A program made the position numbers and the translations under genes. Of a stretch of 64,000 bases of DNA, positions 1-64,000 are shown in pieces; positions within the stretch are counted from its first letter, which is position 1; every line of letters starts with the position of its first letter. The notes beneath the pieces were generated by a model. That model saw only the letters and a program-made list of their open reading frames with translations. It was not told the origin of the DNA and searched no databases. The DNA lies in the NCBI GenBank assembly GCA_035524755.1, contig DATKOD010000003.1, positions 2,206 to 66,205 of the forward strand, read 5' to 3'. This DNA comes from Minisyncoccota bacterium (GTDB lineage Bacteria; Patescibacteriota; Minisyncoccia; 2-02-FULL-40-12; GWA2-44-9).

Positions 1-478
1 CGATGGGGAGCTTCTCCTTCTGGAGTTCCTCGACGGATTCGTAGCCGCGGCCCTTCTTGACCGTGAGTTCCATCTCCAGGGTCGTCTTCTTGTCGGTCAG
101 GGTGCAGATGTGCTGGGTCGGCGTGACGATGTCCACGTCGCTGGACGTGACGATGTCGGCCGCCGTGACCGCGCCCTCGCCCTTGGCCGACAGGGTCATG
201 ATGACCGGGTCGTTGGAGTACGAGCGGCAGCGGATCTTCTTGAGGTTCAGGATGATCTGGATGATGTCCTCCTGCACGCCGGCGATGGCGCCGTACTCGT
301 GGTCCACGCCCTTGATCTTGATGGACACGATGGCCGCCCCTTCCAGGGACGACAACAGGACGCGGCGCAGCGGGTTCGCCACGGTCGCGCCGAAACCCGG
401 CATCAGCGGACTGATGTCGAACACCGCGCGGTTCCCTTCCTTCTTCACTGCCTTGATGGGATCGGGGAGCTGGATCAT
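1..478 (-). CDS. rpoA: DNA-directed RNA polymerase subunit alpha, N-terminal ~159 codons (3' part beyond window start)
   Basis: Reverse-complement translation from ATG at ~478 reads MIQLPDPIKAVKKEGNRAVFDISPLMPGFGATVANPLRR..., a canonical RpoA N-terminus. There is no stop before position 1. It lies downstream of rpsD in the conserved S13-S11-S4-rpoA order. It is absent from the ORF track because it runs off the window edge. Confidence 0.85.
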   Translation of the reverse strand, partial: MIQLPDPIKAVKKEGNRAVFDISPLMPGFGATVANPLRRVLLSSLEGAAIVSIKIKGVDHEYGAIAGVQEDIIQIILNLKKIRCRSYSNDPVIMTLSAKGEGAVTAADIVTSSDVDIVTPTQHICTLTDKKTTLEMELTVKKGRGYESVEELQKEKLPI

Positions 479-567
479 TACGGGTGGAGCTTGTCGCGGT
501 GCGGACGCCAGATGAGGAGGTTACAGGTCGGTGGCTGGCGGCCGACAGCGCGATGAGCGCCGGTTAG

Positions 568-1209
568 TTAACGGGAATAGTATTCGATGATGGCCTGCAC
601 GTCGGCGGTCTGCACGCCCGACTCTTCCGGCACCGGTTCGCTTTTGACGGTGGCGGTCACTGCGGCGTGGTCAACGGACAGCCACGAAGGCGCGACGGTC
701 TTCGGGAACCAACGCGGCATCAGGGTCGAGAAATACGGCAGGGCTTTGGACTTCTCGCGGACACCGATGACGTCACCGATGCGGACGGTGATGGACGGGG
801 TTTTGGCGCGTGTGCCGTTCAGGGTGATGTGCCCGTGGTTGACCAGCTGGCGCGCCTGGTCGCGCGACTGCGCGACGCCCATGCGGAAGACGACGTTGTC
901 CAGGCGCGATTCCAGGGAGCGGATGACCGTGATGAACGGCGACGTCGCTTTGACCTCCAATGCGCGCTTCACCAGGGACTTCAGCGGCTTTTCGGTGAGG
1001 CGGTACATGGCGCGCACCTTCTGCTTGGAGCGCAGCTGCATGCCGAACTCGGACATCTTGCGGGGACGGCGGCTGGGGCCGTGCTGTCCCGGCGGGTACG
1101 GGCGGCGTACGATGGCCGCTTTGGGGCCGGCCGAACGCTCGCCCTTGAGGCCGAGTTTCTCGCCCAGGCGTCGTTCGATCTTCTCTTTTGGACCGGTGTA
1201 GCGTGACAT
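568..1209 (-). CDS. rpsD: 30S ribosomal protein S4
   Basis: 213 aa starting MSRYTGPKEKIERRLGEKL..., a typical S4 N-terminus and length. Confidence 0.95.
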   Translation of the reverse strand: MSRYTGPKEKIERRLGEKLGLKGERSAGPKAAIVRRPYPPGQHGPSRRPRKMSEFGMQLRSKQKVRAMYRLTEKPLKSLVKRALEVKATSPFITVIRSLESRLDNVVFRMGVAQSRDQARQLVNHGHITLNGTRAKTPSITVRIGDVIGVREKSKALPYFSTLMPRWFPKTVAPSWLSVDHAAVTATVKSEPVPEESGVQTADVQAIIEYYSR

Positions 1210-1211
1210 AG

Positions 1212-1640
1212 TTAGACGCGGCGGGGCTTCGGCGCGCGGACGCCGTTGTGCGGCACCGGTGTCGAATCCATGAGCGAAGTGATGTTCAGTCCCGTGCCGG
1301 CGGTGCCGCGGATGGCCGATTCACGCGCCGGACCGACGCCTTTGATGACGATGCGGGCGTTGGTGAGGCCGAAGCGCTTGGCCTTCTCGATGGCGTCCTT
1401 GGCGACGAGGTTCGCGGCGTACGGCGTGGTCTTCTTGGAGCCCTTGAACCCGAGCAGTCCCGCGCTGGAGAACGCGATGACGTTGCCCGTCAGGTCGGTG
1501 ACCGCGATGAGCGTATTGTTGTACGTGATCGTGATGTGCACGATCCCGTTGAGGACCTGCTTCTTGGCCGTCTTCTTGGGCGCCGCTGCGGCGGCTTCGG
1601 TCTGGTCCCCTTCCTTGGTGATGATGCGTTTCTTGCCCAT
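1212..1640 (-). CDS. rpsK: 30S ribosomal protein S11
   Basis: 142 aa. The core (NGIVHITITYNNT..ITD..GN....SAG..GFKGSKK.TPYAA) matches S11. A Lys/Ala-rich N-terminal extension is present. Confidence 0.95.
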   Translation of the reverse strand: MGKKRIITKEGDQTEAAAAAPKKTAKKQVLNGIVHITITYNNTLIAVTDLTGNVIAFSSAGLLGFKGSKKTTPYAANLVAKDAIEKAKRFGLTNARIVIKGVGPARESAIRGTAGTGLNITSLMDSTPVPHNGVRAPKPRRV

Positions 1641-1642
1641 GG

Positions 1643-2029
1643 TTATGTCTTGGCGTCGGACTTGATGCGGCCGGAGCCCATCGTCTTACGGACGTTGCCG
1701 CGGGTCGTGCGGCTGTTGGTGCGCGTGCGGCCGTGGACCGGCAGACGGCGCGCCAGGCGGAGCCCCTTCCAGGTGCCCAGTTCGCGGTTGTGCTTCTGGT
1801 TCGTAGCGACTTCCTTGCGCAGGTCCCCCTCGGTCTTGTAGTTCCGTTCGATGATCTTCTGGATCTTGCCCAGCTCTTCGGCGGTCAGGTCCTTGGCTTT
1901 CTTGTCGGGATCGATGCCGGCTGATTTCAAAATGATGGCCGCGTTCGACGGACCGATCCCGTAGAGGTACGGGAGGGAGAAGAGGATCTTCTTGTCGTCC
2001 GGGATTGTGACTCCGAAAATACGAGGCAT
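1643..2029 (-). CDS. rpsM: 30S ribosomal protein S13
   Basis: 128 aa starting MPRIFGVTIPDDKKILFSLPYLYGIG..., typical of S13. Confidence 0.95.
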   Translation of the reverse strand: MPRIFGVTIPDDKKILFSLPYLYGIGPSNAAIILKSAGIDPDKKAKDLTAEELGKIQKIIERNYKTEGDLRKEVATNQKHNRELGTWKGLRLARRLPVHGRTRTNSRTTRGNVRKTMGSGRIKSDAKT

Positions 2030-2039
2030 GAGCGTGGAA

Positions 2040-2153
2040 TTAGCCCTGACGCTGCTTATGTTTGGCGATGACGCACAGGCAATACAACCGCTTGCCGCGG
2101 CGTACGATCTTGCACTTCTTGCAAATGGGTTTTACGGATGCGCGGACTTTCAA
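2040..2153 (-). CDS. rpmJ: 50S ribosomal protein L36 (TTG start)
   Basis: Hand translation of the minus strand gives (M)[36 protein letters not shown], 37 aa, which is the L36 zinc-ribbon pattern. It is below the ORF-track size cutoff. The TTG start overlaps the infA stop. Confidence 0.8.
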
Positions 2154-2362
2154 TTGCGATATACGATGCGGCCGCGCGCACGGTCGGGAGAGACTTCGAT
2201 GGTGACCTTGTCTCCCACCAGGACCTTGATGTAGCGCAGGCGCATCTTCCCCGCCAAGTAGGCCAGCACTACGGTGCCGTCCTCGAGCTGGACGCGGAAG
2301 GTGGTGTCAGGGAGGGCCTCGATGACCGTCCCGACCGTCTTATCTTTCTTTTGGTCGTTCAA
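2150..2362 (-). CDS. infA: translation initiation factor IF-1
   Basis: 70 aa with an S1-like fold: [60 protein letters not shown]. Confidence 0.95.
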
Positions 2363-2410
2363 TAGGGATGCAACTACCGGAGGATATCCTAGCAGAGTGC
2401 GCGCTCCCTG

Positions 2411-4231
2411 TCAACGCTCCACGAAGTCGACCTGGATACGGGCGGTATCAGCGGGTAAATGGCTCACCCAGAAGGGCCGGAGCGTCAGGGTCGCCTGCTG
2501 GATGTCGTCGCGGCCCCCCACGTACTGCTGGAATGCCGCGGTATCCATGCCTTTGACCGCCGTCGCCAGTCCGGCGGCATCCACCGGGTCATAGCCGTTG
2601 CCGGTCACATCCGCGGTGAACGTGAGCTTCTGCAGGGTATCATCGTACGCGACATTGCTGAGTTTCACGGTCAGTTGGTCTGCCTGAACGTTCAGGCGGT
2701 CCTTGCGCAGGATGGTGTCGGCGATGAGCTTGTCCAGATCCGCCTGACGGAACGCGACGGTTTTGAGCGTCACCGTGGCCGTCACCGATACCGAGGCCGC
2801 CGCGTCATCAGGCTGAGCGTCCGACGTGAAGGTCGGTGTGCTTCCGGGTGCGTCGTCGGCGATGCGCATGCCGCCGGTCTGTGATTTCAGAGCATCGGCG
2901 ATGAGCGCTGCGACATCGGACGTCGCGGCGGTCTTCGCGGCGTCGTAATCCGCTTGGGTCACGACCGCTGACGGACCGTTGGCGCCACCGGACATCGGTG
3001 CCGTCGAGACGCCATAGATCTTGGCCGCACGGTCGGTGTCGCCCTTCTCCACGAATGCGGCGATGGTGAACTTCCCGGCGGCGATGTTGTAATCGGTACC
3101 CGGCTTATCGGCGATGACGCTCACCGTGACACTGCCCGGGACGGCGCTTCCCTTGACGACGGTGGAGCCGGGGACCGTGACCGTGGACAGCGTGCGGAAT
3201 ACCAGCCCGTTCGGTGCGGTGAACCGTGTCGTCGCGATGAGCGTCTGCGGCGTCGAAGAGTATCCGTTGTACACTGTGAGCGTTCCTTTCGCTTTGGACG
3301 CGACATCGCGCGAACCGGTCGCGGCGACGCTGTGCGTAGCGGATTTGGACATCTCCAGGAGCTGCCCCGGAAGGTTTCCGAACGTAGCGTCGACGGAAGC
3401 GATCGAACCGGACACCGAGACGGCGATGTGCTCATCCACGGGCTGGCTGGCAGGGGCGACCGCGATGACCGCGGAGCCTGCGGTCAGGTATACGACGATG
3501 CCCACGATGAGCACCGCGCCGATCAGGAGTGCGATGACGGTCTTTCGCGTCAACCACGCGATAGATGCTCCCGGGAATCGCAGCCGGCGGAGCGGGGATG
3601 ACCGCGGCCGTGGGACGATCGTCCCCTGCTGTGCCGCACGATCGCGCCATACCTTATCGATGTAATCGAAGCTGTCCTCGGTCGGCGATACGGCCGTGGC
3701 CGGTTTTTTGGTCCGGACCATTGCGAGGTCCGCATCCGCTTCCACCTCCTGATTGGTGACCGGTTCTTCTCCCTCGGTCCCTTCCACATGGAATCCCGGA
3801 ACGATATCGCTCTCGGCATCGGCATCATCCGGAGATGTCACCTGCTGCCGTTCATCGGAGGTCAGCGGCACGTCCTCCTCGAACGCATCCTCGCTCGGGT
3901 CCTGGATTTCCGGATCGGACGGCGGTGGATAGGTCGCCGCAGTGACGGCCTTCGGTTTGCGTACCCGCTTGGTCGTTGCGGATACCATGACATTGAACCC
4001 GTGAGCCCGTGCCCGGGCGGCGATGTCCGAGTTCGTGGTCAGGATCGAGATCGTCTTGCCGGCAGATGACGCTTCACCGGCAAAAGCGGCGAAATGGTCG
4101 TCTGAACGGAATATCTTCCCGTTCTTCGGCAGGACGAAAATCACTTCGCCGGCAGGTGCGGACCGGAAAACATCCAGAATATCAGCCAAGGAGTCGTCCT
4201 TCAGGATATTGATTATCTTGATGCCGGCCAT
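2411..4231 (-). CDS. hypothetical membrane-anchored protein (N-terminal ~90-aa cytoplasmic domain, acidic linker, one TM helix, large Ser/Thr/Val-rich extracytoplasmic domain)
   Basis: 606-aa ORF with a single hydrophobic helix (VIALLIGAVLIVGIVVYLTAG). No family recognised. It sits where secY/adk/map usually precede infA. Confidence 0.7.
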   Translation of the reverse strand: MAGIKIINILKDDSLADILDVFRSAPAGEVIFVLPKNGKIFRSDDHFAAFAGEASSAGKTISILTTNSDIAARARAHGFNVMVSATTKRVRKPKAVTAATYPPPSDPEIQDPSEDAFEEDVPLTSDERQQVTSPDDADAESDIVPGFHVEGTEGEEPVTNQEVEADADLAMVRTKKPATAVSPTEDSFDYIDKVWRDRAAQQGTIVPRPRSSPLRRLRFPGASIAWLTRKTVIALLIGAVLIVGIVVYLTAGSAVIAVAPASQPVDEHIAVSVSGSIASVDATFGNLPGQLLEMSKSATHSVAATGSRDVASKAKGTLTVYNGYSSTPQTLIATTRFTAPNGLVFRTLSTVTVPGSTVVKGSAVPGSVTVSVIADKPGTDYNIAAGKFTIAAFVEKGDTDRAAKIYGVSTAPMSGGANGPSAVVTQADYDAAKTAATSDVAALIADALKSQTGGMRIADDAPGSTPTFTSDAQPDDAAASVSVTATVTLKTVAFRQADLDKLIADTILRKDRLNVQADQLTVKLSNVAYDDTLQKLTFTADVTGNGYDPVDAAGLATAVKGMDTAAFQQYVGGRDDIQQATLTLRPFWVSHLPADTARIQVDFVER

Positions 4232-4304
4232 AGCAGTTCCTATTCACTATATATCATTGGTATCGCCATGTATACCCCTACGTCTGTGCACATAGGAAGG
4301 TTTA

Positions 4305-4333
4305 TTGACCTTATCGAAAAACTATGCTACGAT
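4305..4333 (+). promoter_or_regulatory. sigma70-like promoter (TTGACC-17-TACGAT)
   Basis: -35 and -10 hexamers with a 17-nt spacer, followed by GGAGG and the ATG at ~4350. Confidence 0.45.
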
Positions 4334-4349
4334 AGCCATGGAGGCTCAG

Positions 4350-4544
4350 ATGAAACAGCGACTGTTCTTCGTCGGCAAGATTTTCGGTATCATCGCCGTC
4401 GGGGCGACCAGCGTCGCGGCATGCGCGGTTCTGATCCGGAGCGTCGCCGATGCGCAGCAGGTGCGCAGGCGGCTCGCCGGGATCTCCGAGCAGGAGCTGG
4501 CCGACCGCCTCGAGCGTGCCCACCGAGAATTCGAAATCCGCTGA
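4350..4544 (+). CDS. small membrane protein (64 aa), hypothetical
   Basis: MKQRLFFVGKIFGIIAVGATSVAACAVLIRS... A GGAGG sits 5 nt upstream. Promoter and terminator flank it. The track ORF 4305..4544 shares this frame. Confidence 0.45.
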   Translation: MKQRLFFVGKIFGIIAVGATSVAACAVLIRSVADAQQVRRRLAGISEQELADRLERAHREFEIR

Positions 4545-4552
4545 CATCATCC

Positions 4553-4577
4553 GGGGAGGCATCCGCCTCCCCTTTTC
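4553..4577. terminator. intrinsic terminator hairpin (GGGGAGGC-atcc-GCCTCCCC-TTTT), bidirectional between the small ORF and the helicase gene
   Basis: Perfect 8-bp GC stem plus a T-run immediately after the stop at 4544. On the opposite strand it follows the helicase stop at 4576. Confidence 0.6.
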
Positions 4578-7539
4578 ATACCCGCATCAGCCGACGGAGG
4601 CTGCAGTAGCGACACGTACGGTCACCGCAATACCGGTCCCAAAACGCAAGAGAGCGGATCTCGTCCGCGGCATGCATGATGTCCCCTTCCAGGGCGAGCG
4701 CCGATGAAGACGGGATATTGAACACCTCGCGGTGATATTTTCCGCGTACGTCCGGCTCGACGAAGTCGATGACCCCTTCATGCATCCGGTACTTCCCGTT
4801 CTGCCATCGGTCCAGGAGCAACTTGTAGAACGTGAGCTGACGCAGATAGTTGCCATCCCCGTCCTTCACGGCGCCGCTGATCTGGTTGCGCGACTTCGGT
4901 GTGCCGGTCTTGTAATCCACGACGCGTACGAGTCCGGATGCATCCAGGAACTCCACTTTGTCGATCTTGCCGTTGACGAGCGTTCCGTCGGCGAGTTCGA
5001 TCGCAGGGATGCGCAGCTGGTTGATGATGTTCGGGTGCCACTCTTCATGGTACCGGTCGAAATATCCCGCCAATGCTTTCCTGCCGCGCGCTGATGCAAC
5101 ATCCAAGTCGGTCGTCTGCAATGCCTGATGGCGGATGAACCCCTCGAACAAGGCGATGAGATCGTCCCGTGAGCCGGGCGACCCATGTTGCACGAAACGG
5201 TCGAAGTACTCCTGCAGCGCACGATCGACGGCATTGCCGTACATCAGTGCGAAGACGGGTGCTTCCGGAATACGGACGAGGTTCGTATAGAAATACCGCC
5301 ATGGACAGGCACGGTAGTTATTGAGCGCCGTAACGGACAATCCCTGTCGCTCGAACAGTCCGACAAGGAATTCACGGTCAGCGCTCCTGGGGACCGGTGC
5401 AGGTGCGGGGCTGAAACGGATGGAACCGTCCTTCATCCAAGCATGCTCCAGGGGCGCCGTATCGATATGAGCGACCAACGAAGGTTCGATATCCGTCAAA
5501 TACCGAGCCGGCAGCTGTTCGGCGCCGTCGGCGTCACGCTTGCTGTAACTGATGATGACTTCGCGTCTCGCCCGCGTCAGCGCGACGTAGAACAGGTTCC
5601 GTTCCTCATCATCACCGCTCACTTCCATGCCCGGCAGCCGGATGAGCTGCCGCCGCTGTCGTGAACCCCAGTGGCCGTCGACCGCATCAATGATGTACAC
5701 GTAGTCGAATTCGAGGCCTTTGCTCTTATGAGCGGTCATGACCCGCACCCGTCCGGGCATCAGTTGACCGGCACCGGAGTTCAATACGATGCCCCGATCA
5801 CGCAAAAAACGCAGATGATCGGTGAATTGCGCCAGTGTGCAGTCGCGGTCACGGAGGACCCGGGACCTGAGCATGTCGTACAGGACGTGCAGGCGGGCGA
5901 GCGTCTCGGGAGCCTCCGGCGATGCGACGATGGCCGACAGGAGCCCGGATTCCGACACGATGGCTTCCAGTGCGGCACCGGCCGTCGGTTGAGATGCGGA
6001 TCTGGACCATGAGCCCAATAACCCGGCCACGGTGCGCAAGCGGTCAGCATCGTCGATACCGGCCTGATGGAGAAGCGCCGGCGAACGCATGACGTCGTAC
6101 GGGTTACGTCCCGAGCGGCAGAACTCGGTCAACTTGTAGACATCCAACGGGTCCACGCCGAGCACCGGCGCATGGAGCGCTTCCAGAAGCGGCTGAGGGA
6201 GGCCGAAATCACGCACCGCGTCGAGGATGCGGACGAGTTGATGCACGTATGGGTCGGCGGTCAGTTCCTGTTGCGTCGACAACGAGAACGGAAGACCGAG
6301 TTTCGACAAATATACCGAGAACGCCACCGCGTCGGCGTTGTCACGAGACAGGACGGCGATCCGTTCGGGTGCCGTACCTGCGGCGATGCGCCGGGCGATA
6401 TCGGATGCGACCGTCCAGTACTGGACGTCGGGAGTCTGGAGCGTCAACAGTGAGATGGGTCGGTCGTCCAATCCTGCGCGAGCCTGAAGAGCGACGGTAC
6501 CGCTCGGACGGATGTCTTCGGCGGCATCGACGATGAGCTGGCTCGATCGGTAGTTCTGTTCGAGTTCGATGAGCTTCACGTCCGGATAGAGCCGCTTGAA
6601 ATACAGGAAGTTCTCCAGCGATGCTCCCTGGAACCGGTAGATCGCCTGCTTCGCGTCGCCGACGACGAACAGGTTCGGACGTTCCCAGAACGAAGCGAGC
6701 AGTTCGATGACTTTGTTCTGCGCGTTGTTGGTGTCTTGATGCTCGTCCACCAACAGATACTGATACCGTTCCTGCAGGGTCAGACGCAGCTGTTCATCGG
6801 ACTCCAGTGCCCGCGCGACTTCCATGACCATGTCGCTGTAGTCATACAATCCTCGGGTGCGCAGCGCTTCCTGATACCGGGCGTAGAGGCGGACGAGCTC
6901 CCGCAGTTTCGCGTTCTGCTTCAACCGCTCCTGATACGCACCCTTCATCTTCCCCTTGTAGGTGCCCTTCTCATGGTAGAGATCGTCCGCTGCATTGATG
7001 CGTGAATCCTCGGCATCAGCCAAGGACGTCAACTGTCCAGGCGCCATGCCTTCACGCTTCAGGGTATTGATGGCACCGAGGACCGCTTTCAGATACAGGT
7101 CGGGCGCATTCACCGGCCGCAACAGCTCCAGACCGTCGGTGGTATCGATGAGGTGCTGCAACAGGACCGCCTGATCGGCATCGGTCAGTGATGCCGCGCC
7201 GGCCATCGCGCCGAACGATTCGGGATAGTCTTGGATGATGCGGTTACAGTACGAATGGAACGTCGTGATGGCGACGCGGTACGCATCAGGACCGATGATG
7301 TCGCGTAATCGTCCCTTCATCTCAGCGGCACCCGATTCAGTGAACGTGAGCGCCAGGATGGCATCAGGCGGCGTGTCGGTGCGCGCAAGGATATTGGCGA
7401 TACGGAGCGTCAGAATGCTGGTTTTGCCCGTCCCCGGTCCCGCCACGACCATGACCGGACCGTCGATGGCATCGACCGCCTCGCGTTGGCGGTCATTGAG
7501 CTGCCGGTAGAGTTCTTCGAATCGCGGTGTCGTGGGCAC
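4576..7539 (-). CDS. ATP-dependent DNA helicase (UvrD/PcrA/AddA family) fused to a C-terminal PD-(D/E)xK nuclease domain with a Cys cluster
   Basis: 987 aa. It has an N-terminal Walker A (VVAGPGTGKTS), UvrD-type motifs (LVDEHQDTN, QNYRS, VMTAHKSKGLEFDYVYI), a C-terminal nuclease-like region, and a terminal C-x4-C-x2-C (CGDRTCRYC) resembling the AddB/Cas4 Fe-S arrangement. Confidence 0.85.
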   Translation of the reverse strand: MPTTPRFEELYRQLNDRQREAVDAIDGPVMVVAGPGTGKTSILTLRIANILARTDTPPDAILALTFTESGAAEMKGRLRDIIGPDAYRVAITTFHSYCNRIIQDYPESFGAMAGAASLTDADQAVLLQHLIDTTDGLELLRPVNAPDLYLKAVLGAINTLKREGMAPGQLTSLADAEDSRINAADDLYHEKGTYKGKMKGAYQERLKQNAKLRELVRLYARYQEALRTRGLYDYSDMVMEVARALESDEQLRLTLQERYQYLLVDEHQDTNNAQNKVIELLASFWERPNLFVVGDAKQAIYRFQGASLENFLYFKRLYPDVKLIELEQNYRSSQLIVDAAEDIRPSGTVALQARAGLDDRPISLLTLQTPDVQYWTVASDIARRIAAGTAPERIAVLSRDNADAVAFSVYLSKLGLPFSLSTQQELTADPYVHQLVRILDAVRDFGLPQPLLEALHAPVLGVDPLDVYKLTEFCRSGRNPYDVMRSPALLHQAGIDDADRLRTVAGLLGSWSRSASQPTAGAALEAIVSESGLLSAIVASPEAPETLARLHVLYDMLRSRVLRDRDCTLAQFTDHLRFLRDRGIVLNSGAGQLMPGRVRVMTAHKSKGLEFDYVYIIDAVDGHWGSRQRRQLIRLPGMEVSGDDEERNLFYVALTRARREVIISYSKRDADGAEQLPARYLTDIEPSLVAHIDTAPLEHAWMKDGSIRFSPAPAPVPRSADREFLVGLFERQGLSVTALNNYRACPWRYFYTNLVRIPEAPVFALMYGNAVDRALQEYFDRFVQHGSPGSRDDLIALFEGFIRHQALQTTDLDVASARGRKALAGYFDRYHEEWHPNIINQLRIPAIELADGTLVNGKIDKVEFLDASGLVRVVDYKTGTPKSRNQISGAVKDGDGNYLRQLTFYKLLLDRWQNGKYRMHEGVIDFVEPDVRGKYHREVFNIPSSSALALEGDIMHAADEIRSLAFWDRYCGDRTCRYCSLRRLMRV

Positions 7540-7606
7540 CCTTTAGGTATAGCAAAGAAACGGCTCCTGCGTTACCATCGTGGCACGTTCTTTTCGGGGA
7601 GGTCCC

Positions 7607-8098
7607 ATGGAAGAAGTGCGAGTCAAGCTCGTGTTGTTCGCCGGTGAAGAGAATGACCGTATCGCGGTCTTCGACGAAGTCGGCGGATCGCGCCGTTGCA
7701 CGATCCGACTGCGGGAGCAGTTCTTCCAGACGCTCGCGGACATCTTCTTCAACCCGGGGGAACCGTACCTCGGACCGGAGTTCGCGGTACGGATGCTGCA
7801 GCGTGCGGGCGTCGCCGTCGACTCCATCGCGCTCTCCGTCGTCGACCGAGAGACGGGCACGGTGCGGTATGCGGTCTCGCTGCGACAGGGCAGCATGTCG
7901 TGGACGACCGATGCGTTCTCGCTCGATGCGTTCGGGTTCTCGATCGTCAGCGGCGTTCCCGTCAGCATGACCGAGGCCGACTTCGTGTTCCTCATGGAGT
8001 ACAGCTGCATGGTCGACGAGCATCCCGAACCCGAGGAGCTGCGCACCGCGGAGCACCTCGCCCGGGATCTCCCCAAGGACAAGCTCGGTCAGGCGTGA
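7607..8098 (+). CDS. bifunctional-nuclease (BFN/DUF151)-like protein
   Basis: About 163 aa from MEEVRVKLVLFAGEENDRIAVFDEVGG..., with a GGGAGG SD upstream. The pattern resembles the BFN domain; family assignment is by eye only. Confidence 0.5.
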   Translation: MEEVRVKLVLFAGEENDRIAVFDEVGGSRRCTIRLREQFFQTLADIFFNPGEPYLGPEFAVRMLQRAGVAVDSIALSVVDRETGTVRYAVSLRQGSMSWTTDAFSLDAFGFSIVSGVPVSMTEADFVFLMEYSCMVDEHPEPEELRTAEHLARDLPKDKLGQA

Positions 8099-9036
8099 AC
8101 AGCCATCAGAGCGCGGATTTCGTCCGCGCTCTTCTTTTCCATCAACTGCGCGCGCAGTTCTGCCGCGCCGGGCCAGCCGGATATGTACATCTTGAAGAAT
8201 TTCTTCATCAGGGCGAACGACTTGATGCCATCCCACTGCGCCAGCCATAGGTCAATGTGCTCTCGGAGCAGGGCGATGCGTTCTTCCGGCGTATGTTCCC
8301 GCACGTCCGGACTGAACATCCACGGGTCGTGGAATATTCCCCTGCCGACCATGAGACCGTCGACGCCGTGCTCGCGCGCCAGTGACTGTCCCTGGAGTCG
8401 GCTCATGATGTCACCGTTGCCGACGCACAAGACACCGACATCGTGCGCCATCGCCGCCGCGCGACCGATGAGGTCCCAATGCGCGGGAACGGCGCTCATT
8501 TCCTTCATCGTCCGACCGTGCACGACGAGCACGTCGGGCTTTGCCGCCAAAACCGCTGGAATCCACGTATCCATTTCGTCGGTCGCATACAATCCGAGAC
8601 GCGTCTTCACCACGACCGGTAGATCGCCGGCGCCATCCCGCAGTGCGGCGATGAGCTCGCGCGCACGGCCCGGATCCTTGGCCAACGCGATACCGGCGCC
8701 CTGTTTGACGACGGCGCGGTCGGGACATCCCATGTTGATGTCTACGCCGTCGAAGCCGAGGTCGCGCGCGGTCACGGCAGCGGCATGCATGTATTCGGGT
8801 TCTGTACCGAAGAATTGAGCGACGATAGGATGATCGGACGCGGTAAGCGTCAGATCCTGCAGCAGTCGCGCGCGGCCGACGGACGCCAAACCGTGCGCCG
8901 ACACGAATTCGGTGTAGAACACGTCGGGACGTCCGCAGCGGGTGACGATGGCACGGAACGGCGCATCGGTGACATCGGCCATCGGCGCCAGCACGAAGAA
9001 CGGCCGTGGCAATTCGTCCCAGAATCCGTGGACCAT
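8089..9036 (-). CDS. dus: tRNA-dihydrouridine synthase
   Basis: 315 aa with a TIM-barrel FMN enzyme pattern (LAPMADVTDAPFR...GVDINMGCP...VVVKTRLG...), typical of the Dus family. Confidence 0.9.
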   Translation of the reverse strand: MVHGFWDELPRPFFVLAPMADVTDAPFRAIVTRCGRPDVFYTEFVSAHGLASVGRARLLQDLTLTASDHPIVAQFFGTEPEYMHAAAVTARDLGFDGVDINMGCPDRAVVKQGAGIALAKDPGRARELIAALRDGAGDLPVVVKTRLGLYATDEMDTWIPAVLAAKPDVLVVHGRTMKEMSAVPAHWDLIGRAAAMAHDVGVLCVGNGDIMSRLQGQSLAREHGVDGLMVGRGIFHDPWMFSPDVREHTPEERIALLREHIDLWLAQWDGIKSFALMKKFFKMYISGWPGAAELRAQLMEKKSADEIRALMAVHA

Positions 9037-9038
9037 GG

Positions 9039-10649
9039 TCAGGAAATTACGGCGCGGATACGCCGGACGCCGGCGGAGACCGATTCTTCCTTGGTGATGG
9101 TGAAACGGCCGATCTCGCCCGTGTGCGTCACGTGCGGACCGCCGCAGAACTCCTTGGAGAACGCGTTGAGCATGTCCGGACCGACGTAGTATACGTTCAC
9201 CGGGTCAGGGTATTTCTCCTTGAAGAAGAACAGGGCGCCGGTCCCTTCGGCTTCCTGTTTCGGCAGCGTGACCATGTTCACCGCGAGGTCGCGCTTGATG
9301 GCATCGTTGACGATCTCCTCCACCGCGGCTTTCTCTTCATCGGTGAGTTTACGTGGGAACGTGAAATCGAACCGTGTGCGCTCCGGAGTGATGTCCGAGC
9401 CCGCCTGATGCACCTCGGTGCCGAGGACCTCGCGCAGCGCCGCATGCAATAAGTGCGTCGCCGTGTGCAGGCGCGTGACCTTCTGCAGTTCCTCCGGATT
9501 CCCGGCTTTCAACTCTCCGGTGTCCAACAAGAGCCCGTGCCCGCCGAACTTCTTCTCCGCACCCGCACGTGACTTCGCCTGATGTTCTTTGAACTTCTCA
9601 TCGAATGCCCCGCGCGTCAGTGACCCGGCCCTGGCACCCGCGATGTCCTTGATGACTTCGTACGGCAGCCCGTAGCTCTCATAGAGCCTGAATGCCACTG
9701 CGGCATCTACTTCGGCGACGCGGCCGAGTTCCTTGATTCCCGTCCCGAGCGTCTTCAGGAATTTCTGTTTTTCTTGTTCGTACACCGGGCCAAGGTCGAC
9801 ATCCGAGCGTCCCGCCATGTATTCGAGTGTGACGATCCGGCGGATGAGCCGCCTGAGCACGTACCCGCGGTCTTTATTCGACGGTTCGAGCCCTTCGGCG
9901 ATCAATGCGACGATCGCGCGGGAATGATCCGCAATGATACGTCCGGCCCGGTCGGTCGGGTGATTCGGGAACAGGTCAGTCTCATAGATATTCGCCTTGC
10001 CCTGCACGACCATGGCGAGACGTTCCAGACCCATGCCGGTATCTATGCCGGGCGTCTCCAGCAGCCGCAATTCTTTCTCCTTCGTCTGGAAGTACTGATT
10101 GAACACGATGTTCCAGATCTCGATGCCGTTCACATACACTTCGGTCGTCGGACCGCAGGGGCCTTCATCCCCTGTCGGACCCCAGAAGTTATCGGCACGC
10201 CCGGCTTTCCGGACTTCGATGGATGGGTCGAGCGCCTTCCAGATGCGTTCAGAGTCATCGTCGGCGGGAACAGTGTCTTCGCCGCCGAATACTGATACGT
10301 AGTCGATGGTCAAACCCATCTCCCTCGTGATGAAGTCGTACGCCAGCCTGATGGCCTCGTCCTTGAAATAACCGCCGAAGGAGAAATTACCGAGCATTTC
10401 GAAGAACGTCAGGTGGCTTTCGTCGCCGACTTCATCGATGTCGGACGTCCGGACGCACTTCTGGATGGAAGCGACGTTCTTCGCGGGCGCCATCGCAGGG
10501 TTCGTGTAGTACGGCTTGAACTGCTGCATCCCGGCCGTCGTGAACAACACCGACGGGTCGTCGGGCAACAGTGAAGACGAAGCGACCCATGTGTGGCCGT
10601 GGGATTCCATGAAATTCCTGAACTTCTCGCGTATCTCCTGGTGCGTCAT
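9039..10649 (-). CDS. alaS: alanine--tRNA ligase, compact form (~536 aa, start at internal ATG)
   Basis: Catalytic-domain motifs are present (FTTAGMQQFKP, FFEMLGNFSFGGYFK), as are the editing-site motifs HTATHLLH and CGGPH. The C-terminal C-Ala domain is absent. Start chosen at MTHQEIREKF (M16 of the track ORF). Confidence 0.85.
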   Translation of the reverse strand: MTHQEIREKFRNFMESHGHTWVASSSLLPDDPSVLFTTAGMQQFKPYYTNPAMAPAKNVASIQKCVRTSDIDEVGDESHLTFFEMLGNFSFGGYFKDEAIRLAYDFITREMGLTIDYVSVFGGEDTVPADDDSERIWKALDPSIEVRKAGRADNFWGPTGDEGPCGPTTEVYVNGIEIWNIVFNQYFQTKEKELRLLETPGIDTGMGLERLAMVVQGKANIYETDLFPNHPTDRAGRIIADHSRAIVALIAEGLEPSNKDRGYVLRRLIRRIVTLEYMAGRSDVDLGPVYEQEKQKFLKTLGTGIKELGRVAEVDAAVAFRLYESYGLPYEVIKDIAGARAGSLTRGAFDEKFKEHQAKSRAGAEKKFGGHGLLLDTGELKAGNPEELQKVTRLHTATHLLHAALREVLGTEVHQAGSDITPERTRFDFTFPRKLTDEEKAAVEEIVNDAIKRDLAVNMVTLPKQEAEGTGALFFFKEKYPDPVNVYYVGPDMLNAFSKEFCGGPHVTHTGEIGRFTITKEESVSAGVRRIRAVIS

Positions 10650-10685
10650 GGCCACAAAATAGCACATTTCCCATACGACTGAGAA

Positions 10686-10714
10686 TTGACGCAAAATTAT
10701 TCTCGTGTTATATT
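10686..10714 (+). promoter_or_regulatory. sigma70-like promoter (TTGACG-17-TATATT) for the DksA/TraR-like gene
   Basis: Hexamers with a 17-nt spacer, then GGAGG and GTG at 10731. Confidence 0.45.
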
Positions 10715-10730
10715 GTTATCGGAGGTGTCT

Positions 10731-11084
10731 GTGGCCCTGACGTATGCGGACGAGACGGATCTTCGTTCCCGCCTCAGAGCGATGCTGGACGCAGCCGAAC
10801 GGAAGCGCAGGGAACGCCTCGCGATCATCGTGGAATCCACGAGCGAGCGCCGCGACGTCGGCGACGTGTTCGAAGGGGTCCAGCGGGAAACCGACCTGAC
10901 GGTGAGCGCGGCGACTGCGGACGAAGCGAGCGTCACCATCCGCCGCGTCATGCAGGCGCTGGCACGCATGGGCGCCGGCACGTACGGCGTGTGCGTCGAC
11001 TGCGGCAATGACATCGCGGTAAGCCGGCTCTTCGCCTTGCCGTTCGCCAGCCGTTGTATCGCCTGCCAGGAAGCGTTGGAGTAG
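10731..11084 (+). CDS. DksA/TraR-family C4-type zinc-finger protein
   Basis: C-terminal CVDCGNDI...RCIACQ four-Cys finger after a coiled-coil-like region. GTG start after GGAGG; the track ORF starts earlier at 10686. Confidence 0.6.
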   Translation: MALTYADETDLRSRLRAMLDAAERKRRERLAIIVESTSERRDVGDVFEGVQRETDLTVSAATADEASVTIRRVMQALARMGAGTYGVCVDCGNDIAVSRLFALPFASRCIACQEALE

Positions 11085-11090
11085 CGGTCC

Positions 11091-11118
11091 GCCCCGTCAC
11101 ATCGACGGGGCTTTCTAT
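11091..11118. terminator. intrinsic terminator (GCCCCGTC-acat-GACGGGGC-TTTCTAT)
   Basis: 8-bp GC stem plus a T-rich tract 7 nt after the DksA-like stop. Confidence 0.55.
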
Positions 11119-11221
11119 ACGATATGCACCCAAAGCCAGTGGAGAGCGAATGCCCACACGCCGGCCGTCACCGCGAACGCGGAGACCCAAAAAGCGACGA
11201 ATTTCTTCTCGTCATCGGACA

Positions 11222-11815
11222 TCATTTCTGTTTGGCTACGGCCGTCACGAGTTCCCGGACAAGGCCGACGAGACCTTTGACATCGGCTGACTCACCGCCG
11301 ACCTGTACGAGCGACAAGAATGCGGTCAGCGCCCTGGACGGATCCGACTGCTGCGCATCCATCGCCGGAGCAAGTTTATTGACGAACAACTCTTCCTCCG
11401 TCGGATTTTCCGCATCGAACTCGAATGCGATGAAATACCGGATATTCCCCGTCGCATCCAGGATCGGCGCGATATAGATGTACTGCCAGTATTTCTTTCC
11501 GAGCTTGTTGCGGTTGACCAGTTTGTTGACGAATACGCGTTTCTCCGTCTTGATGGTGTGCCACATCCATTCATAGAACTCCTTAGGCATTTGACCGCCC
11601 CACAACGCCGCCGGGTTGCGGCCAAGGGCTTCCTCGCGCGAAAAACCCGTCCGTTCCAGGATGGCACGGTTCGTCCAGATGATGTTCGCGTCGGGGTCCG
11701 TGATGATGGCCGGATTCTTCAGGTCATCGAACCGTTGCGCCAACGCAAGGATGCGCGGCTGCGCTTCGAGGAAGAACTCGGGACCGGGCGTCGTGCGAGT
11801 CGTCATAGGTTCCAC
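11222..11815 (-). CDS. PAS-domain sensor protein (no output domain)
   Basis: 197 aa with a PAS-like core: IITDPDANIIWTNRAILERTGFSREEALGRNPAALWGG... Confidence 0.65.
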   Translation of the reverse strand: MEPMTTRTTPGPEFFLEAQPRILALAQRFDDLKNPAIITDPDANIIWTNRAILERTGFSREEALGRNPAALWGGQMPKEFYEWMWHTIKTEKRVFVNKLVNRNKLGKKYWQYIYIAPILDATGNIRYFIAFEFDAENPTEEELFVNKLAPAMDAQQSDPSRALTAFLSLVQVGGESADVKGLVGLVRELVTAVAKQK

Positions 11816-11831
11816 TCACTGTACCATATCG

Positions 11832-11906
11832 TGGGGGATCTAGAGGGTTTCGATCCCTCGACCGCGCCTCCACAGGGCGCTGTGATACCATTTCACCATA
11901 GATCCC
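11832..11906 (-). tRNA. tRNA-His (anticodon GTG) with encoded G-1 and 3' CCA
   Basis: Hand-folded cloverleaf: G-1 plus acceptor GGATCTA/TAGATCC, D-stem GTGA/TCAC, anticodon stem GCGCC/GGCGC with loop CTGTGGA, T-arm GAGGG-ATCGAAA-CCCTC, discriminator C, CCA. Confidence 0.8.
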
Positions 11907-11939
11907 ATCCGTGCACCGACAGGGCGCATTATACCGAAA

Positions 11940-13034
11940 TCAGACCTCATTGTCCACGCCGACCGCGTCGGCGACCGATGCGAATCCGTCCTTCCGGAGC
12001 AGCGCGGCGAGCCCCCTATTGATCTGACCGACCAGCTGGGGTCCGCGGAAGATCATGCCGGTGATGAGCTGCACCAACGACGCGCCGAGCCGGATCTTCC
12101 GGTATGCGTCCTCGGCGGTGAAGATGCCGCCGACGCCGATGATGGGGTAGTTCCCGTGCGTCCGCGCATACAGGTACCGCACCTGCTCGTCGGCCAGATG
12201 CTGGACGGCGCGGCCGGAAATGCCGCCGACATCGGGCACGATGGGGTCGTGGATACGATGGTTCGTCCTGTTCTTCGTCAGGTTACTGCAGACGAATCCC
12301 GTCACCCGATGACGGGAGCAGATGTCGATGAGCGCGTCCATCTGCTCGTGTTTCAGGTCGACCGCAAGCTTCAAGAACACGGGCTTGTCGGCATGCTCAT
12401 CGACACGGCCCAGGAGGCGGTCCAGGAGCAGCGGGTCGGTGAACGGTTCTCCGCCGAACGCGTTCGGACAACTGATGTTCACGGTAAGGTAATCCCCGAT
12501 GCCGCGGAACGCGTCGATGACATGCACATAGTCGGTGATGGCCGCCTCGGGTTCGGCGGTGGCGGGACTGTTCGTCTTCGCCGCACTAATGCCCACCGGG
12601 AAGCGCAGCGGCACGCCGCGCAGCCGTCCGGCGATGACGTCCGCACCGTCGTTCATCAACCCATAGTAGACGACCAGCGATTCGGATTTCTTCAGACGCC
12701 AGAGCCGCGGCCGTGGGTTTCCGGTGCAGGGCATCCCGGTCACGCTGCCCACTTCGGCGAATCCGAATCCGACGTCGGGAAGGACGTTCAGCAGCCGCGC
12801 GTTCTTGTCGAATCCCGCCGCAAGTCCGACCGGGTTCGGGAAGCGGATGCCGGCGACGGTCGTAACAAGCATCGGATCGTCATATGTGAGCACTGCGCGC
12901 GTCAATGCACGGAGCGGTGCGACCGCGCCCAACATCACGCCCAATCGGGTGACGCGGTCGTGTACGGCTTCAGGATCCATCCTGAAAAAGACCGGTTTTA
13001 CGATAATTCGGTACAGCGTTCCTATGATGTCCAT
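11940..13034 (-). CDS. pyrD: dihydroorotate dehydrogenase (quinone), class 2
   Basis: PyrD motifs are present: GLAAGFDKN, VGSVT, CPN, GGISG. Start set at MDIIGTLYR (M77 of the track ORF), immediately after the upstream gene's stop. Confidence 0.85.
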   Translation of the reverse strand: MDIIGTLYRIIVKPVFFRMDPEAVHDRVTRLGVMLGAVAPLRALTRAVLTYDDPMLVTTVAGIRFPNPVGLAAGFDKNARLLNVLPDVGFGFAEVGSVTGMPCTGNPRPRLWRLKKSESLVVYYGLMNDGADVIAGRLRGVPLRFPVGISAAKTNSPATAEPEAAITDYVHVIDAFRGIGDYLTVNISCPNAFGGEPFTDPLLLDRLLGRVDEHADKPVFLKLAVDLKHEQMDALIDICSRHRVTGFVCSNLTKNRTNHRIHDPIVPDVGGISGRAVQHLADEQVRYLYARTHGNYPIIGVGGIFTAEDAYRKIRLGASLVQLITGMIFRGPQLVGQINRGLAALLRKDGFASVADAVGVDNEV

Positions 13035-13864
13035 CGCGAGAAAATACCGGTGGAGAGCAGGCGGCCGCTCACCTGCTTCAGACAGAGTTGGCCCGCTTCG
13101 ATGACACCGGTGCGGTGCTGTATCGCATCTTCGAGCAGATTCCTGATGGCAAGCTCGGAAGTGTTCGTTGCATAGGCGTTGATGATGAGAAAGCGCGCGG
13201 TCGGCGACAGTAACGTGACACAGTCCGCGAGCAGACGGGGCATATGCTCGTTGAATTTCCACACCTTGCCGGTCGGTCCGTGGCCGAACGACGGCGGATC
13301 CATGAGGATGCCTTCATACTGCGCTCCCCGTTTCACTTCTTTCTTCACGAACGCGACCGCATCCTCCAACATCCACCGCACGGATTCAGGTTCCAAGCCG
13401 TTGAGTTCCTGGTTGTCTTTGGCCCAGCCGATGGCGGGACGGGACGCGTCCACATGCGTGACGAACGCGCCGCGCTTGGTCAGCCACATCGTCGCCGCGC
13501 CCGTGTAGGCGAAGAGGTTCAACACGCGCGGCCGCTCGAGTCCTGCCAGCCGGTCCCCCATCAGGGACCAATTCGCGGCCTGCTCAGGGAACACACCCGT
13601 GTGCTTGAAGTTCATCGGACGGACACGGAGCTTCAGGTCATGGAACTTCATGTCCCAATATTCGGGAAGTTCGCGGCGCATCGTCCACCGGTCATCCTCG
13701 AAGACGGCATCCGCCTTCTCCCATGCATCCGGTGTCGTTCTCTGCCAGATCGTCTGCGGGTCCGGCCGCGCGAGCGTGTAGGTGCCCCACCTTTCCAGCC
13801 GATAGCCGTCACCGGAGTCCAGCAGCGTGAAGTCGTCGAACCCTTCGTTTCCGATGAGATACAT
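13022..13864 (-). CDS. class I SAM-dependent methyltransferase, RlmI/YccW-like (no PUA domain)
   Basis: 280 aa with an MTase fold: NLFAYTGAATMW...HVDASRPAIGWA...ILMDPPSFGHG. Confidence 0.7.
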   Translation of the reverse strand: MYLIGNEGFDDFTLLDSGDGYRLERWGTYTLARPDPQTIWQRTTPDAWEKADAVFEDDRWTMRRELPEYWDMKFHDLKLRVRPMNFKHTGVFPEQAANWSLMGDRLAGLERPRVLNLFAYTGAATMWLTKRGAFVTHVDASRPAIGWAKDNQELNGLEPESVRWMLEDAVAFVKKEVKRGAQYEGILMDPPSFGHGPTGKVWKFNEHMPRLLADCVTLLSPTARFLIINAYATNTSELAIRNLLEDAIQHRTGVIEAGQLCLKQVSGRLLSTGIFSRWTS

Positions 13865-13868
13865 GGCG

Positions 13869-15824
13869 TTATTGTATACCCAATTCTACGAAGAATGCCC
13901 GCTGTGAAGGATCGCGACCGAGGAAATCGTGCACCAATGCTTTTTCGGGCTTGGATGCGCCTGGTGCGAGGACCGTATCCCGGTAGCGTCTGCCGATCGT
14001 CGAATCCAGGGGGTTCGAGAAGAATTTTGTGAACAGGTCCGCGGCATATACCTTGCTCCAGAGGTACCCGTAATATCCGGCATCATAATCCGCTAAATGG
14101 GACCACCCGGCGGCGAAGATCGAGTCATCGGGCAGATCGATGTGCTCATGGACGAGTCGCATATCACGGTACATTTGCGCGAGATGGGATGCCTCGACGG
14201 GCGTATCCGTCGGCCGATCGTGCATATCCAAATCATAGAGTGACCGAACCGCCTGTGCGAGGTAGTAGCTCGGCTGGCGGAACTTCCGTGTTGCGGACAA
14301 TTTCTCGAACAGGTCATGCGGCAACTGCTTGCCCGTCTGGAAATGTCCTGAGAGCCGGGCGAGCGATCGCTCATCCCACGCCCAATATTCGAATATCTGC
14401 GAGAGCGCCTCCACGAAATCCAACGGGACACCGAACCCGTTCTGCCGCCGCCACGGACCGCCGGACACGATCGCATGCATGCAGTGACCGAATTCGTGCA
14501 GGAGTGTCTCGACTTCATCATGGCTCAGGAGGCCAGGATTTGATCGGGTCGGATACGGGAAGTTACAGACCAACGCGACGACCGGCCGGCGGTCCAAGGT
14601 CACCGGAAATGCGGCTGCGTGTCCGTACTTCCCTGCGCGCGGATGGAGATCGAGGAAGAAGTGTCCGAGTTCGGCTCCACTGGCCGCATCGGTGACGCGG
14701 TATGCTGTGACATCAGGATGCCATACCGGAACGTCGGCGGGCGCGAATGTGAGGCCCAGGAGCTCTTGGTACATCGCCAGCATCCCCTCAATGACCCGTG
14801 CGAGAGGAAAATATTCCTTCAACGCCTCAGAATCGAGTCCGAAGAAATCCTTCTTCATCCGGTGGGTCCAGTACGCGATCTCATGATGTCCGACCGGTGC
14901 GGGTTTCTCCGCATTCGATGAATGGAATTTGTACGCGACCATCGCGGCCAGCTCGCGATGCGCGACCGGTTCGAGTGCGGTCATGATGTGTCCGAGGAAT
15001 TCCCGCACGGTACGGGCGTTGCCGGACATCCGCACTTCCTCGGCGAAGTCCGCATGGGTCCGGTAACCGAGCATGCCGGCGATGGTCTGACGCAACCGGA
15101 GCATGTTCACCAGACGCTCCAGATTCTCCTCGCCGCCCTTCCGGAGGTTCTTCGCTGCAAGTTCCTTACGCGCCTCGTCGTCTTCCGCGAGCTCCATGAA
15201 CGGGAACAGCTCCGGATACTGCAGTGAAACGATGTAGAGGCCTGCGGGAGTGCGCCGAAGGCCCTCGATGTACCGCTCGGGAAGGCCGCCGAGCCGTTCC
15301 CGCGGCAGTTCGATGTGATCGTCCCAATCGTTGATCGACTTCTCGAACTCGTTCTCCAGCCGCTTGAGCTCGCTGGTGCGCGCCTTGAGGTCGGCGAATG
15401 AAGCGTCATCCAGTCCGAATCCCATCCGACGCATATCGCGGAGCATGTCGTCGGCGAGTTTCAGATCGGGTCCCGACATTCGTTCATGTTCACCGGTTTT
15501 CAGCCACTCTTGCATCGCGTTCCACAGGTCACGGTCATATTCCATACCGACGAGTTCGGCATTAAGATGATCAACGGTGCTCTGCGCGATATCGCGGATA
15601 TGCCCGTCAGTGTGTACGTTCACGATGACGTCCAGGATCTGAAGGAGATCGGAAACGTCATCGGATGACCGCTCCAGCGCCGCGACGGTGTTCTCGAACG
15701 TCCGCTGGCCCGCAGCGACAGCCTTCACCGCCTCAAGTGCGATGCGTTTGGCGGAAAGAGCCGCTTCTGCAGCGGTTCTGATGTCCTTCTCTTCCCAGGT
15801 GACCCAAGAGAAATCCGATGCCAT
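13869..15824 (-). CDS. M3-family zinc metallopeptidase (oligopeptidase)
   Basis: 651 aa with the HEFGHCMH zinc motif and M3-like length. Confidence 0.85.
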   Translation of the reverse strand: MASDFSWVTWEEKDIRTAAEAALSAKRIALEAVKAVAAGQRTFENTVAALERSSDDVSDLLQILDVIVNVHTDGHIRDIAQSTVDHLNAELVGMEYDRDLWNAMQEWLKTGEHERMSGPDLKLADDMLRDMRRMGFGLDDASFADLKARTSELKRLENEFEKSINDWDDHIELPRERLGGLPERYIEGLRRTPAGLYIVSLQYPELFPFMELAEDDEARKELAAKNLRKGGEENLERLVNMLRLRQTIAGMLGYRTHADFAEEVRMSGNARTVREFLGHIMTALEPVAHRELAAMVAYKFHSSNAEKPAPVGHHEIAYWTHRMKKDFFGLDSEALKEYFPLARVIEGMLAMYQELLGLTFAPADVPVWHPDVTAYRVTDAASGAELGHFFLDLHPRAGKYGHAAAFPVTLDRRPVVALVCNFPYPTRSNPGLLSHDEVETLLHEFGHCMHAIVSGGPWRRQNGFGVPLDFVEALSQIFEYWAWDERSLARLSGHFQTGKQLPHDLFEKLSATRKFRQPSYYLAQAVRSLYDLDMHDRPTDTPVEASHLAQMYRDMRLVHEHIDLPDDSIFAAGWSHLADYDAGYYGYLWSKVYAADLFTKFFSNPLDSTIGRRYRDTVLAPGASKPEKALVHDFLGRDPSQRAFFVELGIQ

Positions 15825-15876
15825 CGCACTATGCTAACATTTTGCCCAGACGTTGAAAATATGCTAAAATATGGCC

Positions 15877-15948
15877 GCCCCTGTAGTTCAATGGATAGAA
15901 CTCCAGACTTCTAAGCTGGGTATCGAGGTCCGATTCCTCGCGGGGGCA
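15877..15948 (+). tRNA. tRNA-Arg (anticodon TCT)
   Basis: Hand fold: acceptor GCCCCTG/CGGGGGC (one G-U pair), D-stem GTTC/GAAC, anticodon loop CTTCTAA, T-arm CGAGG-TCCGATT-CCTCG, discriminator A. CCA is not encoded. Confidence 0.75.
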
Positions 15949-15965
15949 CCGATTGAGAATTCAGG

Positions 15966-16036
15966 CGGGCCGTCGTATACCGGTAGTACACGTGCTTTGG
16001 GTGCACGGTGACTGGGTTCGATTCCCAGCGGCCCGA
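15966..16036 (+). tRNA. tRNA-Pro (anticodon TGG)
   Basis: Hand fold: C1-G72 acceptor CGGGCCG/CGGCCCG, anticodon stem CGTGC/GCACG with loop TTTGGGT, T-arm CTGGG-TTCGATT-CCCAG, discriminator A. Confidence 0.75.
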
Positions 16037-16047
16037 CAGTCGAAAAC

Positions 16048-16118
16048 GCGGGATTGGTATAACGGTATTACGTCACCCTTCCAAGGTGAAGACAGGGGTT
16101 CAATTCCCCTATCCCGCT
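16048..16118 (+). tRNA. tRNA-Gly (anticodon TCC)
   Basis: Hand fold: acceptor GCGGGAT/ATCCCGC, anticodon stem TCACC/GGTGA with loop CTTCCAA, T-arm AGGGG-TTCAATT-CCCCT, discriminator T. Confidence 0.8.
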
Positions 16119-16180
16119 CCGACGACAGAAAACCCCGCAATATTGCGGGGTTTTCTGTTTGGCTCTAGAACCAATACGGA

Positions 16181-16465
16181 CTACTTGTTCATCACGGCTT
16201 CCTTCATCACCTTCGAGGGCGTGAAGCGAAGCTTCTTGGATGCCGGGATCTGGATCGTTTCTCCGGTGCGGGGGTTGCGGCCTTCCCGCGCTTTGCGGTC
16301 GGCGACCTTGAAAATCCCCATTCCGGTGATGTTGATCTTCTCGCCCTTCTTGAGCAAGCCGGTCATCATCTCCACGAAAGACTCCAGCCACATGGCGGCG
16401 TCCTTCTTCGATGCGCCGGTCTTATCGGCGAGCATCTGGATCAGCTGAGTTTTCTTTACGGTCAT
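16181..16465 (-). CDS. hup: HU-family DNA-binding protein
   Basis: 94 aa: MTVKKTQLIQMLADKTGASKKDAAMWLESFVEMMTGLLKKGEKINITGMGIFKVADRKAREGRNPRTGETIQIPASKKLRFTPSKVMKEAV. Confidence 0.9.
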   Translation of the reverse strand: MTVKKTQLIQMLADKTGASKKDAAMWLESFVEMMTGLLKKGEKINITGMGIFKVADRKAREGRNPRTGETIQIPASKKLRFTPSKVMKEAVMNK

Positions 16466-16585
16466 TGGTTCATCGCACCCCCTTTCCTATGATATCCGCA
16501 TGAATCCTAGGGTTCATGACGGGCTATGCGCAAGTATCCGCATAATCTGCGGGTTTTGCAATAGGGGTGTGGAAAACTCTAGGAA

Positions 16586-18103
16586 TTACCTAGCGTATTC
16601 GACAGCGCGGGTCTCGCGGATGACGTTGACCCTGATTTCTCCGGGATATTGCATCTCAACCTCGATCTTCTTGGCGATATCGCGCGCAAGCTGCAATGCG
16701 GCCAGGTCATCGATGCGATTGGGTGTCACAAAAACCCTTACTTCACGCCCCGCCTGGAGGGCGTATGACTTCTCGACGCCGTCGAACGAGTTCGCGACCC
16801 GTTCCAGGTCTTCCAGACGCTTCAGGTAGATCTCGACACTGTCTCGGCGGGCACCCGGCCGGGCGCCGGAGATTGCGTCTGCGGCCTGTACGATACGGGA
16901 TTCCAGCGAGGCGTACGGATACTCCTCGTGGTGGGCCTCCATCGCCTTGATGACCTTGTCGTCCATGCCGAATTTGGCCAATATCTTGCGGCCGATCTCC
17001 ACATGGGTCCCCTGGACCTCGTGGTCCACCGCCTTGCCGATGTCATGGAACAGGGCACCCTTCTTGGCGACCATGACGTCCGCACCCAGTTCGGCGGCGA
17101 GCATGCCGGCGACATGCGCCATTTCGACGGAGTGCACAAGCACGTTCTGGCCGAAGCTGGTGCGGAACGCGAGCCGGCCGAGCAGGTAGACCAACTTCGG
17201 GTCCACCATGCCGGCACCGCACTCGATGAGCGCCGCCTCCCCGGCCTGACGGATCTTGTCGTTGATCTCCAGGCGTGCCTTCTCTACCGTTTCCTCGATC
17301 TTGGTCGGGTGGATGCGGCCGTCGGCGATAAGCTTGTCCAGCGCGATTTTGGCGATTTGCCGACGCACAGGGTCGAATCCGGATACCACCATGGTGTTCG
17401 GCGTGTCGTCGATGATGATGTCCACACCGGTGAGCCGCTCCAGTGTTTTGATGTTGCGGCCCTCTTTACCGATGATCTTTCCCTTCAGTTCATCGGATGG
17501 CAGGGTGATGACCGTCGTCGTGGCATCGGCGATATGCGAACCCGCATAGCGCTGGATCGCCAGGGTGAGGATTTCGCGTGCTTTGTTCTCCAATTTTTCC
17601 CGGTTGTCGCCGTCCAGGCGCTGAAGTTGGTGGTACAAGTCCTCGGCATATTCTTCCTGCACCTTCTTCATCATGTGATCCTTGGCGACATCGCGGGACA
17701 GTCCGGAGACACGCTCCAGCTCTGTCAGTTCCTTCTTGCGAACCTCTTCGAGGTCGGTTTTCAGAACCGCGGCCTCTTCCATTTTCTTCCTCAGGGTATC
17801 TTTCTCGTGGACGAGCTCACGGCTCCGCTCCTCGAGATCGGACTCCTTCTTCGTCAGAAGGATTTCGATGCGGTCCTGCTGTTTCCGGCGATCGGCTTCT
17901 TCACGTTTTGCGTCATCGAGGACCTTCAGCGCCTTGTTATTCGCCTCCAAGAGGACCTCCTGGGCTTTAGCCTTCGAATCATTGAGCACTTCCTCCGCCC
18001 GTCGTTCTGCCTGGGCGACTTTACGGCCTGCGAGATACTTGCGAACGAAGAATCCGACGATGAATCCCAACACGACTGCCGGGATGGACAGTGTCAGCGA
18101 CAT
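16586..18103 (-). CDS. rny: ribonuclease Y
   Basis: 505 aa with an N-terminal TM, a coiled-coil, a KH domain (GKIIGKEGRNIK) and an HD domain (LFHDIGKAVDHE). Confidence 0.9.
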   Translation of the reverse strand: MSLTLSIPAVVLGFIVGFFVRKYLAGRKVAQAERRAEEVLNDSKAKAQEVLLEANNKALKVLDDAKREEADRRKQQDRIEILLTKKESDLEERSRELVHEKDTLRKKMEEAAVLKTDLEEVRKKELTELERVSGLSRDVAKDHMMKKVQEEYAEDLYHQLQRLDGDNREKLENKAREILTLAIQRYAGSHIADATTTVITLPSDELKGKIIGKEGRNIKTLERLTGVDIIIDDTPNTMVVSGFDPVRRQIAKIALDKLIADGRIHPTKIEETVEKARLEINDKIRQAGEAALIECGAGMVDPKLVYLLGRLAFRTSFGQNVLVHSVEMAHVAGMLAAELGADVMVAKKGALFHDIGKAVDHEVQGTHVEIGRKILAKFGMDDKVIKAMEAHHEEYPYASLESRIVQAADAISGARPGARRDSVEIYLKRLEDLERVANSFDGVEKSYALQAGREVRVFVTPNRIDDLAALQLARDIAKKIEVEMQYPGEIRVNVIRETRAVEYAR

Positions 18104-18154
18104 GAATAGTTGTAGGCATCAGGATGATGCACATGGTTACGGAAATATGGTGCA

Positions 18155-19183
18155 TCATACCACGATACCACCGCCGATGCAACGACTGCCGCGGTAGACG
18201 ACCGCGGACTGACCGGGCGTCAGCGCCCGCACCGGTTTAGTGAACCTGATGACGGATCCACGGACGGTCGCCGGCACCAGAGGTGCACGGTACCGCGCAC
18301 GGACGTGGACGCGGTCCGTCGCATTCGGCCGCGGACCGAACCAATGCGCGTCACGGATGACCGCTCGCGTCCCGTACAAATCGCGCTCTGTACCGACGAC
18401 GATGATGTTGCGCTTCACGTCCCGTGAGACGACGAAGTACGGACCCCCGCCGTCCCGTATATTGAGACCGTGCCGCTGGCCGATGGTGTAGTATGCCGCC
18501 CCGTCATGCGTGCCGAGGATGCGTCCGTCGCGGTGCAGGATGGTGCCCTGACGCGGAGGGATGCGGCTCGTCAGGAACGCCTTCACATCCATATCACCGA
18601 CGAAGCATACGCCCTGGGAATCGGGTTTCTCAGCGACGGAGAGGCCGGCATGCCGGGCCATGGCGCGCACCTGTGGCTTGGTGAGATCACCGATGGGGAA
18701 CAGTGTCCGCCTGAGGACATCCGTCGGAACCGCCCACAAGAAGTACGTCTGGTCCTTGTTCGTATCCTTCGCGATTGCGAGACCGCCGCCACGGATGCGT
18801 GCGTAGTGTCCGGTCGCGATGAGGTCGGCACCCTCCTTGAATGCACGCGCGGCGAACAGACCGAACTTGATATGCCGGTTGCATTCCACATCGGGATTGG
18901 GCGTCAGCCCCGCACGATACCCGGCCACCATCGGCCGTGCGACGAGCGTACCGTACTGACGCGAGAAATCCCACGTCTTCAGGGGGATGCCGATTCGTGC
19001 AGCGACACGGAGCGCATCTTCGCGGTCCCGTTGCCACAGGCATCCCATGCCGGGCGGCTGCCACGGCTTCATGAACACGCCGGTGACATCGTAGCCCCGT
19101 CCGACGAGGAGGTGCGCCGCGACCGCGGAGTCCACCCCTCCGCTCATCGCGACGAATACCTTCTTAGAGACTTGACGCTTCAT
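18155..19183 (-). CDS. mnmA: tRNA 2-thiouridine(34) synthase
   Basis: 342 aa with the PP-loop SGGVDSAV and matching MnmA architecture. Confidence 0.9.
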   Translation of the reverse strand: MKRQVSKKVFVAMSGGVDSAVAAHLLVGRGYDVTGVFMKPWQPPGMGCLWQRDREDALRVAARIGIPLKTWDFSRQYGTLVARPMVAGYRAGLTPNPDVECNRHIKFGLFAARAFKEGADLIATGHYARIRGGGLAIAKDTNKDQTYFLWAVPTDVLRRTLFPIGDLTKPQVRAMARHAGLSVAEKPDSQGVCFVGDMDVKAFLTSRIPPRQGTILHRDGRILGTHDGAAYYTIGQRHGLNIRDGGGPYFVVSRDVKRNIIVVGTERDLYGTRAVIRDAHWFGPRPNATDRVHVRARYRAPLVPATVRGSVIRFTKPVRALTPGQSAVVYRGSRCIGGGIVV

Positions 19184-19216
19184 AGGAAGAAGATACTATG
19201 CCATACACCGACTGAA

Positions 19217-19996
19217 ATGGCAAAACGCGTCCGCCTTGCGATATTCGACATCGACGGGACCATCTTCCGGTCTTCGCTCATCATCGAACTCTTCAATGAG
19301 TTGGTCCGCCGTGGGGTGTTCCCGGAACGCGCCCGGCGAGAAGTCGAGCGTGACTATGTCAACTGGCTCAACCGCAAGGGCCACTACAATGACTACATCA
19401 TGCGGGTCGTACGCGTGTTCTACCGCGAGATCGCGGGATGTTCGGTCCGACGCGTCGCTCCCGCTGTGCGGGCGGTCGTCGCATGGCAAAAAGACCGCGT
19501 GCACCGCTACCCGAGATTCCTCATCACCGACCTGAAACGCCGCGGGTACTTCATCCTGGTCATCTCGAACTCGCCGGAACCGATGGTCAGACAATTCGCG
19601 CGCGCGATGGGCTTCCACGATGCCATCGGCTACGCGCTCGAAACCGACCACGGCATCTATACCGGCAGGAGCATCCTCGGCGGACGGACGGTCCCGGGAG
19701 CATCGTGGATGGATAAGGTCACCGAATTGCGCCGCTACATCGAACTGAACGCGATGGATGTCGACCTGCACAATTCCGTCATGATCGGCGACTCCGAGGG
19801 AGACCTGCCGCTGTTGTCGTTCGTCGGACACCCCATCGCCTTCAATCCGTCATTGCCGTTGGCACGCATCGCCCGGCGGCGCGGTTGGCGGATCATCGTG
19901 GAGCGCAAAGATGCCATCTACGACATCAGGGACGCACGGTTCATTCCCGTCCCCGGCCGAAAGCCGCGTGTTCCCTACGGCAACAAGAGACGGTAG
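19217..19996 (+). CDS. HAD-superfamily hydrolase (HAD-IB, phosphoserine-phosphatase-like)
   Basis: Starts MAKRVRLAIFDIDGTIF (DxDGT motif I) and continues with later HAD motifs. It is the 3' 259 codons of the track ORF 18470..19996, whose 5' part overlaps mnmA antisense. Confidence 0.8.
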   Translation: MAKRVRLAIFDIDGTIFRSSLIIELFNELVRRGVFPERARREVERDYVNWLNRKGHYNDYIMRVVRVFYREIAGCSVRRVAPAVRAVVAWQKDRVHRYPRFLITDLKRRGYFILVISNSPEPMVRQFARAMGFHDAIGYALETDHGIYTGRSILGGRTVPGASWMDKVTELRRYIELNAMDVDLHNSVMIGDSEGDLPLLSFVGHPIAFNPSLPLARIARRRGWRIIVERKDAIYDIRDARFIPVPGRKPRVPYGNKRR

Positions 19997-20004
19997 AATA
20001 CGGC

Positions 20005-20610
20005 ATGGCGCATCTGAGCGTATTCTTCAATCCGACCGCGCTCATCCAAACGGTTGGGTACGTCGGCATCGCGGCCGTCATCTTCACCGAATCCGGCCTC
20101 CTCATCGGTATCGTGCTTCCGGGAGATTCCGTCCTGTTCACGGCGGGTTTTCTGGCGTCGCAAGGATTGCTCAGCATCATCCCGCTCCTCATCATCTCGT
20201 TCACGATGGCCGCGCTGGGCGACAACGTCGGATACTGGCTCGGCAAGCGATTCGGCCCTTCGGTCTTCAAGCGGAAGGATTCGATTTTCCTGAATCCCGG
20301 GAACATCACACGGGCCGAAGCGTTCTATGAAGAGCACGGCACGAAAACCATCGTCCTCGCGCGGTTCATCCCGGTCATCCGTACATTGGCACCGCTCCTT
20401 GCGGGCGTCGGTTCCATGCATTGGCGCACGTTCATGACCTATAACCTGCTCGGGGCGTTCATCTGGGGCATCGGCGTCACGTTCACCGGCTACTGGCTCG
20501 GTGCGGTGATACCCGGCATCGACCGGTATATCATTCCCATCGTCCTGCTGATCATCTTCTCATCGGTCATTCCGCCGGCGTACAACTACTACCGTCAGCA
20601 CCGCCGATGA
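20005..20610 (+). CDS. DedA-family membrane protein
   Basis: Multi-TM protein with the DedA pattern: GLLIGIVLPGDSVLFTAGFLA...ARFIPVIRTLAPLLAGVGSM. Start at MAHLSVFF (internal to the track ORF 19885..20610). Confidence 0.85.
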   Translation: MAHLSVFFNPTALIQTVGYVGIAAVIFTESGLLIGIVLPGDSVLFTAGFLASQGLLSIIPLLIISFTMAALGDNVGYWLGKRFGPSVFKRKDSIFLNPGNITRAEAFYEEHGTKTIVLARFIPVIRTLAPLLAGVGSMHWRTFMTYNLLGAFIWGIGVTFTGYWLGAVIPGIDRYIIPIVLLIIFSSVIPPAYNYYRQHRR

Positions 20611-20828
20611 AGCGTGTCACTGTGCGTGTCCATCCCGGCGCACGGCATGCGTCCGTCGAACGGACCTCGCCTGACGAGTTCGCGATCGCCGTGCGTGAAC
20701 CGGCGGAACGCGGCCGCGCGACGGACGCGGCGCGTCGTGCACTCGCAGAGCATCTCGGCATCGCGCCGTCGCGCCTTTCGCTCATCATGGGGCACGCGTC
20801 GCGCGTGAAAGTTTTTTTGGTCCGATGA
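20607..20828 (+). CDS. DUF167 (YggU-like) protein
   Basis: 73 aa, MKRVTVRVHPGARHASVER..., a small conserved DUF167-type pattern. Confidence 0.65.
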   Translation: MKRVTVRVHPGARHASVERTSPDEFAIAVREPAERGRATDAARRALAEHLGIAPSRLSLIMGHASRVKVFLVR

Positions 20829-20854
20829 TTTCGTGAGTTATCCACTGTTTTTTC

Positions 20855-20883
20855 TTGGTATCGACCTCCGCGGTCTCTATAAT
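20855..20883 (+). promoter_or_regulatory. near-consensus sigma70 promoter (TTGGTA-17-TATAAT) driving the micro-ORF transcription unit
   Basis: Perfect -10 with a 17-nt spacer in the otherwise gene-free 20829-21176 interval. Confidence 0.5.
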
Positions 20884-20990
20884 GGATGTAGTTAGTTATT
20901 TCCACGGTATCTGTGACGGCAGTGAATGGTCCGGCCGCAAGGCCCACCCATTGGTCGGCCGTCATTGAAACAACCATAAGGAGGGATGCG

Positions 20991-21044
20991 ATGCACGCTG
21001 TATGCGCCGCGGCGCCTGCAAGGTGGATCGCTACCAACCCGTAA
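20991..21044 (+). CDS. 17-codon leader micro-ORF (MHAVCAAAPARWIATNP)
   Basis: A perfect AGGAGG lies 6 nt upstream. The stop TAA overlaps the next ATG (TAATG). Confidence 0.3.
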   Translation: MHAVCAAAPARWIATNP

Positions 21045-21097
21045 TGGCAAAGAAGAGAAAGGCCAAGAAGGCCGCCGCAAAGAAGAAGAAGAGGTAA
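21044..21097 (+). CDS. 17-codon lysine-rich micro-ORF (MAKKRKAKKAAAKKKKR), translationally coupled
   Basis: The ATG overlaps the upstream stop. An intrinsic terminator follows 16 nt later. Confidence 0.3.
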   Translation: MAKKRKAKKAAAKKKKR

Positions 21098-21112
21098 TCT
21101 CGTCTTCACTCG

Positions 21113-21140
21113 CAAACACCCCGTACGGGGTGTTTGCCTT
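21113..21140 (+). terminator. intrinsic terminator (CAAACACCCCG-ta-CGGGGTGTTTG + CCTTTCAT)
   Basis: Perfect 11-bp palindrome directly after the micro-ORF stop. Confidence 0.55.
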
Positions 21141-21152
21141 TCATGTGAAAAG

Positions 21153-21176
21153 AATCCCGCCTCCGGTGAGGCGGGA
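21153..21176 (-). terminator. intrinsic terminator for the convergent minus-strand gene (ATCCCGCCTC-cggt-GAGGCGGGAT, then CTTTTCAC on the minus strand)
   Basis: 10-bp stem overlapping the last codons of the 21177..22541 gene. Confidence 0.5.
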
Positions 21177-22541
21177 TCATGGTCTGACCGCGACAGGCGC
21201 CGATGCCGTGTACTCGTCGCGCAGGTATCGGAACTTATCCTGGACGTAGCCTTTCGTCTCGCTCAGGAGACACTGCCGGTACGTTGGCTTGCGACAGTCC
21301 GTACCACGGGCATCAACCCAGTCGGGCGAGTTCTTCTTGAGCGCGATGCGATAGACCGCGGTCACCCGCTTGGTGCCGGTATTGTATCCGGCGAACTGGA
21401 GCTCATCGATATGGGGATCGCTCATGATGGCCGTCCCGAACGCCTTCACGTAGTCGGCAAGCTGGAGATCCAGGAGCAGGATCGCCGCTTTCATGCTGTT
21501 GAGCGCCTGCCGCCGGCCGGTATTGGTGTCGGTCACGAGGCCTGCGGCCGGATATGCCTTCCGAACCATCGTATATGAACTCGCGATGAACTGCTGCGGA
21601 CCGCATGCGCCCGCCGGACTGCACGTGAACGATGCGAACATGTCGCCGTTGGCGCCGATGGTGGCGTAGACGCGGTTGGTCGTCCATTGCGGGTCCAAGA
21701 TGAACTCGGTCAGGTCCATGTGCTCGATGGGCATGATCTTGTCGATGGGGAACGCCTTCGGATATTTCGCGATGACGTCAGCGATGAGCATGCCGGGCAA
21801 CGCCCGCGAGACGACACCCCGCGCGCGTAGATCATCCGTCGCCTTCGCGATGGTATCCGCCACGTACCGTTGTCCTTCTGCGATCACGTCAGCCACCGCG
21901 ATCGGTTCGCTGTACGGTACGTTGATGAATTCGGTGACCCGCGGCTGTCCCTTCTTCGGTGCATCATTGACGATGGGATATTTCACCCCGACGACGATTG
22001 AATCGGACGGCGAAGCGATGGCGAACTGCGTGTTCCAGTTGTTCCACTCGATGCCGTTGGCACGGCGCACGACGCTCATCGCCCACCCCGCCGGCGCCTG
22101 GAGCACCGCGACCGGTTCATTCTTGATGGTCCACTTCGTGCCGGTGCGTGTCGCGACCGGGACGTTCATCTGCGCCATCCCGTACGTTTTCTTGACGGTG
22201 ATGACCGATGTCGTGCACGTCGTGGTGTTGAGCACCCGCACGGCGATGTCCTTGATGTAGTCCTTGTAGACCTTCAGGACGCCCAGACGCACTTCCACGT
22301 ATGAGTGGAGTTTCTGGTCGTACGACAACGATGCAGACGCCAACTGGACATCAGAAGGGGTCCCGGCGATGACTGAGGCGATGTCGCATGCGGGTTTCGG
22401 CGGCAGCACCGGAGACACATCCTCCGGCGCATAGAACCCGACCCGTACCGATGTCGGATCGGGTGCTTGTGCGTGCACCGATAGGACCCCGAAACCGACC
22501 GCGGCAATGACCGACGTTGTGGTGATCAGCAGTCTACGCAT
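21177..22541 (-). CDS. secreted hypothetical protein (signal peptide, several Cys pairs)
   Basis: Start at MRRLLITTTSVIAAVGFGVLSVHAQA (M18 of the track ORF); this signal peptide is cleavable. About 454 aa with no recognised domain. Confidence 0.7.
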   Translation of the reverse strand: MRRLLITTTSVIAAVGFGVLSVHAQAPDPTSVRVGFYAPEDVSPVLPPKPACDIASVIAGTPSDVQLASASLSYDQKLHSYVEVRLGVLKVYKDYIKDIAVRVLNTTTCTTSVITVKKTYGMAQMNVPVATRTGTKWTIKNEPVAVLQAPAGWAMSVVRRANGIEWNNWNTQFAIASPSDSIVVGVKYPIVNDAPKKGQPRVTEFINVPYSEPIAVADVIAEGQRYVADTIAKATDDLRARGVVSRALPGMLIADVIAKYPKAFPIDKIMPIEHMDLTEFILDPQWTTNRVYATIGANGDMFASFTCSPAGACGPQQFIASSYTMVRKAYPAAGLVTDTNTGRRQALNSMKAAILLLDLQLADYVKAFGTAIMSDPHIDELQFAGYNTGTKRVTAVYRIALKKNSPDWVDARGTDCRKPTYRQCLLSETKGYVQDKFRYLRDEYTASAPVAVRP

Positions 22542-22604
22542 ATGCTCCTTTTGTACTGAGGGTTGGGAACGAACCCGGGAACGATACCACACTGTCGGCC
22601 GTCC

Positions 22605-23903
22605 TCACAGGTCGCTCTTGATGTTCGCCGCAAGCAGCTGGACGGAATTCGCATAGTTGACGCAGCTGGCGTTCGTGCTCGCAGCATTGCCGCAATAATA
22701 TTTCTTCGATGCCGCGATCTCTCCCGCACGGGTCTGGCTGCTGGCGCCGTCATTCGAAAGCTTCGCTGCGGCCGCGACGAACGCGTCTTCGATGTTCCAG
22801 GGATCGGGCAGCGCATGGCCGGATATCGCGGCGATCTGATCTCGATACCCCATCCACGTTGACGGCAAGAACTGCGCCGCACCCATGGCGCCTCCCCATT
22901 TGGAACCGCATGAGATCGGGGTCTGGAAAGGATCGCGGTTCAATTGCGCGGTGATACTGAGGAAATACGGGAGGTCTCTCGTGGGATTGATGCCGTAGGT
23001 ATAGATCTGGCCGTTCGTGATCCTCCGCGTCTCCCCGCTGGTCGAATCCACGATGTAGCACTTCCCGACGTTTGCCCCGAGCGCACTCTCTTGCTCGAGC
23101 TCCGCGATGAGGAACTCCGGCCGGATACCGGCTCCGATGGCGGCAAGCTGCCCATATTTGATCGCATCCTCTGCCGAGACGCCGTTCTGTTGCAGGTAGT
23201 AGATCTGTTCCTGCAGGCGTTGCAGATTCGTCTTGGTGGTCGCTACCAACTGTTGGTATTTGCTCTCTTGGCCCTGCGTCACCTTCAATAACTGGTTTTT
23301 GTCGGTTTTCGTCGTCGCAAGTTGACGCTGTTGCGCTTCTTGGAGCGCTTGAGCCTGCTCCAGACTCGTCTGTTGGTCCTGGAGCTGGGACTGTTGCTGG
23401 TCCAGTTGATCGCGCAAATCGCTGATGGACTGGATGGCCGTGCTCAGCGAGTCCTGCGTGCGCTGGATATCATGCACGCGGTCGAAGAAGTCCGACAGTG
23501 TGCCGCTCTGGAGCAGGATCATCGAGAGCGGTTGCAGATCGTTCTGCGCCGTTTCACGGAGCGCTGAGGCAAGCGCCTGCTGGTGCACCGAAATCTGCTG
23601 TTCCGCATTCTCGATGGCGGTCTGAGTCTGACCGATTTCAAGTCCGGTCTCATCGATGGACGCCTGGAGAGATTGGATCTGCGTGCTCAATACGCTGATC
23701 TGTGCGTTGAGCTTCGAGATTTCCGTCTGCAACGATTGCTTCTGTGTGCTCGCCTGGGTCAACTGCTCTTGCGCAGCGTCCAGCTGCGCCTGCAACTGCG
23801 TCTGCTTCTGTTGCAGGGCGGCAATCTCGTCCTGAACGGCCGCATGCGCCGTCAACGGAACGACGAGCGCACAAAGAGCGACGATTGCGACCAACCGCCT
23901 CAC
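22605..23903 (-). CDS. coiled-coil protein with C-terminal lytic murein transglycosylase (MltB/Slt35-like) domain
   Basis: A long Q/L-rich coiled coil follows the signal-like segment RRLVAIVALCALVVPLTAHA. The C-terminal region has GAMGAAQFLPSTW, the family-3 LT signature. A GTG start at ~23903 forms a GTGA overlap with the upstream stop; the track ORF extends to 23966. Confidence 0.8.
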   Translation of the reverse strand: MRRLVAIVALCALVVPLTAHAAVQDEIAALQQKQTQLQAQLDAAQEQLTQASTQKQSLQTEISKLNAQISVLSTQIQSLQASIDETGLEIGQTQTAIENAEQQISVHQQALASALRETAQNDLQPLSMILLQSGTLSDFFDRVHDIQRTQDSLSTAIQSISDLRDQLDQQQSQLQDQQTSLEQAQALQEAQQRQLATTKTDKNQLLKVTQGQESKYQQLVATTKTNLQRLQEQIYYLQQNGVSAEDAIKYGQLAAIGAGIRPEFLIAELEQESALGANVGKCYIVDSTSGETRRITNGQIYTYGINPTRDLPYFLSITAQLNRDPFQTPISCGSKWGGAMGAAQFLPSTWMGYRDQIAAISGHALPDPWNIEDAFVAAAAKLSNDGASSQTRAGEIAASKKYYCGNAASTNASCVNYANSVQLLAANIKSDL

Positions 23904-24346
23904 TGGACGATGATCGTACCGGTCTGCGACGCGTTCGATTCGTCCGCGTGGTTCAGGTAGTGGCACGTCTGTGAATCATTGAACGCCAATGAGTATGTCT
24001 CGCCGCGGTACAAGGAGCGGGTGGCGTCAAGTCCCGGGCAGCCGCCGGTGCCGCTGACGGTCATGGGCCAGAAGGCGATATCGGTGTCGTTGCGGAACGT
24101 GATGGCGTCACCGACCCGGATGGTGATGGTGGCCGGGGTCACGCCGGAAGCGGTCAGATGGACGATGTACCGCTGAGGTGTCGGGGTCGGCGTGGGGTAG
24201 TATCCGATGGGTGTGGGCGTCGGGGTCGGCGTCGTGGAATCGCTGGTCGAATCCGACCTCGTCGCCAGATACGTGATACCGACCGCCAGAAGCGCCACTA
24301 CGATGACCGAGATGATGAGTGTTCGTGAGGAGTACATAATCCCCAT
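23900..24346 (-). CDS. membrane-anchored hypothetical protein (TM, PT-rich linker, ~90-aa beta-rich domain, possibly cupredoxin/Ig-like)
   Basis: 148 aa with N-terminal TM LIISVIVVALLAVGITYL and a TPTPTPTP linker. The fold assignment is speculative. Confidence 0.6.
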   Translation of the reverse strand: MGIMYSSRTLIISVIVVALLAVGITYLATRSDSTSDSTTPTPTPTPIGYYPTPTPTPQRYIVHLTASGVTPATITIRVGDAITFRNDTDIAFWPMTVSGTGGCPGLDATRSLYRGETYSLAFNDSQTCHYLNHADESNASQTGTIIVQ

Positions 24347-24355
24347 GCTAACAGA

Positions 24356-24384
24356 TTGGCTGGCGGCTTCCAGAGGTATACAAT
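24356..24384 (+). promoter_or_regulatory. sigma70-like promoter (TTGGCT-17-TACAAT) placed to give a leaderless or near-leaderless mRNA for the pilin-like gene
   Basis: The -10 ends about 7 nt before the ATG at 24391. There is no SD. Confidence 0.4.
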
Positions 24385-24390
24385 GGGGCT

Positions 24391-24891
24391 ATGCACACAC
24401 GTCGGGTGCTCACTATTGGTGCCGTTCTCCTTATGGCAGTGCTTCCGGTCGTCGCGATTGCCGCTGATCAGCCGCTCCAATCAGGTTCTGATTCCCTCGG
24501 CGCAGCAGTAGCCTCGCTCTACCGATACGGCCTGAGCATCGTGGGTCTCGCAGTATTCGTTATGTTTTTGTATGCAGGACTCCTTAAGATGTTTTCGGAG
24601 ACTTTTATCAGCAAATGGGTACCGTCAGGTTGGGAAAAGAACTCTACCGTTGTCATTCAAGATGCGGTCATCGGGCTCATCCTCTTGTTCGCCTCATATC
24701 TCATCCTCAACACGATCAATCCTGATCTGGTGACGCCGCAGAAAGCGTCCCCGACGTCAACGACGACCTCGACCAGTTCTTCGGCGGGAACGGTGGGTCT
24801 TCCCACGAGCAGCAGCGTGCCGACGCCCGTACCGACATTCCAGGGCGGCGGAGGTTCATTCGGCGGCGGCGGTGCCTCAGGAACTTTTTGA
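24391..24891 (+). CDS. VirB2/TrbC-type (T4SS) pilin-like protein
   Basis: 166 aa with signal peptide MHTRRVLTIGAVLLMAVLPVVAIA. The mature part has two hydrophobic helices (LSIVGLAVFVMFLYAGLL; AVIGLILLFASYLILNTI) separated by a short loop, then an S/T-rich tail ending GGGGSFGGGGASGTF. The family call is by architecture only. Confidence 0.55.
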   Translation: MHTRRVLTIGAVLLMAVLPVVAIAADQPLQSGSDSLGAAVASLYRYGLSIVGLAVFVMFLYAGLLKMFSETFISKWVPSGWEKNSTVVIQDAVIGLILLFASYLILNTINPDLVTPQKASPTSTTTSTSSSAGTVGLPTSSSVPTPVPTFQGGGGSFGGGGASGTF

Positions 24892-24892
24892 T

Positions 24893-25090
24893 ATGGCATA
24901 CGTACTCGTCCTCCTTGCAGCACTCGGGATATTCGTTTACAGCACGCCTGCCCGCCAGGCGGTCAAGAATTCATTGGCAGCTATCGCGCAAAGCGCCGAA
25001 GTCAGACAGGCGGAAACCTACCTACGCGACAAAGTCACGGGATTCATCCGGACCGAGCTCCACCACGCGGTCGATGATGCGGTGAAATAG
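24893..25090 (+). CDS. small membrane protein (65 aa), hypothetical
   Basis: MAYVLVLLAALGIFVYSTPARQ... Its ATG sits 1 nt after the pilin-like stop (TGATATG). Confidence 0.4.
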   Translation: MAYVLVLLAALGIFVYSTPARQAVKNSLAAIAQSAEVRQAETYLRDKVTGFIRTELHHAVDDAVK

Positions 25091-25101
25091 TCCCCCATTG
25101 C

Positions 25102-25130
25102 TTGACTTTATGCACGTAATGTGCTATACT
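25102..25130 (+). promoter_or_regulatory. near-consensus sigma70 promoter (TTGACT-17-TATACT)
   Basis: Followed by GGAGG and the ATG at ~25148. Confidence 0.5.
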
Positions 25131-25147
25131 TCACCTTGGAGGCTGAT

Positions 25148-25288
25148 ATGAAGAAGCACACGCGCCTGGTGCTGTTCCTGATCGCACTGACGCTCGTGGT
25201 CACGGGCTCCCTGGGCTCGACCAAGCAGAACGCGTTCGTTCCCGGGGGCGGCCACTTCCGCGGACACGGCGCCAGCTCCAGCTGGTGA
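25148..25288 (+). CDS. small secreted Gly/His-rich peptide (46 aa)
   Basis: MKKHTRLVLFLIALTLVVTGSLGSTKQNAFVPGGGHFRGHGASSSW, with a signal peptide, a GGAGG SD, a strong promoter and a terminator. It is below the ORF-track cutoff. Confidence 0.5.
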   Translation: MKKHTRLVLFLIALTLVVTGSLGSTKQNAFVPGGGHFRGHGASSSW

Positions 25289-25299
25289 TGACACCCGAA

Positions 25300-25327
25300 G
25301 GGAGATCCATGACGGACCTCCCTTTTT
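25300..25327. terminator. intrinsic terminator (GGGAGATCC-atgac-GGACCTCCC-TTTTT), bidirectional (also follows the dsbA-like stop at 25336)
   Basis: 9-bp stem with one mismatch plus a T5 tract. Confidence 0.5.
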
Positions 25328-25335
25328 CATTGCGG

Positions 25336-26097
25336 TCATTTCGCCAGTGCCGCGTCGATGACCTGCTGGAATGCGGCGAACGGCTGTGCACCGACCAGGG
25401 AGACGCCGTTGATGAAGAAACTCGGCGTTCCATCGACTCCCAATGCGGTACCGTCGGCTTGGTCCTTATCGACTTCGCTCGCGTATTTCTGTGAGTCCAG
25501 ACACTGATTGAATTTCGTCATATCCAGACCGATGTTCGAGACCCACGTCTTGATGTCGCTGACACTGAACGATACCGTCCCGCCGCTGGGGTCTTTGGCA
25601 TCCTGCCCCGCGAAGATCGCATCGTGGAACTGCCAGAACTTCCCCTGCTCCGCCGCACAGGCACCTGCCAGCGCGGCAGGGCGTGCAGAGGGATGCAGGC
25701 TGGTCAGCGGGAAATCACGGAAGACGAGGCGGACCTTGCCGGTATCGATATAGGTCTTCTTCAGCAGCGCGAAGGTGTCGTTGTAGAACGATCGGCAGTA
25801 CGGACACTGGAAATCACTGAACTCCACGATGGTCACCTTGGCGTCCGCATTCCCCAGGACCGGATCTTCACCGTCCTCAAGCTTGCTGGTATCGATCGGT
25901 GCGGCGGTTCCGTCCGCCTGCTGGGCAGGAGCAACGGACGGGCCGTGGAACAGCGATGCGGTACCGCCCGAACCGACGAACAGGACACTGGCTGCGATCA
26001 ACAGACCTGCGACGATGATGGCGCCCGGAACGGACATGAACGGTTGCTTCGGCTCCACCGGCTTCGGCTGCTCGCTGACCATCGGTTGTTCATCCAT
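25336..26097 (-). CDS. DsbA-family thiol:disulfide oxidoreductase (membrane-anchored)
   Basis: 253 aa with an N-terminal TM, the thioredoxin motif FSDFQCPYC, and a DsbA-like remainder. Confidence 0.85.
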   Translation of the reverse strand: MDEQPMVSEQPKPVEPKQPFMSVPGAIIVAGLLIAASVLFVGSGGTASLFHGPSVAPAQQADGTAAPIDTSKLEDGEDPVLGNADAKVTIVEFSDFQCPYCRSFYNDTFALLKKTYIDTGKVRLVFRDFPLTSLHPSARPAALAGACAAEQGKFWQFHDAIFAGQDAKDPSGGTVSFSVSDIKTWVSNIGLDMTKFNQCLDSQKYASEVDKDQADGTALGVDGTPSFFINGVSLVGAQPFAAFQQVIDAALAK

Positions 26098-26107
26098 GAA
26101 TGGAAAA

Positions 26108-26494
26108 TTAGGGTGTTACTGACGGCTTCGCTCCCAACGACAATGGGGCGACTTCCACGAGGATGTTCGCCACCGGGTCGTAGAGGATCCCGATCTGCGC
26201 CGTATTGTAGATGAGGACCTTGTCGCCGACTTTCGCATTCTTGAAGAATGGCTGGCCGGCGAGCTTTGACATGTCGGTGACCGTCGCGACCACGGGTGTC
26301 TCGCCGGTCGGCAGTGCGTACAACTTCCCGACGGCGGCCACCAGCCGTGAAACTTCATCGAGCGCCGCCTGTTGTGCATCAACCGGTTTCCGGCCCGACA
26401 CATACACGTACGATGCGGTGCCGACCGCAACGACGATCAGGACACCGGCACCGATGACGACGGGAAGTTTCATGGATGGCTTCCAGGATATCAT
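26108..26494 (-). CDS. membrane-anchored hypothetical protein (128 aa)
   Basis: Starts at MISWKPSMKLPVVIGAGVLIVVAVG; the ATG overlaps the VKOR stop (TGATG). The track ORF 26108..26806 extends 5' antisense into VKOR. Confidence 0.5.
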   Translation of the reverse strand: MISWKPSMKLPVVIGAGVLIVVAVGTASYVYVSGRKPVDAQQAALDEVSRLVAAVGKLYALPTGETPVVATVTDMSKLAGQPFFKNAKVGDKVLIYNTAQIGILYDPVANILVEVAPLSLGAKPSVTP

Positions 26495-26913
26495 CAGTCG
26501 CGTTTCATGACTACGATACCGAGTATCAACAGCGTGGTCGATGTGAGCGCCGAAAGCATGCAGTACTGGCAAAACGCGTGGAGGATGAATGCTTGGACGG
26601 CGACGAAATACAGCGTACCCAGGAAGCCCGCCACCGATAGCCATGCCGCACGGTGCAGGAACCGCCGGTCCCATGAATCGAAGTACATGACCAACAGAAC
26701 GATCATCGCACCGTAGAACAACAAGCCGGTGGCCGAAACCGGTACTGGACCGATGGATGAGAATCCGCTGGCAAGCACCGCCTCGCATCCCTTCAGGATG
26801 GTACACGGAGGAAGTATTCCGCGCACATGCTCGGCGGTCAGGTACGCGGAATCCGCGAACCCGATGAGGGCCGTGATGAACATCCCGATGACGATCGCTT
26901 TACTGATGCGCAT
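26494..26913 (-). CDS. vitamin K epoxide reductase (VKOR) family protein, a DsbB-equivalent
   Basis: 139 aa with 4 TM and the active-site CTILKGC (CxxC) loop, plus conserved Cys pairs. VKOR fills the DsbB role in several bacterial lineages (established knowledge). Confidence 0.8.
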   Translation of the reverse strand: MRISKAIVIGMFITALIGFADSAYLTAEHVRGILPPCTILKGCEAVLASGFSSIGPVPVSATGLLFYGAMIVLLVMYFDSWDRRFLHRAAWLSVAGFLGTLYFVAVQAFILHAFCQYCMLSALTSTTLLILGIVVMKRD

Positions 26914-27652
26914 TGAGCGGTTGCAAAACCTTCGCCTTGAAATCGTCGAAACTGGACGGTTGTGCCATCTGCGAACCGTTCACGAAGAACGTCGGCGTTC
27001 CGTTCACACCAGAAGACACCGCGCTGTCATAATCCGCATTGACCGCGGCGATGACCGGTGCGGAATCGATATCAGCGGTGAATTTCGTCACGTCCAAGCC
27101 GAGGCTTCCCGCGTATGAAATGAATTGCGCACGCGCCGCCGAAGCCGACAGATTCTCCCAGGTGGTTTGGGTATCGAACAGCTTGTCATGCATCTGCCAA
27201 AACTTCCCCTGTAACGACGCGGCCTGCGCCGCCTGGGCCGATTCCTGCGCGTTGGGATGGATATCCCGCAACGGGAAGTAGCGGTACACGAGACGGACCT
27301 TGCCCGCGACCTGCGGATCGGCAAGCAGTTGGTTCACGACCGGGTAATACGCGGCGCATGCCGGGCATTCGAAATCGCTGTACTCCAGAAGCGTGACCGA
27401 TGCACTGGCAGGACCGATACTGATATCGGACGCCGATACCGGCACCGAAAGCGTGCCGTTCGTGGTGGTCGTGGGAACGCTGCCCGCTGCGCGATACATC
27501 AACCAGCCGATGCCGACGAGCACCACCGCAACGATCGCCCACATGATGGAGCTTCGCACGATACGGCGACGCCGGTCTTGCTGCGACTGCATCTGACGCT
27601 CCTCGCGCCGCGCTTGCCGGCGCTCTTCTTTGCTCGATATCCGTCCGTCCAT
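26900..27652 (-). CDS. DsbA-family thiol:disulfide oxidoreductase, second paralog
   Basis: 250 aa with a TM anchor and the motif YSDFECPAC. Confidence 0.85.
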   Translation of the reverse strand: MDGRISSKEERRQARREERQMQSQQDRRRRIVRSSIMWAIVAVVLVGIGWLMYRAAGSVPTTTTNGTLSVPVSASDISIGPASASVTLLEYSDFECPACAAYYPVVNQLLADPQVAGKVRLVYRYFPLRDIHPNAQESAQAAQAASLQGKFWQMHDKLFDTQTTWENLSASAARAQFISYAGSLGLDVTKFTADIDSAPVIAAVNADYDSAVSSGVNGTPTFFVNGSQMAQPSSFDDFKAKVLQPLNAHQ

Positions 27653-27708
27653 CCGGGTATCGTAGCAAACTGGCGCCGCGGCGGAAAGAGCCCTATACTG
27701 GAAGCACC

Positions 27709-28719
27709 ATGAAGATCATCTTCTTTGAAACGATGCCCGGTGAGGAGGAGTACTTCCGCGGGTCGGCGGCGTTGCCGCCCGGTAGTGAGCTGGAATTCCT
27801 CATCGAGCCGCTGAATGCGGACACTGCCGCACAAGCAGCAGGTGCGGACGTGGTATGCGTATTCGTGAAATCGGCGGTCGACCGCGGCGTCATCGATACC
27901 GTTCCGGGATTGCGGCTCATCGTGACGCGTTCCACCGGGTATGACCATGTCGACTGGCAGTACGCAAAGTCAAAGGGAATCCCGACCGCGAACGTACCGT
28001 CGTACGGCGCACATACGGTCGCGGAGTTCGCGTTCGGTCTCATGCTGATGCTTTCGCGTAAACTCTACCAGGCGAGCCATCAACTGCGCGAAGGGATGGA
28101 TTTCACCCAACGCTCACTGCAGGGCTTCGATCTGAACGGCAAGACGCTCGGTGTCCTGGGGACCGGCCGCATCGGCAAGAACGTCATCGGTATCGCTCAC
28201 GGATTCGGCATGGAGGTACTGGCGTTCGACGCATACCCCGACCAGGCATTCGCACAGACCGCGAAGTTTTCCTATGTCCCCTTGGAACAGTTGCTCGCCA
28301 AGAGCGACATCGTCACCATCCACGTCCCTTACACGCCCGAGACCCATCACCTGATGAACGCCGGACGGTTCAGGCAGCTCAAGAAAGGCGCATTCCTCAT
28401 CAACACGGCACGTGGGGACATCATCGATACGCCCGCTCTCATCACGGCGCTCAAGGACGGTACCGTCGCCGGCGCGGGCCTCGACGTCCTGGAAGGCGAA
28501 CGGGAGCTGGTGTCCGAGATGGAACTCCTGTCCGGCGACAGCACGCATCCCGCGGACTTCCGACAGCTCGCCACCGATGCGCTCCTCATCGACCTGCCCA
28601 ACGTCATCGTCACGCCGCATGTCGCGTTCAACACGCGTGAAGCGATGCACGAGATCATGCGCGTCGTCAGCGAGACCATCGGTGGATGGGCATCGGGAAA
28701 AGAACAGAAATTCCTCTGA
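27709..28719 (+). CDS. D-isomer-specific 2-hydroxyacid dehydrogenase (D-lactate dehydrogenase-like)
   Basis: 336 aa with the NAD-binding motif GVLGTGRIGK and catalytic R/E/H positions. Confidence 0.85.
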   Translation: MKIIFFETMPGEEEYFRGSAALPPGSELEFLIEPLNADTAAQAAGADVVCVFVKSAVDRGVIDTVPGLRLIVTRSTGYDHVDWQYAKSKGIPTANVPSYGAHTVAEFAFGLMLMLSRKLYQASHQLREGMDFTQRSLQGFDLNGKTLGVLGTGRIGKNVIGIAHGFGMEVLAFDAYPDQAFAQTAKFSYVPLEQLLAKSDIVTIHVPYTPETHHLMNAGRFRQLKKGAFLINTARGDIIDTPALITALKDGTVAGAGLDVLEGERELVSEMELLSGDSTHPADFRQLATDALLIDLPNVIVTPHVAFNTREAMHEIMRVVSETIGGWASGKEQKFL

Positions 28720-28721
28720 TC

Positions 28722-29945
28722 GTGACCGCACGCCAGGATGCACGTGAAATCATCGATGCCGGGATCGGCGCCGTCCTTACGGACGCCGTGGTACGGCGCT
28801 TGGTACGCCTCGAGGGGAACACGTTGCGCATCGCCGGAAGTTCGTTCGACCTGGCGTCGTACCGTCACGTACATGTCATCGGGTTCGGTAAGGCATCGTG
28901 CGAAGCGTCCGCGGCGTTGGAATCGGTTCTCGGCAGACGCGTCACGAAAGGCATCGCCATCGGCACCGAAGCACGGACGTGCGAGATGATCGACCTGTGC
29001 GAAGCGACGCATCCCCTGCCGTCAGCGCAGAATCTCCGGCTCACCGAGCGGTTGGTCAAACAGTGCGAGTCCGTGACCAAGGACGACTTGGTACTGGTGG
29101 TCGTATCCGGCGGCGGGTCCGCGATGCTGTGCTGGCCGGCCAGCGAATGCGAACAAGGGATCCGGCTCTACGAGGCGTCCAACCGCGCGGGACTTTCCAT
29201 CCATGAACTCAACACGGTGCGCAAGCACATCTCGTCGCTCAAGGGCGGCGGGTTGGCGAAGCTGCTCTACCCCGCGACCGTCGTCGGGCTCATTTTCTCC
29301 GACGTGCCGGGCGGACACGACGACCTCGTCGCATCCGGTCCGACATATCCTGACGCGACGACCGTTGCCGATGCGCGCGCGGTCATCTCGAAATATGACC
29401 TCGGCGACTATGAGCTCATGGAGACTCCCAAGGATGCCCGCTACTTCGGGAACGTCACCAATATCGTGCTGGTATCCAACCGCGACGCCCTTGCGGCCAT
29501 GGCGGTCAAAGCCGGAGAGTTGGGCTATGACGCGACGGTCATCGGTGCGGATTTCTACGATGCACCCGAGAAGCTCGTATCACGGATGCAGAACGCCGCG
29601 GCGCCGAAGCACGCCGTCATCGCCGGAGGTGAATCTTCCTATCCCGTCCCGGCGGAACACGGCACCGGCGGGCGGAATCAGCATGTCGCGCTGACGGCGG
29701 CGCTCGTGCTCCGCGCCGGGCAGACGTTCGCGGCGGCGGCGTCCGACGGACGCGATAATGGCTCGCACGGCGGTGCCATCGTCGATGCGACAACCGTGGC
29801 CCGCGCGCGCGATGCCGGATTCGATGCTGACACGGCGCTCCGCACCTGCGATGAAACAGTCCTCCTTGAACGCACCGGCGACCTCATCGAGATGCCGCCG
29901 ACCGGCGCGAACGTATCGGATCTGTATTTGCTGCTGTCAGAGTAA
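28722..29945 (+). CDS. glycerate kinase (MOFRL/GckA family)
   Basis: Has the GGESS...GGRNQH motif. GTG start just after the upstream stop; the track ORF starts at 28686. Confidence 0.75.
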   Translation: MTARQDAREIIDAGIGAVLTDAVVRRLVRLEGNTLRIAGSSFDLASYRHVHVIGFGKASCEASAALESVLGRRVTKGIAIGTEARTCEMIDLCEATHPLPSAQNLRLTERLVKQCESVTKDDLVLVVVSGGGSAMLCWPASECEQGIRLYEASNRAGLSIHELNTVRKHISSLKGGGLAKLLYPATVVGLIFSDVPGGHDDLVASGPTYPDATTVADARAVISKYDLGDYELMETPKDARYFGNVTNIVLVSNRDALAAMAVKAGELGYDATVIGADFYDAPEKLVSRMQNAAAPKHAVIAGGESSYPVPAEHGTGGRNQHVALTAALVLRAGQTFAAAASDGRDNGSHGGAIVDATTVARARDAGFDADTALRTCDETVLLERTGDLIEMPPTGANVSDLYLLLSE

Positions 29946-29997
29946 GAAAACGGCCCCGGGGCGGTGAAGCCCCGAGGCCGGGAAGGAACGGAAGGAA

Positions 29998-32232
29998 CTA
30001 GCGGGCGCTGCAGGCGCAGCTGACGGTCAGCGACGCGTCATGCAACCAGGCCGCTTGGACGCCGCATGCCGTGCTGGTGGCGCTGTCGGTGAAGTCGTAC
30101 TCGTAGGTGGTCACGCCCGGGATGGAGCTCTGGTAGGTGGCATCGTCGCTGCCGTAGTAGTTGCTCCACTTGTAGTTGTTGTTGGAGTTGCCGTGGCGAT
30201 GCGGCGTGTCGCATTCGTGGTTGGGGCCGTCCTGCCAGGTTCCGCCGTCGGCCGTGCAGGCGTCTCGCGCATGGCTCGAGCTGTCGTGCATGTAGTACAC
30301 GTACTGCGTCGGTCCCGTCTGCGGGAGCTTGTAGAACGCGTAGAGCGTCTGGCTGTTGAAGCCCGTGAACGTGGCGCTCGCGCCGGGGCCCAGGTTGAAC
30401 GTGCCGTTCGGGATGATGCTGTCCGCGGGGTCGTCCTTGTTCGTGGCCACCACGATGGCGTACGTGACCTGGTCGCTCCGGTTGTTCTTCAGGGTCCAGG
30501 TGTTGACCTTCGGGCAGTCCTGCGGCGGGATCGCGATGCTGTAGGTGTGGTCGTAGCTCTTCGTGCACTGCAGCTCCGACGGGCCATAGCTGACCACCTC
30601 GGTGTAGACGTCCGAGAAGGTGAAGGTCGAGCCGTAGGCCGGGCGGTTCACCACCTTGGGCAACGGATCGGACCACGTGCCGCCCGACGGGCGAACCGTA
30701 CCGCTGGTCACCTTCTCGGTGGTCGCGGTCTTGTCGGTGAGGTCGAGGTCACCACGGAAGTCCGGCGGGGTCGGCGTGTAGTCGGCACAGGTCTTGGTGC
30801 GCGGCGGGATGACCACGGGCGTCGTCACCGGACAGGTCAGCGAACCGCGAACGACCGTCAGAGTCGCGGTGAGGGTCTGCTGGCTGTCGGTCTGAGCGTA
30901 GCCGTGCGTCACGTTGAACGGATTGTTCTCGTTGTCGGACGCTCCGTCGCCGTATGCCAGCGACCCGGTGCCGGGGTTCACCCAGCTGCCATGGAGGCCG
31001 ACGTTGTACGTGCTCGCGATGCTGGCACGCACCGACTTGGCGTGCACCGAGTCCGCCCCCACCGTGTAGGTGCTCAGCTGCGGGTTCACGTCTCCGCATG
31101 TCGGGTCCTTCGCGGGCACCGTCTTGGTGAAGGGCTTGGAGACCGTGCACTTGAGGTTGTCCGGGCCGTAGCTCTTCGTGTAGGTGTCGCTGAAGGAGGC
31201 GTCCGGCTGTCCGAAGTTCGGACGATTGACCGTCGCCGGAAGCGCGGTGGACCACGTGCCGCCCGTCGGAGCGACCGTGCCGGCGTCGAACGTGTAGCTC
31301 GACGGTCCGGGGGTCACGCCCAGGTCACCCGTGATGGTCGGCGGGGTGTAGTCCTTGCAGGTGGGGTTCGTGCCGACCGTGACGGTGATGGACGGGTCGC
31401 ACTCCACACCGCCGCCGGTGAGCTTCAGCTTGATGGTGAACTTCTGCTGCGGCTCGGCGGGGTACGTGTGGCTCACGGGGACACCGTTGGTCGCCGATGA
31501 GGTCGTGTTGTCGCCCCAGTCGAGGACGCCATTGATCTTGGTGTCGCCGACCTTGTGGTTGAACTTCGGCGTGACCGTGATCGTGGTGCCGTCCTGCGTG
31601 TACGTGAGCGATCCGTTGATGGTCTCGCAGGTCACGCAGGGCTCGGGGTAGTTGAACACCACCCCGAACGGCCACCTCACCTCGTCGGTCGCATTCTTGA
31701 AGAGGCCGTCGTGCTGGTCCATGCCGCAGGAGTTGACGCTCACGTCCCACTGCGTCGTGAGCTTGACGCCCACGGTGGACGCCTTGAACGTCAGGTGGTC
31801 GTTCTGGTCGGCCCCGTTGCCGGAGCCGGCCGAACCGCAGCTGTTCTCGGGGGCGTGGAACGCGCCTGAGCGCAGCCATCCGTCCGAGGCGCTGATGATG
31901 CCCCAGGTGACGGTGTACTTCTTCGACGCGGTCACGACCTGGCAGCGGTTGTCGAGCAGATCGAGGTTCGTATCGAGCACGCAGAACGTCAGGGTCTTGT
32001 CGCGAGAGCTGACCGTCTCCTTGCCCTCGCAGATGCCGGAGCCGGTGACCGTCTGGCCCGTGCCGGATGCCGGAGGCGCCGGGACGGACGCGTTGGAACC
32101 GCTCGTGGCGGGGGCCTCGGAGACGACACTCGGGGAGGTGGACGTGTCGCCGCCCTTGTTGCAGGCGACGGGAACGAGGCAGACCGCCGTCACGACGGCG
32201 GCGATGCCCAGGAACGTCATCAATCGACGCAT
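29998..32232 (-). CDS. large Cys-rich lipoprotein with two internal ~100-aa repeats, hypothetical
   Basis: 744 aa. Signal peptide plus lipobox (LVPVAC). Two paralogous modules (TCKDYTPPTITGDLG... and TCADYTPTPPDFRGDLD...). More than 30 Cys. The segment has extreme GC with open frames on all strands. Confidence 0.75.
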   Translation of the reverse strand: MRRLMTFLGIAAVVTAVCLVPVACNKGGDTSTSPSVVSEAPATSGSNASVPAPPASGTGQTVTGSGICEGKETVSSRDKTLTFCVLDTNLDLLDNRCQVVTASKKYTVTWGIISASDGWLRSGAFHAPENSCGSAGSGNGADQNDHLTFKASTVGVKLTTQWDVSVNSCGMDQHDGLFKNATDEVRWPFGVVFNYPEPCVTCETINGSLTYTQDGTTITVTPKFNHKVGDTKINGVLDWGDNTTSSATNGVPVSHTYPAEPQQKFTIKLKLTGGGVECDPSITVTVGTNPTCKDYTPPTITGDLGVTPGPSSYTFDAGTVAPTGGTWSTALPATVNRPNFGQPDASFSDTYTKSYGPDNLKCTVSKPFTKTVPAKDPTCGDVNPQLSTYTVGADSVHAKSVRASIASTYNVGLHGSWVNPGTGSLAYGDGASDNENNPFNVTHGYAQTDSQQTLTATLTVVRGSLTCPVTTPVVIPPRTKTCADYTPTPPDFRGDLDLTDKTATTEKVTSGTVRPSGGTWSDPLPKVVNRPAYGSTFTFSDVYTEVVSYGPSELQCTKSYDHTYSIAIPPQDCPKVNTWTLKNNRSDQVTYAIVVATNKDDPADSIIPNGTFNLGPGASATFTGFNSQTLYAFYKLPQTGPTQYVYYMHDSSSHARDACTADGGTWQDGPNHECDTPHRHGNSNNNYKWSNYYGSDDATYQSSIPGVTTYEYDFTDSATSTACGVQAAWLHDASLTVSCACSAR

Positions 32233-32307
32233 GCGTCCTCCAAACGGCGAACAAACGTCATTCGCCTTGATTTACCTATGTTTTACGGATTGTCAAAAAA
32301 CACCTCG

Positions 32308-32361
32308 GGCCAACGATTGGCCGGCGAATATAATACAGGTGTTGACACAAAAAGTCAACAC
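32308..32361. promoter_or_regulatory. two perfect inverted repeats in the divergent promoter region (GGCCAACGATTGGCC; GTGTTGAC-n7-GTCAACAC overlapping a TTGACA -35), candidate operator sites
   Basis: Palindromes lie between the lipoprotein start (32232, minus) and the AI-2E transporter start (32379, plus). TATACT follows 19 nt after TTGACA. Confidence 0.4.
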
Positions 32362-32378
32362 TGTGGTATACTTCCCGT

Positions 32379-33458
32379 ATGGGAGGAACCGGTCTCGGCT
32401 ATTGGTCGTTCTTCGCCGTTCTGGCGATTGCCGCGTTCGTCGTCGGCTCAATGCTGGTGCCGTTCTTGAGCATCCTCGCGTTCGGCGCGGTGCTCGCGTT
32501 CATATTCTCCCCGGTATACCGTCTGGTCCGTGCCGGCATCCGCAGTCCGTCACTTTCGGCGTTCGTCGTGACGCTCCTCATGCTCGTCGTGGTGTTGGTT
32601 CCGCTATCGTTCGCCGGATACCAGGCTATCCGCGAAGGCGCCACGGTCTACGGGTTGCTCCGCTCCGGCACCGTTCCTGCGGTGTTCGTCTCGGTCGCAT
32701 CCTATGGTCAGCGTGTCTTGAACCAGTTCTCGGTCGGTGCGAAATTGGACCCCGCCTCACTGGTCACGGCCGCACAGAGTGCGCTGGCATGGATCGTCGC
32801 ACGTACCGGTCAGATATTCTTGAGCGTCAGTGAACTGGTGCTGTCGTTCGTCCTGCTGCTGTTCATCTTCTTCTATTTCGTCCGCGACGGTCATGCGATC
32901 CTGGAGGGATTCATAGGATTGTCACCGCTCTCGGCTCGCGAAGGCCGCTCGGTGTTGCAGCGCATCGGCACGTCGGTCTGGGCAGCGGTCATCGGTTCCG
33001 TGCTCATGGCGTTGGTCCAGGGATTGACCGCATGGCTCGGCTTCTGGATCCTCCGCGTTCCGGACGCCGCACTGCTCGGAGGGTTCACCATGCTGGCATC
33101 GTTCATCCCGTCCTTCGGCACCGCGCTGATCCAGATCCCGGTCATCATCTACCTCTACACCACCGGAGCGCACGGTGCGGCGTTGGCGTTGACGATATGG
33201 TCAGTGGTCGTGGTCGGCCTGTTGGACAACTTCCTTCGCGCGTTGCTTCTGTCAGGAACGCGCATGCATCCGTTGCTCGCACTCGTGTCCGTGCTCGGCG
33301 GCATCACGTTCTTCGGACCCCTGGGCATCGTGCTTGGGCCGGCAACCGTCGCCGTGTTCACGGCGCTCCTGGAAGTCTCCCCCGTCGTCATCAGCCGCGC
33401 GTACGGCAAGAAGCCTACGCGGACTTCTTCTCCGGGCCCAACGGGAGCAGCACGCTGA
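32379..33458 (+). CDS. AI-2E family transporter (PerM/YdiK-like)
   Basis: 359 aa, multi-TM, with the family pattern. Confidence 0.85.
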   Translation: MGGTGLGYWSFFAVLAIAAFVVGSMLVPFLSILAFGAVLAFIFSPVYRLVRAGIRSPSLSAFVVTLLMLVVVLVPLSFAGYQAIREGATVYGLLRSGTVPAVFVSVASYGQRVLNQFSVGAKLDPASLVTAAQSALAWIVARTGQIFLSVSELVLSFVLLLFIFFYFVRDGHAILEGFIGLSPLSAREGRSVLQRIGTSVWAAVIGSVLMALVQGLTAWLGFWILRVPDAALLGGFTMLASFIPSFGTALIQIPVIIYLYTTGAHGAALALTIWSVVVVGLLDNFLRALLLSGTRMHPLLALVSVLGGITFFGPLGIVLGPATVAVFTALLEVSPVVISRAYGKKPTRTSSPGPTGAAR

Positions 33459-34587
33459 ACGTGCTTCCCTTGCCCTCGACTGAAATAAACGTGATCGTGC
33501 CACCCGCCTGCGTCACGATGGTCTTGACGATGTAGAGTCCCAAGCCGGTGCCCTCCGGCTCCATGGTCTGTGCATTGTCTCCACGGAACAATTTCTGGAA
33601 TACCCGGGGTTGTTCATTTCCGGAAATACCGATGCCCGTGTCGGTGACCGTGAGACCCAAATGGCCGTCGATACTCCCTACATGTACCGACACCGTCCCG
33701 CCGCTGGGAGTATATTTCACGGCATTGGAAAGGAGATTCTGCACGATGAGCGCGAAGAGCCGCGCATCGATGTTCACCGTGCTGATCGCCGGGTCGTACG
33801 TATCCTGGACGGTCAGTTGCCGGGAACGGATCTGTTCATCGAATTCGTCGAGCACGCTTTTCACGAGCGGCACGATCGGCACTTCTTCGGGGCGGTTCGG
33901 GAACACGCCCATCTCCAGACGCGAGACGTTCAGGAACGCATCGATGAGCTCCGTCATGCGCTTGTTGGTCTTGCGGATCTCGCCGATATACTCGCGCTGT
34001 TTCACCGACAGCGGATGTTCGGTATCCGTGAGCAGTAATTCCGTGTACCAATTCAGGGCGTTCAAGGGCGCCCGGAGCTGGTGCGAAGCCAATGTGACGA
34101 ATTCCGTCTTTGCACGGTCCAGCTGGCGCTCCATCGTCACATCGCGGAACACCTGCACGACTCCGCGGAGAAAACCATCCATCACGGGGGACACTCGGAT
34201 GGATGCGGCGAACACCGTCCCGTCAGGACGCTGGTATAGGTGCGTGTCATCGACGATGGTCTCACCCTTCAGGGCACGGAGGAAATCCCGGTTTTCGCGC
34301 GGTACCGGTGTCCCGGCCTCATCCACCATGTGCGCCACCTCGTGCATGTCCCTGCCGATGGCATCATCAGCGGAAATTCCGAGCAGACGCTGCGCCGCCA
34401 CATTGATGCGCGTGACCCGGCCGGACGTATCCAGGGCGATGACTCCGTCCGCGATTCCGGAAAGCAGTGCTTCGTCGTAGGCTTCCGCAGCTTCAAGTTG
34501 TTCCTTTGCGGCGGTCAGATCCTCGAGCACATTCAACAATGCGGCCCGCGATTCATCCGCCGTGTTCGTGATCGGTTCATCAGCCAT
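33415..34587 (-). CDS. PAS-domain sensor histidine kinase (cytoplasmic)
   Basis: 390 aa with a PAS region, H-box (LASHQLRAPLNAL) and HATPase motifs (NLLSNAVKYT, DTGIGI, GTGLGLYIV). Confidence 0.85.
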   Translation of the reverse strand: MADEPITNTADESRAALLNVLEDLTAAKEQLEAAEAYDEALLSGIADGVIALDTSGRVTRINVAAQRLLGISADDAIGRDMHEVAHMVDEAGTPVPRENRDFLRALKGETIVDDTHLYQRPDGTVFAASIRVSPVMDGFLRGVVQVFRDVTMERQLDRAKTEFVTLASHQLRAPLNALNWYTELLLTDTEHPLSVKQREYIGEIRKTNKRMTELIDAFLNVSRLEMGVFPNRPEEVPIVPLVKSVLDEFDEQIRSRQLTVQDTYDPAISTVNIDARLFALIVQNLLSNAVKYTPSGGTVSVHVGSIDGHLGLTVTDTGIGISGNEQPRVFQKLFRGDNAQTMEPEGTGLGLYIVKTIVTQAGGTITFISVEGKGSTFSVLLPLGPEKKSA

Positions 34588-34621
34588 AGTTCAAGTATAC
34601 AACATGCGGTACAATGGTGGC

Positions 34622-35494
34622 ATGGGTCCCGTGCAATCGGAGAAATGGTTCAGAGCGATCGCGGAGGCCACGTTGGACATCGTGTTCATCGTGGAGGCCG
34701 ACGGGAGCGTCGCGTACGTGAATCCGGTCGCCGCCGCCTGGATCGGAAAATCCCCCGAACAGATCATCGGCTCCCGGCAGGGCGATCTGTTCATGCCCTC
34801 GACCGTCACCCGGCAGATGGCGGCAATCAGGCAGGTATTCGAAACCGGCCAGTCGAGTTCGACGCAGGACATCTCGGAAGTCGGCGGGCTCCGTCGTTTC
34901 CTGGACACGCGATTGATCCCCCTCCGTGATGAGAACGGCACCGTGAACGCCGTATTGGGATTCGCGCGCGACGTGACGCAGGAGCGCGCCATCAGCGAGA
35001 ACCTCCGGAAATCGGAAGAACGTTTCCGGGCGCTCATCGAGCATTCTGACGAGGTCATCGTCATCAATGACGCCACGAACAAGCGTCTCTTCGTTTCCCC
35101 GTCGGTGGAACGCATTCTGGGCTATTCTGTCCAAGAATACCTGGCGCAGACGGTGACCGATATCATCCACCCCGATGACGTAGCGGCACTACAGGAGGTG
35201 AATACGCGTTCCGATGCCAATCCCCGCACTCCGTTCAGGATCACGTTCCGTATCCGGCATAAGAACGGCGAGTGGCGGTGGATAGACGCGACCCTGACGA
35301 ACCTGTTCGAATTGCCCGCCATCAGGGGACGGGTCATCAACCTGCACGACATCACCGATCTGCGGCGCGCACAGGAAGCTGAGGCGCGCGCCGCGGAGCT
35401 GGAACGCATCGCGAACATCATGACCGGTCGCGAACTCAAAATGGCCGAGCTGAAAGAAGAGATCGAGCGTCTGAAAACTGAAAAGGGCGCCTGA
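34622..35494 (+). CDS. tandem PAS-domain protein (no output domain)
   Basis: Two PAS repeats followed by a C-terminal coiled coil. Start at MGPVQSEKWF, with GGTGG 4 nt upstream; the track ORF starts at 34562. Confidence 0.7.
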   Translation: MGPVQSEKWFRAIAEATLDIVFIVEADGSVAYVNPVAAAWIGKSPEQIIGSRQGDLFMPSTVTRQMAAIRQVFETGQSSSTQDISEVGGLRRFLDTRLIPLRDENGTVNAVLGFARDVTQERAISENLRKSEERFRALIEHSDEVIVINDATNKRLFVSPSVERILGYSVQEYLAQTVTDIIHPDDVAALQEVNTRSDANPRTPFRITFRIRHKNGEWRWIDATLTNLFELPAIRGRVINLHDITDLRRAQEAEARAAELERIANIMTGRELKMAELKEEIERLKTEKGA

Positions 35495-35506
35495 GGCGCC
35501 CTTTTC
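35485..35506. terminator. intrinsic terminator (GGGCGCC-tga-GGCGCCC-TTTTCAG) overlapping the PAS gene stop; bidirectional
   Basis: Perfect 7-bp GC stem plus a T-run. Confidence 0.55.
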
Positions 35507-35513
35507 AGTCAGA

Positions 35514-35627
35514 TTACATCTGCGGCTGTCCCGGCTGCATCGGCATACCGCCGCTCTTCTTGCCGCGCTTCGCGAGCCACCACACGATCAGAATCACGAC
35601 CACCGCACCGATGATGTACCACCACAT
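35514..35627 (-). CDS. candidate small membrane protein (37 aa)
   Basis: MWWYIIGAVVVILIVWWLAKRGKKSGGMPMQPGQPQM, 40 nt downstream of the MFS gene on the same strand. Below the ORF-track cutoff. Confidence 0.3.
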   Translation of the reverse strand: MWWYIIGAVVVILIVWWLAKRGKKSGGMPMQPGQPQM

Positions 35628-35666
35628 AGGGGTATGAAGTTAGAGACAATACGATGAACGTTTCAA

Positions 35667-36833
35667 TTATCTCTCGCTGAAACGTCTCGTCAAGAGCAAG
35701 AGTACGACCGCAGTACCGGCAAGCCCTGCTCCCACGAAGAACGGCGTCTGCGGTCCGTAGCGGTCCCACAGGTACCCGGCCAGAATGCTCGCCGGTAGCG
35801 TTGTCAGCCCGACCGTCATTCCATAAATGCCGAACGCGCGTCCTCGGTGGCCGAATTCGACCATATCGGCAAGGAACGCACGCGCGACACCTTCGCTGGT
35901 CGCGTAATAAATACCGTACAGGACGTATAACGGCCACACGACCGCGGCACCGCCTGCGAGTCCGAACCCCACATACGTCAGTGCGTACGCGGCCCATCCC
36001 ATTGCAAGCGTAGGGATCCGCCCGATGCGGTCGGACAATGAACCGAACGGGACCGCAAGGAGCGCGTATATCAGATTGAAGAGGGCGATGACGATTGGAA
36101 TCTCGATGAGCGTGACACCGAGGTTGCGCGCGCGAAGGATGAGGAACGCGTCCGATGAGTTCCCGAGCGTGAACACGACGACGACGGCCATGAACAGGAA
36201 GAACGACGTTGGCAGCGGTTTCGTGGACCCCGGCACGGACTGCGCCCGGGCGGCCGCACGCGGGATTTCATGCACCCGCCGTGTCAGGATGGTGAGCGTC
36301 GCCAACAGCGGCACCGCGGAGACGATGATGATGATGTGATACACCGACGCGCTGGCACGGAAGAGATAGAGCAGCAGTGCCAACACGAGGGGCCCCGCGA
36401 CCGACCCGAGCGTATCCAACATGCGCGATATTCCGAAGCTGCGTCCACGGGTCACCTCCGGCGATGTTCCTGCGATGAGCACGTCCTTGGGAGGATCCTT
36501 AACGCCCTTGCCGATGCCGTCCATGAGCCGGAGACCGAACACCGGTGCGACGCCGCTGACCAAGGCCAAGAGCGGTCGGCTCACCATCGATAGGAAGTAG
36601 CCGATGAAGATGAGCGGTTTCTGCCGCTTGAAACGGTCAGAAAGGTATCCCGCAACGACGCGGAACACGTTCCAACTCGCGGTCACGATGCCTTCAGCGA
36701 TACCGACCAGGGTCTTGTCGAACCCCAGAATAGTCGTCAGGTAGATGGGCAGGACCGGCGCGAACATGTCCTGGCTGATGCCTCCGAAGAAGCTCAGCAG
36801 GCCGATGTACCATATGTCGCGGTCCTTCTTCAC
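35667..36833 (-). CDS. MFS transporter
   Basis: 388 aa with 12 predicted TM and an MFS pattern. Confidence 0.85.
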   Translation of the reverse strand: MKKDRDIWYIGLLSFFGGISQDMFAPVLPIYLTTILGFDKTLVGIAEGIVTASWNVFRVVAGYLSDRFKRQKPLIFIGYFLSMVSRPLLALVSGVAPVFGLRLMDGIGKGVKDPPKDVLIAGTSPEVTRGRSFGISRMLDTLGSVAGPLVLALLLYLFRASASVYHIIIIVSAVPLLATLTILTRRVHEIPRAAARAQSVPGSTKPLPTSFFLFMAVVVVFTLGNSSDAFLILRARNLGVTLIEIPIVIALFNLIYALLAVPFGSLSDRIGRIPTLAMGWAAYALTYVGFGLAGGAAVVWPLYVLYGIYYATSEGVARAFLADMVEFGHRGRAFGIYGMTVGLTTLPASILAGYLWDRYGPQTPFFVGAGLAGTAVVLLLLTRRFSER

Positions 36834-36855
36834 CGCTTCAGTATATCAAAGACGG

Positions 36856-37818
36856 CTACTTTGTTGCCTTGATGCCGTTGAGAATGGCGCGGACGCGATC
36901 CAGGGAGTCCGAGTCGTGTATCGAGATAGGAAGTACGTTCGGGTTCAGACGCTTCAATGACTCGAGCTTCACGGCGATTTCCTCGGGTGGGATCGTGTCC
37001 GATTTGGTCAGGAACAGATATTCATCCTTATCCGCCAGCGTTCCACTGTGCATTGCGAGTTCTTTCCGAATGGTGGCATAGTCACGCACGACATCGTCGG
37101 ATTCTGCGGAGATGAGGTGAAAGATGATCTTCGTCCGCTCGATGTGCCGCAGGAATTTCGTGCCCAACCCCTTGCCCGACGAGGCTCCTTCGATGAGCCC
37201 CGGAATATCGGCGATGACGAGTTCGTAATAGACGCCCAGATGCGGCTCCAGGGTCGTGAACGGATAGTTCGCGACGCGGCTCTGTGCACGGGTCAATTCA
37301 TTGATGAGGCTGGACTTTCCGGCGTTCGGCAGTCCGACAAGGCCGACATCGGCGATGAGTTTGAGTTCCAGCCTGATCCGGAACGATTCACCGGCAGTCC
37401 CCGGCGTGAACTCCTTCGGACTCGTGTTCGTCGAGGAGCGGAATTTGAAATTCCCGGTCCCGCCTTTACCGCCCCGTGCCACTAATACGCGCTGGCCGCT
37501 GGTGATGATCTCTGCGGTCGTACCGGTATCGAGATTGTGGATGACCGTGCCGACCGGCACCTTCGTGACAAGGTCGTCGCCGCCACGGCCATCGTTGAGC
37601 TGGCCCTTCCCACGCTCACCGTCGCCGGCCACCAGTTTCTTCGTGTTACGGAACTGCGAGAGCGCGTTCAAATCCGTCGTGCCTTCGAGGTAGACGTTTC
37701 CGCCCTGGCCGCCATCCCCTCCGGTCGGACCGAGGGCCATCATGTTCTTCTGGAAGGACGCGATCCCGTCGCCGCCACGGCCGGCCTTCACGCGTATCGT
37801 GACGTCATCGATGAGCAT
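36856..37818 (-). CDS. obg: GTPase Obg
   Basis: 320 aa with an Obg fold (Gly-rich N-terminal, IRVKAGRGGDGIASF) and GTPase motifs G1 (GLPNAGKSS), G3 (DIPG) and G4 (TKSD). Confidence 0.9.
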   Translation of the reverse strand: MLIDDVTIRVKAGRGGDGIASFQKNMMALGPTGGDGGQGGNVYLEGTTDLNALSQFRNTKKLVAGDGERGKGQLNDGRGGDDLVTKVPVGTVIHNLDTGTTAEIITSGQRVLVARGGKGGTGNFKFRSSTNTSPKEFTPGTAGESFRIRLELKLIADVGLVGLPNAGKSSLINELTRAQSRVANYPFTTLEPHLGVYYELVIADIPGLIEGASSGKGLGTKFLRHIERTKIIFHLISAESDDVVRDYATIRKELAMHSGTLADKDEYLFLTKSDTIPPEEIAVKLESLKRLNPNVLPISIHDSDSLDRVRAILNGIKATK

Positions 37819-38098
37819 GGCCGGCTATTATGGCTGATTTCTGCGTCCGAGTCAACCGCTTCAATGCCGCTTCGCGCCTGAGCGCCGCACTCCGGCTCGC
37901 CGCGCGCTCGGTGTACACGATGTCGCGCGCACCATGCGTCCGCGTATAAGCACCTCCGGTGCCCGATTTATGTTGAGTGAGTCGTCTGGCGATATCCGTC
38001 GTGATGCCCGTATAGAGCGTGCCGTCATCGCACCGGAGTATGTAGACGAAGAATCGTCTAGTTCGCCGTGAGATAGAAGAAATCCTTGTTGTAGCCAT
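37805..38098 (-). CDS. GIY-YIG nuclease-family small protein
   Basis: FFVYILRCDDGTLYTGITTDIARRLTQHKSG is a GIY-YIG core. The only ATG in frame (M46 of the track ORF) gives ~97 aa and overlaps the upstream gene's 3' end by ~40 nt. Confidence 0.55.
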   Translation of the reverse strand: MATTRISSISRRTRRFFVYILRCDDGTLYTGITTDIARRLTQHKSGTGGAYTRTHGARDIVYTERAASRSAALRREAALKRLTRTQKSAIIAGHAHR

Positions 38099-39194
38099 GG
38101 AGGTAGCTCTGGGAGCCGTCGCGGATGCCCTGCATGATGGGCGCGGACGAATAGCCGGCGCTTGAGTAGTGATCGAAGACGTTGAACCGCACCCAGTTGG
38201 GGTTGATGTCCAACTGCATCGCGTCCACCGCACCGGCGGCCTTCAATGCGGTGGCGAGCGTCGAAGGCACAAGCGCATTGCCGACCGCGAACAGCAGGTT
38301 GCCCTTCGCCGTGATACCGATGCCCGAGCGCCAGGTGTAGATGTCCGAGGTGATGGTACGGCCCCAGAGCGCACGGTTCACGTCGTCCTTGCTCTCCACG
38401 ACACCGTGTTCCACGAGCATCGGACAGTTCTGCCGCACGAAGATGACATCGTTGCCCAGGGATTGGCCAGTGTAGTCCACGATTTCGATACGTCCGTCCG
38501 CGTGACCCACGAGGGTCGCTAAATCGTTCTTCAACGGCAGATACGTGGTATCACCGACGATCATGCCGTACTGGCCGTCACGGTATTGGAATCCGCCGTC
38601 GAACGCGGCGACGAGCCTTCCTGCGCGCTGGATGTCCGGCGGAATGATTCCGGGGCCCGGCTTGCCGACCTGACCGCCGGGTTCCTTGGTACCGGCAACG
38701 CTCCAGAGACGCAATTTTGACATGTCCATCTGGACAAGGGTGACGAACGCGTACGAGCGCGCCGGGTCCGGCCGTATGAACGTGTCAGCGACGACGACCT
38801 TGCCCGGGAACAGGTCGAGCGGGATGTCGTTCCATTCGCCTTCGCCCATGATCGGCATGAGCGCCGCCGTCTGCACTACCGACAGGTCCAGGTTCGACGA
38901 ATTCGCGGCCGATGCGGGTATCGGCGTACCCGACGGATGCAGGAACGGGTCCTGTGGGGTGGATACTTTGTACTTGAGCCGATTGATGGTGTCGGTCGTA
39001 TTGAAAAACAACTTCTCCAGTGCGATGACCCGTGCATCGCCGATCAATGGCCGTAGTATCTCATCGGTAAAGGTCGCCGCCGCGGAGGTGTTGAGCTCGA
39101 TGAACAGTACCCCGCCGATGATGACCAGTACGAGCACGGTCAGGATCGTGAAAATGGTCCGTCGGCTTCGCAGATGTTGCATCAGGCTTTTCAT
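38058..39194 (-). CDS. phosphodiester glycosidase (NAGPA-like, DUF2233) family protein, membrane-anchored
   Basis: 378 aa with an N-terminal TM. Family assignment is by eye. Confidence 0.55.
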   Translation of the reverse strand: MKSLMQHLRSRRTIFTILTVLVLVIIGGVLFIELNTSAAATFTDEILRPLIGDARVIALEKLFFNTTDTINRLKYKVSTPQDPFLHPSGTPIPASAANSSNLDLSVVQTAALMPIMGEGEWNDIPLDLFPGKVVVADTFIRPDPARSYAFVTLVQMDMSKLRLWSVAGTKEPGGQVGKPGPGIIPPDIQRAGRLVAAFDGGFQYRDGQYGMIVGDTTYLPLKNDLATLVGHADGRIEIVDYTGQSLGNDVIFVRQNCPMLVEHGVVESKDDVNRALWGRTITSDIYTWRSGIGITAKGNLLFAVGNALVPSTLATALKAAGAVDAMQLDINPNWVRFNVFDHYSSAGYSSAPIMQGIRDGSQSYLHGYNKDFFYLTAN

Positions 39195-39262
39195 TATTGC
39201 GGTACTTTATCATACGACCGCCCCGCTTTCTACCCGTGTCGCGATGTGCTATTCTGTCCCCC

Positions 39263-39814
39263 GTGTTGCCTCCAGGACATGTCGCCGGCGGATACCTGCT
39301 CACGCAGGCGCTTTTGAGCGGTTTCCGGCCGCCGTTCACACACTCCCAACAGCAGACACTGCTCTGGCTGGGGACGTTCTTCGCATTCGCGCCGGATTTG
39401 GACTATTTCGTCCTCTTCGCGAAGACGCACAGCATGACACCGCACGATTTGGGTCCGCATCGGGCCTTCTGGTCCCATCGTCCCTTCGTGTGGCTCGTCC
39501 TCGCGGCATTGGTCGTGCTGATCGCTCCATCGCCGTTCATGCTATGGGTCGCGCTCCTCGTGTGGCTCGGCTCCTGGTCGCATTTCGTGCTTGATACCAT
39601 CCAGGAGCCCGGCATCATGTGGCTCTGGCCGTTTTCACGGAAGCTCTTCACGCTCAGGAAAAGACCCACCGCCGAATGGAATCAGCCGGAAGGGCACTTC
39701 CTCCGCTATTGGGCGCGATTGGTCGCGTGGTATGCGCGCGCGGAAGCGCTCAGTTTCTGGTCAGAGTTCGCGCTCGTGTGCGCGGCACTTGTCGTGCTTT
39801 TGCGGCACCTCTGA
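39263..39814 (+). CDS. membrane-bound metal-dependent hydrolase (YdjM/DUF457-like)
   Basis: His-rich TM protein. GTG start at VLPPGHVAGGYLL...; the track ORF starts at 39197. Confidence 0.5.
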   Translation: MLPPGHVAGGYLLTQALLSGFRPPFTHSQQQTLLWLGTFFAFAPDLDYFVLFAKTHSMTPHDLGPHRAFWSHRPFVWLVLAALVVLIAPSPFMLWVALLVWLGSWSHFVLDTIQEPGIMWLWPFSRKLFTLRKRPTAEWNQPEGHFLRYWARLVAWYARAEALSFWSEFALVCAALVVLLRHL

Positions 39815-39836
39815 TTTCACGTACCTTTTCACCGGA

Positions 39837-40973
39837 TCAGGTTTTGCCTGTATTCGCGTGCTGATGTACCGTTTCGATTGCTGAACTCTGAAAAATCCGG
39901 TCTTTCAGCATCGCAACGGCGATTGCGGTCGTGATGGGAACGGCGATGACCAGACCGATGCTTCCGATCAATATCCGCACGATTTCCGTTGCGAACACCT
40001 CCTGATTCATCGACTGCCAGATGTCGGCGTGCTCGGTATAGAAGACGAGGAGCAGCGGCAGCGAGACACCGACATATGCGATGGCGAGCGTGTTCACCAG
40101 GGCGCCGATGTGTTCCCGTCCGATCCGGAGCGCCCGCTGGAACAGCCGCCGCGGATGCATGTCGTGAGACGCGCGACGGAGCTCTTCCACTGCAATGGCC
40201 TGGCCGATGGCGATGTCGTACAACACGCCAAGAAGACCGATGAGCATGCCTCCCAACAGCAGACCAACCAGATCGATCTGTCCGCTGGTGTCGGAGGTCA
40301 GATAGAGGGAATCCTCGCTCGCATTGCCCGAAAGATGGGCGGCGTGCACGACGTACAGCGCAAGAAATCCGACCACGACGACGGTCGCGATCATCCCGAT
40401 GACCGCAGCGGTGGTCGTTCGGTTGAAGCCGTGCGTGATATACGAGCCGACGATGATGATGAGCGCGGAAACACCGATGCTCAGCCCGATGGGAGACTGT
40501 CCATGCAACAGTCCGGGCAGCAACACGAACAGGATGAGGGCCAGACCACCGACCAGGCTGGTGAGTCCGCGGATGCCCTGCCAGCCACCGAAGACGAGCA
40601 CGAGCAGGACGAAGAGTGCCGCCAGCCAGCCAAGCGTCGGCAACCGGTATGCACCCGCGAAGCCGATGCCGTTGATGACCGGATTGCCTTGCTCGTCTTT
40701 CGAGAGCGCGAGATTCACCCGGTCGCCGACCTTCAGAGGCGTTATGTCATTTTCCACCTGCACTATCTGGTCCTTGAACGACCCTTCCAGGATTTTGACA
40801 GCGAGCTGTTGAACGGTTTCCTGCACGTCCGTTCCTTCGACATCTTGGACCTTCTGACTGACGATATTGGTTATCTGTCCAAGCGTGATGACAACGCCCT
40901 CATCCGCCTTGAGAGTGGCGGGGATAGCGATCAATAGTCCGCTCACCAGTACTACCCAGAGTATCTTCTTCAT
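39837..40973 (-). CDS. YibE/F-family membrane protein
   Basis: Start at MKKILWVVLVSGLL (M28 of the track ORF). The 5' extension in the track overlaps tRNA-Gln and is rejected. Confidence 0.8.
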   Translation of the reverse strand: MKKILWVVLVSGLLIAIPATLKADEGVVITLGQITNIVSQKVQDVEGTDVQETVQQLAVKILEGSFKDQIVQVENDITPLKVGDRVNLALSKDEQGNPVINGIGFAGAYRLPTLGWLAALFVLLVLVFGGWQGIRGLTSLVGGLALILFVLLPGLLHGQSPIGLSIGVSALIIIVGSYITHGFNRTTTAAVIGMIATVVVVGFLALYVVHAAHLSGNASEDSLYLTSDTSGQIDLVGLLLGGMLIGLLGVLYDIAIGQAIAVEELRRASHDMHPRRLFQRALRIGREHIGALVNTLAIAYVGVSLPLLLVFYTEHADIWQSMNQEVFATEIVRILIGSIGLVIAVPITTAIAVAMLKDRIFQSSAIETVHQHANTGKT

Positions 40974-40982
40974 ATTGTCTTG

Positions 40983-41053
40983 CTGGGGGGATTGGATTCG
41001 AACCAATATTCGCGGCTCCAAAGGCCGATGTCCTACCATTAGACGACCCCCCA
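40983..41053 (-). tRNA. tRNA-Gln (anticodon TTG)
   Basis: Hand fold: U1-A72 acceptor TGGGGGG/CCCCCCA, D-stem GTCT/GGAC, anticodon loop CTTTGGA, T-arm ATTGG-TTCGAAT-CCAAT, discriminator G. These match bacterial tRNA-Gln identity elements. Confidence 0.8.
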
Positions 41054-41063
41054 AGATGCCCCA

Positions 41064-42089
41064 CTATACCAGTTCTATGATGGCCAACTCCAGCGGCAAT
41101 GTCGGAATCGTGCTTGAACGGAGCTGACCGCGCGCGTTGGTGAATGCCGTGATAGCACGCACCAGCCACGCACCGTCTAACCCGGCGGCCAGCGCCTTGA
41201 CCGCCGCTTCGCGCACGTCGGCGAGCCCGGCCGACGCCAGGATGCCCGGGTCTATCTTCGTGAGCATCACCTGCCGCAGGAACTCCACTAGGCCACGGGC
41301 GACATGGTCCATGTCGGCGCCATTCTGTGCGACATCGGCAAGTTCACGTAGTGCCGTGACGCGATCATGCGCGGCCACCAGACGGACCAGGCGGTCGTAC
41401 CAACCCTGCGGCACCAGCCCGAGAACTGACTGTACCGTAGCCGTCGTGATACGCGCACCGTCGGCATGGCTCACCAGCTTGGTGAGCATGACCTCGGCGT
41501 CACGCACCGCGCCGTCTGCGGCCGCTGCCATGGTCGCCAATGCGTCCGGCTCGACGTCGAGTTTCTCCTTCTTCACGATGTAGGCGAGCTTCGTCGTGAT
41601 CTGCGCCTGGGTCAGCTTGCGGAAATCGAACCGCTGGACGCGCGACAGCACCGTCGGAATGATTTTATGCGGTTCCGTGGTCGCGAGGATGAACAGCGCA
41701 TGGGCCGGCGGCTCCTCCAGAAGCTTCAGGAGCGCGTTGAACGCGTCTTTGGACAACATGTGCACCTCGTCCACGATGAAGACTTTGTAGGGCATCAGCG
41801 CGGGCGATGATGCGGCCGTCTCTTTGAGCTGCCTGACGTCGTCGATGCCGCGGTTGGACGCCGCATCGATCTCCACGAGGTCCATGCCCGGATCCCCGTC
41901 GGGCTTCAGGCCCATCGCGGCTTTCGCGAAGATGCGGGCTACGGTGGTCTTCCCGGTGCCCCGCGGTCCCGCGAACAGGTATGCATGTCCGATGCGGCCG
42001 CTGGAAAGCGCGCCCTGCAGCGTGCGGACGACGTGCTCCTGACCGACCACCTCGGACCAGGTGGCGGGGCGGTACGTACGGTACAACAT
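41064..42089 (-). CDS. dnaX: DNA polymerase III subunit gamma/tau, short form (341 aa)
   Basis: Walker A (AGPRGTGKTT), DEVH box and clamp-loader motifs. It lacks the tau C-terminal domains. Confidence 0.85.
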   Translation of the reverse strand: MLYRTYRPATWSEVVGQEHVVRTLQGALSSGRIGHAYLFAGPRGTGKTTVARIFAKAAMGLKPDGDPGMDLVEIDAASNRGIDDVRQLKETAASSPALMPYKVFIVDEVHMLSKDAFNALLKLLEEPPAHALFILATTEPHKIIPTVLSRVQRFDFRKLTQAQITTKLAYIVKKEKLDVEPDALATMAAAADGAVRDAEVMLTKLVSHADGARITTATVQSVLGLVPQGWYDRLVRLVAAHDRVTALRELADVAQNGADMDHVARGLVEFLRQVMLTKIDPGILASAGLADVREAAVKALAAGLDGAWLVRAITAFTNARGQLRSSTIPTLPLELAIIELV

Positions 42090-42104
42090 AGCCCTGACGG
42101 TATA

Positions 42105-42716
42105 CTACTTTTTCCGGAAAACGAACACCCGGAATCCCGTGAACGAGAAGATGAGCGCGACCGCGGAACCGACGACTGCACCGACGCCGGCCCATGCGGC
42201 CGTCGTGAATCCGGCCGGGCGGAGCGCGATGGTGATTGATGCTGCCGCGACGTTCACCAACACTGACGCGAGCGCGACCACGAGGAACCGCCCGATCTCA
42301 CCTGAGCCGCCCCGCGCTGAATCTTGGAATGCCCAGATCTTGTTCCAGAAATAGCTGTGAACGGTCGCAACACTGAATGAAAGGGTCTTGAACAGCGCGT
42401 ACGCGATGCCCGTGCTCAGACCGGTCAGCGCGATGAGCAGATACAGCACCCCGAAGTCCACGAGGGCATTGGCGAATCCGATGGCGGCGAACCGGCCGAA
42501 CTGCACGAACGGCTTGAACCACACCCCGAGGATATATCCCAGCTGCACGCCCAGGATCCAAAGGATGGGCACGAGCCAGATGAGTACCGAGGTGTTGATG
42601 CCCAACGGCAGCGACTTCCCCAAATACCGCAGGATGGCATCTGCGATGATCCCGGTGGTCAGACCGGTGATGAGTCCGTAGACGACATCTCTTCCTGATA
42701 CGATACGCATTGACAT
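42105..42716 (-). CDS. GtrA-family membrane protein
   Basis: 203 aa with 4-6 TM and a GtrA-like pattern. Confidence 0.6.
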   Translation of the reverse strand: MSMRIVSGRDVVYGLITGLTTGIIADAILRYLGKSLPLGINTSVLIWLVPILWILGVQLGYILGVWFKPFVQFGRFAAIGFANALVDFGVLYLLIALTGLSTGIAYALFKTLSFSVATVHSYFWNKIWAFQDSARGGSGEIGRFLVVALASVLVNVAAASITIALRPAGFTTAAWAGVGAVVGSAVALIFSFTGFRVFVFRKK

Positions 42717-42719
42717 ACG

Positions 42720-45149
42720 TTAGGTGGTACGTTCGAAGCGCTGCCGGATTTCTGATTCCACTTCTTCCCGCGGACGACCGAATTTCGCATGGCTGGATTC
42801 GATGATGGCATCGCGAACGGCCGGATCGCCTTTCGCCAGTCCGATCTCCGCGAGACCGCGCATGCTCGTAGGCCGCGCAACCTGACTGTTCACCAGCATG
42901 GATACATACGCATGGAAATTATCGATGTTGGAAACATCGTACGGAGAGAACACCGGTTCGAACTTCGTCTTCAGGAGCGGCATCTCGGCATCCTCCGGAC
43001 TGACACGGTACACCACCATGGTGCCGACGTTGCCGAAGACCGAATCGCGGATGGCGTCGTCAAGCTGCTTGATGAACTGATGCGCCATGATGAGACATAG
43101 GCGATACTTCCGGGCTTCCGCGAGGATGACCGAAATGGAATCCGTCGTGAAGTTCTGGAATTCATCCATATACAGATAGTGATCGGGCAGGTCAGCGCGT
43201 TTCGTATCGCGCGCCAATGCCGCACGGCGTAGTTTGCCGGTGATGACCATGCCCAACAGGTTCGCGTTCATATCACCGATCTTCCCTTTCGACAGGTTAC
43301 AGATAAGTATCTTCCGGTTCTCGATGACATCCCTGAAATCGATGACGCTCGTCTGTTGGTTCACGATGGGCCGCAGAAAATCATTGGACGTGAACGTATC
43401 GATCTTGCTGGTGACATATCCGGCGAAATTCGCCAGCGACTGGTCGCCGGTCATCTTCGTGGCTTCCAATTCCCAGAACTGCTTCACGACCGTGTTGGAC
43501 TCGTGCGCCAATAGGTCATTGCGGAATGCCTCGTCGACGAACACCCGTGACATGTCGGCCAGCGTCGGTACCCGCCGCTCGTAGTTATCGAGCAACAGGT
43601 ATGTCGCATTCTTGAAATACCGCTCGAACATCGGTCCGCCGGTCTCCTTGAGGTCGTACAGCTTCGACATGATCTCGAATAATTCGTCGATGATGAGCGT
43701 TTTATCCTGCGGATTGGACGGGTCGAACTCGAGCATGTTCAATCCCAGCGGGAACGACGTATCGCCGGGGTTGAAATAGATGACGTCGTCGATCCGTTCC
43801 TTCGGGACGTTCGCTAACACCCACTCCGCGAACGAGCCGTGCGGATCCAGTACCGTAATGCCGTCCCCCGACTCCAAATCCTGGGGTATCATCGACTGCA
43901 TCGTGACCGTTTTTCCGGTTCCGGTCTGTCCGATGATGTACATATGACGCCGACGGTCTTCGCGCGCGATGCGAAGCAGCGTCGACTGGCCCCGGTATTC
44001 GTTCATGCCGAACGCGATGCCATGCTCGGGAAGACCCGGTGGCGGCTCGGCCGTCTTGAAATTCACGAACTTGACCTTCGGCATGACCGCCATGCCGGTG
44101 GGAAAGTGGTACACGCTGGTAAGTTCCTCCGCCGACAGCGTGACCGTCTGAGCGTCATCGAACAGGCGAAAGGCGAATTCGAATTCCAACCGCTCCAACG
44201 CCTTGCCGGACAGTTTCTTCACGTTGAATCCGTTCCGGTCAGCCGTCGTATATTGCGAGAACGCGCCGGCGACATCGTTCATGATGGCATCCGCACGTTC
44301 CGGTGAGGACGATGAGGCGAGGATGCGAATGTTGCAGTCGAACAGCGGGCGTGATGCCTTGGACTGCAACGCGGTGATGAGTTTCTGTTCGAATTCGGTG
44401 GCGACCTTCGGCGGTTCTTTGAGCGCGGCGTCCGAGTCTCTCTTTTCATCCTTCTTCGGCGGATGCTGGGCGAGTTTGAGCGCTTTATGGAAATCATTGC
44501 CCGCCTGCATCTGACGTGCGGTATCGGACGCGAGTTTCCGGATCCCGGCATGCGACGACGGCCGGACCGCGATCTGGATGGCGACACCTTCGCCCTCCTT
44601 CTCGATCCTGCCCATCGCGCTCACCAGCGGACCGAGCGGATCGCTGGGCAGCTCGGTATAGGTCAGTACCGGCAGGATGGGATCCTCACGCTGGGTCAGG
44701 TAGGCGCCCGCCGAGCCGCCCTGCGGATTGAAAATGTTGTAATCCGGGCTCCGTTGAACGGTGGCGGTCGGAAACACGCCGACCATCTGCTTCTCGAACT
44801 GATCAGCGAACTTCGACGGCACCGCGGCGTAGAAATGGATCTGCTCGCCGATATGGTGCACCGCCATTTCCAGCACCAGGTACGGATCGCCGAACAGGAA
44901 CTTGTTCCACCCTTTGATCTTCAGGTTTGCCACCGACGCATACAACTGCTCCATGACCGCGATGAGTTTGCGTTCGTCCTTCTCCCCTCCCTCGGCGGCG
45001 AACCGCGGCAGAAGGAACAGCAGCAGCTGCATGTCCAGAGAACGCGACAACGACGTACGCGAACGGAGACCGTTGACGACGATCAACGCGGCGACGGCCA
45101 GAATGACCGCGACCAACGCCAAGAGTACAAGCGTGATGACGGGCGACAT
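42720..45149 (-). CDS. membrane-anchored AAA-like ATPase of the VirB4/TraC/HerA (DUF87) superfamily
   Basis: 809 aa with an N-terminal TM. Walker A (IIGQTGTGKT) at ~residue 405, Walker B (LYMDEFQNF), and a HerA/VirB4-like AEARKYRLCLIMAHQFIKQL motif. It has a ~380-aa non-ATPase N-terminal region. Confidence 0.7.
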   Translation of the reverse strand: MSPVITLVLLALVAVILAVAALIVVNGLRSRTSLSRSLDMQLLLFLLPRFAAEGGEKDERKLIAVMEQLYASVANLKIKGWNKFLFGDPYLVLEMAVHHIGEQIHFYAAVPSKFADQFEKQMVGVFPTATVQRSPDYNIFNPQGGSAGAYLTQREDPILPVLTYTELPSDPLGPLVSAMGRIEKEGEGVAIQIAVRPSSHAGIRKLASDTARQMQAGNDFHKALKLAQHPPKKDEKRDSDAALKEPPKVATEFEQKLITALQSKASRPLFDCNIRILASSSSPERADAIMNDVAGAFSQYTTADRNGFNVKKLSGKALERLEFEFAFRLFDDAQTVTLSAEELTSVYHFPTGMAVMPKVKFVNFKTAEPPPGLPEHGIAFGMNEYRGQSTLLRIAREDRRRHMYIIGQTGTGKTVTMQSMIPQDLESGDGITVLDPHGSFAEWVLANVPKERIDDVIYFNPGDTSFPLGLNMLEFDPSNPQDKTLIIDELFEIMSKLYDLKETGGPMFERYFKNATYLLLDNYERRVPTLADMSRVFVDEAFRNDLLAHESNTVVKQFWELEATKMTGDQSLANFAGYVTSKIDTFTSNDFLRPIVNQQTSVIDFRDVIENRKILICNLSKGKIGDMNANLLGMVITGKLRRAALARDTKRADLPDHYLYMDEFQNFTTDSISVILAEARKYRLCLIMAHQFIKQLDDAIRDSVFGNVGTMVVYRVSPEDAEMPLLKTKFEPVFSPYDVSNIDNFHAYVSMLVNSQVARPTSMRGLAEIGLAKGDPAVRDAIIESSHAKFGRPREEVESEIRQRFERTT

Positions 45150-45550
45150 CAGGGAGCGGGCTCAACCTTCCGGCGTTCCAGCAGTTGCGAGTGGAATTCA
45201 TCGGCGAGCACGTCGTGCAGTGCATCGATGAGCGCGGGATTGCCGGAAGCGACAGCCTGGTCGATGGCGGCCTGCAGGCTCTGCGTGAACACCACGTTCA
45301 CCAGTTGCTGCACCGGGCCGGCCAACGCCGGGTCCTGCCAGCTCGGCGTGCCTGCCACGGGTTGCGATGCCGCTGGCGCCGGTTGGTAGTTCGGCACTGA
45401 CTGTTGGATGCGTTCGCCGACCGCCTCATGCACTTCTGCCCGTTCATACGGCGTCGATGCGTCAGCGCCCAGCTCCGCGCGTTTCTCCTGGAGCCTGCGT
45501 TCCAGGTCTGCGATCTCCGTCTCGATCGGACCGGTGGTGTTCTCAGCCAT
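45149..45550 (-). CDS. hypothetical protein (~133 aa)
   Basis: Its stop overlaps the ATPase start (ATGA). No recognised domain. Confidence 0.45.
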   Translation of the reverse strand: MAENTTGPIETEIADLERRLQEKRAELGADASTPYERAEVHEAVGERIQQSVPNYQPAPAASQPVAGTPSWQDPALAGPVQQLVNVVFTQSLQAAIDQAVASGNPALIDALHDVLADEFHSQLLERRKVEPAP

Positions 45551-45581
45551 GCACATCCATTGTAGCACACCCCGTGCTACA

Positions 45582-47144
45582 ATGAAGCCAATGAAGCGTA
45601 ACGAATTGCTGGTCTTGCTGTTGATCCTTGCGATCGCAAGTTGGTTCCGGCTCGCCGGTCTTCACGACACGCCGCCCGGGCTCTACCCGGACGAAGCCAT
45701 GGTCGGCAACGAGGCTATCAATGCGTGGAACACGAAGACGTTCTCCGTCTTCTACCCGTACAACAACGGAGAAGAAGGCCTGTACGCCGATATCGCATCG
45801 ATCCCAATCCACTTTCTCGGCAATACGGCCTTTTCGCTCCGGCTCGTGTCAGCCATCGCAGGCATCCTGACGGTCCTTGGCGTCTATCTTCTGGCGCGGC
45901 GGATGTTCGACTCGTGGGAGCTCGCCGCGATGGCCGCATTTTTCTTGGCGACCGGTTTTTGGCATGTGAATTTCTCACGTATCGGGTTCCGCGCCATTCT
46001 GGCACCGATGTTCGCCGTATGGGGATTCTATGAACTCTATAAGGGCCTGGAGACCAACCGGATATGGCATTGGGTGTTGGCGGGTGTCTCGTTCGGTTTG
46101 GGCATGTACACCTACATCGCGTTCCGCGTGATGCCGTTGGCCATCCTCTTGGTGTTGGGGGCATACTGGCTTGCCCTCAGTGCGGCGTTCTCGCACGGAA
46201 AGTTCGCCTTCGTCCGACATCAGCTTGCCGGCGGTGTGGCGGCGATGATCGGTGTCGGGATCCTGGTCTGTCTGCCGATCGCCGCATATTTCGTCGGTCA
46301 TCCGGCTGACTTCGTCGGACGCACATCGCAGATTTCCGTATTCAGCACGTCCAATCCCGTGATGACCGTCGCCGTCAATACGGTGAAGACGCTCGGCATG
46401 TTCTTCCTGGCTGGTGATTCCAACTGGCGTCATAACATCTCTGGCGCGCCTATCCTGTTCTGGCCGGTCGCCGCGCTCTTCGCCGCGGGTCTCGTGCACA
46501 CGCTTTGGCGGTTCTATGATTCGTGGCGTAAGCGGGGACATCCTGGCGTGGTACAGACACTTCTCCTGTCGTGGTTCCTCATCGGCCTTATCCCTGAAAT
46601 CTTCTCCAATGAGGGGATCCCCCATGCGTTGCGTTCCATCATTGACGCTCCCGTGGTCGCCATCATTTCTGCCGTCGGGCTGCACTGGCTGACCGTGTGG
46701 CTACGGAAATGGTATGCCATGCGTGACACGCACAAGATTTGTCTGCCCGGCCCCCGCGGCCACCGCTGGTGTGTCGGTGAGGGTTCGTTGGTCGTCGGCA
46801 TCTCCGTCATCTCGCTGTTGTTCGCAATCGGTGTCGCCGAAGCGAACCGCTATTTCGTGACGTGGGCGCAGGATCCGAACGTGCCGGGTGCATTCAACGA
46901 GAACTACGCGGACATCGCACGCCACATCAACAGTCTGCCCCCCGCAACACTGAAATACGTCATCGTCAATGCCGGTGGAGTGCTCGTCAATGGCATCCCG
47001 ATGCCCGCACAGACCGTCATGTACCTGACGGATACGTGGACTCCCGCGGATCAGGCGGCACATCACGTGGTCTATCTCCTGCCCGAACAGGTCGCGTCCA
47101 CACGCATCCCCCGTGGCGCTGCCGTGTTTTCCATCGATCCATAG
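45582..47144 (+). CDS. GT39-family glycosyltransferase (PMT/ArnT-like, polyprenyl-phosphate-sugar dependent)
   Basis: Start at MKPMKRNELLVLLLILAIASWFRLAG. Multi-TM, with the DE-like motif YPDEAM in the first loop. Confidence 0.8.
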   Translation: MKPMKRNELLVLLLILAIASWFRLAGLHDTPPGLYPDEAMVGNEAINAWNTKTFSVFYPYNNGEEGLYADIASIPIHFLGNTAFSLRLVSAIAGILTVLGVYLLARRMFDSWELAAMAAFFLATGFWHVNFSRIGFRAILAPMFAVWGFYELYKGLETNRIWHWVLAGVSFGLGMYTYIAFRVMPLAILLVLGAYWLALSAAFSHGKFAFVRHQLAGGVAAMIGVGILVCLPIAAYFVGHPADFVGRTSQISVFSTSNPVMTVAVNTVKTLGMFFLAGDSNWRHNISGAPILFWPVAALFAAGLVHTLWRFYDSWRKRGHPGVVQTLLLSWFLIGLIPEIFSNEGIPHALRSIIDAPVVAIISAVGLHWLTVWLRKWYAMRDTHKICLPGPRGHRWCVGEGSLVVGISVISLLFAIGVAEANRYFVTWAQDPNVPGAFNENYADIARHINSLPPATLKYVIVNAGGVLVNGIPMPAQTVMYLTDTWTPADQAAHHVVYLLPEQVASTRIPRGAAVFSIDP

Positions 47145-47147
47145 CCC

Positions 47148-48932
47148 ATGCGAAAATTCCTGACGCCTGCCGCAGCTGCGCTCTGTATCGTCATCGTCGC
47201 CACCGTACTGGCGATCCTGTCATCACGGGATGATGCACCCATCGTCGACGAGGTCCCGCACATCGGCGCCGGATATTCGTACGTGAGTCAGTTGGACTAC
47301 CGGCTCAATCCTGAACACCCGCCGTTGGTCAAGGACATCGCCGGATTTTCGGTCTCATTGTTGCACGTACCCGCATCAGTGTTCATGACGACGATGTGGA
47401 TGAACGATGTGAACGGGCAGTGGGAATTCGGCCGCAATCTCATTTTCCATTCCGGTTTGAATGCCGACGCCGTCAAGACGTTCGCGCGCACACCGGAAAT
47501 GATCTTCTTCCTGGTCGCATGCTGGATCGTGTGGCGGTGGATGTCGGAACGTTACAGCAAGGGTACGGCACTCCTGGCGGTCACGTTGTTGGCGTTCTCG
47601 CCGACCGTGTTGGCACATGCGCGCCTGGTGACCACCGATATGGCTGCGGCGACCGGTGCGGTCCTGGCGACGTATTTCTTCGTGCGGTTCCTCCGTCGTC
47701 CCGGCGCCTGGCCGTTCGTCTGGTCCACATTGACATTAGGCATCGCGCTGGTATGTAAATTCAACGATGCGCTTTTGGGACCGTTTTTCCTGCTTGTCGC
47801 GTTCCTCTGGGGACTGGACGGTCACATCGGTTCCTCACGCGCGTGGAAGAACGCAGCGCGTATGGTCGGGTATGCTGTCGCGATCGGCGCCGCATCGTTC
47901 ATTCTCTTCGTCTGGCCGCTGTACATCGTCCAGACGCTCCATGAGCCGATCGCGAAACAGCACGCCGATACCATCGCCATCCTCGGCGCGCATCCGACCG
48001 GCATCCTGCAGAAAGCCGTCGTCTGGGCGTCCGATAAACCCATCATCCGTGCCGCGGGCCACTGGGGTCTAGGACTATCGATGGTCGCTCAGCGCGAATC
48101 GGGCGGCAACACCATCTATTGGATGGGTCGAGTGGTCACCAGCGGCGGAGTCTGGTACTTCCCCATCATCTATCTCCTCAAAGAGCCGATCGCCTGGTGG
48201 ATTTTGATGGCATTTGCCGTCACTGCGTTTGCCTTCCATAGACGCCGCCACGCCGGCGAACCGAAGAACGGCACCTGGTGGGCACGGAATGCCGACGAAT
48301 GGGTGTGGGTTCTGTGGCTCATCATCTATTGGGCGGTATCCATGCAGAGCACGCTGAACATCGGCATCCGGCATCTATTGCCGGTCTATCCGTTCACCAT
48401 CATGCTGGTCGCCGGGCGCATCGGTGTCATGAATGACTGGCTGCGCCGTCACAACCCGGACATGGTCAAGCTGTTCACCGTCACTATCGGGCTGTTGGTC
48501 GGCTGGTATGTCTTCGAATCCGTGAGTGTGTATCCGTTCTACCTGACGTATTTCAACCAGATCGCCGGCGGACCGTCGGGTGGCTACCGGTATGTGACGG
48601 ATTCGAACCTGGACTGGGGGCAAGACATCAAACGCCTTGGTATCTACGTGGACGATAACCGTATCCGCGCAGTATCGCTGGACTATTTCGGATGGTCGGA
48701 CCCCTCCTACTATCTGGGATCTAAGTATGTTTGGACGACCGGTTCGGATTGGAAAGATGCGAAGGATTTCATCCGGCGGAACCGCTCCGACGGTTGGATC
48801 GCCGTGTCCGCGACATTCTTCCAGGAATCCGTCTTCCGTGCCGACGGCCAGGGCGCGTACCGATGGCTTTTGGATTACACGCCCGTCACCGTCATCGGCC
48901 ATTCCATCTTCGTCTGGCATATCACGAAGTAA
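47148..48932 (+). CDS. GT39-family glycosyltransferase, second paralog
   Basis: 594 aa, multi-TM, with an early DE motif (VDEVPH). Adjacent to the first paralog. Confidence 0.8.
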   Translation: MRKFLTPAAAALCIVIVATVLAILSSRDDAPIVDEVPHIGAGYSYVSQLDYRLNPEHPPLVKDIAGFSVSLLHVPASVFMTTMWMNDVNGQWEFGRNLIFHSGLNADAVKTFARTPEMIFFLVACWIVWRWMSERYSKGTALLAVTLLAFSPTVLAHARLVTTDMAAATGAVLATYFFVRFLRRPGAWPFVWSTLTLGIALVCKFNDALLGPFFLLVAFLWGLDGHIGSSRAWKNAARMVGYAVAIGAASFILFVWPLYIVQTLHEPIAKQHADTIAILGAHPTGILQKAVVWASDKPIIRAAGHWGLGLSMVAQRESGGNTIYWMGRVVTSGGVWYFPIIYLLKEPIAWWILMAFAVTAFAFHRRRHAGEPKNGTWWARNADEWVWVLWLIIYWAVSMQSTLNIGIRHLLPVYPFTIMLVAGRIGVMNDWLRRHNPDMVKLFTVTIGLLVGWYVFESVSVYPFYLTYFNQIAGGPSGGYRYVTDSNLDWGQDIKRLGIYVDDNRIRAVSLDYFGWSDPSYYLGSKYVWTTGSDWKDAKDFIRRNRSDGWIAVSATFFQESVFRADGQGAYRWLLDYTPVTVIGHSIFVWHITK

Positions 48933-48942
48933 CCACGCAAAA

Positions 48943-48967
48943 GCGCCCCGCGAGGGGCGCTTTTGTT
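48943..48967. terminator. intrinsic terminator (GCGCCCC-gcga-GGGGCGC-TTTTGTT)
   Basis: Perfect stem plus a T-run about 10 nt after the GT39 stop. Confidence 0.6.
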
Positions 48968-49186
48968 CTGAGTTCCGGGAAAAGCCAACCATCACTGCAA
49001 ACTGTCTCGAGAGGGTCAATCTGCTGAGCTGCGAACGGCCGATAAGTGTTATTTTATGCCTGCAAACTGCGGATGAACTTGGCTTTTCCCGAACCTCGGA
49101 GGTGATGAGGTCCGGTGTTGGAATGAACATAGGGACGAACCCTATGGTGTAAGTATATCAAATTGCCTCTAAAAAGTCAATACCCC

Positions 49187-49948
49187 CTACTTGTAGTACA
49201 CCCTGCCGGGGGTGCGGAGATCGATATATGCCGGCTTGAACGAAGGATCATGGGCGTGGTCTCCCAAGAATACCGCGAGCGTTGAAAGCTGATCAGGAAC
49301 GTCACCGAGCGCGTCCATATAGACGTCGAAGCTCGCGGTCGTCGTTACCCGTAGACCGCCCGGTTCGGCGTCGGGCAACGTCACGATACGCGCTTCCATG
49401 CCGTCAGCCGCTAGGCCGTCGATCGCCGCCATCAGTCCGGACATGAACTCAGGACTCACCGAATCATCACTACGCTGATCGTTCACCTCCACCAAAAGCG
49501 CCCCGACCGACGGAATGGTTTCGCCCCAGCGGATACCGTCACGATCCCATAATTGACACGCATCGCCACGGCACCAGATACCGATCGGCGTGCGCTCCAC
49601 CGCTGAGACGGTGATCCCGCGAGGATATCGCTTCACGACGCTCACATCGCGAAGCGACGGAAATGCATGCGTCACCGCCGCTGTGAGTGCCGCGATATGC
49701 ACCAGAAGAATGTTGCGGCCAATCTGGTCCGCCAACATCACACGGACCGCGTCAGACTCCGACCCCGCATTGACCGAAATATCACGGACTTTCAATAACG
49801 ACGACCACATGAGCACCCAAGCGAGCGCCCCTATAGGCACCACAAACACGAAGAATCGAAGGAGAATGCGCCACCGTGAATGACGTTGCCGCGGATGACC
49901 GACGACATCATTGAACCGCCCGCTCCGGATACGCGAGGCTCCGTTCAC
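49187..49948 (-). CDS. FtsQ/DivIB-like POTRA-domain cell-division protein
   Basis: 253 aa with an N-terminal TM then a POTRA-like region. Assignment is tentative. Confidence 0.5.
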   Translation of the reverse strand: MNGASRIRSGRFNDVVGHPRQRHSRWRILLRFFVFVVPIGALAWVLMWSSLLKVRDISVNAGSESDAVRVMLADQIGRNILLVHIAALTAAVTHAFPSLRDVSVVKRYPRGITVSAVERTPIGIWCRGDACQLWDRDGIRWGETIPSVGALLVEVNDQRSDDSVSPEFMSGLMAAIDGLAADGMEARIVTLPDAEPGGLRVTTTASFDVYMDALGDVPDQLSTLAVFLGDHAHDPSFKPAYIDLRTPGRVYYK

Positions 49949-51264
49949 TCGATGACGTCCCGCCCGCCACAGTACGAGCGGAGCGCCTCGGGCACGCGGA
50001 CGCTGCCGTCCTCATTCTGGAACTGTTCGAGTATCGCGATGATGGGCCGCTGGCTGAACGCGGTCCCGTTGAGCATATGGACCAGTTCGGGCTTGCCTTC
50101 GCCCGTCCGGAACCGGGTCTTGAGGGCGCGCGATTGATAGTCCGTGGTGTTGCTCGATGAATGCGTCTCACGATATTCGTTCTGACCGGGCATCCATGTC
50201 TCAATGTCGTACGTGGAGGCGGACGCCTGGCCCATGTCACCGGTCGACAGGCGCACGACCCGGTAGTGCAGCCCCAATCCCTGCATCAGCGCTTCCTCGA
50301 CGGCGAGGATGAGACGATGCTCGTCGCGCGACGCGCCCGGCTCGCAGACCGTGAACATTTCGAGTTTATCGAACTGATGCACCCGCAGGATGCCGCGCGT
50401 GTCTTTGCCGGCGGCGCCGGACTCGCGACGGAAACAGGTGGAGAACGAGATGTAGCGCAATGGCAGGTCCGCCGCATCGTAGATGTGGTCGTAATGCATC
50501 GGCCCGATGGATTGTTCCGACGTGCCCACCAGGTACAAGTCATCCTTGGGCAGGTAGTACATCTCGTCGTTGCCGGGTTCGATGCCCGCGCGCTCGGCGA
50601 ATCCCATCGCACGCATCATCTCGGGCCGGATGAGCACCGGCGGGATGACCGGCATGAACGTCTTGGCCGTCAATGGGAGCCCATGCTGATGGATGAGCCC
50701 GTCGATGAACGATTCGTCCGTCACCTTGCTGACCGCGTACTGCACTAGCGCGAATTCAAGGAGTGCGGCACCGCCCTTCAGATAACCGAACCGGGTCCCC
50801 GATACGGTCGCGGCGGATTCGGTGTCGATGATGCCCAGCGCCGTCGCGATATCCATGTAGTGCTTCGGAGTGAACGGGAACTCGGGCTTGGTCCCCCACT
50901 CGTGGTCGACGACGTTCGCGGTCGCATCGGCACCCACCGGCACATCGTCCAGCGGGATGTTGGGCAGAGTCTTGATGACGCCTTCGAACAAGCGCTCGCG
51001 AAGCGTCTCCTCGGACTTCTCCAGCTCGGCCACCCTCTCCTTGAGCTCCTTCAGTGACGCGAGCAACGCGGCATCGGGCTTTCCCTCGATCTTCCCGGCG
51101 GCGTTCTGCTCTGCGCGCGCCTGTTCGAGCTGAGTGAGCGCGGTGCGGTACTCTTGGTCGCACGCAAGGATGAAATCGATGTCGCCGTCCACCGAGAGGC
51201 CGCGGGCCTTCATTGCCTTCTTCACCCGATCGGGTTCGGTCCTGATGAGATTGATGTCGAGCAT
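49945..51264 (-). CDS. serS: serine--tRNA ligase
   Basis: 439 aa with an N-terminal coiled-coil arm and class II motifs. Confidence 0.9.
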   Translation of the reverse strand: MLDINLIRTEPDRVKKAMKARGLSVDGDIDFILACDQEYRTALTQLEQARAEQNAAGKIEGKPDAALLASLKELKERVAELEKSEETLRERLFEGVIKTLPNIPLDDVPVGADATANVVDHEWGTKPEFPFTPKHYMDIATALGIIDTESAATVSGTRFGYLKGGAALLEFALVQYAVSKVTDESFIDGLIHQHGLPLTAKTFMPVIPPVLIRPEMMRAMGFAERAGIEPGNDEMYYLPKDDLYLVGTSEQSIGPMHYDHIYDAADLPLRYISFSTCFRRESGAAGKDTRGILRVHQFDKLEMFTVCEPGASRDEHRLILAVEEALMQGLGLHYRVVRLSTGDMGQASASTYDIETWMPGQNEYRETHSSSNTTDYQSRALKTRFRTGEGKPELVHMLNGTAFSQRPIIAILEQFQNEDGSVRVPEALRSYCGGRDVIE

Positions 51265-51265
51265 G

Positions 51266-52729
51266 TCAGGTGCGCGGTTTCATGAGCGGGAACAGCAGGA
51301 TGTCGCGCAGCGAATGTGAGTCGGTGAACAGCGCGCAGAGACGGTCCATGCCGATGCCGAGGCCGGCCGCGGGCGGCATGCCGTACTCCATCGTTTCGAT
51401 GTAGTCGGCATCGACGCGATGCGCTTCCTCGTCGCCCTTCTCCCGTTGTTTGGATTGCTCATTGAACCGTTCAGCCTGATCCAGCGGGTCATTGAGCTCG
51501 GCGAACGCGTTGATCAGTTCGAAACCGCCTATGATGAGCTGGAACCGCGCGACGGTCTGCGAACCGGGCGACACGCGTTTGGACAGCGGCGAAAGCTCCA
51601 GTGGATGTCCGACGACGAACACCGGTTCCATCATCTTCGCACGGAGCGTCTTCTTGTATATCTCGTCAGCGAGGTTCGCTTTCGTCATCGCCTTGTCGAC
51701 GACGATGTTCAGCTCCTTGGCTTTGGCGGCGAACTCCTTGACGCTCGCAGCATCGTAGTCCAATCCCGATGACTTCTCTACTAATTCTCCGAAGGTCATC
51801 CGCTTGAACGGTTTCGACAGTGTGATGTTCGTACCCTGGTAGGTGAACGACGGCTTCCCGAACACCTCGGTCGCCATCCAGATGAGAAAGTCTTCAGTGA
51901 ACGCCATGAGCCACTCATGGTCCTGGTAGGCCGCGTATGCCTCGAGCATCGTGAACTCCGGGTTGTGCTCCCGGTCCATGCCCTCGTTGCGGAAATTCTT
52001 CCCAAGCTCAAAAACCCGCTCCATGCCGCCGACCAAGAGACGCTTCAGGTACAGTTCCGGGGCGACGCGCAAAAAGAGTTCCAGGTCCAACGTGTTCAGA
52101 TGCGTCGCGAACGGGTGTGCCGTGGCACCGCCGGGGATCAGCTGCAAAATCGGTGTTTCCACCTCCAGATATCCGTGCTCACTGAAGAACCGACGGGCAA
52201 GGTCCAGGATCCTGAATCGCGTCACGAACGCCTTTTTCACCTCGGCATTGAATAACAGGTCCAGTGGCCGGGATCGGTAACGTTCCTCGACATCCACCAG
52301 TCCGTGCCATTTCTCCGGCAGCGGCCGGATGGCCTTGGCAAGCATGCGCCACCCGGTGACCTCGACGGTCTTTTCGCCGCGCTTGGTCGTGAACAGGGCG
52401 CCGTCGAGTTCGATGAAATCACCGATGTCAGCGGCATCGACGAACAACCGGTACTGGTCGTTCTTCAGCGCGTCTTCCTTTAGGAGCGCCTGGATGACGC
52501 CGGAACCGTCGTCGATGTCCAAAAACGTGATGCCGCCGTGCGTACGCATCGCCATGACGCGGCCGGCGATGACCACCGGCGCGTGGGATTGTGCGAGCGC
52601 ATCGAACTGCTCCAACGCCTCGGTGACGCGGTGCGTCCGCCGACTGGTCGTCGGATACGGGTCGATCCCGGCATCGCGGAGCCGTTTGAGCTTCTCGATG
52701 CGGACATTGCGAAAATCATCCAGCGGCAT
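51266..52729 (-). CDS. lysS: lysine--tRNA ligase (class II)
   Basis: 487 aa with an OB-fold N-terminus and the motif GGMERVFELGKNFRNEG. Confidence 0.9.
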   Translation of the reverse strand: MPLDDFRNVRIEKLKRLRDAGIDPYPTTSRRTHRVTEALEQFDALAQSHAPVVIAGRVMAMRTHGGITFLDIDDGSGVIQALLKEDALKNDQYRLFVDAADIGDFIELDGALFTTKRGEKTVEVTGWRMLAKAIRPLPEKWHGLVDVEERYRSRPLDLLFNAEVKKAFVTRFRILDLARRFFSEHGYLEVETPILQLIPGGATAHPFATHLNTLDLELFLRVAPELYLKRLLVGGMERVFELGKNFRNEGMDREHNPEFTMLEAYAAYQDHEWLMAFTEDFLIWMATEVFGKPSFTYQGTNITLSKPFKRMTFGELVEKSSGLDYDAASVKEFAAKAKELNIVVDKAMTKANLADEIYKKTLRAKMMEPVFVVGHPLELSPLSKRVSPGSQTVARFQLIIGGFELINAFAELNDPLDQAERFNEQSKQREKGDEEAHRVDADYIETMEYGMPPAAGLGIGMDRLCALFTDSHSLRDILLFPLMKPRT

Positions 52730-52752
52730 ATCCCGCTCAGTATACCGCTTTT

Positions 52753-53214
52753 CTACTTGACTTCCAGTATCTTATAATCCACCGGGCCTTTGGGCGTCGC
52801 GACGGAGACCTTGTCGCCCTTTTTGCGTCCCAAAAAGGCAGCACCGAGCGGAGATTCGTTGGAGATGCGGCCGTTGGACGGGTCAGCCTCAGCGGCGCCG
52901 ACGATGACGAAATCGCGGCTGTCGCCGTTCGCGGCGACCCGGATGACCGAACCGACGGTCACGGTGCCGCCCCGGGCGCTGGAACTCTCGATGACGATCG
53001 CATTGTCGAGCATCGACTTGAGCTCTTCGATGCGACCCTCGTTCATCGACTGCGCTTCCTTGGCATCCATGTACTCCTGGTTTTCCGACAGGTCACCCTG
53101 GTCCTTGGCTTCTTTGATGCGCGCGGCGATATCCCCGCGCGTGGTGTTCGTGCGAAGTTCGTACTCCTCCCGAAGCTTTTCCAGTCCTTCTTTGCTGAGG
53201 TATTGGCTCGTCAT
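52753..53214 (-). CDS. greA: transcription elongation factor GreA
   Basis: 153 aa in a GreA pattern. Confidence 0.9.
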   Translation of the reverse strand: MTSQYLSKEGLEKLREEYELRTNTTRGDIAARIKEAKDQGDLSENQEYMDAKEAQSMNEGRIEELKSMLDNAIVIESSSARGGTVTVGSVIRVAANGDSRDFVIVGAAEADPSNGRISNESPLGAAFLGRKKGDKVSVATPKGPVDYKILEVK

Positions 53215-55139
53215 ATATGACTATTGGCGGGTAGTGTAGCACGGGTGAAATACCACTGCAAGAAGGTATTGGTCGCTCGGAGCGCATAGCCCTGGTTGGA
53301 GGCGGACCCCTCAATGAGCACGGTAATGGCGATCTGCGGGTTGTCTGACGGCGCGAAGGCGGTGACCAGAGAGTTGATGCGGGCACCCTTGATGACTTCG
53401 GCGGTACCCGTCTTTGCGGAGACCGGGACCGGGACATCCTTGAACAGTGACGCGGTGCCGCTGGTGACGGTCCCCCGCATCGCATCCTGCATCGTGCTGA
53501 TGACCGAGGCAGAGAACGGCAGGGTTCCCAGTGATATGGCGGGGTAGACGGTGATCGGCTGCCGGGCATCATCGACCGTCCGCGCGGCAACGTGCGGCTT
53601 CCAAATGGTGCCGCCGTTCGCGATGGCCGATACGTACGTGTTGATCCATAACGGCGTCACGGAAAGGTCTCCCTGACCGATGGAGATATTATACGTGTCG
53701 CCCTGGTACCATGCCTCTTGCTTGGTCTGCCACTTCCAGTCCGGCGTCGGCACGAAGCCCGGTTCTTCGCCGGGCAGATCGATACCCAGGCGTTGGTCTG
53801 CGAACCCGGCTTTGAGCGCCGCCGCGATCCGGTCGACTCCCAATCCCGTGAATGATCCGTGTCCCCCGCCGACCGTCATGAAATAGACGTTGCACGAGTT
53901 CGCGATGGCACGGAACAGGTCGAACGGTCCCGTGTCGGCGCGCCAATTATCGTACACGTACGGGTGCGCGGGATCCTGCGGGTTGGGAACCGAGAGACTG
54001 ATGCAATCATTGACGACCGTTTGGTGCGGGGTTATCAGTCCGTCTTGCAGTGCGGTCATGCCGATGTAGGGCTTGATCGTCGACCCGGGGTTGTACAATC
54101 CGGAGATGGCACGGTCAAAGAGCGGACGCGACCTGTCATTGAACAATGCGTCAACCTGTGTCTGTGACAACGTCCCCGAGAACGCGTTATCGTCGTATGT
54201 CGGGAAGCTCACCATCCCCAGCACGGCGCCCGAGCGCACATCCTGTACGATCGCAGCCCCCTGCGTCAGACCTGTCTCATGGAGGATTGACGACAGTGAT
54301 GCGAACAGCTGCTTCTGGATGTCAGCATCGACGGTCAGCACGAGATTCTGCCCCGCCGTCGCCGGTTGCTGATCGGGTGTGTCCCCCGACATGAATGAGA
54401 CCTGGCCATGGGTCCCGCGGAGAACGGTTTCATATGATGCTTCGACACCCAGACGTCCGATGGTATCGGATGGTACGTAATACTGATCGGCAGCCATGTC
54501 GTTCTTGTTCACCTTGCCGACGTACCCGAGGATCTGCGAGAATTGCTCACTGTCCGTATAGTCACGCTTCGTCGACGTGATGATGGAAAATCCCGGAGGC
54601 AGATTGTTGGTCAGTGCCAGCACCTCGTCGCGGGGAAGGTCGGTCGCAACGAAGAACACCGCACTGGAACGAAGCTGATCATTGATCTGGAGCGTGAGCT
54701 CCTCCGGATCACGGCCCAGCGCATGAGCAAGCGGCACGATATCCGGCAAAGTACCGTCAGGGGCGCGGCGGAGCTGCCGACCGACCACGAGCAGGTCGAA
54801 GCTTGGCACGTTCGTTACGAGCGGGGTCCCGTTCCGGTCCATGATGATGCCGCGCGGCGGCGGGACTGATATGTCCACCGTACGGTTCCGCCAAGCGATG
54901 CCCGCGAACGTATCGTGTTGCAGGACCGCCAGCCAGACGGCGGCACCGACAAGAATCAGACTGCCAAGCGACAGGAGGATGGTCCCGAACCGCCAGATGG
55001 AGTCATCCACCGGTAACTCAAGGTCGGCGAAATGGCTGGCAGCATCGACCAGCGTCTCTTCCGGCGCGACCCATTCATCTCCCCGTTCAGGGTCTACACC
55101 GTAGGTAGGTTTTCTGTTCCACGCCATGAATGCATGCAT
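53211..55139 (-). CDS. mrdA: penicillin-binding protein 2 (peptidoglycan D,D-transpeptidase)
   Basis: SxxK (STIKP), SxN and KTG motifs with a TM anchor. Start chosen at M15 of the track ORF; every candidate start overlaps mreD. Confidence 0.8.
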   Translation of the reverse strand: MHAFMAWNRKPTYGVDPERGDEWVAPEETLVDAASHFADLELPVDDSIWRFGTILLSLGSLILVGAAVWLAVLQHDTFAGIAWRNRTVDISVPPPRGIIMDRNGTPLVTNVPSFDLLVVGRQLRRAPDGTLPDIVPLAHALGRDPEELTLQINDQLRSSAVFFVATDLPRDEVLALTNNLPPGFSIITSTKRDYTDSEQFSQILGYVGKVNKNDMAADQYYVPSDTIGRLGVEASYETVLRGTHGQVSFMSGDTPDQQPATAGQNLVLTVDADIQKQLFASLSSILHETGLTQGAAIVQDVRSGAVLGMVSFPTYDDNAFSGTLSQTQVDALFNDRSRPLFDRAISGLYNPGSTIKPYIGMTALQDGLITPHQTVVNDCISLSVPNPQDPAHPYVYDNWRADTGPFDLFRAIANSCNVYFMTVGGGHGSFTGLGVDRIAAALKAGFADQRLGIDLPGEEPGFVPTPDWKWQTKQEAWYQGDTYNISIGQGDLSVTPLWINTYVSAIANGGTIWKPHVAARTVDDARQPITVYPAISLGTLPFSASVISTMQDAMRGTVTSGTASLFKDVPVPVSAKTGTAEVIKGARINSLVTAFAPSDNPQIAITVLIEGSASNQGYALRATNTFLQWYFTRATLPANSHI

Positions 55140-55570
55140 ACGGCCAATGTCGCTGCGCACACCGACGGTACGAGCCACCACGAAACGGCGGGCAGCGCGA
55201 GCGACAATCGTGTCAGGAACATCCCGCGCCCATACAGCCCCGACATGAGCGCAACGGATATGCCGATCATCATAAACGACATCACAGAGGCTGCAATCGC
55301 CGACCGGACGAGCCCCTGCGAGATACTGACGAACCGGTCAGCGAACAGCATCAGTCCTGCAACGAGCGCGAACGAGAATGACAGGACACCGAACATCCGG
55401 CCGGTTACCAGTTCCAGAACGACCAGCGTGACGGTGATACCGATGCCGGTCGCCGTGTCACGCGGACGCTCGATGAAGAGCGCGCATGCGATCGCAGGAA
55501 CACAGAATGCCGGCAACAACGGGACGACGAGCGAGAGGATGCCGATGAGCGCGACGAGGAACCGGTTCAT
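55094..55570 (-). CDS. mreD: rod shape-determining protein MreD
   Basis: 158-aa polytopic membrane protein located between mreC and PBP2. Confidence 0.7.
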   Translation of the reverse strand: MNRFLVALIGILSLVVPLLPAFCVPAIACALFIERPRDTATGIGITVTLVVLELVTGRMFGVLSFSFALVAGLMLFADRFVSISQGLVRSAIAASVMSFMMIGISVALMSGLYGRGMFLTRLSLALPAVSWWLVPSVCAATLAVCMHSWRGTENLPTV

Positions 55571-56349
55571 GGTCGCAGGACGATGACGCTCCCGATGGAT
55601 TGCACATCAACTGCGGCCGACAGCCGTACGAGAGCGAACAAGGAAGCCGCCGGCAGTTCGACCGACCGGATCGTCCCGATCACGAGGCCGGCCGGCATAC
55701 CATCACTGCCGCTCGTAACGGCCGTCTGCCCTTCCTGCAACGCCTCGCCCTTGCGGACGAGATCCAGGATCAACCCCTCTTGTCCGTCGAACCGGACCAG
55801 CCCCGTCACGGACGAACCCATGACACCTGCAGCGATTTGAAGCGACGGATCGCCCACCCCGGTGACCGTTGCACGGCGCGGTGTGACATCACGCACGACA
55901 CCGACCAGTGCGCCATCGACGGATGTCGCCACATCACCGTCCGCGACCCCATCCGCGGTCCCACGGTCGATGGTGAGCTCCCGTACGCCTCCGTCCTGCG
56001 GCCAGGCGATGATACCCGCCTCGATCATCTGCCCTGCCCCACGTTCGGTCAGACCGGCGGCTGCGCGTGCCAATGCGAGTTCCCGGGTGAGCGCTTCGGT
56101 ATCGGCCTGCTGGTGCTCCAGCTCCGTGACACGGACCTGCAACGAGAGATTCTCGCGTGCGAGATCGATCCGTGTCGCGAAAATACCGATGAAGGCGTGG
56201 GCTTTGGCGGCGATACCGCTCACCGGCGCAAAGATGCGGCCGCCGTCACCGATCCACCCGGTGAGCCTTCCGGAGAACAACAGAGCGTTCCCCGCGACGA
56301 TGATCGCCAGAATGACAACGACCGCGATGAGGCGCCTGGATCTGCGCAT
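55567..56349 (-). CDS. mreC: rod shape-determining protein MreC
   Basis: 260 aa with an N-terminal TM and a coiled coil, followed by a beta-rich domain. Confidence 0.8.
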   Translation of the reverse strand: MRRSRRLIAVVVILAIIVAGNALLFSGRLTGWIGDGGRIFAPVSGIAAKAHAFIGIFATRIDLARENLSLQVRVTELEHQQADTEALTRELALARAAAGLTERGAGQMIEAGIIAWPQDGGVRELTIDRGTADGVADGDVATSVDGALVGVVRDVTPRRATVTGVGDPSLQIAAGVMGSSVTGLVRFDGQEGLILDLVRKGEALQEGQTAVTSGSDGMPAGLVIGTIRSVELPAASLFALVRLSAAVDVQSIGSVIVLRP

Positions 56350-56354
56350 AGGTA

Positions 56355-57404
56355 TCAGCGGTATTCATCGTCCGTACGGGCATGCAGGATAGGCTTCAGG
56401 CGTTCGAGGTCTTCCAGCACCAAGCCGCATCCACGCACGACCGCGGTCAGCGGATCGTCGACCGCCTGCACGAGCAACCGCGTCTCCTTGGCGATGAGCG
56501 TCGCCATGCCGCGGATGAGTGCCCCTCCGCCGGCCAGCGCGAGCGGCCGGTTGATCAGGTCGGCGGTCAGTTCCGGCGGCGTCTCTTCGATGGTCGCTTT
56601 CACCGCACGGACGATGCTACGGACGGAGCGGCTCATCGCCGACCGGATCTCTTCGGACGACACGGTCAGTTCACGGGGCAATCCGGAGACGATATCACGT
56701 CCCCGGACCGGAAGTTCGATCTCCTCGTCCAACGGCCATGCCGAACCGAGCGAGATCTTGACGTGTTCTCCCGTCGCTTCCCCGATGAGCAGGTTCTTCT
56801 CGTCCCGCAGGTAGCGGACGATGTCCTCGGTCAGTTTGTCGCCGGCGATGCGCAGCGACCGCGATGCGATGACGCCTCCCATCGAAATGACCGCGACCTC
56901 CGTGGTTCCGCCGCCGATGTCCACGATGACGTTCGGAACGGCATCCTGGATGGGCAGTCGTGCACCGACGGCGGCCGCCATCGGCTCCTCGATCAGATAT
57001 ACCTCGCGCGCACCGGCATTGTACGTCGCGTCCTGCACCGCACGTCGTTCGACTTCGGTGACGCCCGAAGGTATGCCGATGACGACGCGGGGCCGCGGCA
57101 TGATGGAAAACGTCCCGGCATGGACCGAATCGATGAAATATTTGAGCATCTGCTCGGTCACTTCGAAATCGGAGACGACGCCGTTGGACAACGGCCGCGT
57201 GACGTCGATGTATCCGGGCGTGCGCCCGATCATCCGGCGCGCGTCGGAACCGATGGCGAGGATGCGTCCGGTCTTTTTGTTGACCGCGACGATGGATGGT
57301 TCATTGATGACGATGCCGCGTCCGCGGACATATACCAGGGTATTGGCGGTACCCAGGTCGATGCCGATGTCTTTTGACCAGAAACCGAAGATGCGGTTGA
57401 GCAT
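56355..57404 (-). CDS. mreB: rod shape-determining protein MreB
   Basis: Actin-fold motifs are present: IGIDLGTANTLVYV, DIGGGTTEVAV. Confidence 0.9.
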   Translation of the reverse strand: MLNRIFGFWSKDIGIDLGTANTLVYVRGRGIVINEPSIVAVNKKTGRILAIGSDARRMIGRTPGYIDVTRPLSNGVVSDFEVTEQMLKYFIDSVHAGTFSIMPRPRVVIGIPSGVTEVERRAVQDATYNAGAREVYLIEEPMAAAVGARLPIQDAVPNVIVDIGGGTTEVAVISMGGVIASRSLRIAGDKLTEDIVRYLRDEKNLLIGEATGEHVKISLGSAWPLDEEIELPVRGRDIVSGLPRELTVSSEEIRSAMSRSVRSIVRAVKATIEETPPELTADLINRPLALAGGGALIRGMATLIAKETRLLVQAVDDPLTAVVRGCGLVLEDLERLKPILHARTDDEYR

Positions 57405-57444
57405 GACACCCAACCCTAGCAGAACACCCTGCGAGAATCAAAAG

Positions 57445-58686
57445 CTATGACAGCTCTTCCACGATTGCCGCCTCTTGGACGATGCGAGGTTTGTCTTCAG
57501 TGCGACCCTTGAGCTCCACACCGCCGGCGGCGAGCGACTTCGTACTCACCACCAAACGGACAGGGCAACCGATGAGATCGGCGTCCGCGAACTTCTCTCC
57601 CGCTGACTTATCGGAACGGTCATCGTACAGCACTTCGATGCCGGCTGCCGTCAATGCATCGTAGAGTCTGTCCGCCTCTTCTGATGCCCCTTCCAGGGCG
57701 ACCAGATGACATTTGAACGGTGCGATCGTCTCCGGCCAGACCATCCCCTTGTCGTCGGACAAGACCTCCACCACCGCTCCCATCAGCCTGCTCAACCCGA
57801 TGCCATAACTGCCCATAACGACCGGCTTCATCTCGTCACCGTCGCTCTGGTACTGAAGATCGAAGGGCTGTGAGAATTTCGTGCCGAGCGAGAAGATGTT
57901 CCCGACCTCGATCGCCTTTTTCTCCACGAGAGCCTCCTTGCTGAGCTTCAGATCCGCGATGACCTCATCGCGGTAGACCTCCTTATTGATCCCGATGCCC
58001 GCCTTCTCATCCACGTAGATGGTGTCTTCGCCCGACGGCGTGATCGTCTGGAATTCGTGCGAGAACTTGGAAAAACTTCCCCCCGAGGCGAACGTCATGA
58101 ATGTCAGATGCCCGATACCGACCCGGTCGAAGACGTTCCGGTACGCGGTCTTCATCGCCTCATAGAACACGGCGTGTTCTTCTTCCGTCCGCGAGAAGGA
58201 GTAGAGCGCCTTCCAGTAGAATTCCCGTCCCCGGAGCATGCCTGATTTGCTCCGCGCTTCGTTGCGGAAGATGTTCTTGAAGTCGTACGGATAGATCGGC
58301 AGATCTTTGTACGAGCTGACGTACTGCTTCAGGATGTTCGAATATGCCTCTTCGTTCGTGAACGACAGACCGATCTCCCCGCCGGTCTTGAGCTTGGTCT
58401 TGAACCACGTATCAACGACTTTATCGTCCCAACGGCCGGACTTCTCCCACACGTCTTTGCTCTGCAGGACGGATGTGCGCATTTCCATGCCGCCGACCCG
58501 GTTCATCTCGTCTCGGATGATGGCTTCAATCTTATTCAGGACACGCAATCCGAGCGGCAAAAACGAATACACGCCCGCCATCTCCTTGAATACGAACCCG
58601 CCGCGTATCAGAAGTTCGGCATTCCGTGAAGGCTCGTCGGCGGGCGCCTCTTTCCTTGTCTTCGTGAACAGGCGTGTGAATCGCAT
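57445..58686 (-). CDS. proS: proline--tRNA ligase, minimal form lacking the INS editing domain (413 aa)
   Basis: N-terminus AELLIRGGFVFKEMAGVYSFLPLGLRVLNKIEAIIRDEM is ProRS-like. Class II motif 2 (FRNEARSKSGMLRGREF). C-terminal class IIa anticodon-binding domain. Confidence 0.85.
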   Translation of the reverse strand: MRFTRLFTKTRKEAPADEPSRNAELLIRGGFVFKEMAGVYSFLPLGLRVLNKIEAIIRDEMNRVGGMEMRTSVLQSKDVWEKSGRWDDKVVDTWFKTKLKTGGEIGLSFTNEEAYSNILKQYVSSYKDLPIYPYDFKNIFRNEARSKSGMLRGREFYWKALYSFSRTEEEHAVFYEAMKTAYRNVFDRVGIGHLTFMTFASGGSFSKFSHEFQTITPSGEDTIYVDEKAGIGINKEVYRDEVIADLKLSKEALVEKKAIEVGNIFSLGTKFSQPFDLQYQSDGDEMKPVVMGSYGIGLSRLMGAVVEVLSDDKGMVWPETIAPFKCHLVALEGASEEADRLYDALTAAGIEVLYDDRSDKSAGEKFADADLIGCPVRLVVSTKSLAAGGVELKGRTEDKPRIVQEAAIVEELS

Positions 58687-58687
58687 A

Positions 58688-59770
58688 TCAGAAGAACTTT
58701 ACGATATCTTTGATGGTTACTGCAACCATGAGCAGGATGAGAATGACGAACCCGATGGCATTGATCGCTTCTTCGATGCGCCCGGACAGCGCCCGGCCGC
58801 GAAGTTTCTCCGCGGCGACGAGGACCAGCCGTCCGCCGTCCAGTGCCGGGAACGGGAGTATATTGAGCACCGCGAGATTGACACTGATCATCGCCACGAA
58901 CTGCATCAGATAATTGAACCCGATGCGCGCAGCTTGCCCGGTCAGCGTCGCGATGCCGACAGGGCCTGATACATCCGCACCCGTATGACCGCTGACGATG
59001 AGCGACTTCAGGATGGTCCAGTAGCCGACAAGGATGCCCCAGAACAAGATGGCGGCGGCGATGATACCGCGCCAGATCGATTCGTACCATGAGTAACGCA
59101 CGATGCCGGTCAGTGCCAACGAAATCCCGATGGGCCCCTCCGTCGGTCCCTGCGGTTGCCGCAGGTGAAGCGGCAGTTCCTCCGGACTTCCTCCGCGCAC
59201 GATATCGATGGTCGTTTCGCTCCCGGCGTGGTCATACGCATAATGCTGCACGTCTTCGGGACTGTCCGTACCGACGAACGTGGCGCCGTCACGGAACCCG
59301 GTGATGACGTCCAGGGGCTGAAGACCCGCAACGGAAGCCGGGCTGTCCGGTGCGACTTCCAGGATCTGCACTTCCTTCTGCGCCGCACGGGCCTCGGTTG
59401 CCGCATCGAAGATACCGACACGCAACCCGAGGAAATTCCCCAGCATCAACAACAGTACCGCGAACAGGAAGTTCATGAGGACCCCCGACACGACCACCGC
59501 GACCTTGGCGAAGAACGATCCGGCGCCGAAACTTCCCGGAGCGGTGCGGTGTTCGCCGTTCTCACCGAAGATACGCACGAAGCCGCCGAACGGGATGAGG
59601 TTGATGGAATAGAGCGTGCCGCCGCGCTTCCATCCGGTCAACCGCGGCGGAAATCCGAGACCGAATTCCTCCACTTTCATCCCTGCCCGCTTTGCGGCGA
59701 AAAAGTGCCCCGCCTCATGCACGAGTACGAGGATCGAGATGACGACGATGAAAATGATGACGGTCAGCAT
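58688..59770 (-). CDS. rseP: RIP metalloprotease RseP (site-2 protease, M50)
   Basis: Has HEAGHFFAAK (HExxH), a PDZ-like region and a C-terminal LDGG motif. Confidence 0.85.
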   Translation of the reverse strand: MLTVIIFIVVISILVLVHEAGHFFAAKRAGMKVEEFGLGFPPRLTGWKRGGTLYSINLIPFGGFVRIFGENGEHRTAPGSFGAGSFFAKVAVVVSGVLMNFLFAVLLLMLGNFLGLRVGIFDAATEARAAQKEVQILEVAPDSPASVAGLQPLDVITGFRDGATFVGTDSPEDVQHYAYDHAGSETTIDIVRGGSPEELPLHLRQPQGPTEGPIGISLALTGIVRYSWYESIWRGIIAAAILFWGILVGYWTILKSLIVSGHTGADVSGPVGIATLTGQAARIGFNYLMQFVAMISVNLAVLNILPFPALDGGRLVLVAAEKLRGRALSGRIEEAINAIGFVILILLMVAVTIKDIVKFF

Positions 59771-59773
59771 GCG

Positions 59774-60337
59774 CTAGGCGCTCATCAACTCGGCTTCCTT
59801 GCGCTTCTGGAGCTCGTCGAGCTTGCCGTTGTACTCATCCATGACCTTCTGGAGCGCGTCCTTTGCCTGACGGACTTCGTCTTCCCGTGCTTCCCCTTCC
59901 TTGACGGCATGCTGCACCTTCTTGAGGATCTCCTCACGCGAATGCCGCATGCGGATACGCGCCTCTTCGATCTTGGTTCCCAGCAGCTTGGTGAACTCCC
60001 TGCGGCGTTCCTCGGTCAATGATGGTACCGTCAGGCGTACGGACGTACCATCGACGACCGGTGCCAGTCCCAGCGATGAATCACGGATGGCTTTCTCGAT
60101 GGCGGCGAGCGCCTGCTTGTCCCACGGTTGGATGAGGATTTCGCGCGGGGTCGGCGTGGACACGGCGGCGACCTCCTTGATCTTCAACGATGTGCCGAGA
60201 TAATCGACGACCAGGTCGATGACCATGTCCGGGCTGGCGCGGCCGGTTCGGATCCCCGCGGCCTCGCTTTTCGCCCACTCCAGCGTCGCATCGAATTCCT
60301 TGCGCCGTTCCTTGATGAGTTCCTGGTACATCGGCAT
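59774..60337 (-). CDS. frr: ribosome recycling factor
   Basis: Start at MPMYQELIKERRKEFDATLEWAKSEAAGIRTGRASP; 187 aa in an RRF pattern. The track ORF is extended 5'. Confidence 0.85.
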   Translation of the reverse strand: MPMYQELIKERRKEFDATLEWAKSEAAGIRTGRASPDMVIDLVVDYLGTSLKIKEVAAVSTPTPREILIQPWDKQALAAIEKAIRDSSLGLAPVVDGTSVRLTVPSLTEERRREFTKLLGTKIEEARIRMRHSREEILKKVQHAVKEGEAREDEVRQAKDALQKVMDEYNGKLDELQKRKEAELMSA

Positions 60338-60344
60338 CAGTTTA

Positions 60345-61190
60345 TCATATATCCAGCAGGAAGGCTTCCAGTGCCAGACGACGGTTGAACTGCGGCTCAC
60401 GGAGGATACTGATGAGTTGTGCCAGTCCGCGCGCCACCGGCGCCAATGCGGGACGCTGTGCCAGGTGTGCATGGACCCATGTCAACCACCATTGGGCGAT
60501 GTCCGGCGCGTCCTCGTCGTCAGCGACCTTCTTGGCATACAGGAGACGCTCGGTGACACCGCCCTTCAGTGTCGCTTCCAGCGACGCGATGTGCCGGGCG
60601 ACCTTCGGAAGCTTACCCGCTTCAACGAGATTGACGGCGTATCCCGGACGGCCGGCGGCCACGACCGCCAACAGTTCGCGGTCATCCGCATCGAGCTTCA
60701 GACGGGCAAGGATCGGTTTCATACGGTCCGCCTCCAACGGCATGAAGTCCATCCGCTCACACCGGGAGCTGATGGTCGGCATGACCGCACCGGGGCGATC
60801 GGTGATGAGCAGGAATTTCGCGTATGTCGGCGGTTCTTCCAGTACCTTCAGAAGCGTATTCGCGGCCTCAGCGCCCAAACGGTCCGCATCGTCGATGACG
60901 ACCGTCTTGTACGTTCCGGCAGGACGGAAGACGACCCAGTGCTTCATGTCACGGACAGCCTCGATGGGAATGTCGTGCACGACGCCGTCCTTGTCGCGGT
61001 CCGGTGTCAGGACCATCGCGTCCGGTTCATACCCGGTCGCGATGAGGGCACGGACGACATCATCGGCGAACATCCGTTTGCCCACGCCCCCGGGTCCGGT
61101 CAACAGATATGCATGCGCCAACCGGCCCGTCGCGATGAGCCGTTCGATGAGCTCTTTCTGCCGTTCATGTCCGACGCATGACCAATCCAT
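60345..61190 (-). CDS. holB: DNA polymerase III subunit delta'
   Basis: 281 aa in a clamp-loader AAA+ pattern: AHAYLLTGPGGVGK, TISSRC. Confidence 0.8.
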   Translation of the reverse strand: MDWSCVGHERQKELIERLIATGRLAHAYLLTGPGGVGKRMFADDVVRALIATGYEPDAMVLTPDRDKDGVVHDIPIEAVRDMKHWVVFRPAGTYKTVVIDDADRLGAEAANTLLKVLEEPPTYAKFLLITDRPGAVMPTISSRCERMDFMPLEADRMKPILARLKLDADDRELLAVVAAGRPGYAVNLVEAGKLPKVARHIASLEATLKGGVTERLLYAKKVADDEDAPDIAQWWLTWVHAHLAQRPALAPVARGLAQLISILREPQFNRRLALEAFLLDI

Positions 61191-61206
61191 TCGCGAAAAC
61201 TATCAC

Positions 61207-64000
61207 TTACGGCGTCGGGAGAACAGATGCGTCAGGGGTCGGGGTGTCGCTCGGTGAAACAGCCGGGGTATCCGTCGACGTCGGTGTCGGCATCGGCGTC
61301 TCGGTGTCGGTGGGCGCCGGCGCCGGACTTTCGGTCACAATCGGCGAATCAGTCGGAGTGGGGCTTGGCGTTGGTGTCGATGAAGGAGTCGGCAGAGGCG
61401 TAGCAGTATCGACGCGCGACCGTTGCAACAGATCATTGAGCTGGTCACGGTCAATGCACACGTCTTTCACGCAGAGCTGATCGGTCTGCACGGAGCCGAA
61501 CACGCCACGCACGGTTTGGATGAGTCCGTTGTCGATCGTGATGTTCCAGAGCGACGCGAAGAGCTGTTTGATGCCGTTCATCATGGTCCCCCAGAACGAA
61601 TCGGGAGCCGGCTGGTCGTGCGCCGCGGCAAGCTGTGATTGAATGGATGTCAGGTCGAGGTACTGCTCCTGGACCGGCGCCCAGTACGACGTGTTCACGA
61701 AGGTGAGAACGGTGGCCGACGTCGATCGTTCCAGCGAGATGCCGATCGACATGCCGGGTCCGGTCTGTTTCATCGCATAGCCGGGCTTGGTCGCAGAGAC
61801 CGTGAGGTGGTCACCGGGAGAAACCGAGCCGTTCTCATCGGAAAACTTCACGGGGACACGGCCGGCCATGGCGATGGGAACGGTACCCAGGATATGCTGG
61901 ACTGCCGCTCCGGTCCGGACTTCGGAGCCGGTGATGAGCACGGCGGGATTGGTGGACACGACGCCCAGAGGTGTCCCGGACGTCATTGCACGGACGACGA
62001 ACGAAGTCTCGGCAGGATCAGGCATGACGACATCGCCGGCAGAAAGAGAGCCGTCCGATGTCGGGTATGACTCAGCATAGTCGATACAACCGGATGACGG
62101 CGTATTGACCCCGGTGCACGTAGAGAGGGCACCATGAGAAAGGATGTTGCCGCGTAATGACAAGGTGCCGCCCATGGACCAGGAGGCGACCACGACACCG
62201 CTGGTGTTCGTGACGAGCATGATGCCATGAGCGTTATTGGCGGATGAGGACGCGGGAACGGTTATGCTGAAAATACTGCCGCCGGCCAACGAGGTGGCGG
62301 AGATGCTGGCGATACTGGTCGTGGTCAGAGTGTTCGCGGCGATTTCGAGTTTTGCATCCACGTTCGCCGTTCCGATGCCGACATAACCGGAAGAAGCGAT
62401 ACGCATGACTTCGGTGAGCGAGGTCGTCGGTGCGGTTTTGAATATGATGTTGCCGCCGCCTGCCGATGAACCGCCGGAAACGCCTCCATTGATGATGATG
62501 CTCCCGCCGGAACCCACTCCACTCGAACCGGCGCCGCCCGTACCGCCTTGGATCGTGAATGCCCCGCCCGCGCCGCCGAACTTGTTGGTACCCAAGGATG
62601 AACCGCCGCCCGTGCCGGCCGTCAGCGTGAATGCCCCGCCCGCGCCGCCGGTGACGGTCGTGCTGTTGCCCGAGGTAGAGCCACCGGTGCCTGCCGTGAT
62701 GTTGACCGCACCGCCGGTACCACCCTGGATGGCCGATATACCGCTTTCGTTCGCCAGACCACCGGGACCGGCATTGAGTGTGAACGTGCCGCCATTGCCG
62801 CTGATCGCGGTAGTCCCCGCAACTGTGGTCGTACCGCCCGTACCGAGCGTGATGGTCATCGCTCCACCGTTCCCGGCGGTCACGGTCGCCGAATTTGACG
62901 CGACATTGCCACCGTTGCCTGTCGTCAGTAGAAGGGAGCCGCCCACGCGGCCAATCTTTGAACTCGTGCCGCCATTGCCCGCAGTCAATGTGAGCGTGCC
63001 ACCGACACCGCCGGTGCCGGTGCCGGAACCGTTCGTGCCCAGGATGCTGACGCCGCCGCCGTCCGATGCCGAAGCAGCCGCTGAGCTGCCGCCCGTCAGC
63101 GTGAGCAGGCCACCGTCGCCATTATCGAAATTACCGATTCCCGTGCCGATACCGGCATTGCCTGCAGCGACCGTGAATGCGCCGCCTGCGCCGCCGATAT
63201 TGGTTCCGCCCAGAGATGCACCGCCACCCGCACCTGCGCGGATCGTGATGGCGCCGCCGTTGCCTCCCGTGTTCGTGCCGGACGTGGCGGCAGCAGACGC
63301 GCCGCCGGTGCCCGCTGTCCAGGCGAACAAACTTCCGTTGCCGCTCGTGTTATTCCCCGTACCCGCAATGGCGGCATTGCCGCCCGTGCCGCCACTGATC
63401 GTGAAGTCACCACCTTTACCGCCGTTCGCGACTGCGGTCGCATTGGCACCTGGAATTCCGCCATTACCCATCGTGAACGTGATGACGCCGCCGATGCCGC
63501 CGGTCTTGGTCGTCCCAGGGCCGTTGGAACCGGTGCCGCCCAGACCGGTGGTCACGGTCAATGCACCGCCTGATGCCGATGCGATGGAGTTACCGGCGGT
63601 GAGCACGATGTTGCCGCCAGCGCGATTGAGCAGGTTCGTACCGCTATTCGCAGTTCCAGCAGTGATGGAGACCTGGCCGCCGATGCCGCCGGTGCCGGTG
63701 CTGGAGCCGTTCCGCGCGGTTATAGCAACTGCACCGCCGGCGGAACCAGATGCGGCAGCCGAGGCGCCACCTTGGAGTGTCAAGAGTCCCCCGTTCCCCC
63801 CGATGCCGTTTGCACCGATTCCGGTTCCGACGCCGCCGGTGCCTGCAGAAATCACGAAATCACCGCCTGCGCCACCGGTATTCACGCCCGTGGCGTTCGC
63901 TGCCGAGCCGCCGGTACCGGCCACCCAGTTGTAAGCGGAGCCGACACCACCGGTGTTCGAGGCGGCACCGACGCCGTTCGCCACGCCGCCGGTGCCGCCC
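61207..64000 (-). CDS. giant glycine-rich repeat surface/fibre protein, partial (N-terminus beyond window end)
   Basis: More than 925 aa in the window, and the frame stays open to position 64000. It has hundreds of GGxGGx repeats (TGGAGGAFT, GNGGAITI and similar). After the repeats comes a ~300-aa non-repetitive beta-rich domain starting ...MRIASSGYVGIGTANVDAKLEI, then a Pro/Thr-rich C-terminal tail. Confidence 0.75.
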   Translation of the reverse strand, partial: GGTGGVANGVGAASNTGGVGSAYNWVAGTGGSAANATGVNTGGAGGDFVISAGTGGVGTGIGANGIGGNGGLLTLQGGASAAASGSAGGAVAITARNGSSTGTGGIGGQVSITAGTANSGTNLLNRAGGNIVLTAGNSIASASGGALTVTTGLGGTGSNGPGTTKTGGIGGVITFTMGNGGIPGANATAVANGGKGGDFTISGGTGGNAAIAGTGNNTSGNGSLFAWTAGTGGASAAATSGTNTGGNGGAITIRAGAGGGASLGGTNIGGAGGAFTVAAGNAGIGTGIGNFDNGDGGLLTLTGGSSAAASASDGGGVSILGTNGSGTGTGGVGGTLTLTAGNGGTSSKIGRVGGSLLLTTGNGGNVASNSATVTAGNGGAMTITLGTGGTTTVAGTTAISGNGGTFTLNAGPGGLANESGISAIQGGTGGAVNITAGTGGSTSGNSTTVTGGAGGAFTLTAGTGGGSSLGTNKFGGAGGAFTIQGGTGGAGSSGVGSGGSIIINGGVSGGSSAGGGNIIFKTAPTTSLTEVMRIASSGYVGIGTANVDAKLEIAANTLTTTSIASISATSLAGGSIFSITVPASSSANNAHGIMLVTNTSGVVVASWSMGGTLSLRGNILSHGALSTCTGVNTPSSGCIDYAESYPTSDGSLSAGDVVMPDPAETSFVVRAMTSGTPLGVVSTNPAVLITGSEVRTGAAVQHILGTVPIAMAGRVPVKFSDENGSVSPGDHLTVSATKPGYAMKQTGPGMSIGISLERSTSATVLTFVNTSYWAPVQEQYLDLTSIQSQLAAAHDQPAPDSFWGTMMNGIKQLFASLWNITIDNGLIQTVRGVFGSVQTDQLCVKDVCIDRDQLNDLLQRSRVDTATPLPTPSSTPTPSPTPTDSPIVTESPAPAPTDTETPMPTPTSTDTPAVSPSDTPTPDASVLPTP

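Follow-up and report, generated by a model that had tools for sequence, protein, structure and literature searches.

A coupling-protein-like DUF8128 ATPase and its small partner protein in Patescibacteria

Introduction

The coupling proteins TrwB of R388, TraD, VirD4, DotL/IcmO and Cag-beta combine a motor fold carrying an all-alpha insertion with Walker A and B motifs, an ARx motif and a conserved Gln. At their N-terminus lies a domain with two TM helices, and they carry nothing resembling the VirB4 N-domain. VirB4 proteins (TrwK, TraC, CagE and the Thermoanaerobacter VirB4) belong to the same branch of translocation ATPases, and their genes go with those for VirB3, VirB6 and VirB8. In the R388 structure, the VirB4 N-terminal domain docks to VirB3 and VirB8. 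Relaxases are, to our knowledge, nearly absent from the phylum Patescibacteria.

Homologues of both kinds of motor have been surveyed in Patescibacteria. Quinonero-Coronel et al. (2025; PMC12102498) reported 5,713 VirD4-like T4CP homologues in 2,918 genomes, about two per genome, which were matched by VirD4 profiles and lie far from virB4 (148 are near it). FATA-related VirB4 was present in 2,417 of 3,035 genomes. Their Table S3 includes Paceibacteria genomes with a VirB3-TrsD-VirB4-VirB2 cluster and distant t4cp1 matches. In Ca. Southlakia epibionticum the t4cp homologue is dispensable for epibiotic growth while other T4SS genes are essential (PMC12102498), which would count against a T4SS function for such proteins; Wang et al. 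describe an Se T4SS cluster without a recognisable coupling protein. Exaptation of the Patescibacterial T4CP homologues was raised by the authors of the survey, which does not describe an N-terminal domain, a small partner or split and fused architectures (PMC12102498). Here we analyse a gene pair from a family that shows all three, found in a window of 64,000 nucleotides (the whole stretch of DNA under study).

Results

The product of the larger gene, an ATPase, is identical to a deposited Paceibacterota protein, and the window is Paceibacterota chromosome. The pair and its parts lie as follows.

45149..45550, minus strand: small partner gene, 133 aa, upstream of the ATPase gene
42720..45149, minus strand: coupling-protein-type ATPase gene, 809 aa; its start codon and the small-gene stop share one base
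45069..45140, minus strand: N-terminal transmembrane anchor, residues ~4-27, from a hydropathy scan
43995..45038, minus strand: DUF8128 N-domain, residues ~38-385, with a predicted alpha/beta fold resembling the VirB4 N-terminal domain
42840..43976, minus strand: RecA-like motor domain of the HerA/VirB4/VirD4 clade, residues ~392-770
43908..43931, minus strand: Walker A, GQTGTGKT, residues 407-414
43350..43709, minus strand: all-alpha insertion between Walker A and Walker B, residues ~481-600
43161..43178, minus strand: Walker B, YLYMDE, residues 658-663
43101..43118, minus strand: arginine-finger region EARKYR, residues 678-683

The initial annotation described an 809-aa ORF with an N-terminal TM helix, Walker A, Walker B and an RKYR motif. 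All of these are present, and their key residues are invariant in 108 homologues: G407, G410, G412 and K413 of Walker A, D662 and E663 of Walker B, and E678, A679, R680 and K681 of the arginine-finger region, along with the downstream Q691. EARKYR aligns with AQARSLG of DotL, and this conserved arginine-finger position is compatible with inter-subunit catalysis. Judged by its motifs and invariant residues, the ATPase is catalytically intact.

The single hydrophobic helix is followed by an Arg-rich stretch (RSRTSLSR); the AF2 model has a long helix at residues 3-38, and a helix of this kind, again only one, occurs in 42 of 50 TM-type homologues. From the positive-inside rule, we infer an N-out topology with the remainder of the protein in the cytoplasm. 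The next ~350 residues had been called unassigned and novel. Precomputed annotation assigns them to Pfam PF26449/DUF8128, a domain common to ATPases of Streptomyces, Bacillus and haloarchaeal plasmid T4SS clusters, for which our literature search found no paper. The fold predicted for this domain is that of a VirB4-type N-terminal domain, a feature of VirB4 proteins. The modelled insertion is formed by helices at 481-596 (DSSP), about 115 all-helical residues, and the PF10412 match to the ATPase is split into two stretches. By its position, the insertion may be the counterpart of the TrwB all-alpha domain (AAD); a helical insertion is likewise known from the VirB4 CTD. Beyond the motor domain, residues 776-806 form a C-terminal helical hairpin. 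Long family members (1,400-2,000 aa) have disordered tails and no additional Pfam domains.

On sequence, the motor belongs to the HerA/VirB4/VirD4 clade and bears coupling-protein signatures. The ATPase matches PF10412 (TrwB_AAD_bind; 43.3 bits, cut-off 20.5), PF02534 (T4SS-DNA_transf; 26.5 bits, cut-off 20.1) and PF01935 (above the gathering threshold), and reaches 19.7 bits against PF12696 (TraG-D_C), slightly below the 22-bit threshold. Among 30 diverse members, PF10412 and PF01935 match every one, PF12696 matches 29 and PF02534 matches 19. Canonical coupling proteins are also the best sequence-level matches in the PDB: phmmer finds DotL (5e-8) and TrwB (0.01), and a profile search finds TrwB (1e-5), DotL (3e-5) and HerA (1e-3), with no VirB4 among its matches. 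Structure alignment of the model covers 361 of the 420 residues of TrwB and 386 residues of Cag-beta. NCBIfam equivalog models all score far under their cut-offs (20-35 bits versus 366-800), the best TraD/VirD4 model being TIGR03743 with 35.2 bits against 366. The earlier description of a VirB4/HerA-like ATPase was right about the VirB4/VirD4/HerA translocation branch, but by sequence the protein resembles coupling proteins and is not a member of VirB4; its likeness to VirB4 is confined to the fold predicted for the N-domain. Canonical coupling proteins have another arrangement at the N-terminus: where they have the two-TM domain, the ATPase has one TM helix and the 350-aa VirB4-like domain, a difference that counts against a T4CP reading. 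We suggest that the ancestral connection of VirB4 with VirD4 may have been preserved here as a domain-level hybrid.

The small gene had been proposed to be coupled to the ATPase gene, and comparison with other genomes bears this out. It is kept upstream of the ATPase in other lineages (42-45% identity), and in a sister clade the ATPase carries the small protein as an N-terminal fusion in place of the TM helix. Because of this fusion, we consider it a true partner of the ATPase. The gene begins with ATG at 45550 (a GTG-extended ORF reaches 45568), and its overlap with the ATPase start is TGATG, with the single shared base at 45149, not the ATGA first given. The protein consists of an N-terminal amphipathic/coiled-coil helix, a Pro/Gln-rich linker and a conserved C-terminal helical module with the motif ..LVN.aFt....AI..A...N.ALIDAlHD.L.D; it has no TM helix and no Pfam family, and each of its 50 database homologues is named 'hypothetical'. 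At 32 of 50 TM-type loci, an HMM of the small family matches the ORF that immediately precedes the ATPase gene; among fused-type proteins, it matches the N-terminal extension in 35 of 36. Likewise, hhalign joins the small-protein and fused-extension alignments over 121 columns (98.1% probability, E 1e-13). This homology is visible only by HMM and profile-profile comparison; pairwise BLASTP of the small protein with one fused homologue gives no match. The fused proteins, which lack the TM helix, are monophyletic in an NJ tree. The small gene upstream in ABY1-type loci has no detectable homology to the 133-aa protein.

Two further genes continue the string downstream of the ATPase.

42105..42716, minus strand: gene for a GtrA-family membrane protein, lying 3 nt beyond the end of the ATPase gene (Pfam GtrA_DPMS_TM, 1e-16)
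41064..42089, minus strand: dnaX (clamp-loader gamma/tau) gene, assigned by Pfam, next in the tight gene string; context only

The gtrA gene is probably co-transcribed with the ATPase gene, and its position at +1 is conserved in the close clade only. None of the evidence we found supports functional membership of gtrA in the ATPase module. The dnaX gene occurs again downstream of the ATPase in 12-17 loci. No terminator-like sites were found within the string on the minus strand, and the promoter/terminator scan of the string was uninformative.

The DUF8128-ATPase family is present in at least 597 Patescibacteria species genomes, and its N-domain forms 1,180 clusters at 50% identity. Its neighbours are always housekeeping genes: the order is either small gene, ATPase, gtrA and dnaX, where PMT_2 genes run divergently, or secY, adk, map, ATPase and ndk. 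The family tree is apparently vertical, with clades that match the architectures. These proteins are best read as a vertically inherited core chromosomal module of Patescibacteria. The family is very probably the same set as the T4CP homologues of Quinonero-Coronel et al. (PMC12102498), or a subset of it. By gene-index arithmetic only, KKP96999.1 would be our locus L018.

Across the window and 86 Patescibacterial loci, no T4SS structural gene lies beside the ATPase and no relaxase or T4SS gene is encoded with it, which counts against a T4SS role. VirB3-, VirB6- and VirB8-like genes, the companions of VirB4 genes, do not adjoin it at the loci examined. The initial annotation envisaged a T4SS dispersed across the window. 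No VirB3, VirB4, VirB6 or VirB8 family matched in a scan of ~35 of the larger window ORFs (~7 ORFs of at least 150 aa lie outside this set), and a Pfam scan taken to E values of 1 over the supposed pilin-like ORF at 24391 and the adjacent ORFs returned nothing useful, leaving both proposals unsupported. The three large unassigned ORFs at 2411-4231, 29998-32232 and 61207-63984 are not callable as T4SS parts, because PDB sequence searches with them also gave nothing useful.

Outside Patescibacteria, full-length relatives of the ATPase occur inside monoderm and archaeal T4SS clusters. On plasmid p1 of Streptomyces sp. BHT-5-2, a homologue of 814 aa (26.6% identity, E 1e-42) stands in the order PrgI(VirB3), VirB4, homologue, a 166-aa protein and an NlpC/P60+SLT cell-wall hydrolase. 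On the B. subtilis plasmid NRS6107_2, the 913-aa WP_213380696.1 (BLASTP 9e-41, query 81-753), which ends in an acidic disordered tail, is encoded immediately upstream of a replication-relaxation relaxase, followed by TcpE and an AAA_10 VirB4. A haloarchaeal plasmid carries the two domains as neighbouring ORFs, WP_317175933.1 and WP_317175934.1, beside a 'conjugal transfer protein', whereas the window encodes them as one protein. The full-length homologues hold the coupling-protein position in T4SS or conjugation clusters. The plasmid proteins share DUF8128, the motor motifs and the Pfam signature with the window ATPase at 23-27% identity, but they have no small CPR partner upstream, and those of Bacillus and haloarchaea lack the TM helix that anchors the window protein. 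They lie within T4SS/relaxase clusters, whereas the window gene is chromosomal and detached from T4SS genes.

Discussion

We favour, with a probability of about 0.5, the reading that the gene pair encodes a T4CP-class translocation ATPase, putatively hexameric, with a small cytoplasmic protein dedicated to it, the two probably serving a Patescibacterial T4SS encoded elsewhere. The ATPase would lie on the cytoplasmic side of the membrane, anchored by its own TM helix or, in the fused, TM-less form, through partners. Its VirB4-like N-domain could dock on the inner-membrane platform (VirB3/VirB8/VirB6-like) of the MPF-FATA-related T4SS found elsewhere in the genomes of most Patescibacteria, and ATP hydrolysis would recruit substrate or push it through the T4SS channel. 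Given the near-absence of relaxases in Patescibacteria, the role is not coupling in the classical sense, and the substrate would be a protein or nucleic acid other than relaxase-led DNA. The small coiled-coil protein may act as an adaptor or regulator, by functional analogy with the motor-binding partners CagZ of Cag-beta, TraM of TraD and IcmSW of DotL.

Alternatively, the ATPase may be a housekeeping translocase that works independently of any T4SS, exapted from a conjugative coupling protein, with the small protein as a targeting subunit. It could serve in tasks such as chromosomal DNA movement at division, import of DNA or nucleotides, or extraction and insertion of envelope proteins. The core-genome behaviour of the family, its vertical-looking tree with architecture-specific clades, its place in the secY-adk-map...ndk string or beside dnaX, and the scarcity of T4CP homologues near virB4 (148 of 5,713; PMC12102498), for which exaptation has been proposed, all fit this idea. 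The initial annotation named best matches to FtsK or another housekeeping translocase, with conserved synteny unrelated to secretion, as its refutation, and half of this is seen: the synteny is of a housekeeping kind, unrelated to secretion, but the best matches are not to FtsK, a protein confirmed in Saccharibacteria in the literature. The ATPase lacks the gamma and 4-TM domains of FtsK/SpoIIIE, and PF01580 falls below threshold. Moreover, every one of the closest relatives outside the CPR belongs to a T4SS or conjugation cluster, the retained N-domain is of the VirB4 type whose known role is docking to VirB3 and VirB8, and neighbourhood is weak functional evidence in tiny genomes. We consider this translocase a possibility worth keeping in mind, albeit less likely than the coupling reading.

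In a more far-reaching proposal, the DUF8128 ATPases would be a VirB4/VirD4 hybrid lineage that, with a small co-evolving adaptor in split or fused form, became a core-genome motor in Patescibacteria, essential and expressed constitutively, acting as the 'missing' T4SS coupling ATPase or as an autonomous importer of host-derived macromolecules. We regard it as speculative and rather unlikely.

The ATPase could also be a second, divergent VirB4 that works in assembly or pilus biogenesis and not in coupling, as a paralogous energiser of the T4SS or of VirB2-like pilus assembly. This is quite improbable. VirB4 sequence models match nothing past the P-loop (TIGR00929 reaches 17.6 bits, cut-off 643), PF03135 and PF11130 are absent from the families reported for the ATPase, and PF19044 gives weak matches to 8 of the 30 members. 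A bona fide VirB4 is already encoded next to the DUF8128 homologue in the Streptomyces and Bacillus clusters, and the small partner lacks TM helices, unlike VirB3. A HerA-type role in defence or DNA processing was the alternative first offered. That the ATPase acts in this way, as one of the HerA/DndH/MADS type, is highly improbable, since no NurA, other nuclease, Sir2, methyltransferase or Dnd/MADS partner gene occurs at any locus examined, the ATPase has a VirB4-like N-domain and no HAS-barrel, and the family spans the phylum at constant housekeeping positions whereas defence islands are patchy.

Patescibacteria depend on host cells, and a T4SS is essential in the one genetically tractable species, with no coupling protein or cargo yet assigned to it. 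In several lineages of the phylum, the DUF8128 family supplies a near-universal coupling-type ATPase that is, by its motifs, catalytically intact. It comes with handles for study: the VirB4-like, putatively docking N-domain, relatives in the coupling position of monoderm T4SS clusters, and a dedicated small partner. The fusion/fission pair is useful for mapping the interface, and the Bacillus and Streptomyces plasmid homologues are mutable. If true, a role as coupling ATPase or importer would explain how cargo is selected and moved by the relaxase-less T4SSs of epibionts.

An ATPase and a small upstream gene in a housekeeping segment

The window (GC ~60%) is a segment of a Patescibacteria (Paceibacterota) chromosome, and its housekeeping content includes tRNA synthetases, PBP2, GreA, Obg, DnaX, RNase Y, an AddA-like helicase and five tRNAs. 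The initial annotation described an 809-aa ATPase with an N-terminal transmembrane (TM) helix, Walker A and B motifs and RKYR, and we find both the ORF and the motifs:

42720-45149 (-): ATPase gene, 809-aa ORF
ATPase residues ~4-27: single N-terminal hydrophobic helix, Arg-rich stretch after it
ATPase residues 407-414: Walker A, GQTGTGKT
ATPase residues 658-663: Walker B, YLYMDE
ATPase residues 678-683: EARKYR
ATG at 45550, end at 45149 (-): small gene, 133 aa, upstream of the ATPase gene

An identical protein has been deposited as 'type IV secretion system DNA-binding domain-containing protein [Candidatus Paceibacterota]'. Across 108 homologues the catalytic residues of the ATPase do not vary and, judged by sequence, it is intact and belongs among the P-loop motors of the VirB4/VirD4/HerA clade. 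The junction with the small gene, previously read as ATGA, is TGATG, in which stop and start have one base in common. A GtrA-family gene lies 3 nt downstream of the ATPase gene, followed by dnaX. Two divergent PMT_2 glycosyltransferase genes lie upstream of the small gene, and the gap between its start codon and the nearer one (45582-47144) is ~31 bp (45551-45581). With so little space between divergent starts, the promoters of both directions must lie within coding sequence or be very compact; a sigma-70 consensus scan of 45551-45581 found no promoter. A tRNA-Gln (40982-41053, -) lies between dnaX and a YibE/F gene. The mechanical call of the latter (405 aa) overruns this tRNA, so the true start is probably the methionine of MKKILWV, as in the 378-aa public contig call.

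A partner protein, separate or fused

The small protein has no TM helix and no Pfam family, and its database homologues are all 'hypothetical'. The ATPase family includes two clean architectures: TM-anchored proteins of ~800 aa, and a fused type of ~910-930 aa that lacks the TM helix and bears an extension of ~125 aa at the N-terminus. A small-protein HMM built over three iterations matches the next ORF upstream in 32 of the 50 loci of TM type (6 of those missed have a truncated flank) and, among 36 proteins of the fused type, the extension of 35, none of which has a separate small-gene copy. Profile-profile comparison aligns the small protein with the extension over 121 columns (98.1% probability, E 1e-13), and the two have the motif KGI..A..vA...NP..LD.FHD.L in common. 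In an NJ tree the fused proteins group as a single clade. Because of this fusion pattern, there is strong sequence-based evidence that the two window genes form one functional unit, in which the small protein is an obligate partner; the coupling proposed in the initial annotation is thus borne out.

A third clade (Uhr-, Falkow- and Komeili-bacteria-like) carries a different small gene directly upstream of the ATPase (loci L032-L034, L037, L041, L046, L067, L068, L074 and L083). Its product, of 150-180 aa, has a disordered N-terminal half and the conserved motif ..KGEE.a.KI..L....KvK.i..LI..WL..IPGVNKFFlEQEAKIKTD; hhalign finds no homology between it and the 133-aa protein.

A coupling-protein-like motor with an N-domain of predicted VirB4-like fold

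Pfam TrwB_AAD_bind, DUF87 and T4SS-DNA_transf score above gathering thresholds in the ATPase, and TraG-D_C just below (19.7 bits; threshold 22); among 30 diverse members these are found in 30, 30, 19 and 29, respectively. The top NCBIfam models are TraD and VirD4, with scores far under cut-offs. The best PDB sequence matches are DotL/IcmO (5e-8) and TrwB, and the family profile finds TrwB (1e-5) and DotL (3e-5) ahead of HerA (1e-3). By sequence profiles, the motor groups with type IV coupling proteins. Of the original VirB4/HerA-like assignment, membership of a type IV secretion system (T4SS) ATPase family stands, but the sequence affinity is coupling-protein-like instead.

The N-terminal stretch, earlier left without assignment, carries the precomputed annotation Pfam PF26449 (DUF8128), a name absent from the literature searched. 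Modelled alone (pLDDT 88.6, pTM 0.85), this N-domain has one strong structural relative, the N-terminal domain of TrwK/VirB4 of the R388 T4SS: TrwK chains fill the top 14 Foldseek places (E 2e-6 to 4e-4), and the rest exceed 0.01. The predicted fold is VirB4-like. The protein would thus join an N-domain of VirB4 type to a coupling-protein-like motor.

Distribution and relatives

The whole ATPase has >3,600 database protein matches, the N-domain alone 1,180 clusters at 50% identity, and a full-length relative (>=37% identity) occurs in at least 597 GTDB species genomes. Named genomes among 80 retrieved loci are Patescibacteria of the Parcubacteria/ABY1 kind (Yanofsky-, Nomura-, Wolfe-, Uhr-, Falkow-, Komeili-, Staskawicz-bacteria and others); a few MAGs are labelled otherwise by automatic assignment. 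Some members (P0218, P0239, P0241, P0249 and P0257, of 1,700-2,000 aa; also P0234 and P0240) have Pro/Ala-rich disordered C-terminal tails of 300-1,200 aa ending in the conserved motif (K/P)GE(V/I)(Y/F)(V/I)DE.G(N/K)V..G, as if a docking peptide sat at the end of a long tether. Such a tail is absent from the window ATPase.

A plasmid tblastn search found full-length homologues, N-domain included. Plasmid p1 of Streptomyces sp. BHT-5-2 encodes, in order, a PrgI-family (VirB3) protein, a VirB4 (P-loop_TraG/AAA_10/TraC_F_IV), the homologue (814 aa, 26.6% identity, E 1e-42), a 166-aa protein and an NlpC/P60+SLT hydrolase. The 913-aa homologue of B. subtilis plasmid NRS6107_2 (BLASTP 9e-41 across query residues 81-753), which lacks a TM helix and has an acidic disordered C-terminal tail, immediately precedes a replication-relaxation relaxase, with TcpE and an AAA_10 VirB4 next. 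A haloarchaeal plasmid encodes N-domain and motor in separate, adjoining ORFs (391 aa and a 'TraM recognition domain' protein, respectively) beside a 'conjugal transfer protein':

Halomontanus rarus plasmid (L088), 8749-9924 and 9914-12994: two overlapping ORFs, DUF8128-like domain and coupling-type motor

This split parallels TrsD and VirB4 of Gram-positive systems. From these cluster positions, the nearest relatives hold the coupling-protein slot in monoderm or archaeal T4SS or conjugation clusters that have their own VirB4. Bacillus phage G gp156 (JN638751.1 91048-93066) is also a full-length relative (E 2e-29, N-domain included in its 80% query cover), and relatives occur in ~30 other Bacillus-group phages.

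Other ORFs of the window

The initial annotation envisaged a T4SS dispersed across the window, which our window ORF scans did not support.

24391-24891 (+): 166-aa ORF with signal peptide, two hydrophobic helices and Ser/Thr/Pro/Gly-rich tail
22605-23966 (-) and 21177-22592 (-): its neighbours, an SLT_2 lytic transglycosylase gene and a 471-aa secreted protein

By eye, the 166-aa product may resemble VirB2/T4SS pilins over type IV pilins; it lacks the prepilin G/FTLIE motif, and a Pfam scan at E up to 1 gave no match. Of two large ORFs, 29998-32232 (-) and 61207-63984 (-), one encodes a Thr/Ser-rich putative lipoprotein (lipobox-like VPVAC) and the other a repeat protein rich in Gly, Thr and Ala, at least 925 aa long up to the window edge; Pfam and PDB sequence searches matched neither. 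Large ORFs of this kind coincide with local anomalies of GC and skew at 30-32 kb and 1-2 kb.

Discussion

That the gene is annotated, that its N-domain is a DUF and that 'orphan T4CPs' (type IV coupling proteins) have been counted in bulk is already known. In the literature searched we found no description of the VirB4-like fold of DUF8128, of a tie between DUF8128 ATPases and coupling-position ATPases on Gram-positive or archaeal plasmids, or of the split/fused small partner.

T4SS genes adjoin the ATPase gene in none of 86 Patescibacterial loci. The close clade conserves the string PMT_2, PMT_2 (divergent), small gene, ATPase, GtrA, DnaX; another large clade has secY, adk, map, ATPase, ndk ... 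RNase J-like. This separation is consistent with the counts of Quinonero-Coronel et al. (2025; PMC12102498), who counted 5,713 VirD4-like homologues across 2,918 Patescibacteria genomes and placed only 148 near virB4. Their Table S3 includes Paceibacteria genomes with a VirB3-TrsD-VirB4-VirB2 cluster and distant t4cp1 matches. By a gene-index estimate, KKP96999.1 may correspond to locus L018, which would place the present family among their t4cp homologues. They also raised possible exaptation of VirD4-like homologues. Exaptation to T4SS-independent housekeeping translocation is the main alternative, a tentative one, which the core-genome neighbourhood would fit. Best matches to FtsK/SpoIIIE or another housekeeping translocase, with conserved synteny unrelated to secretion, had been named as evidence against the initial reading; the conserved synteny is indeed housekeeping, but the best PDB matches are the coupling proteins DotL/IcmO and TrwB.

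Two other roles are less likely. A second VirB4 would suit the predicted N-domain fold, yet seems improbable: VirB4 N-terminal Pfam models do not match the family by sequence, and the family profile finds no VirB4 in the PDB. A HerA/DndH/MADS-like defence role, for which there is a PADLOC mad8 match (6e-17), is very doubtful in view of the family's core-genome distribution.

We favor, at a probability of about one half, a membrane-tethered, T4SS-docked motor with a small-protein partner. The ATPase would be held on the cytoplasmic side of the membrane and would dock, through its VirB4-like domain, on the inner-membrane platform of a FATA-related T4SS, which most Patescibacteria encode elsewhere in the genome. 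The small protein may serve as its adaptor or regulator, and together they may recruit or drive a non-relaxase substrate.

What the first reader, a model, noticed from the sequence alone, without database searches (positions are those of the whole stretch)
61207..64000. Giant glycine-rich repeat fibre protein with tail-fibre-like C-terminal domain and Pro/Thr tail, continuing beyond the window
More than 2.7 kb of GGxGGx-type repeats, mostly GGC/GGT codons, which makes the antisense strand read as a spurious 509-aa Pro-rich ORF. A ~300-aa non-repetitive domain follows; it begins with a motif (MRIASSGYVGIGTANVDAKLEI) resembling the neck motif of phage tail-fibre and bacterial fibre proteins. The gene ends in a PTPSSTPTPSPTP linker and lies directly downstream of holB. 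It is a probable surface fibre or adhesin, of the kind CPR episymbionts are thought to use for host attachment (inference). The C-terminal domain may be an intramolecular-chaperone/autoprocessing module.
Basis: partly seen in the sequence, partly recalled or inferred. Interest (0 to 1): 0.6.

Follow-up and report, generated by a model that had tools for sequence, protein, structure and literature searches.

The report
Surface fibre gene with self-cleaving assembly domain
This is the 3' part of a very long gene from an uncultured Paceibacterota (CPR) bacterium, encoding a glycine-rich fibre shaft followed by a phage-type domain predicted to help the fibre assemble and then cut itself off; it belongs to a huge unannotated protein family, and its full length and function are still unknown.

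Summary
The gene is on the minus strand. Its stop codon is at 61207-61209 and its frame is open to the window edge. Glycine-rich repeats cover about 1.55 kb of the window (62449-63999), not 2.7 kb. They form 23 rungs of 16-26 residues with the pattern hydrophobic-T-hydrophobic-x-A/G-G-x-G-G...G-G-x-G-G. The gene lies upstream of holB, not downstream. A sister contig adds 501 more open codons, so the protein has at least 1431 residues. Every assembly breaks inside the repeats, so the N-terminus is unknown.

- A family profile aligns DYAE (residues 640-643) exactly onto the gp12 S691|D692 cleavage site.
- Pfam does not detect the domain in this protein.
- The domain family has about 29,800 clusters. 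Most are giant exported proteins, and the sampled named members are mainly CPR 'hypothetical proteins'.

The shaft module is shared with genuine phage tail fibres.

Best reading: an exported, probably trimeric cell-surface fibre whose C-terminal domain drives assembly and is probably cleaved off. Adhesion to a host is inference only. I class it as a new member of a known kind, of moderate interest.

The parts
61207..64000 (-). 3' part (930 codons plus stop) of the fibre gene. It is open at the window edge, and the true length is at least 1431 aa.
   Evidence: Sister contig L002 adds 501 codons and is still open.
62449..63999 (-). Glycine-rich shaft (residues 1-517). It has 23 rungs of 16-26 aa, each with a short hydrophobic-T-hydrophobic-x-(A/G)G strand flanked by GGxGG turns.
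   Evidence: Composition and codons. Rung parsing. DNA repeat family D1. AF2 places a strand at each rung, but only at pLDDT 30-60.
62320..62448 (-). Shaft C-terminal cap and neck (residues 518-560): IIFKTAPTTSLTEVMRIASSGYVGIGTANVDAKLEI.
   Evidence: The same cap is present in phage tail fibre P0091 and other shaft homologues. PHROG 9942 'tail fiber protein', E 1.1e-6.
62083..62319 (-). Beta-rich segment before the predicted cleavage site (residues 561-639), including a conserved C-x10-C pair. It would be the distal tip if cleavage occurs.
   Evidence: Alignment of close homologues. AF2 strands at pLDDT 50-80. The role as tip is inference.
62071..62082 (-). DYAE motif (residues 640-643). The predicted scissile bond is I639|D640.
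   Evidence: It aligns in register with phi29 gp12 S691|D692-F-A-E695, the first residues of the crystallised C-terminal fragment 3gqh. A and E are invariant and D is at least 90% conserved in alignment A2. DxAE is present in 267 of 285 domain copies.
61645..62082 (-). Peptidase_G2-like auto-chaperone core with a beta-tulip fold (residues 640-785).
61405..61644 (-). Helical extension plus small hairpins with a C-x4-C pair (LCVKDVCIDRDQLNDLL), residues 786-865.
   Evidence: AF2 secondary structure. Conserved in close homologues. Function unknown.
61210..61404 (-). Pro/Thr-rich low-complexity C-terminal tail (residues 866-930). It has no LPXTG motif and no hydrophobic anchor.
   Evidence: Similar tails are present in homologues P0001-P0008.
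62405..63934 (+). Spurious antisense 509-aa Pro-rich ORF.
   Evidence: All homology evidence lies on the minus-strand frame.
60345..61190 (-). holB-like DNA polymerase III delta' gene. It starts 16 nt downstream of the fibre gene's stop codon, in the same orientation (context).
   Evidence: The same junction appears in five independent contigs.

Best explanation
The gene encodes a very long (at least 1431 aa) cell-surface fibre of a Paceibacterota (CPR) bacterium. It is built from three kinds of module.
1. A glycine-rich shaft of about 20-aa rungs. This module is also used by genuine phage tail fibres. Its repeat pattern fits a beta-solenoid, but its fold is unsolved.
2. A conserved shaft cap and 'GIGT' neck, followed by a small beta-rich tip.
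3. A Peptidase_G2-type auto-chaperone (beta-tulip fold, as in domain D4 of phi29 tailspike gp12), followed by a helical extension and a Pro/Thr tail.

Proposed mechanism, by analogy with gp12:
- After export, three chains associate through the G2-like domains.
- This sets the register and nucleates folding of the repetitive shaft from the C-terminus towards the N-terminus.
- The chain then cleaves itself at I639|D640 (DYAE), shedding the C-terminal fragment of about 290 aa and exposing the tip.

What is shown: the domain identity and the in-register motif.
What is inferred: export, trimerisation, cleavage and any adhesive role.
For: - Sequence: a family profile hits gp12 (6qz9, 3gqh) at E 0.007-0.014, starting exactly at S691|D692. 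Seven of 46 homologues hit Pfam Peptidase_G2. DxAE is conserved.
- Shaft shared with phages: the Gly-rich module and its cap recur in P0091, a tail-fibre gene next to tail and lysozyme genes on a phage contig. The neck hits PHROG 'tail fiber protein'.
- Cellular and exported: the gene sits 16 nt upstream of holB-frr-rseP-proS in five assemblies. The family has 29,811 clusters; the best hits are 800-5766 aa, and 87 of the 121 that start with Met (of 149 analysed) carry an N-terminal hydrophobic signal or anchor. The homologues whose context I read are chromosomal: a Saccharibacteria MAG and a contig of unidentified organism that carries cytochrome oxidase genes.
- Literature: gp12 D4 is a tandem beta-tulip auto-chaperone, and homology to bacterial adhesins and PBCV-1 Vp260 was noted earlier (bioRxiv 10.1101/216911).
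Against: - Pfam, NCBIfam and PHROGs give no G2 hit for this protein itself. The sequence link to gp12 is weak (E about 0.01) and covers only the first 58 residues or so.
- In the best-scoring relatives the domain occurs 2-3 times and internally. That fits poorly with a simple 'terminal chaperone, cleaved once' model.
- The monomer AF2 model of the shaft has low confidence (pLDDT 30-60), and the shaft has no PDB relative, so its fold and oligomeric state are unknown.
- The N-terminus and upstream genes could not be recovered, so export is inferred from relatives only.
- gp12 needs ATP to release its cleaved domain (from memory of Xiang et al. 2009). That would not be available outside the cell.
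Confidence: 0.62

Rival explanations
1. The G2-like domain is not shed. It stays as a permanent trimerisation or structural node (beta-tulip, as in phage capsid decoration proteins), and the C-terminal extension and Pro/Thr tail are part of the mature fibre.
For: - The top 149 relatives carry 2-3 internal copies, with long structured sequence after them.
- The extension and tail are conserved in close homologues.
Against: - The DxAE motif at the gp12 cleavage position is conserved in 267 of 285 copies, with A and E invariant in A2. That would be unexpected for a purely structural role.
- gp12 D4 is the best structural match by a clear margin.
Confidence: 0.22
2. The gene is the tail fibre or tailspike of a prophage or phage-derived particle whose other genes lie beyond the contig break. 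It is not a cellular surface protein.
For: - The shaft module, the cap and neck, and the G2 domain all have phage counterparts.
- The upstream sequence is unknown in every assembly.
Against: - The gene is co-oriented with holB-frr-rseP-proS and only 16 nt from it, with no lysis or integrase genes on the visible side.
- At 1431 aa or more, with the domain family dominated by giant signal-peptide proteins whose sampled named members are mainly from CPR genomes, it fits a cellular protein.
- The homologues whose context I read are chromosomal.
Confidence: 0.12
3. The repeat region is an assembly artefact or a decaying pseudogene.
For: - All contigs end inside the repeats.
- Contig L002 has a 477-nt x 2.1 tandem at 77% identity.
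- Contig L011 looks chimeric.
Against: - Five independent assemblies agree at 98.9-100% over the shared sequence.
- The frame stays open for 1431 codons.
- The in-window repeats are diverged (61-85%), so they are not collapsible.
- Homologous shafts exist elsewhere.
Confidence: 0.04

Closest known systems
Bacillus phage phi29 pre-neck appendage (tailspike) gp12, domain D4 auto-chaperone (MEROPS G2, Pfam PF11962; PDB 3gqh, 3suc, 6qz9)
   Same: - The D-x-A-E motif aligns with the S691|D692 cleavage site.
- It sits C-terminal to a fibrous beta-rich shaft.
- Its beta-tulip fold acts in trimer assembly.
   Different: - Only about 18% identity, and the Pfam model does not detect this protein.
- The host protein is a cellular CPR protein of at least 1431 aa, not a virion protein.
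- It has an additional helical/Cys extension and a Pro/Thr tail.
- The shaft is glycine-rich rungs rather than gp12's pectate-lyase-like beta-helix.
- Cleavage is untested.
Unannotated family of giant exported proteins, sampled members mostly from Patescibacteria/CPR, carrying the same domain (P0096-P0244; for example Woesebacteria MBN1168904.1 and Patescibacteria MFA5413208.1)
   Same: - Same G2-like core at E down to 1e-97 with profile A2.
- Similar long fibrous architecture.
- All are named 'hypothetical protein'.
   Different: - Those members usually have 2-3 domain copies and other shaft types.
Phage tail fibres with the same Gly-rich shaft and a K1-lyase_C tip (for example P0091 on contig JAWVHB010001217.1)
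   Same: - Same multi-rung super-repeat and the same shaft cap, GG.IIF.TA.TTSL.E..R.
- P0091 lies between tail genes and a lysozyme gene on a phage contig.
   Different: - These fibres end in K1-lyase_C, Mtd_N or Peptidase_S74 domains rather than a G2 domain.
- Pairwise BLAST after composition correction is not significant (E 0.17). The link rests on HMMER scores and on the non-low-complexity cap.
Endosialidase / T5 pb1-type C-terminal intramolecular chaperone (Peptidase_S74, PF13884)
   Same: Same concept: a C-terminal domain that trimerises a fibre and is then auto-cleaved. One shaft homologue (P0093) carries it.
   Different: It is a different fold and catalytic type (from established knowledge). 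There is no S74 match in this protein.
Glycine-rich repeat proteins (mycobacterial PE_PGRS, RTX beta-roll, collagen)
   Same: High Gly content and GGxGG-like turns.
   Different: - No sequence match to any of them in Pfam or PDB.
- The rungs contain a regular hydrophobic-T-hydrophobic strand.
- There is no GXY periodicity and no RTX Asp ladder.
- The resemblance is compositional only.

Membership tests
Peptidase_G2 (PF11962 / MEROPS G2, phi29 gp12 D4) | Sequence match to the Pfam model above its gathering score | tested here: not met
   There is no Pfam hit for the whole protein or for the C-terminal 348 aa, even at E up to 10. Seven of 46 homologues do match at E up to 0.01, with a best E of 1.7e-7. 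Two of the strongest family members (P0096, P0099) also give no hit.
Peptidase_G2 (PF11962 / MEROPS G2, phi29 gp12 D4) | gp12-D4-like beta-tulip fold | tested here: met
   [not shown]
Peptidase_G2 (PF11962 / MEROPS G2, phi29 gp12 D4) | Asp and Glu of the cleavage motif at the domain start (gp12 S691|D692...E695) | tested here: met
   The profile alignment puts D640-Y-A-E643 on D692-F-A-E695, at residue 1 of the crystallised fragment. The motif is conserved across the family. The catalytic role of these residues is recalled from Xiang et al. 2009, which I could not read here.
Peptidase_G2 (PF11962 / MEROPS G2, phi29 gp12 D4) | Autocatalytic cleavage after trimerisation, with release of the domain | not testable with these tools
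   This needs biochemistry or proteomics.
Peptidase_S74 intramolecular chaperone (PF13884) | Match to the S74 model | tested here: not met
   No hit. There is also no S74-type hit among the structural matches.
Phage tail fibre (virion component) | Located in a phage structural module or prophage | tested here: inconclusive
   The downstream side is housekeeping genes. The upstream side is missing from all contigs. tblastn against 50,697 phage records found nothing, but the low-complexity filter was on.
Exported cell-surface fibre / fibrillar adhesin | N-terminal signal peptide or membrane or wall anchor | not testable with these tools
   The N-terminus was not recoverable. Relatives support export: 87 of the 121 best hits that start with Met (of 149) have an N-terminal hydrophobic segment, and P0014 and P0251 have signal peptides. 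There is no C-terminal LPXTG or TM anchor.
Collagen / PE_PGRS / RTX glycine-rich repeats | Family-specific repeat (GXY triplets, PGRS GGAGGX runs, or the GGxGxDxUx nonapeptide) | tested here: not met
   No Pfam or PDB match. The rung pattern is different.

The most novel reading that the evidence does not exclude
The Gly-rich rung module, with its conserved cap, is a structurally uncharacterised fibre-shaft fold with no Pfam family, no PDB relative and no confident monomer model. It circulates between phage tail fibres and cellular surface proteins. Under this reading, the Paceibacterota cell has assembled a complete phage-style receptor-binding fibre (shaft, neck, tip and self-cleaving G2 chaperone) as a chromosomal gene next to core replication and translation genes, and uses it to attach to its host. 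The many relatives with 2-3 internal G2-like domains would then be 'polyprotein' fibres, self-cut into several pieces.
Probability: 0.25. Interest if true: 0.65.

Novelty: new member of a known kind. Interest (0 to 1): 0.4.

Why it matters
CPR/Patescibacteria are thought to live attached to other cells, and adhesins are essential for epibiotic growth in the one system that can be manipulated genetically (Cell 2023, PMC10633639). Yet most of their large surface proteins are annotated 'hypothetical'.

This locus shows that a very large family is built around a phage-type auto-chaperone domain that Pfam largely misses. The family has about 29,800 clusters at 50% identity; the best-scoring members are 0.8-5.7 kaa.

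It also shows that a glycine-rich shaft module is shared with real phage tail fibres. Together these give a concrete, testable processing site (I639|D640). They also give a profile that could re-annotate thousands of proteins.

The finding does not reveal a new kind of system.

Tried and rejected
- Direct Pfam, NCBIfam and PHROGs scans of the whole protein gave nothing useful. The only hits (rad23, phrog_15511) fall on the low-complexity Pro/Thr tail.
- The Pfam failed because of a frame error. Searches used an out-of-frame reference (62320-63100) and are void. They were redone in frame.
- A PDB sequence search with the shaft found no relatives.
- A whole-protein AF2 monomer model gave the shaft only pLDDT 30-60, so I make no fold claim.
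- Attempts to recover the N-terminus all failed.
  - The look-up of encoding contigs on holB and proS returned only contigs that end in the repeats.
  - The genome-contig scan gave only distant relatives, at most 49% identity.
  - The metagenome-contig scan returned the same contig plus a chimeric 1.6-kb contig.
  - The NCBI source contig is 66,460 bp but could not be fetched.
- tblastn of the shaft against INPHARED phages found no match, probably because of low-complexity masking.
- The afdb50 fold library was unavailable.
- Xiang et al. 2009 (the gp12 structure paper) is not held, so the catalytic-residue details are from memory.
- Collagen-like, PE_PGRS, RTX and Chlamydia Pmp (GGA[ILV]) readings were considered and rejected. 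There is no model match, and the rung pattern differs.
Full report
**What is there**

The finding lies on the minus strand. The frame ending at TAA 61207-61209 is open all the way to base 64000, giving 930 codons in the window. The ORF listing shows a 925-aa ORF only because it starts at the first GTG.

By composition the product has three parts:
- Residues 1-531: 32% Gly, 15% Thr, 14% Ala. Of 171 Gly codons, 149 are GGC or GGT.
- Residues 532-865: ordinary composition.
- Residues 866-930: 30% Pro and 26% Thr.

The 509-aa Pro-rich ORF on the plus strand (62405-63934) is the mirror image of the GGN codons. All homology evidence is on the minus frame. The GC skew changes sign at about 62250, as this layout predicts.

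**The repeats**

The Gly-rich part parses into 23 rungs of 16-26 residues. Each starts with a short strand such as FTLTAG, ITIRAG or LTLTGG, followed by G-x-GG, a variable Gly/Ser/Thr/Asn/Ala loop, and GG-x-GG.

At the DNA level there are 14 copies of a 46-nt unit spaced 72-78 nt apart, at only 61-85% identity. There are no long perfect tandems inside the window. The in-window repeats are therefore diverged and real.

**The gene is longer than the window**

Looking up the neighbouring holB protein returned five independent contigs (ENA, JGI, Logan) with the same junction. The window is 98.9-100% identical to them. The three contigs that reach well into the fibre gene (L001-L003) end inside its repeats.

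The longest, L002, adds 501 codons and is still open, so the protein has at least 1431 aa with a Gly-rich region of at least 1034 aa. That extra part contains a 159-aa (477-nt) higher-order repeat, 2.1 copies at 77% identity. This explains why short-read assemblies break there.

Scans of genome and metagenome collections did not recover the 5' end. The N-terminus and the upstream neighbours remain unknown.

**Context and organism**

The neighbouring proteins are deposited as Candidatus Paceibacterota bacterium MAG proteins HUO75428-31, on a 66,460-bp contig. holB starts 16 nt downstream of the fibre gene's stop. It is followed by frr, rseP, proS, mreBCD, PBP2 and greA. The rest of the window is ordinary chromosome.

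**The C-terminal domain**

Pfam, NCBIfam and PHROGs see no domain in this protein. A database search with residues 518-865 found 46 relatives. The named ones are mostly from CPR MAGs, and two of them are annotated with PF11962 Peptidase_G2. Scanning all 46 individually, seven hit Peptidase_G2, with a best E of 1.7e-7.

The conserved core runs from D-[YFL]-A-E to ...FVN.SYW.
- Sequence link to gp12: a profile of the core hits phi29 gp12 (6qz9, 3gqh) at E 0.007-0.014. The alignment starts exactly at S691|D692, which is residue 1 of the crystallised 'C-terminal fragment'. That places the window's D640-Y-A-E643 (62071-62082) on gp12's D692-F-A-E695.
- Viral structures: against BFVD the best hits are 'preneck appendage protein', tail fibre proteins and chlorovirus proteins.

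This agrees with the literature. gp12 D4 is a tandem beta-tulip auto-chaperone needed for trimer assembly, and its homology to bacterial adhesins and PBCV-1 Vp260 was already noted (bioRxiv 10.1101/216911).

S74 is not found.

**Size and nature of the family**

An exhaustive search with the core profile found 29,811 clusters at E up to 0.001 and 23,926 at E up to 1e-10. Among the best 149 analysed:
- Lengths are 485-5766 aa, with a median of about 1900 aa.
- Of the 121 that begin with Met, 87 have an N-terminal hydrophobic signal or anchor.
- 85 share a [YF]Q[GA][RK] motif just after it.

Those with names are 'hypothetical protein' from Woesebacteria, Sungbacteria and Patescibacteria. Pfam finds nothing in two of the strongest members.

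Unexpectedly, all 149 carry two or three copies of the domain, often internal. DxAE is present in 267 of 285 copies (examples). That ranking favours multi-copy proteins, so it overstates how common they are. Even so, the domain is clearly not always a terminal one-off module.

**The shaft module**

A search with the Gly-rich part found 49 relatives, with a best E of 1.8e-25. Many are 600-920-aa proteins on 30-60-kb contigs. These carry K1-lyase_C, PF18454 (recalled from memory as Mtd_N; not checked here) or Peptidase_S74 at their ends.

One of them, P0091, sits between tail genes and a lysozyme gene on a contig with a phage DNA polymerase, primase and HNH endonuclease. It is a genuine tail fibre.

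These proteins share two things with the window protein:
- A multi-rung super-repeat: GG.AAA.AG.AGG.V...G..GSSTG.GG.GG..T...G.AGG..(T)V.(R).GG...
- A non-low-complexity shaft cap: GG.IIF.TA.TTSL.E..R.

The cap and neck of the window protein also hit PHROG 9942 'tail fiber protein' at E 1.1e-6.

There are caveats. Pairwise BLAST with composition correction is not significant (E 0.17). The shaft has no PDB relative. A monomer AF2 model of all 930 residues puts a strand at each rung, but only at pLDDT 30-60. I therefore make no claim about the shaft fold beyond 'repetitive, beta-solenoid-like, probably oligomeric'.

A complete cellular protein from a Terriglobales MAG (P0251) combines a signal anchor, collagen triplets, GIGT necks and this shaft, with no G2 domain. 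The combination seen here looks like one mosaic among many.

**Most likely mechanism**

This is by analogy with gp12. It fits conserved Cys pairs that suggest an extracytoplasmic location: C-x10-C just before DYAE, and C-x4-C in the extension.

The protein is exported. Three chains are brought into register by the G2-like domains, which nucleate folding of the repetitive shaft. The chain then cleaves at I639|D640, shedding residues 640-930 and leaving residues 561-639 as the distal tip.

- Shown: domain identity, the in-register motif, family-wide export signals and the chromosomal context.
- Inferred: export of this particular protein, trimerisation, cleavage and any role in host attachment. 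Adhesins are essential for epibiotic growth in Saccharibacteria (PMC10633639), but nothing here tests adhesion.

**Rival explanations**

- Permanent node (0.22): the domain is retained as a structural trimerisation node. The multi-copy internal domains and the decoration-protein fold support this.
- Prophage tail fibre (0.12): the rest of the prophage would lie beyond the contig break. Upstream sequence is unknown, but the tight operon-like linkage to holB and the cellular family argue against it.
- Assembly artefact (0.04): five concordant assemblies and a 1431-codon open frame argue against it.

**Novelty and interest**

This is a new member of a known kind: a fibre with a C-terminal G2-type auto-chaperone. 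That class was already noted to include bacterial adhesins.

Three things are worth recording. The unannotated family is very large and largely invisible to Pfam. The Gly-rich shaft module is shared with phage tail fibres and is structurally uncharacterised. Multi-copy internal G2-like domains are frequent among the best-scoring members.

Interest is moderate, at 0.4.

Noticed in passing
Proteins P0096-P0244 (for example P0097: residues 2579-2711, 3236-3368, 3856-3991): All 149 of the best-scoring relatives analysed carry 2-3 copies of the G2-like domain, often internal and spaced about 250-650 aa apart. DxAE is present in 267 of 285 copies. This raises the possibility of multi-site self-processing ('polyprotein' fibres), or of a non-cleaving structural role.
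   Followed up: partly
L016:6589-11497 (contig CAZENF010000003.1); N-termini of P0138, P0228, P0252: Some giant family members begin with a cytoplasmic segment that looks like a helix-turn-helix. One cluster member is named 'helix-turn-helix domain-containing protein'. In L016 a TM helix follows only at about residue 370, before the extracellular fibre. The L016 gene is split by an N-gap in the scaffold.
   Followed up: no
window 45408-47144 (+) and 47148-48932 (+): Two tandem PMT_2 (GT39-like, protein O-mannosyltransferase family) genes. They could glycosylate Ser/Thr/Pro-rich tails such as the one on the fibre protein. This is speculation.
   Followed up: no
window 42720-45149 (-): An 809-aa protein with TrwB/VirD4-type type IV secretion coupling-protein domains, consistent with the T4SS reported in Patescibacteria.
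   Followed up: no
L008 (JAMCXF010000035.1, Candidatus Pacearchaeota archaeon MAG), match at 10001-10549: A DPANN archaeal MAG encodes a relative of the G2-like domain (32% identity over residues 75-262 of the query). This hints that the family is shared across ultrasmall episymbionts of both domains, or that the MAG is contaminated.
   Followed up: no
L002:846-1823: A 477-nt (159-aa) higher-order repeat, 2.1 copies at 77% identity, lies just upstream of the part of the gene in the window. It is the probable reason that every short-read contig ends in this gene.
   Followed up: yes
P0251 / L014:27-2606 (Terriglobales MAG DATCCF010000252.1): A complete 859-aa cellular protein with a signal anchor, collagen-like GXY triplets, GNVGIGT necks and the same Gly-rich shaft module, but no G2 domain. 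It lies next to purine biosynthesis genes.
   Followed up: partly
window residues 627/638 (C-x10-C, about 62086-62121) and 'LCVKDVCI' (within 61405-61644): Two Cys pairs conserved in close homologues, one immediately before the predicted cleavage site and one in the C-terminal extension. They suggest disulfides, and hence an extracytoplasmic location.
   Followed up: no
window 59774-60472 (-): The mechanical ORF for the ribosome recycling factor (232 aa) overlaps the 3' end of holB. Gene callers on sister contigs use a downstream start, giving 185 aa, so the overlap is probably not real.
   Followed up: no
L011 (OFRO01015561.1): A 1.6-kb metagenome contig has a related Gly-rich ORF that runs into unrelated sequence. 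It is probably a chimeric assembly.
   Followed up: partly
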